Shown in pieces: positions 1-32,000 of a stretch of DNA of 32,000 nt. The notes below the pieces were generated by a model, which had not been told where the DNA came from, did not search any database, and saw only the letters and a program-made list of their open reading frames with translations. The stretch covers positions 176,901 to 208,900 of the forward strand of contig JBHLKY010000010.1 of NCBI GenBank assembly GCA_048886185.1, given 5' to 3'. The DNA is from Candidatus Hermodarchaeota archaeon. Lineage in GTDB: Archaea > Asgardarchaeota > Heimdallarchaeia > Hodarchaeales > Hodarchaeaceae. Positions within the stretch are counted from its first letter, which is position 1. Every line of letters begins with the position of its first letter. A program made the position numbers and the translations under genes.

Positions 1-219
1 ATCGCTAAATTTATTCAGAATCTGTTCTCTGGAAAGGAGTTCATTTCAGTGGGGATGATGGATGAAGAAACTGGTGCTCTCTTTCGAAAAGAACTCAATG
101 AATTCATCTTTAAATTTCAAGAAGATAATAAAATTAACTTACTACCAATCGATAAAATTGGTCCTGGTAGTTATTTTACATTTCTTTTAGCTAGTCAGTT
201 TCCCTCACTAAAAGAATAA
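1..219 (+). CDS. 3' end of a protein-coding gene (5'-truncated by the window), unknown function
   Basis: Frame +1 is open from base 1 (IAKFIQNLFSGKEFISVGMMDEETGALFRKELNEFIFKFQ...FPSLKE*) to TAA at 217-219; convergent with the next gene. Confidence 0.6.
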   Translation: MAKFIQNLFSGKEFISVGMMDEETGALFRKELNEFIFKFQEDNKINLLPIDKIGPGSYFTFLLASQFPSLKE

Positions 220-240
220 AGCTGATAAGTTTGCTTCAAA

Positions 241-1380
241 TCAGGGATTTTGGAAACGATCTAATAAGTTGAAAGCAGCTAAAATGTTTTCTGGAGGGAC
301 ATCAGCGAGAATATTATGAGCCATGGCGAAAATATAACCAGTATTATCACTAGCAAGGGTATTGAGGATTCTTTTAACTTCCTCTTCAACCTCTGAGGGT
401 GACCCTCTAGGTAGGACTTCCTGAATATCAACTCCACCATGGAAACAGAGTTTAGATCCATATTTTTGTTTTAAAATAGCGTGATCCATTCTTCGGGTAG
501 GCTGAACGGGATTGAGAATATCAAAGCCAATTTCAATCAGATCAGGAATAATTTCTGTAACTGAACCACAGGAGTGAAGTTGTACTTTTAGATGAGGAAA
601 ATTCCTTTTTATAGCTTGAATTAATGAGTTAACCCTAGGTTTAACTAATTCTTGCCACATTTCCGGATGTAGTAAAAGCCGCTCTTGGGTACCATAATCA
701 TCACCGTACATCGCAATCGATACCCACTCTCCTATTTCATTTAACCAATTTTCCCAAATTTCTAACTGGTTTGTTAGGTTCTGATCTAAGAGCTCTTCAA
801 TAATCTCTCTATTTGCATATAGATCAGAAAGAAATGTAGCAAAGCCTCTGAGGCCGATTGTTTGTTCAAGTATACCACCAGACATTGGATCAGCAATCAC
901 CGCATAGCCTTTTTTCCAGAAGTTCCTAGCTTTCTTTTCACACCCTTTAAACCATTCTTCATTAGGGGAAGGTAATTCAAACTCTTTTATTTCTTTCAAA
1001 GAGGCTTCTGCAAGGGGATAAGAGACCATTTCATAATACAAGATATTATGTTTTGAAGTTCCTATAGGTTGATATTTTATACCGTATGCATTATAGAATG
1101 AAGCTATCTTACCATCACTTGTGAGTTCTTCTCGCTTAGGAGGTTCCATTCTAATATGACGAGTATCCACCTTCAGCTTTGTTAATACTCTTTCATCTAT
1201 GACTGCTAATTGCTGAATTAAATCTGAAAAATAAATGTCATGATGTGGTATCTTCCAAAAATCTAATAATTTTTCATACGCAATGGTTGAGATCCCACTT
1301 ACAGGGCCACCAAGGTCTCGTGGAATACGGTCAATTTCACGATGTAAAATAGAATTTTCTATTCGCTCTCTTGAAATCAC
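241..1380 (-). CDS. Uroporphyrinogen decarboxylase (URO-D)/methylcobamide methyltransferase (MtaA/CmuA-like) family protein
   Basis: Motifs YGDDYGTQERLLLHPEMW, LHSCG, GFDILNPVQP, FHGGVDIQ, GYIFAMAHNI. GTG at 1380 has an AGGTGA SD just upstream, so it is preferred over the track start at 1389. Confidence 0.85.
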   Translation of the reverse strand: MISRERIENSILHREIDRIPRDLGGPVSGISTIAYEKLLDFWKIPHHDIYFSDLIQQLAVIDERVLTKLKVDTRHIRMEPPKREELTSDGKIASFYNAYGIKYQPIGTSKHNILYYEMVSYPLAEASLKEIKEFELPSPNEEWFKGCEKKARNFWKKGYAVIADPMSGGILEQTIGLRGFATFLSDLYANREIIEELLDQNLTNQLEIWENWLNEIGEWVSIAMYGDDYGTQERLLLHPEMWQELVKPRVNSLIQAIKRNFPHLKVQLHSCGSVTEIIPDLIEIGFDILNPVQPTRRMDHAILKQKYGSKLCFHGGVDIQEVLPRGSPSEVEEEVKRILNTLASDNTGYIFAMAHNILADVPPENILAAFNLLDRFQNP

Positions 1381-1401
1381 TTGAATCACCTGTGAAAGGT
1401 A

Positions 1402-1734
1402 CTAAAAGCCTTTTCCATAAAATTTCTTAAGATTAAAATGGAGATTGATAATAGATTGGTCGGGTAATTAAATGATCATTCAATCATAAAAGTTCTGGTT
1501 ATCAGTTAATAATTCTTTTCTGACTAATTGCCATTCCACTCCCTTCTTGCCGAAGCAGTTCTGAATATACAGATAGTCTCTATTGATTCCCTCAAAATGA
1601 TCTTTTGTGTTAGTTATGATTATAGGATATTCAATTGATTTTCCTTCATTTGCAGAATAAGATACCTTTTCGATTAGTCTCAAGTTTGAAGGTAATGGAT
1701 TGAGAAACCGGAACATAATTATTTTCCTTTTCAA
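1402..1734 (-). pseudogene. Small hypothetical protein interrupted by two in-frame stops
   Basis: The track ORF stops at TGA 1480-1482, but the same frame continues as protein-like sequence FYD*MII*LPDQSIINLHFNLKKFYGKGF* to TAG at 1402-1404; second stop TAA at 1468-1470. Confidence 0.55.
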
Positions 1735-1903
1735 CTCTTCTCAGTGCATGATAGCTATAACCTAATAATCCAAGAATTAGATTAACTATAAGTCAATTCC
1801 TTTTCGGATAATAACAATTTGGTTCAAGTATCTCCAAAACAATTCATTAATTGGGAATATTTTATAATTAGAAAAATAATCTAATATGAGCAGGAGATAA
1901 CAA

Positions 1904-4900
1904 TTGTTTGCCAGAAAGAACTCTTTTTTTGGGTGTAATCTTAATCTAGCAACACTTCATAGTGAAATAACGCAATTACAATCAAAATTAATTGCTGTAT
2001 TTTTACTAGGTCTTTTTAGCTTCTCTATTTTCTCTCTTTTCTTTAATGATGTTGCCTTAGAAGAAAAAGAACTAAACTACCAAAATTTATTTTCTTTCAG
2101 TAATAGAAAAAAGTTACTAACTTCTCATATTCTGCCATCTGAAACATTATCAAATCCTGATAAACAATCCAATTCAAGCATGCGTCAAGATTATCTCATT
2201 GACATTGATAAAATGAAAAAAGTCCAAATAGAAAAGTTGGATAAGAATGAAAATCGAATTACTGATGATTTAGAGAAAAAAATAACAAAAAGATCTTGTA
2301 AAGGCAATCGAATCTCAGTAATAGTTTCTACAAAGACTAATGAGTTTCAAGACACAGTATTACTTTTTGAAAACTTCGGAGGGGTAGTCCAATACATTTG
2401 GGATCAACCTGAAAATACTGTCTATGGTTTTAGCGGAGAGATAGATATTTCGAGGTTAAAAGCATTTTCTGAGCAAGTAAAATCAAGTATAGAATTAATA
2501 GAAGAAGATTTACCAGCCATAAGAAATTCTGATGTAGCTACCCATCTTGCAATGATAAGAACACACGTATGGGATAATTTGAATTATACAGGCGATCCTA
2601 ATATGGCAATAGCAGTTCTAGATACTGGTATTGATGATTCACACTTAGCTTTTTCACCTGGATATGAAGATCAGAATTGGAGTAAAAAGATAGTTGGGTG
2701 GTATGATGCAACTGAAGATGGATCAACGACACCAGAGGATTATGTTGGACATGGGTCTCATGTTTCTGGGATAGTTGCTGCAAATGAATATAATAATAGC
2801 TATGACAACGGAAGGATTGCTACTACTTGGAGTTATAGTTACAATCCAGGAGGAATTGCTTCAGGTGCATTTACGTATGTTATTTGGGTAAATAGAACAG
2901 GTACAATAGATATAAGCTATGTTTGGCGGGGAACACTATCTGCAGAAGGTACAGAACTCAAATTATATGCTCCAAACGGCACATTGGTAGCAAATGACAC
3001 CTCTGGTAACTCGAATATGACTTTAAGTCATACTGTCTCATCATCGGAAGATTTCGGTTATTGGGAAGTCGGGCTTGGCGTAAGTTGTGGAGTCAGTGGA
3101 GGAATGCTAGATTTAGCAGGTGTAAATAAATATCCATATCCTGATCCTAAGGATGATCATAGCCGTTTTGCAGGTGTGGCACCAGATGTGAAGCTTGTGG
3201 GAGTTAAAATATTCGATCAGACTGGTTTTGGTACATCAGATGATGTAATCGAAGCATTTAACTGGATTAAAAGTAATAAAGCTACTTACCATATAGCTAT
3301 TGCATCTGGATCCTTTGGTTTTTCTGAAACAGTTGTTTCTGTTGATTCTGCAGCAGCAGCTTTAGTGAATTCAGGAGTTACAGTAGTTCTTTCGGCAGGT
3401 AATGACGGCCAAGGAAAAAATTCAATTTTCAGTCCAGGACAGGTTAATGGAGTAATTACTGTAGCAGCATTAGATGATTATGATAGAATAACAGCATATT
3501 CTTCAGAAGGCCCTGGAGAGATGTCAAATACTTCGAAACCTGACATCGTTGCTCCTGGAGGTGAAAGAACTCAAGGTGCTATACTTCAAGTTGATAGTAA
3601 TGATGCAGATTCAAAAAATCATACTTGGAGCGATAAAATTTCAAATGATTTCACTAATATTCAAGGGACATCAATGGCTTGCCCATTTGTTTCTGGGTCA
3701 TTAGCCTTATTAATACAAGCTATGGGAGGATATGATTATTGGAAGAACAGTTATGGTTCAGCGACTAATCCGTTTAAAGTAAAGCAATTGCTTCTCATGA
3801 CTGGAAATGAAATATATCTAGATAATAGAGGGAGAAAAGATGTTGTGGAGGGGTATGGAAGGCTGAATATTTATGCAGCCATTGAAGCAATCGAAAATAC
3901 ATATGAAATTGGGACAAAAGTAAGTGGTACATTATCCCAAGAAATTGGAAAACGTAAAGTTTGGGCACAAAATGTAACTTTAACTGCAGGGATAAACTAT
4001 ACATTGGCGTTAATCGTTCCTAATGGTGCAGATTTTGATCTATTTATATATGAACCAGATCCAAATCAATTTGGTGAGCCAATATTAGCTGCAAGATCAG
4101 CAAACTTTGAATTTGGAGCAGATGAATATATTACTTACACTCCAAACACAAGTGGAATATATTACTTAGTGATAAAGACATCATTTACAAATAAGGGTTC
4201 AGGTACCTTCTACTTGACATCAACATCAGGAAGTGGTTTTCCAGTTGCTTCCTTTGTGTCTCCAATTGAAAATGAGAAGCTAACAGGACAATATAGAATT
4301 CTGATTGATGCAGAAGATTCGGATCTAAGAGCAGTTTATTGTAAAATTGCAGATGATTCTTGGATAAATACTACTTTTACAGGAACATATTATGAGTATG
4401 AGTATAATACTACTGCTTTACCTGACGGTAATATCTCCTTTGTAGCAAAAGTAGTGGATTCTCAAGGACATATAACATTTACTTCAATAAGTAATACTTA
4501 TACAGATAATTTCAATCAACCAATACTATTAGTTGATGATGATATAGGAGAGATTCATGAGAAATATTACGAGAGAACATTAAAAAGATTATCACTCTAT
4601 GAAGGTATAGGGTTCGACTATTACTCCGTTCAAACTTCAGGAAGTCCATCAGCGAATAAATTGAAAGAATATCAGCTTGTTATTTGGTTCACTTCTAATG
4701 ACTCCTCAACAACACTAACAACAATTGATCAAAGTAACCTTCAGTCTTACCTTGATAATGGGGGATATTTATGGATTTCTGGGCAAGATATTGGTTATGA
4801 CATTAATACAACATCATTCTATGGTAATTATCTCCATGCAGTTCATCAAGCACGTAGTGTGACAGATAATAGATACATTTCAGGAGTAAGTGGCGAAATT

Positions 4901-6454
4901 TTTGAAGGAAAAAGGTATTTTATAGGAGCTGGAGCAGGAAGTGGCCAATATGACTATCCGAGTGATATTGATGCGAATACTGGAGCAGCAGTAATATTGA
5001 ACTATTATGATAATTCTAGCTATGGTGCTGCAATAAAATATAACGGAACACACAAAGTAATATATTGTGCATTCAATTGGGAGGCAATGGATGACGAAAT
5101 TGACAGAATGGATAGTTTGAATAGATCAATAAACTGGTTTGCTCTTGATGAAAGACCAACAAGTGTTTTAATTAGTAGTCCAACAAATGGAACGACAACT
5201 AATAGAAATCCAACTTTTTCGTGGATTGGAATTGATGATTATGGAATAGAAAAGTATGCTATATTTCGAGAGGGAATCTACCTCACAACAACATCAGAAA
5301 CAAGTATAACATTAAATGATCAACCAGAAGGATGGCATAGTTATAAAATTGTGGCTTTTGATGAGAAAAATCAAAGTAATACTTATAGACTAACCCTCTT
5401 TATAGACAGGACACCACCATTAGTTTGTATGGTTTCTCCCCTCAATATCACCTATTCATTATTATCTGTTCCGATTTATGCCACCAATCTAAGTACAGTT
5501 CACAAAGCATGGTATCGTTATATGAGCGGCTTTTGGTCAATAAACTATTCGATGATATATGATTCAAATAATGCTAGATGGGAAGCAGAAACACCTACAT
5601 GGGGCGATGGAGGTTACTTAATACAAGTCTTTTTCAATGATAGTGTAGGAAATGAAGCTTTTAGGCAGGAATGGTTCAGTATTGATACAACTGGCCCAAC
5701 GGTGACCATTATTAGTCCAAGTAACACAACATACAAAACTACTCTAATAATAATTCTTGCTACAAACTCCACAATCGTTCATAAGGCCTGGTACAGGTAT
5801 CGAAGCCTTTCTTGGTCGTCCAATTATTCTCTGAATTATAATCCTAGCGCGGGAAGATGGGAAAACCTAGGTATAACATTGATTGATGGCAATTACCGAA
5901 TTCAGATTTATTTCAATGATAGTGTAGGGAATGAAGCTTTTAGCGAAGAATATTTCAGTGTAGATACCACTGCTCCTATCGTGATTCTTAATTCACCTAA
6001 TAATACAACTTATATTCAAAATAGTGTCATGTTGGACTATTTTGTTTCTGATGGTGTTGTTACTATTTATCTTGATGGAATAGCCAATACAACAGCAATT
6101 TCCAGTGGATCGTCGCTCTCCAACCTATCTGTAGGGAGTCATAATATTACCATTATTGCTATAGATACTGTGGGTCATATTGCTAGAGCTTCCATTATAT
6201 TAACAGTGGAAAGTTTTATTCCTCCTACAACTACTACAACAATTCCTATCACTATTAGTCCAACAACTCCTCCTGCAACCCAAACCCTACCGATTTCCAG
6301 TTTTACACCTTTCTCTTCTCTTACACCTACTACTGAAACAGAATTTGCAGCTGAACGAGGTTCAGGGTTCTTATTAATAGAAGTTCTTATCGTAGTGGTC
6401 TTAATAGGCATTTCAATAAAGAAATCGAGATTATGGAGTAAGAAAGACAGATAA
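1904..6454 (+). CDS. Membrane-anchored multidomain subtilisin-like serine protease (S8)
   Basis: Catalytic triad motifs VLDTGID, HGSHVSG, GTSMACP and oxyanion SAGN. N-terminal TM and propeptide; PPC-like, Ig-like and flavodoxin-like (ILLVDDD...YLDNGGYLWISGQDIG) modules; Thr/Pro linker, C-terminal TM and basic tail. TTG start with CAGGAG SD. Confidence 0.93.
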   Translation: MFARKNSFFGCNLNLATLHSEITQLQSKLIAVFLLGLFSFSIFSLFFNDVALEEKELNYQNLFSFSNRKKLLTSHILPSETLSNPDKQSNSSMRQDYLIDIDKMKKVQIEKLDKNENRITDDLEKKITKRSCKGNRISVIVSTKTNEFQDTVLLFENFGGVVQYIWDQPENTVYGFSGEIDISRLKAFSEQVKSSIELIEEDLPAIRNSDVATHLAMIRTHVWDNLNYTGDPNMAIAVLDTGIDDSHLAFSPGYEDQNWSKKIVGWYDATEDGSTTPEDYVGHGSHVSGIVAANEYNNSYDNGRIATTWSYSYNPGGIASGAFTYVIWVNRTGTIDISYVWRGTLSAEGTELKLYAPNGTLVANDTSGNSNMTLSHTVSSSEDFGYWEVGLGVSCGVSGGMLDLAGVNKYPYPDPKDDHSRFAGVAPDVKLVGVKIFDQTGFGTSDDVIEAFNWIKSNKATYHIAIASGSFGFSETVVSVDSAAAALVNSGVTVVLSAGNDGQGKNSIFSPGQVNGVITVAALDDYDRITAYSSEGPGEMSNTSKPDIVAPGGERTQGAILQVDSNDADSKNHTWSDKISNDFTNIQGTSMACPFVSGSLALLIQAMGGYDYWKNSYGSATNPFKVKQLLLMTGNEIYLDNRGRKDVVEGYGRLNIYAAIEAIENTYEIGTKVSGTLSQEIGKRKVWAQNVTLTAGINYTLALIVPNGADFDLFIYEPDPNQFGEPILAARSANFEFGADEYITYTPNTSGIYYLVIKTSFTNKGSGTFYLTSTSGSGFPVASFVSPIENEKLTGQYRILIDAEDSDLRAVYCKIADDSWINTTFTGTYYEYEYNTTALPDGNISFVAKVVDSQGHITFTSISNTYTDNFNQPILLVDDDIGEIHEKYYERTLKRLSLYEGIGFDYYSVQTSGSPSANKLKEYQLVIWFTSNDSSTTLTTIDQSNLQSYLDNGGYLWISGQDIGYDINTTSFYGNYLHAVHQARSVTDNRYISGVSGEIFEGKRYFIGAGAGSGQYDYPSDIDANTGAAVILNYYDNSSYGAAIKYNGTHKVIYCAFNWEAMDDEIDRMDSLNRSINWFALDERPTSVLISSPTNGTTTNRNPTFSWIGIDDYGIEKYAIFREGIYLTTTSETSITLNDQPEGWHSYKIVAFDEKNQSNTYRLTLFIDRTPPLVCMVSPLNITYSLLSVPIYATNLSTVHKAWYRYMSGFWSINYSMIYDSNNARWEAETPTWGDGGYLIQVFFNDSVGNEAFRQEWFSIDTTGPTVTIISPSNTTYKTTLIIILATNSTIVHKAWYRYRSLSWSSNYSLNYNPSAGRWENLGITLIDGNYRIQIYFNDSVGNEAFSEEYFSVDTTAPIVILNSPNNTTYIQNSVMLDYFVSDGVVTIYLDGIANTTAISSGSSLSNLSVGSHNITIIAIDTVGHIARASIILTVESFIPPTTTTTIPITISPTTPPATQTLPISSFTPFSSLTPTTETEFAAERGSGFLLIEVLIVVVLIGISIKKSRLWSKKDR
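5405..5962 (+). repeat. Two tandem 279-bp (93-aa) Ig-like modules within the S8 gene
   Basis: D-x-T-x-P module starts at 5405, 5684 and 5963; HKAWYRY and FNDSVGNEAF are repeated; 33-nt blocks 5632-5664 and 5911-5943 differ at one base. Confidence 0.85.
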
Positions 6455-7636
6455 TCGTTAATTTAGAATATTATCCGATAATCTTATTTTGGTTAAAAAC
6501 TGCTTGTTACTTGAGTGTATGTGGAAGGTCCAGAAAAAGCCACTAGAATACTTTTCCGAAGAATTCTGTGAGATTAGAATATAAACTGATTATAAATTGA
6601 TCAGAATGTTGAGTTGTTACTCGATCACAAATAATCTATTTCTCATTCAGCAATTCTTGTTTGATTAATTCCCTTTCCACTCCCCTTCTATCAAATCTAC
6701 TTCAAAAAAGTATGGGGCCTGTCGACTGACTTCCGTTAGCAGTTCGAATATTGTGGTTGTTATACACAAAAAACTCATTTCGGTTATTAAGCTGACTATC
6801 TGTTCTGTGGTTTAAGTTTGACCACTTGAATTCACAAAAAAGCGAAACATCAATTTTTGTTATCTTCTTACATTTCAATCCAATGAATGCCATCTATACT
6901 ATAATTTTAAGATACAATTTAATCTTGTCACTTTATCCACTAAAACAAGGGAATTCTCAAATTTTTAGACCAATAACATTCCATTCAGAAATCTTGACAT
7001 CTTCTAAACACAACTGAAATTCGTATGTTTAACTGATATTTGTATTAATAGCTGATCTAAGAGGTTATAAATATACAATCTAAGACAAATTTCCTCTGAA
7101 ACAATCATCGAATTAATAATTCAAAGATTTTCGTTCTAAAAATCTCTGTATATTATTAATTGACTCCCGATAGTAAATACAAAATAAAGGAAATCCAACC
7201 TTTATCCTCTCATCATAGGCTTATTTTCCCACATCTCATCGTAATTCAGACATTATATTCTTATAAAAACTCTTGGAGGAATATATTTTAAATATCATAA
7301 GAATAAAGGTGATAGAATACCAAAAGCCTTAAATAGTTGAATTCTGAAAATATATCTTGAAAACAAGCATGAATAATTATATTAAAATGAGTTTACACAA
7401 GAGATCATTCTAATGATGATGTAGTAGAACTAGAAAAAAACATCATTGCTATTCCCTTCAACATGAAATTAAGAGAAACAATCTAAGAGGTATAGGAACT
7501 CAAAGTATTCGTCTTTATATGTGTTGGGAACAGTATTAGAGATATTTGAGCTCATGAATGCTCTTTTATTTCATTCTATTATCTTATCTCATGAATTGAG
7601 TGATCTATATCTTTTATATATCAAAGGAGCTTATTT

Positions 7637-8164
7637 ATGTTTTCTGTCAAAGAAACTATTCAAGATTTTTCATCTTTTAATTATTGGGATATTAATGTCG
7701 AATTCCAAATTAATAATCGATCTCACATTTTTAATATGCATAGCATTGATCAGGTGTTTATGGGAGAGGATATTTCATTAAAAAGAGCCATAGACCAAAA
7801 AATAACATTAAGATGTTTTATAGATATTGGTGAAGTATATATTGAAAATTTTAACATGGTTGGGAGTGTATCGCTAACATGGCTGCCCAAAGAAAATGAA
7901 TGTTATATAGGGACTATTTGGATTGAACCAGAATTTCGTGGAAATGGACTTGCTACATATATCTTGAATGAGATAATCAGGTTTGCTGATGAAGAAGGAA
8001 TTGTTTTAGCTCTTCATGCTATGCCCTTTATTAATCCTCAAAGAAAACCAACTGATAAAGAGATTTCTAGGTTAAAAGCCTATTATCGTGGATTCGGATT
8101 TAAAGAAAACTCTAAAACAAAAGGAACAGGTTTTGACTGTTCAATGGAACGCTTACCGAATTAA
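7637..8164 (+). CDS. GNAT family N-acetyltransferase
   Basis: Acetyl-CoA motif A IWIEPEFRGNGLA and C-terminal YYRGFGF; AAGGAG SD upstream of ATG. Confidence 0.85.
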   Translation: MFSVKETIQDFSSFNYWDINVEFQINNRSHIFNMHSIDQVFMGEDISLKRAIDQKITLRCFIDIGEVYIENFNMVGSVSLTWLPKENECYIGTIWIEPEFRGNGLATYILNEIIRFADEEGIVLALHAMPFINPQRKPTDKEISRLKAYYRGFGFKENSKTKGTGFDCSMERLPN

Positions 8165-8491
8165 GCACCATTATCCAAATGAAAAGTATTCCTTAAGCAT
8201 ATCTCAATATAAAAAATATTGCGAAAAGCACTTTATTTCTTTCTTCTAGCCCTTAATATCACGAAAAGTGTTAAGATTAGTATTGAGCTCAGGATGAATC
8301 CTGATGTATTAGTTGAGCTATTGTAGTGAGTGAAATAGTTAAAGAACTAATAAAGAACATGTCGTTGAATTAAAAACTAACATAGTCTCTGGAGTATGTA
8401 TTCTCTTTTATTTTTCCAAGATCGCACAAAAAAAGAAACACACTCTAAAAAAAATTGTGTTCCCCCAATTTTAGTAAAAAATCCTTAACAA

Positions 8492-8920
8492 TTACTTTAA
8501 GAGGAGGTGGAGTAATAATCCAAGAGTTAGAAACATCCAAGTATTAGCTATTAGCTTGAAGAATGGAAATGGTGTCTTTGTTAAAAACACTAACAAGTCT
8601 AAAACGAAAGAAAACACAAGGACTCCTAGAACAAAAGCTAATCCTGGTTCAAATCCCAAAATACTCTCTTGAAGAAGAACCTGTTTATATCCCCAAGTAA
8701 AAATAGGGCCAATTATTAATCCTGACCCAATCACTATGAGGATCGGCATAAGGTACTTCATGAGAAGCATAAACATTTTAGAATTGATGAATTCATCATC
8801 AGGATCCTCTTGCTGCATATTCTGTACTAGGGGTTCTGCAATAAAGAATAAACCTCCAGCTAGACCGATTCCAAATAGTATTCCAGTTATAATTGATTGA
8901 AAATTCCATATTAATATCAT
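8492..8920 (-). CDS. Hypothetical membrane protein (~4 TM)
   Basis: Four hydrophobic segments; GGAGA SD-like motif upstream; divergent from the Lrp-type regulator. Confidence 0.7.
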   Translation of the reverse strand: MILIWNFQSIITGILFGIGLAGGLFFIAEPLVQNMQQEDPDDEFINSKMFMLLMKYLMPILIVIGSGLIIGPIFTWGYKQVLLQESILGFEPGLAFVLGVLVFSFVLDLLVFLTKTPFPFFKLIANTWMFLTLGLLLHLLLK

Positions 8921-9090
8921 TTAATCATCTCCGTATGTTAAAAGCATGATAGTTTAATAGTAATTAATAAAAGAAGTTTTGGCAAATTCTTATTGCAAAA
9001 ATAGGGAAAGTTCTAAGAACAAAATATCAAAACTTGCATTCTTTTCTTCATTATCAAATAATCTACAAACTCTATATAGGATTAGATGAC

Positions 9091-10056
9091 ATGGATAGCC
9101 TTGATAAGCTCATTTTGCAAGTACTTTCAAATAATTGCAGAATATCATACTCCGAACTGGCACGAAAGGCCAAAGTCTCCCCTAATACAATTAAAAACCG
9201 CATCCAAAATTTGATCAATCAAAAAATCATATTAGGATTTACTATCCAATTCAATCCAGCTCTTTTGAAGTTTAGTACAGCAATTATCTCCTTTCAATTT
9301 TCAAATCAAATTTCAGAGGAAACAATTAATCGGATTGGTAATTATTCATTAGTTTCTGCGGTCGGTGTGTCCTTAAATTCTGGTTTTGTAGTAGCTTTGT
9401 ATCAAAGTAATGAAGAATTGGCCCAGTTTAGTGATCACTTGCATTCTCTTGGTAATTTAACTGATCTCGAAATCTTACCTATCCTATTACCATTAACAGT
9501 TGATACAACTAAACCGAAGGATAGACTTGAGAGTTTACAACCAATTGATTGGTTACTTCTTTATCACCTACGTGTGAACGGGAGGATGTCATTAAGTAAA
9601 TTAGCAAAAAAAACCCATCTTAGTGTTAAAACAATCAAAAAAAGACTAAATTCACTGAATAAACGAAAAATGATTCATACAACTATTTTAATGAATCCTG
9701 GAGCGATTTCAAAAGGATTAATGGTAATTTTCGTCTTAGAACTTCCCAAAATTACTAGAGAAGTTCGACATTCAATAGAAAAGATGATTCGCAATGTCCA
9801 CGAGGATAATTTTTGGGTTTCGTGGCAGGTGGTTGATAGACCTATAATCCTGATTGGTTTCCAAGTTGCAAATGTTCATGAAGTAAAAATAATTCAAGAG
9901 GATATTTTAAAACTTATACCAGAATGTGTAATGAGAAAACATATGATTGGCGGAGACATGAAGTATTTTCCTGATGTTACTGATCAATTGCTTGAAGATA
10001 AAAGAAATCAAGGATGGTTTTCATCAGAACTTTGGGAACGAGAGTTAAATTCCTAA
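9091..10056 (+). CDS. Tandem Lrp/AsnC-type winged-helix transcriptional regulator
   Basis: Two AsnC HTHs: LDKLILQVLSNNCRISYSELARKAKVSPNTIKNRI and IDWLLLYHLRVNGRMSLSKLAKKTHLSVKTIKKRL. ATG 9091 is preferred over the track TTG at 9034. Confidence 0.88.
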   Translation: MDSLDKLILQVLSNNCRISYSELARKAKVSPNTIKNRIQNLINQKIILGFTIQFNPALLKFSTAIISFQFSNQISEETINRIGNYSLVSAVGVSLNSGFVVALYQSNEELAQFSDHLHSLGNLTDLEILPILLPLTVDTTKPKDRLESLQPIDWLLLYHLRVNGRMSLSKLAKKTHLSVKTIKKRLNSLNKRKMIHTTILMNPGAISKGLMVIFVLELPKITREVRHSIEKMIRNVHEDNFWVSWQVVDRPIILIGFQVANVHEVKIIQEDILKLIPECVMRKHMIGGDMKYFPDVTDQLLEDKRNQGWFSSELWERELNS

Positions 10057-10329
10057 CTTGGATGATTAGAGGATGGAGATCTATAAATATTCAAAAAAAA
10101 TTGGTTTAATTAAAGAAAGGAACCACAATGGCAGTAAAAGAAGAATAGAGAGACATTACTAATCCCAGACAAGCTGGATGCGAAAAAAATTGATCCATTA
10201 GGAATTTCGATATAGAATAGGTCTAGAATTGAAGGAAATAAATTTGTTAAATTTAGTAGGATTCTAGGGTTAGTTCAAAATATTACGAGAATTTCAATCT
10301 AGAAGATTAGATTGCATATTCTTGAGTAA

Positions 10330-10665
10330 TTAGTCAATATCATATTTTGAAGCTAGTTTCACGATAAGGAATATAACAAACGCTATTATGACGAATGTAA
10401 TCAATTCTCCAAGAAAATGGCCTATTAGAAAGTCAGCATTGCCAATTGAAAAAACAATCTCATTCCAAGGGACATCCGATCCCGGAATGAATTCAAAAAT
10501 AGGCATAATAAGATCATTCACTAATGCCTGAACAAGGGCACCTAAATAAATACCCATAATGAAAGCTACCGCCAATCCCAAAACTTTATAATTCTTGAGA
10601 AATTCTTTAAATTCTCCTAAAAGATTTTTTGGTTTTTCTTTTTTTTCTTCAGACTCACTTGTCAT
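10330..10665 (-). CDS. mscL: Large-conductance mechanosensitive channel
   Basis: EFKEFLKNYKVLGLAVAFIMG...ALVNDLIMP...GHFLGELITFVIIAFVIFLIVK; GAGGTGA SD. Confidence 0.92.
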   Translation of the reverse strand: MTSESEEKKEKPKNLLGEFKEFLKNYKVLGLAVAFIMGIYLGALVQALVNDLIMPIFEFIPGSDVPWNEIVFSIGNADFLIGHFLGELITFVIIAFVIFLIVKLASKYDID

Positions 10666-11057
10666 TTTATCACCTCAAATAAACAGAATAAGTAGTAATT
10701 ATTAAATTATATTAAATTTTCTAACTTCTTAGGAGGATACAATAATTTAATAATCTTTGAATTACAGCAAAAAGAATCAGAATTGTTCTTTTACTAACTT
10801 AATGGCAATAAGAGGAAGATGAGTATGTAATTCTTATGATGAGCTAGAATTCAAAGATTTTACAGAAGACCTTCTGAAGCTTAGATTCCCCTTTTCATTG
10901 GATAAATGTTGAAACTGGCTAACAGAGTGCGTTGACGAAGATATGGGCTGTTTACCTCATATTATATATTATCAGCATGAATTTCATACATCAAGAACAT
11001 ATAAAATAATATTTTTGCATTCATGAGTCACTCGCTGAAAATAGATAGGAATGAAAA

Positions 11058-12785
11058 TTATAGAAATCCCCCAAGAGTGAATGTATCTGCAATGATCCAT
11101 GCGATGATTAAAGTATTAAAGAGAGCTCCTGATCCAGTGGAACGAGTTAATCTATAAAACCATTCTGTAAAAATTGAAGGAATTAAGATAACAGGAATAA
11201 TACCCCATAAAAACTCTAGAATGAGTCCTAAAAATCCTGGTACAATTTTTTGGTTAAACAGGAATAATGGAGCATAGAGTATTATGAGGATAAATATAAA
11301 AGGGGCTATTTTTACGCCTACAATCTTGAAAAATGTTAATATTGACGATTTTATATCTTCTCCCTCTCGATTATGAAAATATTCATAGAAGAATAAACCA
11401 TCAGCATAAAAATTGAATATTAAGAATGGTACGAATATAAAAAAGATGAATAAACGTGAGATAGGTAATAAATCTCCAAATAGCGGAGTTAGAATCTGAA
11501 AATTTATCCTAAAGACTGTTTTTATGGAAATACTAGTAAAATAAATTATAACGATTAAAAATGTTACAATTAGTATCTCTCGTCTGTTAAGCGAGATTTT
11601 AACTTTTTCTTTTATATTTGGGACAATTTTAGTAAGTTTAGGAAGAAAATATCTAATCAATATCAGCCCTAACACTCCCCATATGAATAACCACCAGACA
11701 AGTGAAGTTCCAAATAGTAAGGGCGGGAAAGGAATGAAAAAACCAATCATCATCATAGGTAGAAATAGAACGGCCCCGAGACAGCTCCAAAGAAGCAATA
11801 TCTTCCAGTTTTCATGAAACAATTCATCCTTCTTTTTGAGGTCTCTTTGGGGAACATCAAAGAAAGCATTTAATATTACAGAAAAGCTACAAATAAATCC
11901 GATAAACGCAATAAAACCACCAATAATCGCAAGGTCCCTTATAATAAAAAGAAAGTCTGAGGAAGATAGTTGAACATGAGTTGGAGGATTGAGAGTACGC
12001 CCCATCCATTGGATAATTTCAGAAACAATTAGAGGATCGAATGTTTCTGCAAGATGTATAGTCGATGTTAAGACAAGCTTACGAGCAGTATTTGTAGAGA
12101 AACTGCCATACTGAACATTTGGCTCTACCATCCCATCAGTACTAAACACAGGGGCTAAAGTCTCTCTTATTGAAGGTATATCAAATAGAATATCTTGAGT
12201 ACCTATAGCAATTAGGAGATTTTTTGGAAAAGTTGCATTAATTACCCCATAAGCCACATCCTCAACCATCTCTCCTAATCCCCCACCAATTAAAACTGTA
12301 GCACTGATATTACCATGACTGATACTTGTAGCACGTACTGCCCCTGCTCCAAGACTGTGACCAGCAAGACCTATAGCTGAGCTATTCACGTAAGGGCGGG
12401 ATTCTAAATATCGGACTGCTGCTAAAATTCCCAAAGTCGCATCATTAGTAGAGCCAAAAGATCCTCCTGAATTACCATGACCTATTTCATCAACTGCCAA
12501 AGATATAATCCCTCTACGACTGAGCTCCAAAGCAATTCCAGTTACATATTCCTTGGAGCTCCCAATTCCATGTGTTAGAATTACCGCGGGATAAGGAGTC
12601 ATTGGAGAAACACTTTTTGGCTTATATATTATCCCACTAAGTCGAATTCCATTATGGGGTATTGAAACTGGTTCGACATCTACAGTCCCAAAATTTGAAT
12701 TCAAGAAACCAGCAGTACCAACACCAATTAATGAGATAAGTAAGAAAAATATTGAAACTAACAATGCTTTTCGATTAAAGGGCAT
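11058..12785 (-). CDS. Alpha/beta hydrolase fused to a C-terminal multi-TM domain
   Basis: THG oxyanion motif, DEIGHGNS, nucleophile GHSLGA; N-terminal TM and about 8 C-terminal TM segments. Confidence 0.85.
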   Translation of the reverse strand: MPFNRKALLVSIFFLLISLIGVGTAGFLNSNFGTVDVEPVSIPHNGIRLSGIIYKPKSVSPMTPYPAVILTHGIGSSKEYVTGIALELSRRGIISLAVDEIGHGNSGGSFGSTNDATLGILAAVRYLESRPYVNSSAIGLAGHSLGAGAVRATSISHGNISATVLIGGGLGEMVEDVAYGVINATFPKNLLIAIGTQDILFDIPSIRETLAPVFSTDGMVEPNVQYGSFSTNTARKLVLTSTIHLAETFDPLIVSEIIQWMGRTLNPPTHVQLSSSDFLFIIRDLAIIGGFIAFIGFICSFSVILNAFFDVPQRDLKKKDELFHENWKILLLWSCLGAVLFLPMMMIGFFIPFPPLLFGTSLVWWLFIWGVLGLILIRYFLPKLTKIVPNIKEKVKISLNRREILIVTFLIVIIYFTSISIKTVFRINFQILTPLFGDLLPISRLFIFFIFVPFLIFNFYADGLFFYEYFHNREGEDIKSSILTFFKIVGVKIAPFIFILIILYAPLFLFNQKIVPGFLGLILEFLWGIIPVILIPSIFTEWFYRLTRSTGSGALFNTLIIAWIIADTFTLGGFL

Positions 12786-13091
12786 TGTAAAGACTCCTGA
12801 TTCATGTATAAGTTATTGACATCATTAGAAAATCATCTACGAATTATTTTGCATATCGATATAATTATTCTGGATTGTTTTATTTGCCTAAACAAATTTG
12901 TAATAGTTAATTTAAACCTAAATAAGTAATTTCTGTTAATGAGAAAAAAAATAACTTTTAACAACACAATATACCATTTAAGAATAAAAATATATAATCT
13001 AAAATTTTTCAATCTAACTGCACTTAACTGATTCTAGATGACATAAACAAAATTCATAATAATTAAGAGAAATTTTTTCTTTGGTAAATCA

Positions 13092-14318
13092 ATGATACAT
13101 AAAGGTGCAAACTTCTTGAGTTTTAAGAGAATTAATACTCGTTCTAATGAACTTTCATCTTTAACTCTTGCTTTTAAAGCTCATAGAAGTCGATTTAAGA
13201 GATCATTTCAAATGATTCTTGATCGGAAGAGTCCTATAGAATTAAAACAATATCCAGATGAATTTCTCAATGCATTCAACAACATAAAATCTCCAGGAGT
13301 TGCATTAAAGCATTATTATAGGCTAATTTTGTTGTTATTCCTAGCTAAGGATGACTTCACAGATCTGAATAAGAATGAAATAGATATAATATTCAAGGAG
13401 GTCGGAGTTGAATTATCCATCGATGTGTGGAAAAAATTAACAGGGCATTTAAGCAATGATTCTGATAATCTTCTGTACAAAATAAGGTTGGGGAAAGACA
13501 CCAGATTATTATTTTCCTCTAATAAAGATTTAATTAAGATAATGACGAGATTATTAACAAATTCTCAATCTATTGAACCTCCTCATGACTATTCATTAGC
13601 CATATTTAGTAAATCAGCTCCTAAGGATAAAAATAACGTTGATTATTGTTTAGATTTTTCTAATTACTTCAAAGAAGGTTTACCATCTGAAGATCAATGG
13701 TTAATTATAGAGGACGAATTAACAACTACAATTGAAACAATTTATGAAACTCACTTTGAAACAACACTTTTATTAAAAGAGTGTAAGCCTCATCCCTCTC
13801 TCTCTTTCATTCTAGGACATTCAGCTAATTATTTTGAGGGTTTGAAGTTATATATGTATCAGAATGGTCAATATTGGAAATACGAAAAGATAAATGAGAA
13901 TATTCGTGCCTCTAATCACTGGAATATTTCTACAAAATATAGAAAACCTTTAAATGATGATGAAATTAATGTTTTAATAAGTGTAAGCGATCCAATTATA
14001 CGATATGCCGAGAAGTATCTTCAAAAAGATAGAGAGGATACCAAATTCACTGTTCACTTTTCAATTAAACCTGAACCACAAGTAAACAGCATCACCGATC
14101 AAGATGATGCACTGAGAAAAGTTGATGCTATTTACACGTATCTAACGCGACTTAAAACGAAGATCCCTTATATTAAGGTTCATTTATTTATTTGGGCCCA
14201 AGCTGCTTTCATTTCATTACTTGGAATGAGACTTTCCTCTGTTGCCCTTGTTCAACTATATGAATTTGATCAAAAAACAGGAAATTTTGAACCTAGCCTA
14301 TTACTAGATCGTTATTAA
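13092..14318 (+). CDS. SAVED-domain protein with an uncharacterised (wHTH-like) N-terminal region
   Basis: The C-terminal ~240 aa carry SAVED hallmarks: LDFSNYF..LPSEDQW, HPSLSFILG, YQNGQYW, INVLISVS, VHLFIWAQAAFISLLGMRL, VQLYEFDQ..F.PSLLL. The true start may be TTG 13116 (AGGTG SD). Confidence 0.8.
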   Translation: MIHKGANFLSFKRINTRSNELSSLTLAFKAHRSRFKRSFQMILDRKSPIELKQYPDEFLNAFNNIKSPGVALKHYYRLILLLFLAKDDFTDLNKNEIDIIFKEVGVELSIDVWKKLTGHLSNDSDNLLYKIRLGKDTRLLFSSNKDLIKIMTRLLTNSQSIEPPHDYSLAIFSKSAPKDKNNVDYCLDFSNYFKEGLPSEDQWLIIEDELTTTIETIYETHFETTLLLKECKPHPSLSFILGHSANYFEGLKLYMYQNGQYWKYEKINENIRASNHWNISTKYRKPLNDDEINVLISVSDPIIRYAEKYLQKDREDTKFTVHFSIKPEPQVNSITDQDDALRKVDAIYTYLTRLKTKIPYIKVHLFIWAQAAFISLLGMRLSSVALVQLYEFDQKTGNFEPSLLLDRY

Positions 14319-14472
14319 CAATAACTATCAATCAAAATCAATACAATCTTTTTTAGTATTCATTCTAGGCATCTATTTTTTTTTACATGAACTATAACAC
14401 ATATGCCTTAGATAAGGAGATTCTCATGATTAAATGCCTATAAATGACATAAAAAAGCTTTCTATTTTTTTT

Positions 14473-14486
14473 GCACTGTATCGCAC
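14473..14486 (+). promoter_or_regulatory. Distal GCAC-N5-CGCAC box (copy 1)
   Basis: GCACtgtatCGCAC; the same motif occurs four times, twice per cassette. Confidence 0.65.
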
Positions 14487-14591
14487 TTTATTGAACTTGA
14501 AATATCTGCTTTATTTTTCTCTATAAAGAAATTTAACAAAATACTTCTTTGTTTAAAGTATAGAAAGGGTTTTTTCTATAGTACTAAAATT

Positions 14592-14605
14592 GCACATGTT
14601 CGCAC
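14592..14605 (+). promoter_or_regulatory. Proximal GCAC-N5-CGCAC box (copy 1)
   Basis: GCACatgttCGCAC, 119 bp downstream of the distal box and ~22 bp upstream of the TATA-like element. Confidence 0.65.
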
Positions 14606-14618
14606 CACTTATTTAAAA

Positions 14619-14635
14619 CCATAAAACTTAAATAT
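14619..14635 (+). promoter_or_regulatory. Putative BRE/TATA element (copy 1)
   Basis: ccataaaacTTAAATAt, equivalent to ccataaggtTTAAATAa in copy 2 at the same distance from the palindrome. Confidence 0.55.
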
Positions 14636-14653
14636 ATTTCTGAATAAGATATA

Positions 14654-14679
14654 TATTGACCTGGAATCATTGGTCAATA
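14654..14679. promoter_or_regulatory. Palindromic operator or 5' hairpin TTGACC-N10-GGTCAA (copy 1)
   Basis: TATTGACC-tggaatcatt-GGTCAATA, perfect 8-bp arms, at the expected transcription start ~25 nt after the TATA. Confidence 0.7.
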
Positions 14680-14705
14680 CCATTAGATTAATAAAGGTGA
14701 TAAAC

Positions 14706-14771
14706 ATGGCAGATAAAGAGAAGAAAACAAAAACAAAAAAACCACGAGCTAAAAAAACAAAGAAGAAATAA
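14706..14771 (+). CDS. Lys-rich microprotein A1 (21 aa) MADKEKKTKTKKPRAKKTKKK
   Basis: AAGGTGA SD upstream of ATG; paralog at 22950-23012 with 57/60 nt identity over 20 codons. Confidence 0.8.
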   Translation: MADKEKKTKTKKPRAKKTKKK

Positions 14772-14827
14772 TTTAGCTAAAGAATAGGTGATTTTTAAAA
14801 TAATTTTTTTTTAAAAGGGTGATTGAT

Positions 14828-14947
14828 ATGAGAAAGGGACCAAAAAAGAAGCCAATCTATGAAGAAGAAGAAGAGGAAGAAGACTGGGAGGACGAGGACG
14901 ACGATTGGGACGATGAAGACGAAGATTGGGATGAAGAGGATAATTAA
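14828..14947 (+). CDS. Basic-head/acidic-Trp microprotein B1 (39 aa) MRKGPKKKPIYEEEEEEEDWEDEDDDWDDEDEDWDEEDN
   Basis: GGGTGA SD; paralog at 22784-22897 with synonymous changes and frame-preserving length differences. Confidence 0.82.
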   Translation: MRKGPKKKPIYEEEEEEEDWEDEDDDWDDEDEDWDEEDN

Positions 14948-14966
14948 TCGTTTTAAAATTTTACTT

Positions 14967-15004
14967 GAGGTGAAATTTCCCCTTTATTAGGGGAACTCCA
15001 CCTC
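14967..15004. terminator. Hairpin 3' of cassette copy 1 (terminator or stability element)
   Basis: GAGGTG..TTCCCCT-ttatt-AGGGGAA..CACCTC between convergent units; sequence-related hairpin in copy 2. Confidence 0.65.
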
Positions 15005-15028
15005 TATTTCTTAAATACATACACTAGC

Positions 15029-15871
15029 TTATAAATGGTCTTCAAGCCATTCCTTCAAATCTATTAAAACTTGGTTACGACCAGGTTGTGGTTCGTTATA
15101 AACTTCGTGATATAATCCTTCATAATATTTTAGCTGTTTATCAGAAACCGTTATGTATGAAAACAGCTTTACCGGGTCAAGAGTGAGTTTGTCAAGTTTT
15201 CCGGATTGAACAAGGATAGGGAGTTGGATTTTTGATAATGATTCAGGAAGCTTTTTGCTGACCTTCAGATATTCTGCTCCAAGACGATAAGTTACAAATG
15301 TAAATACTAATGGATCGTTCTTGTAGGCTTCAACGACTTTAGGATCACTAGAAATATCGTCAGCTAAGTTAGTATTGACCTTTCCTTTCGGTCTAATTTT
15401 TGACAATAGTCCTGAGAGTAGGACTACTAATGGATTAACCTTACTTGTGGCAGGATAGCCAAATCCTGAGAAAATAACTCCTTTTAGCTCCTTGGAATAT
15501 TTAATTGCATACTCAATAGCAATTATAACACCCATTGAGTGACCTAACAAGAAAAGCGGAACATTTACCTGTTCTTCCTTGATAAGATGAGTAAATTTCT
15601 TTGCATCCTGAGAATAGTCGTTAAAACTATTCACATAACCCCTTATGCCCTCTGATTTTCCATGGCCCCGTAGATCATTACAGTAGACAATAAAATTATT
15701 TGGTACCAAGGAATTTACCACGTTCATGTATCGAGAACTATGTTCTGCTAATCCATGCACAATCTGAAGAATAGCTTTCGGTTTTCCATCTGGTTCCCAT
15801 ACTTGATAATATAAATTGAGGCCATCATCAGTTGTAAAATGATCGTCTCTATGTTTCATGATTCTTCCCAT
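15029..15871 (-). CDS. Monoacylglycerol lipase/lysophospholipase family alpha/beta hydrolase
   Basis: VHGLAEH, DLRGHGKS, GHSMG nucleophile, GKLDKLT, YHEVYNE. Start may be ATG 15859. Confidence 0.92.
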   Translation of the reverse strand: MGRIMKHRDDHFTTDDGLNLYYQVWEPDGKPKAILQIVHGLAEHSSRYMNVVNSLVPNNFIVYCNDLRGHGKSEGIRGYVNSFNDYSQDAKKFTHLIKEEQVNVPLFLLGHSMGVIIAIEYAIKYSKELKGVIFSGFGYPATSKVNPLVVLLSGLLSKIRPKGKVNTNLADDISSDPKVVEAYKNDPLVFTFVTYRLGAEYLKVSKKLPESLSKIQLPILVQSGKLDKLTLDPVKLFSYITVSDKQLKYYEGLYHEVYNEPQPGRNQVLIDLKEWLEDHL

Positions 15872-16296
15872 ATCCTGCTTTTCAAAATAATTGAAAAAAC
15901 AATTGGTATAATTATTTACTCTCTGATTTTCCCCTTAGTATATTTTTCTTAATCTTGTTAAAATACTTTCAATCGACCCCTAAGTTTCCCTAATTGTGAA
16001 ATTTCTGCTATTTTTTATCTTTCTTAAAGGAAAATAAGAAATGATTACAGTAAATAGAATTCTCCAAAATAAATATGGGGGAAATAAAGCTCATCAGATT
16101 TGACGTTCCTTCATACCTTTTTATTTTTGGAAAATGCTAGAGATCAGGATTTTATCAGAATTTTTGATATTAATTAGTCTGTAAAATATTCTGAAAGTAT
16201 TAGAGATGATATTTCGAATATTGAGAATTAAAAGATGGAGTTAACTCTTTTGTAAAACTATATAAATACCTAAATTGTAGCGAACTAGATCTTAAC

Positions 16297-17121
16297 ATGC
16301 AATCTGATATGTTTAATTTTCCTGTAGAAATAAAAAAGCTTGATTGGCCATTTAATTCTAATTTTAATGAAAATGAGGTTCGACAACTGCTTAATGAATT
16401 TGGAGGAACTGCACAATATCAAGTGAAGGAAGCTCATTTTAATTTCTATGAATTTTCTCGTATAAGCTTAAGCCTCAGTCAACCTGCTATTGTACTCTTT
16501 CTACCAGAAAAAGGTTATTATTCTATTAAACCATTTGCTTACCCTCCAGCAATCACCCTTTCTTTGAAAAAACCTCCAATAAACTTAGCAAATTATCATC
16601 GAATGAGAATTCAACACTTAATCCATTCTCTTGGAGAGCATTTCCCCGAAACAGAAATGTTAGAATCAAAATCTGGAGATCTTCTAATAATTTTTCAAAA
16701 ATTCTTATTTTATCCAATCTGTCAGTTCAACACGATTCAACAAATCAGCCAATTAATCGAAATTCTTTGGTTAGCATCTAGAGCCAGGATATTACTCGAT
16801 TATAATCAAAGCCATTGGCTAGTCTCAGAAGTGGAATACATCTACTATGTGGACACAGATTACATCGGACACTCATATATTGACCTTGATAGGTGTCTTT
16901 TTGAAAATTTGAATCAATCACTCGCTTTTTTTACATCAGAAAATGTTGGTTTACTACCTCTAGCCATTGATAATTTTTCTGAAAGTGATGAAACTCAAAC
17001 GCGTTTTGTCAATAGATTAAAAAAAGCTCTAAAGAAATTAATAGAAAACTGGGATATTGGAAAGTTGTCGGAAGAGAATAAACGGAAATTAGAAGTGTTT
17101 AACAAGATTGTTCAGGCCTAA
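16297..17121 (+). CDS. Hypothetical protein with a degenerate protein-kinase-like fold
   Basis: YSIKPF (beta3 Lys-like), RILLDYNQSHWLV (HRDLKxxN-like loop), IYYVDTDY (DFG-like), in kinase order. Confidence 0.5.
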   Translation: MQSDMFNFPVEIKKLDWPFNSNFNENEVRQLLNEFGGTAQYQVKEAHFNFYEFSRISLSLSQPAIVLFLPEKGYYSIKPFAYPPAITLSLKKPPINLANYHRMRIQHLIHSLGEHFPETEMLESKSGDLLIIFQKFLFYPICQFNTIQQISQLIEILWLASRARILLDYNQSHWLVSEVEYIYYVDTDYIGHSYIDLDRCLFENLNQSLAFFTSENVGLLPLAIDNFSESDETQTRFVNRLKKALKKLIENWDIGKLSEENKRKLEVFNKIVQA

Positions 17122-17425
17122 CATTTTTAGTGTCAATAGCGAGTAATTGAGCTCAATTATTCTTTAGTTTATTTATTGAAGTAAAAGGAAGACGCACAGA
17201 ACTGTCTGCATTTTTAATCATCTAGTTCCTTAAGCTTTTAAGAATAGTATAATATATATAATTTCTCTTAATCCTGTATTATTGAAATTTTAGTCTTTTC
17301 TTTTCCAAAATTTACCATTTGTTCTTCCCTGTGAACTTTACAGCTGTGAACATTTTATTGTTTTCATAATCTTTTAAAGATAGGATCTCATTGGCTATAT
17401 ACCCCTTATTATGATCTCACTATGA

Positions 17426-17983
17426 ATGTTGGTTAATCAAATGCTTGATACGAATGAAACTGTAGGAGTCCACTTGGAAGGATTTGCCTTTGGAATGACT
17501 GATGGGATTATATGCTTTCTTGGAATAATTATCGGAGTAGCTCAGGCAACACGGGATCCTAAGATGGTTATAATTGCTGGTATAGTTGGTGGTATTGCGG
17601 ATGCTTTTGGTAACTCCATAGGTTTCCTTATCTCCCAGATAACTGAACAAAGTATTCAAATGCATCAAAAAGAGGATTTAGGACAAGAAGTTCGGATTCA
17701 TAGTCAAGGAGAAGTAATATTTAGTGGCATATTCTCTTTTATTGCGACAATCATAACCTTAGTATTGCTTATCGGACCATATTTCTTCATCGATGATTTC
17801 TATCTAGCTATGTTTGTTACATTTATTTTAGGAGTATTGTCACTATTCCTCTTAGGTAGGTATGTGGCTAAGATTAGCAAGAAAGATCAGTTAAAAATGG
17901 GTTTATTATATGCAATAATAGGGATAACAGGTGCAATTTTCGCTTTTATGATTGGAAGTTTGTTAAATCAGATTATTCAATAA
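17426..17983 (+). CDS. VIT1/CCC1 family metal (Fe/Mn) transporter
   Basis: FGMTDGIICFLGIIIGVA, IAGIVGGIADAFGNSIG..SQITE; five TM segments. Confidence 0.88.
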   Translation: MLVNQMLDTNETVGVHLEGFAFGMTDGIICFLGIIIGVAQATRDPKMVIIAGIVGGIADAFGNSIGFLISQITEQSIQMHQKEDLGQEVRIHSQGEVIFSGIFSFIATIITLVLLIGPYFFIDDFYLAMFVTFILGVLSLFLLGRYVAKISKKDQLKMGLLYAIIGITGAIFAFMIGSLLNQIIQ

Positions 17984-18297
17984 TCTTAAACGGTTTAATC
18001 TGAAGTTTTATAAAATAAGGATTAAAATTACCAAAAAATTAACTAAAAGCTTCAATAGGATCTATATTATGTAAGGTAATTGTACCGTCGTAATTTAAAA
18101 AAGTCAATATTTCTATAATATCCATGACCCTTTCCTCAGATTGAGGTGCTTTTGATTCCTTTTTCATTTGATCGTCATTTAGAACATGGATTTCTTTCTT
18201 TATAAATTTAATTAAATGGAATTCAGAAAAAATTCACTTGACAGATATTGACACATTAAGATAACAATAAGAAGTAAGCAAGATTTTAAAGATTCAA

Positions 18298-19587
18298 GTG
18301 TTGAGAGTGAATAAAATACGGTTAAAAAACGCGTTATCAGTTTTTATTTTCCTTATTTTTATATTTAAAGTGTCTGGTTATTTAGGTTCCCCCGTATATA
18401 ATGTTATAATGAATAATTCCTATTCAGGTTTTAGAGGTGTTAATTTAGGTAATTTTTTAGAAGCACCAAATGAAGGAGATTGGAGTAATGGGTTATTAAT
18501 TCAAGAAAAACACTTTAATCGGATAAAATCGGCAGGATTCAACCTTGTGCGTATTCCTATTCGTTGGAATGCTCATGCTTTGGATATTTCTCCTTATACT
18601 ATTGATGGTTCCTTTTTTGATAGAGTTGATTGGGTAATTAATCAAGGTATTTTAAGAAATTTGTCTATTATAATCAATATTCATCATTATAATGAGTTAA
18701 TGGCTGACCCTGAAGGCCATAAGGATCGTTTCCTTAGCTTATGGCAACAAGTTTCCCATCATTATCAGAATTATTCCAATGCATTGATTTTTGAAGTTTT
18801 AAATGAGCCTCATGATAATTTGAATAATTCCCTATGGAATCAATACCTAAAAGAAGTGATTGGTGTTATTCGTCAAACAAACCCCGCTAGAACACTGATA
18901 ATAGGTCCCACAAATTGGAATAATCTTTGGGCACTAAATGACCTTATACTTCCTCAAAACGACTCCAACATAGTAGTCACTTTTCATTTTTATTCTCCTT
19001 TTGAATTTACACACCAAGGAGCTGAATGGGTTTCAGGAAGTAACGAATGGTTAGGAACCAATTGGACTAGATCTCAACCTGAAATGGATGCCATTAATTA
19101 TGAATTTGACATTGCAATAAATTGGGCTAGAGTAAATAACAAGAGCTTATTTTTGGGTGAATTCGGAGCATATCAATACGCTTACATAAATGGGCGTATT
19201 GAATGGACAAGCTTTGTACGTGCAAAGGCTGAATCATGCCCTGAAATGTGGGGTTGGGCCTACTGGGAGTTTTGTTCTGGTTTTGGAATCATGGATAGTA
19301 GTCTAAGTTACTGGTACATTGGATTAGTGGGCGCTCTGCTTCCAGATAGTCCTTTGATTGTGACTACTACGACTTATTTCTCCTCTGCAGCACCTAGTTC
19401 GCTTCCTATAGAGTCTAATACTAGTCATAAATCATCTAAAACAAGTGTTGAAGCTGATCATACATCCACCTCTCAATCTAATATTTCGTCAGGGTCTACT
19501 ACCCTGGAAATACTACCTATTCTTGTTTTAAACTTCATTCTCACCATATTTTATACAAAAAGAAGAACTAAAAATCAAAGGAAGTAA
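18298..19587 (+). CDS. Glycoside hydrolase family 5 endoglucanase/mannanase (Thermotoga Cel5A-like), C-terminally anchored
   Basis: GVNLGNFLEAPNEGDW, VRIPIRW, NIHHY, acid/base VLNEPH, FHFYSPFEFTHQGAEW, nucleophile LGEFGAY, WAYWEF; signal peptide, Ser/Thr linker, TM and basic tail. Confidence 0.93.
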   Translation: MLRVNKIRLKNALSVFIFLIFIFKVSGYLGSPVYNVIMNNSYSGFRGVNLGNFLEAPNEGDWSNGLLIQEKHFNRIKSAGFNLVRIPIRWNAHALDISPYTIDGSFFDRVDWVINQGILRNLSIIINIHHYNELMADPEGHKDRFLSLWQQVSHHYQNYSNALIFEVLNEPHDNLNNSLWNQYLKEVIGVIRQTNPARTLIIGPTNWNNLWALNDLILPQNDSNIVVTFHFYSPFEFTHQGAEWVSGSNEWLGTNWTRSQPEMDAINYEFDIAINWARVNNKSLFLGEFGAYQYAYINGRIEWTSFVRAKAESCPEMWGWAYWEFCSGFGIMDSSLSYWYIGLVGALLPDSPLIVTTTTYFSSAAPSSLPIESNTSHKSSKTSVEADHTSTSQSNISSGSTTLEILPILVLNFILTIFYTKRRTKNQRK

Positions 19588-19651
19588 ATATCCACTTAAA
19601 TGGATTATTTATCGAATAGGGCTCTCAGAAGGGAGTACAATGAATTTATTG

Positions 19652-19885
19652 TTATTGCTTATAATCTAAACTCTTTATATATATAATAGTTCCTGTTGTA
19701 AAAAACGCTACACCAAGTAAGCCAAAAAAATTGGTACTAGCCAAAGCGCCAATTGTTTCAGAACTGATTGCTTCAGTCATATACATAAAACTAATCAAAA
19801 AAACTATTAAACCAATAACCCAACCGATTATTCCAATAATTTTTAAAATATATTTCTCATTTTCGATTACAGGCACTTTTTCCAC
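19652..19885 (-). CDS. Small 2-TM hypothetical membrane protein
   Basis: Two hydrophobic helices; GTG start. Confidence 0.6.
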   Translation of the reverse strand: MEKVPVIENEKYILKIIGIIGWVIGLIVFLISFMYMTEAISSETIGALASTNFFGLLGVAFFTTGTIIYIKSLDYKQ

Positions 19886-20211
19886 CCAAGATCAGATATA
19901 ATACAGAGTGGATATTATAATCCAATGGATTTTGTGAATTTACTAGTTCTTAAATTTTTTTATGAATTCACTGTGATTGGGATTTGGCCCCAAATCTCTT
20001 CTTTTTTTCTAAAAAAAATAGATTACACTTAAATACAGGCAAGAAAAACCTTATGTAGAACCAAAATCTGCTTTTAAGAAGTAAAAATGTCGAATGGAAC
20101 AGTCTGATGTCTCCTTTTTTTGAGAGTCTTAAGAATTGAAATCGTTAGCTAGTTTTGCTTTTTTTTGGTTGTAATTGAGGTTCTATTCGTATATAAAAAG
20201 AAGTGTAAAAA

Positions 20212-20718
20212 ATGTCAAGTTATAGTTCAGAAGAAACACATGACGTGAAAATCGAAAGCGTTAAACCCTTTGAAAAACGCCTAAATGTCGTTTTTATGGT
20301 TACAGAGAGAGGTGAAGAACGTGAGATCAATAAACGAACGGGTGAAACGCATAGAGTGTGTGATTTCACTGTTGCAGATGAAACAGGGATTATCACTCTA
20401 ACTCTTTGGAATGAAGATATTGATGTATTGAAAGAAGAAAATGTCTATAAATTATCAAATGGTTTTGCTAATGTATTTCAAAATTCCCTTAGACTATCAA
20501 AAGGAAAATTTGGAAGCATCGCTGAAGATTCGACTGTTTTTGAGGAAATAAACACAGACAATGATCGTTCCGCAGCACATGTAGATGATCCCCGTAGACA
20601 ATCATACGGAAATAGAGGAGGAAGTTATCGATCCCAACAGTCATACGGATCATATGGAAGTGGACGTTCCTCTGGAGGATATGACAAACAGCGGTCTAAT
20701 CGGCGTACTCGTTGGTAA
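20212..20718 (+). CDS. Single OB-fold ssDNA-binding protein (RPA/crenarchaeal SSB-like) with G/S/Y/R tail
   Basis: LNVVFMV, VADETGIITLTLWNEDI, VYKLSNGFANVF..LRLSKGKFG; low-complexity tail. Confidence 0.9.
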   Translation: MSSYSSEETHDVKIESVKPFEKRLNVVFMVTERGEEREINKRTGETHRVCDFTVADETGIITLTLWNEDIDVLKEENVYKLSNGFANVFQNSLRLSKGKFGSIAEDSTVFEEINTDNDRSAAHVDDPRRQSYGNRGGSYRSQQSYGSYGSGRSSGGYDKQRSNRRTRW

Positions 20719-20772
20719 AAAGGATCGATTTTAAATAGATTCAATAATTTAAATTTCAGTTCACTAATCAAT

Positions 20773-20839
20773 GGATGTGTTCTTCGCGCCTAACAACAAC
20801 CTGAAGCAGAGAAGGAACGGTAGGCTAGAAGAACATTCC
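20773..20839. other. Long imperfect GC-richer stem-loop downstream of the SSB gene
   Basis: GGATGTGTTCTTC pairs with GAAGAACATTCC and GCCTA with TAGGC, enclosing a ~28-nt purine-rich loop. Confidence 0.55.
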
Positions 20840-21844
20840 TCCACACTTTTAATGGAGATCAATTGCATGTACTTTGAGAGACTTCAAATTCATTCATGAA
20901 TTAAAAAAAATTTTGAAATATAGAAATCTTTTCTCAACCCAACAGACGATTTATGATATGTATGGATTCATGGGAATGAGAGAAATGGCCAAAACTGCAT
21001 GTTGTGCTGATATTAAAAGAAGGATTTTTGGTTACAAGATTTAAGAATCCAGAACGGAAAATTAAGCCTGTCATTATTCTACACAACTATCAGCAAATCT
21101 TTTTTGGGAGGAATTCTGTAAAATAGAATCAGAAAATTCTATTTTAATCCTAGTAATTCAGTTAATTGATCAAGATAATTTATCATTCCATGTATAGCTC
21201 CTACTAGATAAAGAGATTTTGTGTGTGGAACAAGATAGATATCAAGATAAACCATAAAACACCTATGAGAACCCAAAGAAGCATCAATTGATGATCAATG
21301 AAGTGTTTCAAGACAAAGTAAATAGTGACAGTCAGAATCCCAACGGGTGTATTCATTCTTTCAACAACGCGGATTTGAAGGTACCCCCGAAAACCAATTT
21401 CTTACCAGAAACCATTTAACATTGCTTAGGTTAAAAAAAACTCTGATTATTGAAACTTGTATTTTTAAATTTTTGTATTCAATCAGAACACAAGTAAAAA
21501 CATACGGAGGGTATCAATTACACACAGAAGAATCTGAGATTCAAGTAACATCATTTGAGTTTGGACTTGTTACTCAATTCATTCTCATTAACTGAGAAAT
21601 GTATCACAGGTTTTAATATTAATTAACGGAAGAGGATGATTGATTCCTACAAAATGAATTCTCCAACATGTGGATGGAGGAGCCACAGATCGTCCGATCT
21701 AACGCCCCTCCACTACATTTTGCGATTGGAAAGCGTAATTATCTTTTTAGAGATTTCTAAAATATTTTCTGGAGATCATTCATTTAAAATCTTCGTTAAG
21801 GGATGGATTAACACTAATAATTAGAAAATAGACAACTTCAAATT

Positions 21845-22102
21845 ATGATTACTATATTGACTCAACAATTGAGATCATTAGAAAAAATCCCTGCAGACGA
21901 GTTTGATGATCATATCCATTCATTAAATATCCCCTACCAACAATTCTCTTTTATTGATAAAGACTCTCTTTCTGCATTTAATTCTAAGTACAAAGAAATT
22001 AAGGACTTATTATTCAAGTCACATGAAAAACACGAAACAATAGAAGATATAATTAGAAACTCTATTCATTTAGCCATCTTTGGGGCTTTTTCGATGGATT
22101 AG
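21845..22102 (+). CDS. Short hypothetical ORF, possibly a gene relic
   Basis: Protein-like composition; the frame continues ~35 codons past the TAG (EGNVNIPHKLGFKE...); no clear SD. Confidence 0.3.
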   Translation: MITILTQQLRSLEKIPADEFDDHIHSLNIPYQQFSFIDKDSLSAFNSKYKEIKDLLFKSHEKHETIEDIIRNSIHLAIFGAFSMD

Positions 22103-22270
22103 GAAGGTAATGTTAATATTCCACACAAACTTGGATTCAAAGAATCCTCCAAGAGGGATACAGTTGCAGATTGTCTAATTTGCATGATTGTCCATATGAA
22201 AAATTTTTTGAACTATAAATTGCAAAAGTTCCGCAAGTAGTGAAAATATCCTTCAAAGGTGAATGTATAA

Positions 22271-22696
22271 ATGGAAGAATCTCGTTCTCATGCCGTTATT
22301 GTGTCTAATGTTCATCGTGAATTTCGAATTGGTGAGATTACTGTTCATGCGCTTCGGGGGACTAATATGGAAGTCTCTGAAGGCGAATTTGTTATCGTGC
22401 TAGATCCAAGTGGATCTGGAAAATCAACATTGTTAAATCAAATTGGAGGGATAGACTCCCCAACTAAATGTAGTGTGAAGATCCATGGGGAGAATATAAC
22501 AGACTGGCGTGGAGGGAAACTATCTGAATATCGTCGTAATAAGGTTGGTTGGATTTTTCAATTTTTTAATCTTATTCCTTCTTTAAGAGCATGGGAAAAT
22601 GTCGCACTCGCTTTAGAGTTCAAAGGTGATCGAAAAGAGATATATAAGTTTTATAAAAAGAGAGATATTATGTACAAAAAAAAGGCCCTTATGTAA
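22271..22696 (+). pseudogene. Truncated ABC transporter ATP-binding subunit (LolD/MacB-like)
   Basis: Walker A is mutated to DPSGSGKS (GAT at 22403); Q-loop GWIFQFFNLIP is present; similarity ends near ENVALAL, with no LSGGQ signature or Walker B. Confidence 0.88.
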
Positions 22697-22703
22697 TTAA
22701 TAG

Positions 22704-22753
22704 AGGTGATTTTCCCTTAGTTAACCCTAGCAAAGGGAAAGGGAAAATCACCT
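22704..22753. terminator. Hairpin 3' of cassette copy 2
   Basis: Perfect 15-bp arms AGGTGATTTTCCCTT (22704-22718) and AAGGGAAAATCACCT (22739-22753), with an inner CCCT/AGGG stem. Confidence 0.75.
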
Positions 22754-22783
22754 TTGAAATTATTTCAATTTAGCAAAAAGAAG

Positions 22784-22897
22784 CTAATTATCCTCGTCAT
22801 CCCAATCGTCGTCGTCTTCCCAATCCTCTTCTTCTTCTTCTTCTTCTTCATAGATTGGTTTCTTAGGAGGAACTTTCTTCTTTGGAGCGTATTTCAT
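22784..22897 (-). CDS. Basic-head/acidic-Trp microprotein B2 (37 aa) MKYAPKKKVPPKKPIYEEEEEEEEDWEDDDDWDDEDN
   Basis: AAGGTGA SD; shares KKPIYE7-8DWED..DWDDE.. and terminal EDN with B1. Confidence 0.82.
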   Translation of the reverse strand: MKYAPKKKVPPKKPIYEEEEEEEEDWEDDDDWDDEDN

Positions 22898-22949
22898 ATT
22901 TTTCACCTTTTTCTAAATGTTTTTGATAAAGATTTTCCTTGTAATTAGA

Positions 22950-23012
22950 CTATTTCTTTGTTTTTTTAGCTCGTGGTTTTTTTGTTTTTGCTTTCTTCTC
23001 TTTTTCTGCCAT
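22950..23012 (-). CDS. Lys-rich microprotein A2 (20 aa) MAEKEKKAKTKKPRAKKTKK
   Basis: AAGGTGA SD; paralog of A1. Confidence 0.8.
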   Translation of the reverse strand: MAEKEKKAKTKKPRAKKTKK

Positions 23013-23043
23013 GTTTTTCACCTTTATTGTTCATTTTGTGGTG

Positions 23044-23065
23044 TTGACCAATGGTTTATGGTCAA
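23044..23065. promoter_or_regulatory. Palindrome TTGACC-N10-GGTCAA (copy 2)
   Basis: TTGACCA-atggttta-TGGTCAA; arms conserved and spacer diverged relative to copy 1. Confidence 0.7.
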
Positions 23066-23115
23066 TGTAATACAATTTCAGATGTTTATTTAAACCTTAT
23101 GGATTTAAGTGAAGG

Positions 23116-23129
23116 GTGCGGACGTGTGC
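23116..23129 (-). promoter_or_regulatory. Proximal GCAC-N5-CGCAC box (copy 2)
   Basis: Reverse complement reads GCACacgtcCGCAC. Confidence 0.65.
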
Positions 23130-23233
23130 GATCATAACAAAACAAAATACGTTAATATAATACTTTAAATGAAAGATAAAGTTATTAAATGACTTTTCAG
23201 AGAAAAATCACACAGTCTTCATTGTTCAGTGAA

Positions 23234-23247
23234 GTGCGGTACTGTGC
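23234..23247 (-). promoter_or_regulatory. Distal GCAC-N5-CGCAC box (copy 2)
   Basis: Reverse complement reads GCACagtacCGCAC, 118 bp from the proximal box. Confidence 0.65.
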
Positions 23248-23428
23248 AAAAAGTATAACAGATTATTTCTTAACCTATTTTGTCATATTTAAGCATTGAA
23301 TTATGAAAATCTATTGATCTAAGGTATAAGTATAATAATCCATTTAAAAAACATCATCAATCACAAAGTCTAGGATGGATTTAGTTTTCATTCATTACCT
23401 AGTTTGACCTAAAGATAACATTCATTAG

Positions 23429-24208
23429 ATGGTGATAGAACTGAGGAACAATTTAAAAAAAATTGATATTATCATCCATGATGGAAGAGAAGAACCTATT
23501 GAACTTGGACAAATGATAGATTTTGAAAAGAATGTTTATGAAAGGTTTTACGAACCCGCTCGTGAGTACGATACGACACATCAAATCGAAAAACTCGGCC
23601 CAGTTCTTATCGATTTTACCAATGTTCATAGTTGGGCTAAAGATATCCCTGACATCGATCCACGAAGTGCTCGGTTATTTTCTGTTTGGCTTGAAGATGC
23701 AAAAACTCATAAGATCATTGGAATAGCTCATGGATTTTTTATTTTACTTCCTTTTCTATTATCCTCTGCGACCCCTCAAGAATATTATTCATTTCAAGGA
23801 GATGGCCCCTATTATCCTATAGCAATAATTTATTCAGTTAGAACGACCATCTCTAATGAAATGCAACTTGATCTATTCCTTGATCGCCTATGGGAAGGAA
23901 TATCAGCAAATTGGAAGAAAATTCGGACTAATATTATTAATCGTCTTCCTAAGGGATCAGATTTATGGAAACGTTATATTTTTTCTTTTGAGAATATAAT
24001 TCATTTTACTTTTCTTTGTCCTTCAATTGATCGTGAGATAATTGATGCCTTAGAAAGAAATGATTATCGAATTACAAGCGTATTGCAGCTTCTAGCATCT
24101 CCAACACCTTCATACGATGAAGCCACTATAAAACATCACCTTTATACTGCTCGAAAAGTTCTCAAAGAAGCAAATACCAGTAAGGGTCAAAAAGATTCCT
24201 CAAACTAA
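23429..24208 (+). CDS. Hypothetical soluble protein
   Basis: 259-aa ORF with normal composition, 30 bp upstream of the PAP2 start; no family recognised. Confidence 0.7.
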   Translation: MVIELRNNLKKIDIIIHDGREEPIELGQMIDFEKNVYERFYEPAREYDTTHQIEKLGPVLIDFTNVHSWAKDIPDIDPRSARLFSVWLEDAKTHKIIGIAHGFFILLPFLLSSATPQEYYSFQGDGPYYPIAIIYSVRTTISNEMQLDLFLDRLWEGISANWKKIRTNIINRLPKGSDLWKRYIFSFENIIHFTFLCPSIDREIIDALERNDYRITSVLQLLASPTPSYDEATIKHHLYTARKVLKEANTSKGQKDSSN

Positions 24209-24238
24209 AACTGTGGATAGAGAGTAAGGGTGAATCTA

Positions 24239-25106
24239 ATGATTTTTTTGATATAACATGGACAGAAGTGCCAAGGGATTTGTTTCCCTGGGCAAATAAT
24301 ATATTCAAATTGATCACAGAACTCGGATCAAACACTATTTATTTGGTAATAATTCTAGTGATATTTTGGGGGATCGATAAAAGGATTGGGAAATTAACCG
24401 CTTTTGTGATTGTAGCTTGTTCAATTATGAATTATTGGCTCAAAGCTGTTTTAAAGCATCCTCGACCTGACCCCAGTCAGTGGTTAACTAGTGCTTCGAA
24501 CTATAGCTTACCCAGTGGTCATGCTCAGAGTGCAGCTACATTCTATGGGTGGCTTGGTCTAAAAATCAACAAATGGTGGATGTTTGTTGTTTGCACAATA
24601 TTGATCATCCCTGTAGGGATTTCATGCGTCTATTTAGGAATACACTGGTTAGGAGACGTGTTACTGGGGTGGGGAGTTGGGGTAGTGATTGTCACATTGA
24701 TTTGGCGATTTGAAAATCCTGCTAGTAACTATCTCTCAAATTGTAATATCTATTATATGTATGGAGGACTAGCTCTATTGGGAGGTATAGTAATTATTCT
24801 TACTGAATTAATAATTCCTGTCCCCATTAATAATTTTGGCGGTATTGGAGGAATGGTTATTGGTTTAGCAATTGGTTTGGCACTTGAGCAGAAATTTGTT
24901 AATTTTACAGTAAAAACTCCAGAAAAAGAAACATGGAGAATCTTATTACGGATCGGAATTGGTTTAATCCTGATACTTATCCTATATTATGGCTTATCAC
25001 CATTCTTGAGTTCTGAAGAGGCGTTAACAGCGGCTTTCCTCTATTGTTTTGTGCTGTAGTTGGGGCTTTTGGTTGGCCTTTGATTTTTTCTGAGATTGAT
25101 CTTTAA
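24239..25106 (+). pseudogene. PAP2/type 2 phosphatidic acid phosphatase family gene with three lesions
   Basis: Motifs C1 KAVLKHPRP, C2 PSGH, C3 SCVYLGIHWLGD (Arg replaced by Cys). The SD-led ATG at 24239 is out of frame through a T7 run. The C-terminal helix AVVGAFGWPLIFSEIDL* (25053-25106) is in another frame. Confidence 0.75.
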
Positions 25107-25211
25107 TTGATGAGAGACACCACACGCTAGCAAATAGGAGGATTTTCCCTTTCGTAGCAGGTGTGACATCATGGAAAAAGCATTCCATTATGACATACTT
25201 AATAAGAATAG

Positions 25212-26081
25212 ATGTTCCTAGATTTAGTAGAGAGAATGGTGATAATACAGGTACTTTTATTTTTAACAACAATTCTTTTGATCTTTCCCCTTCTAGCCGT
25301 TCAATGGCAGAATCTCATAGCTTCTTCACAATTAAGTGAGTGCTGTATTTGTAGACGAACTATATCCAAAAATGAAGAAATAGTCGTTTGCCCAAATTGT
25401 CAAACAATTTATCATCGTACACACTTATCTTTATGGTTGAAAATAAGAAAAAAATGTCCAATATGTAAAAATATAATAAAAAATCGGTATTTACAATCTT
25501 ATTTCGGTATAAAAGATCCTGATTCCTCTATTAACATTGATATCTCAAAAAAAGGGGTTATTTCATGTCAAAGGAAACATTCTAACAGCAAGAATTCTAT
25601 TGCATTAGAGTGTCCATATTGTAAAAATATCTTGGAATCATCTGTTATTGGTGTGTTAACCCAATGTAAAATTTGTGGGTCATATATATCATGGGCCGGT
25701 GATTTTGAATCACGAATCAAAAATCTTGATGAACCGTTCCTGTATAAATCGAATAAGATTAAAAAAACGAGATTCAGTAGAAATAACGAGCATACTGATA
25801 AAATTAATTATCGAAATATTAAACGACAGAAAGAGAAAAATCGAGAGATTTTTCGAAAAGAATTACAGAAACAAACACTATTGGAATCTCAAGATCAAAT
25901 GTTCTTACTCAACCAAGACTACTTAAGAAGACAACTACAAGTACCAAATTATAAACAAGATCTTTCATTAAGAGAGAGAGAAAAAATTAATCCAAAGGAA
26001 ACTAATTTTCTTAAACTAAACATTTTTAAATTAGTTATAACGGCAATAATAGTATTGATTCTTATCTTTATGTTGATGTAA
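25212..26081 (+). CDS. Membrane-anchored RING-finger-like and zinc-ribbon protein (putative E3-like)
   Basis: C-x2-C-x12-C-x2-C-x4-H-x2-H-x3-W-x6-CPIC, then CPYC-x14-CKIC; hydrophobic helices at both termini. Confidence 0.75.
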   Translation: MFLDLVERMVIIQVLLFLTTILLIFPLLAVQWQNLIASSQLSECCICRRTISKNEEIVVCPNCQTIYHRTHLSLWLKIRKKCPICKNIIKNRYLQSYFGIKDPDSSINIDISKKGVISCQRKHSNSKNSIALECPYCKNILESSVIGVLTQCKICGSYISWAGDFESRIKNLDEPFLYKSNKIKKTRFSRNNEHTDKINYRNIKRQKEKNREIFRKELQKQTLLESQDQMFLLNQDYLRRQLQVPNYKQDLSLREREKINPKETNFLKLNIFKLVITAIIVLILIFMLM

Positions 26082-26317
26082 TAATTTTATATCAACACTT
26101 TTATTTTATAAGCAGATTCCTTGGAAAAGCCACCTCTTCCTCTCAATTCAGGATGATTGTCTATTTTATCAGCTCTTGATTTTCTTTAAGCTTGATCTTT
26201 AAATGAATTTATCAAGCATACTGTGAATAGTACGTTAAACCACCTCTTTTGGGAAAGATGAGTAAAACTCTATTAGATAAGAGAGTTTTTAAATCGTAGA
26301 TGGCAGTGTAATATACT

Positions 26318-27667
26318 ATGCAAACTAAAAAGAACACAAGCTCCTCGTCACACATCTCTAGTGGGGCCATAGGTGTACTATTCCTTGCAGTTTTTGTTGA
26401 TTTACTTGAATTTGGGATTATAATACCGTTACTTCCATTTTGGACATTAGATCTAGGAGCAACACCATTTATATATGGTATATTGGCTAGTGCTTATTCG
26501 TTAATGAGCTTTGCTTTTGCCCCAGTTTGGGGTTGGATATCTGATCGGTGGGGGCGTCGTCCAGTCATATTAGTGGGACTATTTGGGACTGTACTAGGAT
26601 TAGGATTATTGAGTTTAACGGCATTAGTCTTTACTGAATCTTTAACTCTAATTTTCATTTCACGATTAGTTGGAGGTGCATTTACTGCAGCAACCTTACC
26701 TACCAGTCAAGCCTATATCGCTGATACAACTTCTGGACAAGATCGTGTGAAAGGTTTTGGGCTATTAGGCGCAGCATTTGGACTCGGGTTTGCATTAGGG
26801 CCTGGAATTGGTGGAATATTATCTTTTATTGGAGGATACGCACTTCCAGCGGCAGTTGCAACCTTCGTTGCTATTATTAACTTTATTGCAGCAATTAGAT
26901 TCCTACCTGAGTCTTTAACTAAGGAAATTCGTCAAAGAAGAAAGGATCAAATCTCTCAGGAAGCTAATGTTAAGGCAAGCTTACAAGAAACTGTCCTAGG
27001 AAATCCTAACATCTTATTGGCAATAATATTATTCGCTGGTGTTTCATTAGCGTTTTCTAAGATGCAGGCAACCCTAGCCCTACTGGGAAATGAACGATTT
27101 GGATTAGATGAATCTCTAACTGGTATAATCTTCTTTGTTGTTGGAGTAATTGTCATAATCACTCAAGCAGGTTTGATTAAACCCTTATCAAATCGATTCT
27201 CTGACACAATTCTCATTACAGTAGGAATCTTCTTCTTAATTCTGGGATTCTTAGGTTTAAGTACTGTAACATCGCTTTTAGAGATGATTGTTTGGGTAAT
27301 TCCACTTGCATTCGGATCTTCAATTTCAAATCCCACCCTAGGAGCTTTCTTATCAAAAGAAACCCCAAAAGAAAACTCAGGAGCTATTTTAGGTTTAAAT
27401 CAAGGAATTGGATCTTTGATGAGAATAGCAGGCCCTCTCATTGGGACTGCTTTATTCGAAATAGATGTAGCTTATCCCTACTATTTTGGTGCTTTAATTC
27501 TTATCATTGGATTGTTTATTGCAGGAGGCCTAGTAATCAAAACACGTTCTTTACTAAAAGAACACCCTTGTCTTCAATGTGGATTTCAGATACGAGAGGG
27601 AGTAACAATATGTGATCAGTGTGGATTAAACCAGCTAAGTATACCATTAGAAAAAGTGGAAGCTTAG
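26318..27667 (+). CDS. MFS transporter (TetA/DHA1-like) with C-terminal zinc ribbon
   Basis: Motif A GWISDRWGRRP, motif C GFALGPGIGG, about 12 TM; tail CLQCGFQIREGVTICDQCG. Confidence 0.92.
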   Translation: MQTKKNTSSSSHISSGAIGVLFLAVFVDLLEFGIIIPLLPFWTLDLGATPFIYGILASAYSLMSFAFAPVWGWISDRWGRRPVILVGLFGTVLGLGLLSLTALVFTESLTLIFISRLVGGAFTAATLPTSQAYIADTTSGQDRVKGFGLLGAAFGLGFALGPGIGGILSFIGGYALPAAVATFVAIINFIAAIRFLPESLTKEIRQRRKDQISQEANVKASLQETVLGNPNILLAIILFAGVSLAFSKMQATLALLGNERFGLDESLTGIIFFVVGVIVIITQAGLIKPLSNRFSDTILITVGIFFLILGFLGLSTVTSLLEMIVWVIPLAFGSSISNPTLGAFLSKETPKENSGAILGLNQGIGSLMRIAGPLIGTALFEIDVAYPYYFGALILIIGLFIAGGLVIKTRSLLKEHPCLQCGFQIREGVTICDQCGLNQLSIPLEKVEA

Positions 27668-28163
27668 GTGTCATCTTTTTTCTTTTTCTACAATATTTCA
27701 TAAGCTTCCTCCTAAGACAATGATGAGTTATTTAAATGTATTAATCAACCAGAAGTAACATGCTATTACTCGAATTAATCAGCAGATGCCATGGTACTTC
27801 TCTAGGCAACGACCAAGAGTAAATTATCTTTAGTTTTTTACTTAATTTTACCTCAACAACTTCTAGTGGAAAATAAGTTTTACAAACCATGAGGAACTTT
27901 ATACAGCAGATCAAAATCAATTTAATTCTTAAATTAGGTATATAATCTACTTTTCCACTTTAAATATCAAAAATTTGGATCCCTCATTCTAATCCAATAA
28001 GGAAAAAACCATTTCCATTATAAACATGATACCTGTCAGGATTATTTTTTATGTTTGCGAAGGGATTATCTAGGTAAGTTAAAAAAGAGCTGAATACTCA
28101 TTGAAATTCGGAAAAACTGTCTAGATTAGTTAATAAACTTGATTGGGTCATCTGTAACCTGTT

Positions 28164-29567
28164 ATGATGAGGACAATTATAAGTCAACATAAAAAGAGTC
28201 TATTAATCATAGCATTCTTCATTTTCACTAGTTCGACCTTGAATCATGAAAATCTACTTTCTAATCAAGCAAACGACGATATAGCTGACGATAACAATTC
28301 TTTTCCAAACGATGTTTATGAATATGATATTTCTCAATTATCTGTTGAAACATCAGAAACAGAGATCTCTGGAACAATAATCACTGACAGTAGTACAAAT
28401 GATTATTGGTTGATAATTGAAAATGAAATTGAGGATAGTGATACAAGAGTCTCAACAACCTATATTGAAGCGGCTCAAAAATTCGAATTAACAGAAGAAA
28501 ATGCCAACATTACTCAAATTAAGCTCTATATAAGATATATTGATCTTTTCAAGGACGGAGAATATCCTCATGGAACTGTTTCCATCTTTAATGACAATAC
28601 TGGGAAACCAGGCACTCCACTTGGTACTACCACATTAGAAGAAGGATTTGCATCCCTTGATTTAGGTGTATCGATCGGTCCAACATGGGTTACTTTCACT
28701 TTCTTGGAACCAATAAATGTGGTTCAAGGATTTTATTGGATTGTATTAAGTGATACTGGCAATCAAGCAGTTGGATTTTGGGAATGGTACACCCAAGATG
28801 ATCTCACCAATGGAGATACTGGTGACTGGGCAGCGAAGTCATCTCATGAAGGTAATTGGGTACTTAATCCATTTCCCCCAGGAGATTTACTTTCTGAGAT
28901 CAGAATTCTGACAATGAATTCTGAACCTGAACCTGAACCAGAGCCTGAACCTGAACCAGAGCCTGAGCCTGAGCCTGAACCTGAACCTGAGCCTGAGCCT
29001 GAACCTGAGCCTGAGCCTGAACCTGAGCCTGAACCTGAACCTGAACCTGAACCAGAGCCTGAACCTGAACCTGAACCAGAGCCCGAACCAGAGTATTATA
29101 CACATGTATTCGAAAGCCGTGGTAAAGGTAACCATGGTAAAGGAAAAGTAACATACATTATAACATTGAAAATTGAAAAATACACCATCAAGAGATCAGA
29201 TATTGAATACAAATCCAGTGAAAAACTTTTCCATAAATCATGTAATAAACGAGGTTTGAACCAAAGCATTGATTGGCTTAAATTCAAAGAGGCATCAAAT
29301 GGCTTTGTTTTCCTTATAGAAATTGAAAACATTGAAGTTTGCTCCTCTAAAGGATCTGATAGTTCAGATAAAATCATTTTCGGAATTATTGCTAGTAATA
29401 TCAAATCATTTATCAGAGAAGTCTCTCAAGTCGATTCATTTAAATGTGAAGCGATCGTATTCAGAGTAACACATAATAATGCTAATAAATGCCACTCACA
29501 TGAAGTAGTAATGGTCTTTTCATATGGTCGTTGTAAATCGAGAAATAAACCTAAGAATAATGATTAA
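28164..29567 (+). CDS. Secreted/surface protein: beta-rich domain, E(PE)28 linker, basic Cys/His-containing C-terminal domain
   Basis: N-terminal signal-like helix; domain paralogous to the downstream giant protein; Pro-Glu repeat; no C-terminal TM. Confidence 0.85.
28923..29093 (+). repeat. Pro-Glu coding hexamer repeat, 57 codons E(PE)28
   Basis: Mixed CCT/CCA/CCC and GAA/GAG codons with the amino acids invariant. Confidence 0.97.
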
Positions 29568-29748
29568 CTCTATTTAAAGAAGGAATTCTAGTGTCATTCA
29601 TGAAGAATATAATCAATTCTGTTCTTACTACAGAATTAATTATAAGCCATTGTGATAAACTATTCTCAATCTAGTCATTGATCATCTTGGAACTATCCCC
29701 ACTCCCTACCCCCTAGTAATATGTCTGGATTCAATGCGGGATATAATA

Positions 29749-32000
29749 ATGAATCCCCTTACGCTGAAACAAAACTTAAATCTTCTTCACAGACATATTA
29801 CAATTTTTTTTTTATTGATTAACTTCTTACCCATAGGTTCATTTTTCATTATTTGTGATTTCAATCAGATAAAAGTTTCCTCAATTGATTCTGAGGAAAC
29901 TAGATCAGTATCGATAAGTAGATTAGAGGAAAACTTAGGTGGACTTTCCTCATCATTACTAGAAAATAATGTTTCTGATAGTCTTAAGACTTTGAGATCC
30001 CCTAATTTCGCAATTGGTAACCAAGTCGGAAACGGAGAGGGAATCTATCAAGTTTATGATTCACTAATCAAGATCAATTCAAGTTCTCTCAATACACAAG
30101 ATGCCTCAATTGGTGAAATAAAAGGTAATCCCAGTCAACATAATACTTCTCTTACTCTTAGTTCTTTATCCAATTTTTCAAGAAGTACCTTGGAAATGGT
30201 AATCCAAGATGTCACTGCAGAAGAGGACTGGCGATCAATAGAGAATGAAACAGCTGGATCCGATGTTCTAATATCGACTACATGGCTTGAAGTTGGTCAA
30301 AAATTTGAGATTAAAGATAATTATGCTAATATTACGAGTGTTGAGGTTCTTCTCAAATATTTTGATGTTAATTCGGGGGGAGATTTTCCACATGGAAACA
30401 TATCAATATTTACTGAAAATTCTGGAGAACCTGGTACTCAACTAGGTACTACAACCTTGGAAGAAGGATTTGGACTATGGGATTATGGCCCCCCACCGAT
30501 TGGTCCTGCATGGGTTACTTATACTTTTCCAAAGCCAATTAATGTCTCTAAAGGCTCCTATTGGTTGGTTCTTAATGATACTGGAAATAAAGCAGAAGGA
30601 TACTGGGAATGGTATGGTCAAGATGATCTCACCAATGGTGATGCTGGTGACTGGGTTGCAAAATCAACACATGACGGTAACTGGTCAGTCGACCCTTTTC
30701 TTGGTGAAGCTGACATCCTTTCAGCAATCAGAGTGCTTCCCACTGATTCTAATTGGAACAATTTGATTTATTCAAATCCTGAAGAAATTTCTATGACTTA
30801 TAATACAGATTATATGCTCAATTCTTTCTCTTTCAAGGGAAACAATACAGATTCACATGACTTTCACACCAATACTTCAGTGTCTTTCACCATACAAAGC
30901 CAAGCCAATTATTCATACTTTTATAATCCACTTTCTGCTTCTGCTAAATATCAAGTTCAGAATGGGTCTCTTGCATTTTGGAATCTAACATTTTCTACAG
31001 CAAATGTTTGTTCCACAGATGTTATTAAAAATCGTCATATCGTTATTAATGGCATCCAAGCTGATTGGAATGGTTCAAAAATTTACTGGAATGATTCCGA
31101 ATCTCCAGAATATTCTGAGTTAACTAATAATGCCTATGTGACATGGGATGGGAATCCATTAAACAAATACACTTATGGTAACACAACAATGGTAATTAAT
31201 GCTAGTGAATTAATCCAGAATGTCACTTGGCATATCTTGTTTAATTCTACAAATTACATCTCTAATTTCATTTTAGAACGCCACGACACATCAATCTCAT
31301 TACCCTTTAAAGCAAATGTAACAGATATAATTGATCTCAGTTATCAAGTCGGAGAACCCTTCGGTAATGCTTCATATTGGATCGATTATAAACCCACAGG
31401 TACAGAGGTAGTGTCAAAGCTGAATATCAATTATAGCAATACTCTTGTGTCGGATTCATGGGATATAAACAAGAGTTTAGATCAAACAAAGAATATTAAC
31501 GGTACATACGATTTACAAGTATTCTGGATTAGTATAGATAAGATTAAGGTTGGAACATTCACTCGCACTATAGATTTATTCGTGAATACTTCATTAAATG
31601 TCCAATTTGACGCCGAGGTGGTCGTTGACAATTTTCTGAATCTCACAGCGGTTTTTAAGTCCATTCATAATAATTCAGACGTTAAAAAGGCTTTTATCTG
31701 GTGTGATGCCAGTTGGGCGACTGCTGTTGATGTAAATATGAACCAAATTCCCACAGATCATACTTATAATGCTAGTTTTACTACTAAAGATCAAATACCT
31801 GGTACAACAGGCACTATCACCATAACCACACAAGTTACTTGGTTTGTTAATTGGACCAAGGTCATTTCAGTCAATTTTGTTGAGAATGCCTCATTAATAG
31901 TTAACGCAACTGATATTGTACTAGAATGGTGTGATGATACCACACTTAGAATTGATTACAATAAGACTGATGGAACAGGCATAGATGGGGCTACTATTAC
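29749..32000 (+). CDS. Large cell-surface glycoprotein (3'-truncated by the window; missing from the ORF track)
   Basis: Frame +1 is open from ATG 29749 (alternative 29734) to the window end, >750 codons: MNPLTLKQNLNLLHRHITIFFLLINFLPIG...DGTGIDGATI; many N-x-S/T sequons and beta-rich modules. Confidence 0.9.
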   Translation, partial: MNPLTLKQNLNLLHRHITIFFLLINFLPIGSFFIICDFNQIKVSSIDSEETRSVSISRLEENLGGLSSSLLENNVSDSLKTLRSPNFAIGNQVGNGEGIYQVYDSLIKINSSSLNTQDASIGEIKGNPSQHNTSLTLSSLSNFSRSTLEMVIQDVTAEEDWRSIENETAGSDVLISTTWLEVGQKFEIKDNYANITSVEVLLKYFDVNSGGDFPHGNISIFTENSGEPGTQLGTTTLEEGFGLWDYGPPPIGPAWVTYTFPKPINVSKGSYWLVLNDTGNKAEGYWEWYGQDDLTNGDAGDWVAKSTHDGNWSVDPFLGEADILSAIRVLPTDSNWNNLIYSNPEEISMTYNTDYMLNSFSFKGNNTDSHDFHTNTSVSFTIQSQANYSYFYNPLSASAKYQVQNGSLAFWNLTFSTANVCSTDVIKNRHIVINGIQADWNGSKIYWNDSESPEYSELTNNAYVTWDGNPLNKYTYGNTTMVINASELIQNVTWHILFNSTNYISNFILERHDTSISLPFKANVTDIIDLSYQVGEPFGNASYWIDYKPTGTEVVSKLNINYSNTLVSDSWDINKSLDQTKNINGTYDLQVFWISIDKIKVGTFTRTIDLFVNTSLNVQFDAEVVVDNFLNLTAVFKSIHNNSDVKKAFIWCDASWATAVDVNMNQIPTDHTYNASFTTKDQIPGTTGTITITTQVTWFVNWTKVISVNFVENASLIVNATDIVLEWCDDTTLRIDYNKTDGTGIDGATI

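Follow-up and report, generated by a model that had tools for sequence, protein, structure and literature searches.

A duplicated bicistronic micro-operon linked to an orphan SAVED-domain gene in a Candidatus Hermodarchaeota archaeon

What do two facing DNA cassettes that escape annotation encode, and what might control them? Both lie in a window of 32,000 nucleotides (the whole stretch of DNA analysed here) from a Candidatus Hermodarchaeota archaeon. Each cassette is about 650 bp long and carries two short open reading frames, A and B; gene callers miss both peptides, and therefore the system is invisible in every annotation. The copies share about 70% identity overall and 96% over ORF A. An inverted-repeat search recovered two pairs of arms (14690-14764 with 22954-23028, 75 nt, 96%; 14846-14919 with 22791-22864, 74 nt, 82%), and a whole-genome DNA search with copy 1 returned copy 2 at E 2.8e-65 (70% identity, query positions 20-560) and no third full copy in the 4.84-Mb assembly. 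Mean column identity in the pairwise alignment is 81%; by segment, identity is highest over the 5'UTR and ORF A (92%), lower in the 3' part (69%), ORF B (67%) and the upstream DNA (65%), and lowest between the ORFs (50%). The two copies are thus inverted twins located where a preliminary description of this DNA had placed them, and its identity values (about 72% in the promoter, 95% in ORF A) were roughly right. It had also argued that they are not an assembly duplicate, and we agree, because the divergence is too large; moreover, another study of a related strain produced contigs that cover the two copies separately. We hold the duplication with high confidence.

Table 1. Positions of the cassettes, their parts and the neighbouring SAVED gene in the window
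Feature	Position	Strand	Remarks
Orphan SAVED protein	13092-14318	+	408 aa; N-terminal winged-helix-like domain; proposed cassette regulator
Cassette, copy 1	14385-15003	+	
Box 1, copy 1	14473-14496	+	GCAC-N6-GCAC-N6-GAAC; tetramers phased at 10 bp; invariant in all cassettes
Box 2, copy 1	14592-14605	+	GCAC-N6-GCAC; 119 bp after box 1, 35 bp before the TATA box
TATA box, copy 1	14627-14634	+	CTTAAATA; other cassettes TTTAAATA; within an invariant alignment block
Palindrome, copy 1	14655-14678	+	7 bp, 10-nt spacer; at the expected transcript start; folds at -9.0 kcal/mol
ORF A, copy 1	14706-14771	+	21 aa; net charge +10; Lys-rich, KKPRAK core; GGTGA at 14696-14700
ORF B, copy 1	14828-14947	+	39 aa; net charge -19; basic PKKKP-IY head, then poly-Glu and three DW units; GGGTGA at 14817-14822
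3' hairpin, copy 1	14968-15003	+	-16.7 kcal/mol, z -3.46
Cassette, copy 2	22704-23380	-	
Box 1, copy 2	23224-23247	-	
Box 2, copy 2	23116-23129	-	118 bp after box 1
TATA box, copy 2	23087-23094	-	TTTAAATA
Palindrome / 5' hairpin, copy 2	23044-23065	-	-8.8 kcal/mol, z -3.4
ORF A, copy 2	22950-23012	-	20 aa; net charge +9
ORF B, copy 2	22784-22897	-	37 aa; net charge -12; two DW units
3' hairpin, copy 2	22704-22753	-	15-bp stem; -26.2 kcal/mol, z -5.9

The cassette is a bicistronic micro-operon. The two ORFs lie on the same strand, 56 nt apart, between one promoter and one 3' hairpin, and each is preceded by GGTGA 5-7 nt before its ATG. Transcription from the TATA promoter would produce an mRNA of about 330 nt, bounded by a 5' and a 3' hairpin, from which two Shine-Dalgarno-led peptides would be translated: a polycation, A (20-21 aa), and an acidic, Trp-containing peptide, B, which across the cassettes measures 35-47 aa and combines a poly-Glu stretch and a short basic head with between one and four Trp residues embedded in Asp/Glu.

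Both ORFs are very probably coding. In 10 cassettes, drawn from eight genomes or contigs, both retain their frame and length; each of the seven type-1 copies has an ORF A of 20-21 codons, although its long A-runs are prone to slippage, and all indels in the B alignments are multiples of three, so that none breaks the frame. Substitutions are codon-periodic, the spacing between Shine-Dalgarno sequence and start is invariant, and the stops are conserved. The pN/pS ratio is 0.03-0.39 for B, in which synonymous sites approach saturation when the two window copies are compared; for A it mostly stays under 1. An alignment of 12 B peptides shows two invariant Trp residues as well as D/E columns, and strong purifying selection acts in B on the Trp residues, on the KKP-I/V-Y junction and on the DW-acidic motif at its end. 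In addition, a sediment metatranscriptome contains a 162-nt contig, flanked by adapters on both sides, that matches 14701-14840 at 90% identity and runs from ORF A into ORF B; it comes from a relative and from a type of library that can also hold DNA. Nothing else between 13000 and 24500 is covered in that run, which we do not count for or against the neighbouring genes. If the unit were instead a non-coding RNA, or DNA that acts only in cis as a regulatory element, with incidental ORFs, this would account for the strong conserved hairpins at both ends and for the unusually conserved synonymous sites of ORF A between the window copies, but this explanation is highly improbable given the codon-level pattern. 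Rfam covariance models gave no match at E <= 1 over 13800-24000, tRNA and tmRNA scans found nothing, and the next genes 3' of both cassettes are convergent, which leaves no co-oriented downstream gene for a regulatory leader to control. A leader peptide or attenuator was dropped for the same reason, and a third micro-ORF in the upstream leader was dropped because its frame is lost in G008, G019 and G001.

The peptides belong to no family that we could find. Peptides A and B, together with the payload peptide of locus L043 described below, had no match in Pfam, NCBIfam, PHROGs or PADLOC; four B peptides searched against Pfam at E <= 10 gave only two unrelated low-complexity rows, and a B profile returned nothing from PDB sequences at E <= 10. 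The same profile searched against 5.8 billion proteins had a single match, a 64-aa read-through of a relative's B, and against genome contigs it gave 599 pattern matches with none confirmed by tblastn, probably owing to low-complexity filtering. The best score of an ESM Atlas search on B (0.77) was uninformative. These results bear out the preliminary description, which had seen here a complete small expression unit, possibly an undescribed system, with two Shine-Dalgarno-led ORFs per cassette, a 3' hairpin in both copies, signs of selection and no named family. Everything that it had named as able to overturn this view turned out the other way: cassette orthologues exist in five congeneric genomes and four further contigs, a relative's cDNA joins A to B in an RNA library, pN/pS is low and the indels are in frame.

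Conservation extends to the control region, and the architecture of the cassette is as secure as its duplication. The boxes, TATA box, Shine-Dalgarno sequences and hairpin cores are invariant in an alignment of seven cassettes, including the TTTTCCC...GGGAAAA core of the 3' hairpin. Spacing from box 1 to box 2 is 118-119 bp at nine of ten loci (109 in L042), and from box 2 to the TATA box it is 35-36 bp in the nine loci with a located TATA; the variant TATA of copy 1 lies at about the same distance from box 2 as elsewhere. The composite box 1 motif is restricted to the two cassettes in the 4.84 Mb. The simpler GCAC-N6-GCAC occurs at 13 sites genome-wide (12.9 expected), four of which are inside the cassettes; the other nine fit chance, and a wider GCAC-box regulon was dropped on this ground. 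Within the window, six of seven matches to G(C/A)AC-N6-G(C/A)AC are inside the cassettes, versus 1.24 expected. The palindrome at the transcript start shows compensatory changes in G019, G016/G001b and L042 and a G-U pair in L046; it may be a 5' RNA hairpin or an operator, and such an operator could equally well belong to another factor.

The distribution of the cassette ties it to one gene. It was found in 6 (possibly 7) of the 22 genomes of the genus, with at most two copies per genome, arranged singly in G008, in tandem in G001 and G016 and inverted in this genome; a metagenome scan with a narrower alignment yielded one locus (L046). The gene for an orphan SAVED protein is present in G000, G008, G019, G001, G016 and G017 (cut at the contig end) and absent from the remainder of the 22, so that SAVED-positive and cassette-positive genomes form the same set, and the cassette lies directly 3' of the SAVED gene wherever the contig permits. 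This linkage is likewise held with high confidence, and what it means is a separate matter: when two features are seen together inside one genus, this may trace back to one subclade and not to function. Apart from the SAVED gene, the window ORFs compared on either side of the cassettes have no homologue in related loci, except for one 85-aa ORF in G008. Two ideas were abandoned on these grounds: a ribosomal or housekeeping role, given the presence of the cassette in so few genomes of the genus, and an origin of the facing copies by simple inversion of a tandem pair, given that, save for that one ORF, the flanks have no counterpart in G001, G008 or L045.

Next to SAVED homologues at 84, 63, 41 and 39% identity, the boxes and their spacing are retained, and at 39-41% this geometry survives even where the flanks or the payload have changed. 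At locus L043, the same regulator and boxes precede a different payload, a small, hydrophilic, basic protein of 40 aa, and beside a SAVED homologue with 25% identity an NYN RNase gene is preceded by a TATA box and phased GTTC repeats.

The SAVED domain itself is clear (Pfam E 7.5e-18; NCBIfam 96.6 bits, residues 154-406), with matches to Cap4 (Foldseek E 2e-13) and to the PADLOC model SAVED_PDDEXK (E 2e-23). Neither the PADLOC nor the NCBIfam model aligns before about residue 154. The preceding region (residues 1-162) was modelled by AF2 with a pLDDT of 84 as helices 72-87, 94-103 and 110-117 and a beta-hairpin at 128-141. Nearly all of the closest structural matches to this model are winged-helix proteins that bind DNA. 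The matches are weak (Foldseek E >= 0.04, probability up to 0.94; VIA Z 5.3-7.4) and fall in the range that the tool calls common (E >= 0.04, Z < 8), and the assignment depends on a shallow alignment of seven sequences. No Pfam HTH match was found in the protein.

From synteny, co-occurrence and the structure model, we consider it probable that this SAVED protein regulates the cassette. By analogy with other SAVED proteins, ligand-driven head-to-tail assembly would align the winged helices on the phased G(C/A)AC-N6 repeats, which form two clusters about eleven helical turns apart just 5' of the TATA box, and a single SAVED regulator, encoded upstream of copy 1, would serve both copies. The alternative that another factor acts on the boxes or the palindrome of a real micro-operon, and that SAVED adjacency reflects co-inheritance or co-movement, is unlikely. 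On the one hand, copy 2 has no adjacent SAVED gene, the SAVED gene lacks boxes in its own upstream region, confidence in the winged helix is no more than moderate, and a Lrp/AsnC-type regulator with a double HTH is encoded 4 kb away (9034-10056). On the other hand, the SAVED gene is the only neighbour kept beside the cassette across rearranged contexts, adjacency and orientation persist along with box geometry down to 39% protein identity, even through a change of payload, and the confinement of the boxes to the cassettes is what would be expected for a dedicated local regulator.

Sensors that pass a cyclic-nucleotide signal to transcription are known from other systems. Csa3 is a CARF-wHTH transcription factor of CRISPR loci that responds to cyclic tetraadenylate (PMC9704534, PMC8844856). 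The present protein resembles it in combining a sensor of the CARF/SAVED superfamily with a winged helix (here predicted) as the presumed switch of nearby genes. However, the sensor here is SAVED rather than CARF, the predicted winged helix is N-terminal rather than C-terminal, phased direct repeats take the place of a palindrome as sites, and what would be switched is a micro-protein operon. The 96%-complete assembly yielded no CRISPR-Cas, Cas10, Cmr2 or Csm1. In CalpL-CalpT-CalpS, a SAVED-Lon protease releases an ECF-like sigma factor (PMC11417357). There, too, a cyclic-nucleotide signal read by a SAVED sensor leads to a change in transcription, as is proposed here, but by a proteolytic route of three proteins, whereas in our case DNA binding would reside in the sensor, and genes for Lon, anti-sigma and sigma factors are absent. 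The SAVED domain is clearly homologous to that of the CBASS effectors Cap4 and Cap5, whose nuclease domain is replaced here by a winged-helix-like module of about 150 aa; unlike in CBASS, no CD-NTase is present nearby or assembly-wide. Searches for CD-NTase/SMODS (PF18144) were negative in the window and genome-wide, with positive controls detected, and none of SMODS, Cmr2 and Csm1 was found in the assembly as a candidate cyclase for SAVED.

If the regulatory link holds, a SAVED-domain transcription factor, its operator and its target all lie within about 2 kb and can therefore be tested directly with recombinant protein and synthetic peptides, A and B being small enough for chemical synthesis. 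Cyclic-oligonucleotide signalling would then reach beyond the activation of enzymes to the direct control of genes, and would do so in a lineage without a known cognate cyclase.

What the peptides do is a more tentative matter. In the whole genome, the repeated acidic-Trp motif of B occurs only in the two B ORFs and at the C-terminus of PCNA. Each of the 21 PCNAs recovered from the genus bears a tail of 20-38 aa that is acidic and contains aromatic residues, and PCNA matches from other genera of the class end before the tail, at query residues 253-273. Because B repeats this acidic-aromatic tail, it may be read as a regulated decoy, with A as its counter-ion. As a free, inducible copy of the tail, B would act as a disordered decoy or DNA mimic for whichever basic surface reads the PCNA tail, and A, made from the same mRNA and matched in charge, would buffer or oppose it. 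This function is suggested by composition and motif sharing, and we put it forward as doubtful; the likeness between B and the PCNA tail, both of low complexity, could be convergent. A complex prediction for B with the PCNA core trimer scored 0.02 in a run without controls, which says nothing either way.

Small disordered proteins of this kind have precedents. DSS1/Sem1 is a small, acidic, Trp-containing disordered protein that acts as a DNA mimic for OB-fold proteins; B is similarly very small, disordered and strongly acidic, with Trp in Asp/Glu runs as its few conserved residues. However, the searches of Pfam, with its family profile DSS1_SEM1, and PDB described above revealed no sequence relation between them, and B has a basic head and a polycation partner gene. 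Prothymosin-alpha and histone H1 form a polyelectrolyte pair of oppositely charged disordered chains, and by analogy A and B may be expected to bind tightly without folding, although they are 5-10 times smaller, archaeal, encoded in one operon and equipped with conserved aromatic anchors.

In a rival account, operon and SAVED control are the same but the peptides have no specific target: induced by stress, they would protect or condense macromolecules, for example as a Lys/Glu coacervate that sequesters RNA or DNA, and SAVED would read a stress nucleotide rather than an antiviral one. It fits two extreme, disordered polyions made from one mRNA, the basic, hydrophilic substitute payload at L043, a genome in which no cyclase or CRISPR type III genes were found, and a neighbourhood that is not a defence island. 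We nevertheless judge it rather unlikely: a bulk polyion would need none of the strongly selected Trp, KKP-I/V-Y and DW-acidic elements, the motif shared with PCNA points to a specific reader, and the distant module homologue drives an NYN RNase, an effector-type payload.

Two tiny co-transcribed genes of opposite charge also recall a toxin-antitoxin-like pair or small mobile module spread by duplication, with A as a nucleic-acid-binding toxin and B as its antidote. Copy number and arrangement do vary between genomes, and a truncated ABC ATPase ORF abuts copy 2. Still, this is very unlikely: no terminal repeats, target duplications, transposase or integrase were found, no genome has more than two copies, an alignment search with the SAVED protein found no relatives in viral contigs, neither product matches a known family, and a regulated promoter of 330 bp is unusual for such pairs.

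The account that best explains the locus as a whole, and that we favour by a little over even chances, is a bicistronic micro-operon under SAVED-wHTH control that would produce decoy B and counter-ion A. Its most specific form, in which the SAVED-wHTH protein polymerises on the repeats upon binding a nucleotide messenger and induces two disordered micro-proteins, and B competes with the PCNA tail for a host reader, is improbable as it stands. If that form were true, the signal would be coupled to replication or chromatin, eukaryote-style motif-and-decoy logic would exist in the closest prokaryotic relatives of eukaryotes, and the protein would be the first transcription-factor member of the SAVED family and a new signalling output in Asgard archaea. 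Taken together, the peptides and the acidic-aromatic PCNA tail found throughout the genus suggest that the replication or chromatin biology of Asgard archaea includes an unrecognised reader of linear motifs. The preliminary description had mentioned neither the tie between the cassette and the adjacent SAVED gene nor the recurrence of the acidic-Trp motif on PCNA.

The window (contig C10:176901-208900 of the source genome, G000; 31-36% G+C) contains two facing units of ~650 bp each, each carrying one ORF for a basic micro-protein (A) and one for an acidic, Trp-bearing micro-protein (B). The inverted duplication reported in the preliminary description was recovered by a repeat search, as two pairs of inverted arms, and by searching the entire 4.84-Mb assembly at the DNA level, where copy 2 was found with E 2.8e-65 and 70% identity and the sole further match lay in contig C9, in a short acidic stretch. 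Divergence between the copies is uneven: identity is highest (92%) across the 5'UTR plus ORF A and lowest (50%) in the spacer that separates the ORFs; it is 65% upstream, 67% within ORF B, and 69% in the 3' part. The copies are too diverged to be an assembly artefact, and contigs of a related strain from an independent study (run X5) map to each copy separately; thus, as previously argued, this is not an assembly duplicate. Copy 2 resembles copy 1 less than it does the single copy of G008, another genome of the genus, with which it shares 91% identity in B and 73% in the spacer. An 85-aa ORF near copy 2 has a homologue (72% identity) near the G008 cassette, which fits an orthologous relationship between these two copies. 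The two A ORFs have zero synonymous differences, and the B ORFs are near synonymous saturation (pS 0.96, pN 0.05). Because copy 2 is otherwise nearer to the G008 copy, the 96% identity in ORF A could be due either to local gene conversion or to additional constraint acting on the A-rich RNA.

Coordinates of the cassettes, neighboring genes, and related loci (window positions unless a contig or locus is named)
Feature	Coordinates	Strand	Details
SAVED gene	13092..14318	+	408 aa
Cassette copy 1	14385-15003	+
Cassette copy 2	22704-23380	-
ORF A, copy 1	14706-14771	+
ORF A, copy 2	22950-23012	-
Inverted arms, first pair	14690-14764 / 22954-23028		75 nt, 96% identity
Inverted arms, second pair	14846-14919 / 22791-22864		74 nt, 82% identity
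Metatranscriptome match	14701-14840		90% identity
Ssb-like OB-fold gene	20212-20718	+	between cassettes
85-aa ORF	21845-22102	+	homologue L032:5582-5824
141-aa ORF	22271-22696	+
259-aa gene	23429-24208	+	divergent from copy 2
RING-finger gene	25212-26081	+
ORF with repeats	28164-29567		repeat run 28891-29124
204-nt stretch	28672-28875		recurs at 30497-30700
PCNA gene	G000:C9:117150-118007 (L047)		congeners: L048-L067
Box-less pair	G000 C10:158147-158460		outside window, ~18 kb upstream
Other box-less pairs	L021, L009, L013, L008
40-aa basic protein	L043:2100-2222
NYN RNase gene	L044:2157-2693

When seven cassettes representing five species of the genus were aligned, and three from other assemblies were added, the parts followed one another in an identical order throughout. 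Box 1 (GCAC-N6-GCAC-N6-GAAC, with a fourth tetramer in some cassettes) is followed by box 2 (GCAC-N6-GCAC), which starts 118-119 bp further on (109 bp in L042, a locus on another contig), and by a TATA box (TTTAAATA) starting 35-36 bp past box 2. A palindrome of 5-8 bp with a spacer of 6-12 nt lies ~20 nt past the TATA box, at the expected archaeal transcript start. Next come a GGTGA motif with ORF A 5-7 nt beyond it and, after a 50-120-nt spacer, a second GGTGA and ORF B. A 3' hairpin with the conserved core TTTTCCC...GGGAAAA (-16 to -26 kcal/mol, z -3.3 to -5.9) closes nine of the ten cassettes; no hairpin was seen past ORF B in L042. The 5' hairpin is predicted to fold at -7.7 to -9.8 kcal/mol, and its stem carries paired substitutions (TTGACC/GGTCAA, TTGGCT/AGCCAA, TGGCC/GGCCA, and GATTGTC/GACAATC) as well as one G-U pair in L046. 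The palindrome may be a protein operator or a paired RNA element; the G-U pair suits RNA pairing slightly better.

Copy 1 begins 40 bp past the stop codon of the SAVED gene, in whose product residues 154-406 form the SAVED domain, a cyclic-oligonucleotide sensor (Foldseek match to Cap4, E 2e-13). All 22 genomes of the genus were searched for this protein, and it is present in G000 (the source genome), G008, G019, G001, G016, and G017, a set made up of the genomes with the boxed cassette and one whose contig stops inside the gene. Wherever the contig permits, the cassette lies directly 3' of the SAVED gene on the same strand. This adjacency is more than leftover synteny, because among the other window ORFs tested to the left and right of the cassettes, only the 85-aa ORF is matched by a homologue in a related locus, that of G008. 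When 1.84 billion representative proteins were searched exhaustively, only four further full-length relatives emerged (63, 41, 39, and 25% identity), and the same design is present on their contigs (L042-L045). L045 has boxes at 119 bp, a TATA box at 35 bp, and a hairpin, followed by A and B; L042 is alike, and a TFS-like (TFS/RpoM-like) zinc-ribbon gene follows its cassette. In L043, GAAC/GCAC boxes (119 and 35 bp) precede a different payload, a 40-aa basic protein that contains the repeat A-x-R-x-Q/R-S-x-A-D-R twice and is followed by its own 3' hairpin. In L044, three GTTC tetramers with 11-bp phasing and a TATA box precede a gene for an NYN (Zc3h12a-type) RNase. The full cassette is also present on a metagenome contig whose SAVED gene is 84% identical. 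In G000, GCAC-N6-GCAC occurs 13 times (12.9 expected), four of them in cassettes, and the three-tetramer form is found in cassettes only; six of the seven relaxed matches in the window are in cassettes (1.24 expected). Such a distribution would be expected of a regulator dedicated to its neighbor. The original interpretation is supported, and the unit can be widened to a module with three parts: a probable sensor-regulator, its phased operator, and the micro-protein operon.

AF2 models of the whole SAVED protein (pLDDT 80) and of its residues 1-162 (pLDDT 84, pTM 0.80) predict an N-terminal long helix, a helix at 72-87, a short strand, two helices (94-103 and 110-117), and then a beta-hairpin (128-141), which is the winged-helix order. 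Foldseek matches were weak (E 0.04-0.3) and nearly all to winged-helix DNA binders (RTP, STIV F93, SmtB/ArsR, MarR, and PadR). An exhaustive structural search gave Z 5.3-7.4 to the winged helices of JetB, ORC2, ArsR, MarR, and RosR; since Z scores below 8 are common with this tool, we regard the protein as only a probable winged-helix DNA binder. The SAVED proteins Cap4, TIR-SAVED, and SAVED-CHAT assemble head to tail upon ligand binding, and PDB titles among the structural matches include head-to-tail filaments. Similar assembly here would space the winged helices regularly, which would explain why the boxes are direct repeats phased at one helical turn and not a palindrome. The SAVED gene is the only one in G000, and searches of this 96%-complete assembly for a SMODS cyclase, Cmr2, and Csm1 were negative.

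Both ORFs are very probably coding and are under selection, the latter in agreement with the preliminary description. ORF A keeps 20-21 codons in all seven boxed copies, despite the slippage-prone A-runs that make up most of it, and has an invariant core, KKP-R/Q-A/S-K; estimated on only ~11 synonymous sites, its pN/pS lies in the range 0.16-0.65 for most pairs, with two pairs at about 1.1-1.2. ORF B varies from 35 to 47 codons by whole codons only, with pN/pS of 0.03-0.39. Among 12 aligned B peptides, the start Met, two Trp residues, and D-E-D past the second Trp are invariant, and Pro5, Lys6, and a poly-Glu run are nearly so. The cassettes had also been described as expression units. A paired-end sediment metatranscriptome contained one 162-nt contig that, given its 90% identity and adapters at both ends, is a relative's short cDNA that begins shortly before ORF A and extends into ORF B; it only hints at co-transcription, because RNA libraries can hold DNA. 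Leader peptides were rejected as an explanation, because no co-oriented gene lies 3' of either cassette.

Neither peptide resembles anything in Pfam, NCBIfam, PHROGs, PADLOC, PDB, or ESM Atlas, as expected from the earlier failure to recognize a named family. Genome-wide, the repeated acidic-Trp motif is restricted to three places: the two B ORFs and the C terminus of PCNA. All 21 PCNAs recovered from the genus have an acidic-aromatic tail of 20-38 residues past the usual LLAPMQ end, consisting of Glu/Asp with embedded Tyr and Trp (Tyr at the Trp positions in five species); in other genera of the class, the PCNA matches break off before the tail, at query residues 253-273. An RFC small-subunit gene directly follows the PCNA gene. 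These sequences suggest that the genus has some reader of acidic-aromatic linear motifs, and B could then be an inducible free copy of the PCNA-tail motif, acting as a decoy or DNA mimic for a basic surface, with A as its co-translated, charge-matched partner (net charges +10/+9 for A and -19/-12 for B). This reading, drawn from composition, is speculative and has a rather low probability; the main alternative is that the peptides are non-specific stress polyelectrolytes. The NYN RNase payload in L044, the most distant module, argues that the outputs of the regulator are effectors rather than housekeeping genes. The Ssb-like OB-fold protein encoded between the cassettes is, purely by analogy, a candidate reader of acidic-aromatic tails.

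Likenesses to known systems are all partial. Csa3 (CARF-HTH) is the only characterized cOA-responsive transcription factor named in the reviews consulted (PMC9704534), and no SAVED-HTH fusion appears in these reviews or in the further literature searched. The SAVED regulator resembles Csa3 in logic but lacks two of its defining features, the domain order and CRISPR association, and it is no Cap4/Cap5-type effector either, since it has neither a nuclease domain nor a cyclase. The peptides share only their physical character with DSS1/Sem1 and with prothymosin/H1-type pairs. For these reasons, we file the whole as a probable variant of cyclic-oligonucleotide signaling, in which the sensor would have built-in DNA binding and the payload falls outside all described families. 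We conclude that the finding is real, that it is neither random nor previously described, and that it is under selection, which bears out its nomination as a candidate undescribed system.

The source genome is an Asgard MAG. In the search for copies across Asgard genomes, a B-peptide profile matched seven of 400 genomes of the phylum, all seven in its own genus. Arrangement varies, with one copy in G008, two in tandem in G001 and G016, and two facing in G000. The genus also has a second, more diverged kind of basic/acidic pair, which lacks boxes and occurs in either order, B-then-A or A-then-B. In two cases (G000 and L021), such a pair lies just upstream of a TFS-like gene; the G000 pair is partly degenerate, its acidic partner having in-frame stops.

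Several other genes in the window deserve mention. The 141-aa ORF aligns with the ABC_tran profile over no more than positions 1-96 of 137, and just 8 bp separate its end from the copy 2 3' hairpin; it has the appearance of an ABC ATPase gene truncated when a rearrangement brought copy 2 to this site. The 259-aa gene has no Pfam match and no homologue beside the cassettes of other genomes; its ESM Atlas model is GNAT acetyltransferase-like (TM ~0.5, a lead only). Further along the window, one ORF contains an extended series of CCTGAA/CCTGAG-type repeats with 12/18-nt spacing, and a 204-nt stretch of this ORF, just upstream of the repeats, recurs at 75% in the next gene. The RING-finger gene encodes a prokaryotic RING-finger protein (Prok-RING_1 / zf-RING_2), and domains of this type are of interest in Asgard genomes.

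Follow-up and report, generated by a model that had tools for sequence, protein, structure and literature searches.

Prothymosin-alpha and histone H1 are established to form a disordered polyelectrolyte complex of high affinity (PMC7661507), and the acidic partner is thought to act there as a chaperone of the basic nucleic-acid binder. The disordered protein DSS1/Sem1 (PF05160), which is small and acidic and contains Trp, shields surfaces that bind DNA (PMC11329725, PMC7641332). Among the regulators that respond to nucleotide signals, Csa3 consists of a CARF domain and a winged helix and is a cyclic-oligoadenylate-responsive transcription factor (PMC8699464, PMC8844856), and in the CalpL-CalpT-CalpS system a Lon-SAVED protease frees a sigma factor (PMC11417357). 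SAVED or CARF domains fused to DNA-binding domains are predicted to be regulators; TIR-SAVED oligomerises when its ligand binds, and SAVED domains assemble head to tail (PMC9704534).

The window analysed here is a stretch of 32,000 nt with a GC content of 32-36%, taken from contig 10 (positions 176,901-208,900) of a 4.84-Mb, 96%-complete assembly, in which PCNA and RFC are encoded on contig 9. The sequence derives from sediment metagenomes, and its host is not a haloarchaeon but an Asgard archaeon with AT-rich DNA. The window contains a Lys-rich micro-protein gene (peptide A) and, next to it, a gene for an acidic aromatic micro-protein (peptide B). The pair is like prothymosin-alpha/H1 in that two highly and oppositely charged, apparently disordered partners come together without folded domains. 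However, A and B are unrelated to these proteins in sequence, are 3 to 10 times shorter and lie side by side in one cassette, B has regularly spaced Trp residues and a basic head of its own, and binding between A and B is here a prediction. B is like DSS1/Sem1 in being small, acidic and studded with aromatic residues after a short basic start, in its proposed nucleic-acid mimicry and in belonging to a host lineage near the eukaryotes, but the PF05160 profile misses B, and DSS1 has no dedicated gene for a Lys-rich peptide partner. Single-stranded-DNA-binding proteins carry acidic C-terminal tails with aromatic residues, which occupy basic clefts in competition with nucleic acid, and the delta subunit of Bacillus RNA polymerase carries a Lys tract before its acidic tail, similarly to the head of B. 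Those tails are attached to folded domains, whereas B is free-standing and accompanied by a partner polycation. Small adjacent and perhaps co-transcribed genes, expected mutual neutralisation and variable gene order recall the type II toxin-antitoxin systems as well, but neither A nor B has a toxin fold or a database match, a DNA-binding antitoxin is missing, and both products are low-complexity polyions.

Upstream of the pair lies a gene for a protein with a SAVED domain. Its likeness to Csa3 consists in a nucleotide sensor fused to a small second domain and in a gene standing beside the promoters that its product would control. In contrast to Csa3, the sensor is a C-terminal SAVED and not a CARF domain, neither CRISPR nor CBASS is present in the genome, the target would be a micro-protein cassette and the DNA-binding fold is a candidate. 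With CalpL-CalpT-CalpS it would share, in the role proposed below, a SAVED sensor with a transcriptional output instead of direct killing, but the system of the window is archaeal and lacks the protease domain, the anti-sigma/sigma pair and the type III CRISPR.

Peptides A and B as genes

Peptide A (14706-14771, plus strand) is 21 aa long and 52% Lys, its net charge is +10 and its core is KKPRAKK. After Met1 it contains no hydrophobic residue at all, and for this reason the idea that A could be a membrane toxin was ruled out. Peptide B (14828-14947, plus strand; 39 aa, net charge -19) begins with a Lys/Pro head including a G-P-K motif and KKP[IV]Y, continues with a Glu run and ends with three (D/E)n-W repeats. 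In both genes GGTGA, which we take to pair with the archaeal 16S anti-SD sequence, is located 5-6 nt 5′ of the ATG (14696-14700 for A and 14818-14822 for B). An inverted second copy of the cassette was found 8 kb away (22784-23012, minus strand), encoding a 20-aa A peptide of net charge +9 (22950-23012) and a 37-aa B peptide of net charge -12 (22784-22897), and about 330 nt of its upstream DNA as well as its 3′ hairpin can be aligned with those of copy 1. In the whole 4.84-Mb genome, A-like peptides are encoded at these two loci only, while the acidic-Trp pattern occurs in both cassettes and in the tail of PCNA and nowhere else. Beside copy 2, a 141-aa ORF (22271-22696) resembles the N-terminal (Walker A) part alone of an ABC ATPase; as it ends next to the cassette, it may be a truncated gene at the site of an insertion or duplication.

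Relatives of this form of the cassette, referred to as type 1, were gathered by DNA search, by profile search and via the neighbouring gene, and nine type-1 cassettes from other genomes and metagenomes were compared. The A and B ORFs are open in each, every indel is a multiple of 3 and an SD sequence precedes all starts. The pN/pS ratio was 0.30 for A and 0.18 for B, and the differences at codon positions 1, 2 and 3 (118, 104 and 203 for A; 169, 126 and 539 for B) showed an excess at the third position. The spacer between the two ORFs, which is 46-64 nt long (124 nt in one cassette), is unconserved, in contrast to both SD sites and start codons. In addition, the exact protein sequence of B is a called gene in one public assembly. 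Considering the SD sites, the purifying selection, the third-position excess, the in-frame indels and the conservation, A and B are almost certainly real, translated protein-coding genes. Two unconserved features were observed in the spacers: a T9 run in copy 1 of the window (about 14804-14812), which could end some transcripts after A, and a strong extra hairpin in the 124-nt spacer of the most divergent type-1 cassette (L164:4660-4780).

The initial annotation described A and B as an oppositely charged pair encoded in one operon. The charges were recomputed and agree with those given there for both copies. As for the operon, a 162-nt metatranscriptome contig from sediment, which belongs to a relative with 90% identity, covers A, the spacer and the beginning of B (the segment corresponding to 14701-14840). 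Since such a library can contain DNA, and this was the one RNA contig reaching the locus among the read runs compared, it hints no more than weakly at co-transcription in a relative, which leaves this part of the description weakly supported.

Pairing, spread and relatives of the peptides

In this family, a Lys-rich A peptide of 19-26 residues always adjoins an acidic aromatic B peptide of 35-47 residues on the same strand, in the order A-B or B-A. Pairs were detected in 10 of the 22 genomes of the genus (G000, G001, G016 (two each), G003, G006, G008, G012, G014, G019 and G021), which is a lower bound because profile searches with low-complexity sequences are weakly sensitive. Beyond the genus, they occur in G064, which belongs to another family of the same class, in G180 from another Asgard family and on the metagenome contigs L155, L164, L166, L178, L183 and L184. 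The type-1 pairs have the order A-B and a B peptide with KKP[IV]YEEEE. In the divergent type-2 form, B starts with M-K-x-G-P-K followed by D/E-W repeats and A starts with MAKKKK, the order being B-A in five genomes (G003, G008, G014, G019 and G021) and A-B in two (G006 and G012); G008 and G019 carry both pair types. Both of the pairs outside the genus are in the order B-A, that of G064 with a spacer of only 13 nt and that of G180 with Phe/Tyr in place of Trp. Type-2 pairs (L010, L014 and L023) share a conserved leader motif of their own, ~...CAAACGTTTTTC..GGTCAGATTTTCC..., at 60-90 nt before B, which is unrelated to the GCAC boxes described below.

The initial annotation proposed checking that A and B always co-occur, and this was borne out: independent occurrence was looked for and not found. 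In the survey of the class, each B-like peptide of the family was accompanied, at a distance of no more than about 300 nt and on its own strand, by a Lys-rich partner before or after it. Starting from the other partner, the SD-MAKKKK start occurs 18 times in 400 Asgard genomes, while the reversed control pattern does not occur. Upstream of all six short ORFs with this start (19-23 aa), at a distance of 245-290 nt, there was an ORF for an acidic aromatic peptide, and the remaining matches were the N-termini of ordinary proteins. One protein that opens with MAKKKK like the type-2 Lys-rich peptides is a 72-residue archaeal histone-fold protein in the same genus (L187, G012:C75). A scan for the two-Trp acidic pattern returned, among the matches listed, mostly unrelated bacterial acidic proteins, and the small bacterial acidic-Trp ORFs sampled had no Lys-rich partner. 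On two Chloroflexota contigs (L038 and L076) the pattern hit small zinc-ribbon proteins (CPEC...CPEC) with acidic Trp tails, which resemble carrier proteins of the LysW type and are unrelated to B. Weak HMM matches in G270, G382 and G016:C36 were rejected as pairs. At L170 (G270:C42, about 1489-1680), in another Asgard family, an acidic ORF of 63 residues with Trp/Phe and the head KDKKKKP was found without a Lys-rich partner within 400 nt, and this ORF is either a solitary relative or a look-alike.

Across 15 pairs both partners are of low hydrophobicity and opposite charge, as in complexes of the prothymosin/H1 type. The net charges of A and B co-vary (Spearman -0.80, 15 pairs, kinship between the pairs being ignored), A ranging narrowly from +8 to +12 and B from -10 to -21, and in each of the two genomes carrying type-1 cassettes in duplicate, the higher positive charge of A is matched by the higher negative charge of B. 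The computed sum of the charges at a 1:1 ratio is still negative, from -1 to -11. Taking the data on pairing and charge together, A and B are very likely to be functionally coupled. The co-variation also fits the suggestion of the initial annotation that B could be the chaperone or antidote of A, in a relation of the prothymosin/H1 type. That annotation is borne out in part, its suggested roles in chromatin control and toxicity having gained no support.

Database searches placed the peptides in no described family. A and B, singly or as profiles, had no match in Pfam, NCBIfam, PADLOC and PDB. A profile built from 13 B peptides gave one match among 1.84 billion protein representatives, and this was another copy of B, mis-called with TAG read as Gln. 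When the genome was searched in six frames with the PF05160 profile of DSS1/Sem1, only an unrelated match of 13.7 bits was returned and the A and B loci were not hit; the 13 B peptides gave no match to this family either at E up to 10, where composition filters may hide weak similarity. The analogies drawn at the outset, of A to H1 or H2B tails and protamines and of the pair to prothymosin and the Bacillus RNA polymerase delta subunit, could not be traced to common descent: no homology of A or B to these proteins, or to toxin-antitoxin or defence families, was found. A presumed resemblance of the B head to eukaryotic TMA7 was dropped. The type-1 cassette motif was absent from the IMG/VR viral contigs, and no description of such charged micro-protein pairs was found in the literature.

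A likeness of the B tail was met in PCNA. In the genome of the window (G000), PCNA (L003:688-1587, contig 9) is the sole other protein with an acidic-Trp tail, and the DNA encoding the two tails is 72% identical over 80 nt. In all of the 21 PCNAs examined from the genus, the protein ends with a 30-37-residue Glu/Asp tail that contains 1-3 Trp or Tyr and resembles the tail of B, whereas in other families of the class the PCNA matches stop short of the acidic tail. As this likeness is kept genus-wide, mimicry of the PCNA tail or of nucleic acid by B is a concrete possibility.

The control region and the SAVED-sensor gene

Among the non-coding parts of the module, conservation is highest between the sensor gene and A, and this leader is longer than the ORFs themselves. 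It includes two boxes of direct repeats, both on the plus strand. The distal box (14473-14496; GCAC-N6-GCAC-N6-GAAC) consists of three direct repeats with a 10-bp period and is invariant in nine cassettes. The proximal box (14592-14605; GCAC-N6-GCAC), which is also formed by invariant columns, follows 119 bp after the distal box and precedes the TATA box by about 22 bp. The inter-box spacing is 118-119 bp in all cassettes, and the distance from the proximal box to the SD of A is 104 nt (107 nt in copy 2). Only 13 GCAC-N6-GCAC sites exist in the 4.84 Mb, four of them at the two cassettes, and paired sites are restricted to the cassettes; as the other single sites are mostly inside long ORFs, no wider regulon emerges. 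A TATA-like box of the archaeal TTTAAATA consensus (14628-14635, plus strand), conserved in nine cassettes 78-82 nt before the start of A, is a putative promoter element. About 29 nt past the start of this box, near the expected transcription start, there is an inverted repeat, TTGACC-N10-GGTCAA (14654-14679, plus strand), the pairing of which is kept in all nine cassettes through compensatory changes (TTGGCT/AGCCAA, TGGCC/GGCCA) and one G-U form. This element may be an operator or else a hairpin at the 5′ end of the RNA.

B is followed by a 3′ stem-loop (14967-15004, plus strand) of about 14 bp and of the GGTGATTTTCCC...GGGAAAATCACC type, and then by a T-rich stretch. In the consensus fold of eight cassettes three pairs are changed on both sides and G-U variants occur, and the stem-loop probably either ends the transcript or stabilises it. 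Copy 2 has a corresponding stem-loop (22704-22753, minus strand) and a control region (23116-23247, minus strand) with the distal box at 23234-23247 and the proximal box at 23116-23129, 118 bp apart, and no SAVED gene adjoins it. In both 3′ hairpins, the 5′ arm is SD-like (GGTGAT) and the 3′ arm is like the 16S anti-SD sequence (ATCACCTC); in copy 2 a 20-codon GTG ORF begins inside the hairpin. Rfam 15 gave no covariance-model match in the window segment 14300-15100 at E up to 1. The arrangement expected of a leader attenuator was not found, as what follows B is the conserved hairpin and a hydrolase gene in convergent orientation, and the downstream genes vary from one genome to the next.

The orphan SAVED-sensor protein (13092-14318, plus strand; 400-408 aa) contains its SAVED domain at about residues 154-406 (PF18145, E 7.5e-18). 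NF033611 of NCBIfam matches the same residues with its model positions 8-260 of 261 (E 1.7e-27), and the SAVED effectors of PADLOC align from residue 154 only. This is the only SAVED gene in the whole genome, and because no SMODS cyclase or Cas10 (PF18144, PF22335, TIGR02577) was found in the 96%-complete assembly, the control genomes having scored, the sensor is regarded as an orphan. Residues 1-153 form an all-helical, unclassified domain without a match in Pfam, which is a candidate for the DNA-binding output. The AlphaFold models were of low confidence (pLDDT 47 for the N-terminal 238 residues and 52 for the full length, with 30-50 at the N-terminus), and only a helix-helix-helix-hairpin pattern was recognised by eye at residues ~70-145. 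An hhalign comparison of the N-terminal alignment with two local winged-helix proteins (MarR and AsnC-type) gave probabilities below 1%, and the ESM Atlas gave nothing usable for residues 9-235.

Orthologues of the sensor were found in 6 of the 83 genomes of the class, all of this genus: five with a type-1 cassette, and G017, where the contig stops inside the SAVED gene. At every type-1 locus with enough sequence (G000, G008, G019, G001, L164, L166 and L183) the orthologue lies directly upstream on the same strand, L178 retains a C-terminal SAVED remnant upstream of its type-1 cassette, and the adjacency holds down to an orthologue of 63% identity. Likewise, all type-1 loci combine the boxes with the SAVED gene. 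In contrast to this stable core, the outer neighbours vary from genome to genome, with a hydrolase, a metallophosphatase, a NosD-like or a CxxC protein upstream and a hydrolase, an ABC-2 permease, a ketopantoate reductase or MarR downstream, which argues that the sensor, the boxes, A and B constitute one module. These data showed that the subtype present in the window is a four-part module made up of the SAVED gene, the two-box promoter, A, and B with the 3′ hairpin. The same boxes are present in the copies that lack a sensor, namely copy 2 of the window and, in G001 and G016, the second of the tandem copies, which is compatible with a single factor acting in trans. The SAVED-cassette adjacency is confined to one genus, so it could partly reflect inheritance, and SAVED is missing beside most non-type-1 pairs, which makes the sensor link lineage-specific and leaves the core function unexplained. 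Nevertheless, the strongest functional clue, which was missed in the initial annotation, is this conserved link of the cassette to the upstream SAVED gene and the box-bearing promoter.

Readings of the pair and their meaning

A and B are a real, undescribed and unannotated Asgard micro-protein pair with a conserved, sensor-linked control region. The reading that we prefer, with a probability of roughly 0.45 for the model as a whole, is a functionally coupled, mutually binding pair under the control of a SAVED regulator. The exclusive co-occurrence, the dedicated cis-element, the non-enzymatic-looking N-terminal domain and the head-to-tail assembly of SAVED domains point to a box-binding regulator, and we lean slightly towards the view that the SAVED protein regulates the cassettes. 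The direct-repeat boxes would be bound by its N-terminal ~150 residues; if the ligand induced head-to-tail oligomers, these would match the 10-bp pitch of the repeats, and a nucleotide signal could switch both cassettes. One short mRNA would then yield A and B together. Direct binding of A to B is predicted with odds a little better than even: as disordered polyelectrolytes, the two would bind each other by charge, the Trp residues of B adding cation-pi contacts to the Lys residues of A, and as a result neither free polyion would accumulate. The active species might be the complex, possibly as a condensate, or one partner released from it. By mimicking nucleic acid or the tail of PCNA, the acidic aromatic end of B could titrate basic proteins that bind nucleic acids, A serving as its buffer; alternatively, A could be a nucleic-acid binder held by B. 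The pair might serve in antiviral defence, in stress or in controlling replication or translation. A wider version of the model, in which a polyelectrolyte or condensate pair is widespread in the Asgard archaea near the eukaryotic stem, B mimics nucleic acid or the PCNA tail, and one lineage placed the pair under a SAVED-type transcription factor as a non-enzymatic, signal-induced effector, is rather doubtful.

Coupling would not imply mutual action if A and B were co-regulated but each docked on a third partner in replication or translation, for instance as small accessory subunits or competitors, the B tail imitating the PCNA tail and A binding rRNA, DNA or the tail of PCNA. PCNA being the only other product of the genome with an acidic-Trp tail, the presence of this tail throughout the genus with matches of other families stopping earlier, and the similarity of the tail-coding DNA all speak for such docking. 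However, the likeness may come from mere low complexity, the adjacency maintained despite inversion of the order and the co-variation of charges are left unexplained, and no conserved replication or ribosome neighbour was seen at the loci, so we regard this explanation as unlikely. A charge-based toxin-antidote pair or abortive-infection effector, in which free A would coat nucleic acids or ribosomes, B would neutralise it and SAVED would release or induce it on infection, appears less probable again. SAVED sensors mostly control defence effectors (PMC9704534), the SAVED part has matches in PADLOC, the tight linkage in both orders is reminiscent of toxin-antitoxin pairs and the cassette is duplicated within genomes. 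On the other hand, A and B themselves match nothing in PADLOC, Pfam or NCBIfam, and A has no hydrophobic residue. No cyclase or Cas10 was found in the genome and no cassette in the IMG/VR contigs; the neighbours are ordinary metabolic genes rather than a defence island, and sensor-less pairs are common.

The extreme codon runs, the conserved 5′ inverted repeat and 3′ hairpin and the length of the conserved non-coding leader relative to the ORFs would also suit a locus that works as RNA with the peptides as by-products, or one in which nascent chains with Lys runs or Asp/Glu runs stall or destabilise ribosomes and serve as translation sensors. This is improbable, given that the amino acids are under purifying selection, those at the Trp positions, in the G-P-K head and in the KKPRAKK core among them, that the next gene is convergent, which leaves no downstream gene to be regulated, that both products are retained when the order flips, and that Rfam gave no match and the A-B spacer is unconserved. 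As the acidic run is a GAA/GAG/GAC repeat, the other frames of which also read as charged, chance ORFs in low-complexity, AAG/GAA-rich DNA had to be considered too, but the conservation, SD sites, selection and co-occurrence described above effectively refute them.

On the preferred reading of a bound, SAVED-controlled pair, the link of SAVED with a direct-repeat promoter suggests a new SAVED output, namely the transcription of non-enzymatic peptides, and it would also extend the use of a nucleotide signal beyond CBASS and CRISPR. Should A bind B, the two would make up the smallest genetically paired polycation and polyanion in nature, and as synthesizable peptides they would be suitable for work on disordered complexes and condensates in a prokaryote. 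The acidic aromatic tail common to B and PCNA points to a lineage-specific short linear motif. The A and B genes are invisible to annotation, yet they are conserved and under selection in Asgard archaea labelled Hodarchaeota, a group that is often placed nearest the eukaryotes. If the wider version of the model is true, the pair would represent a prokaryotic counterpart or forerunner of prothymosin/H1-like or DSS1-like biology, together with a new class of SAVED output.
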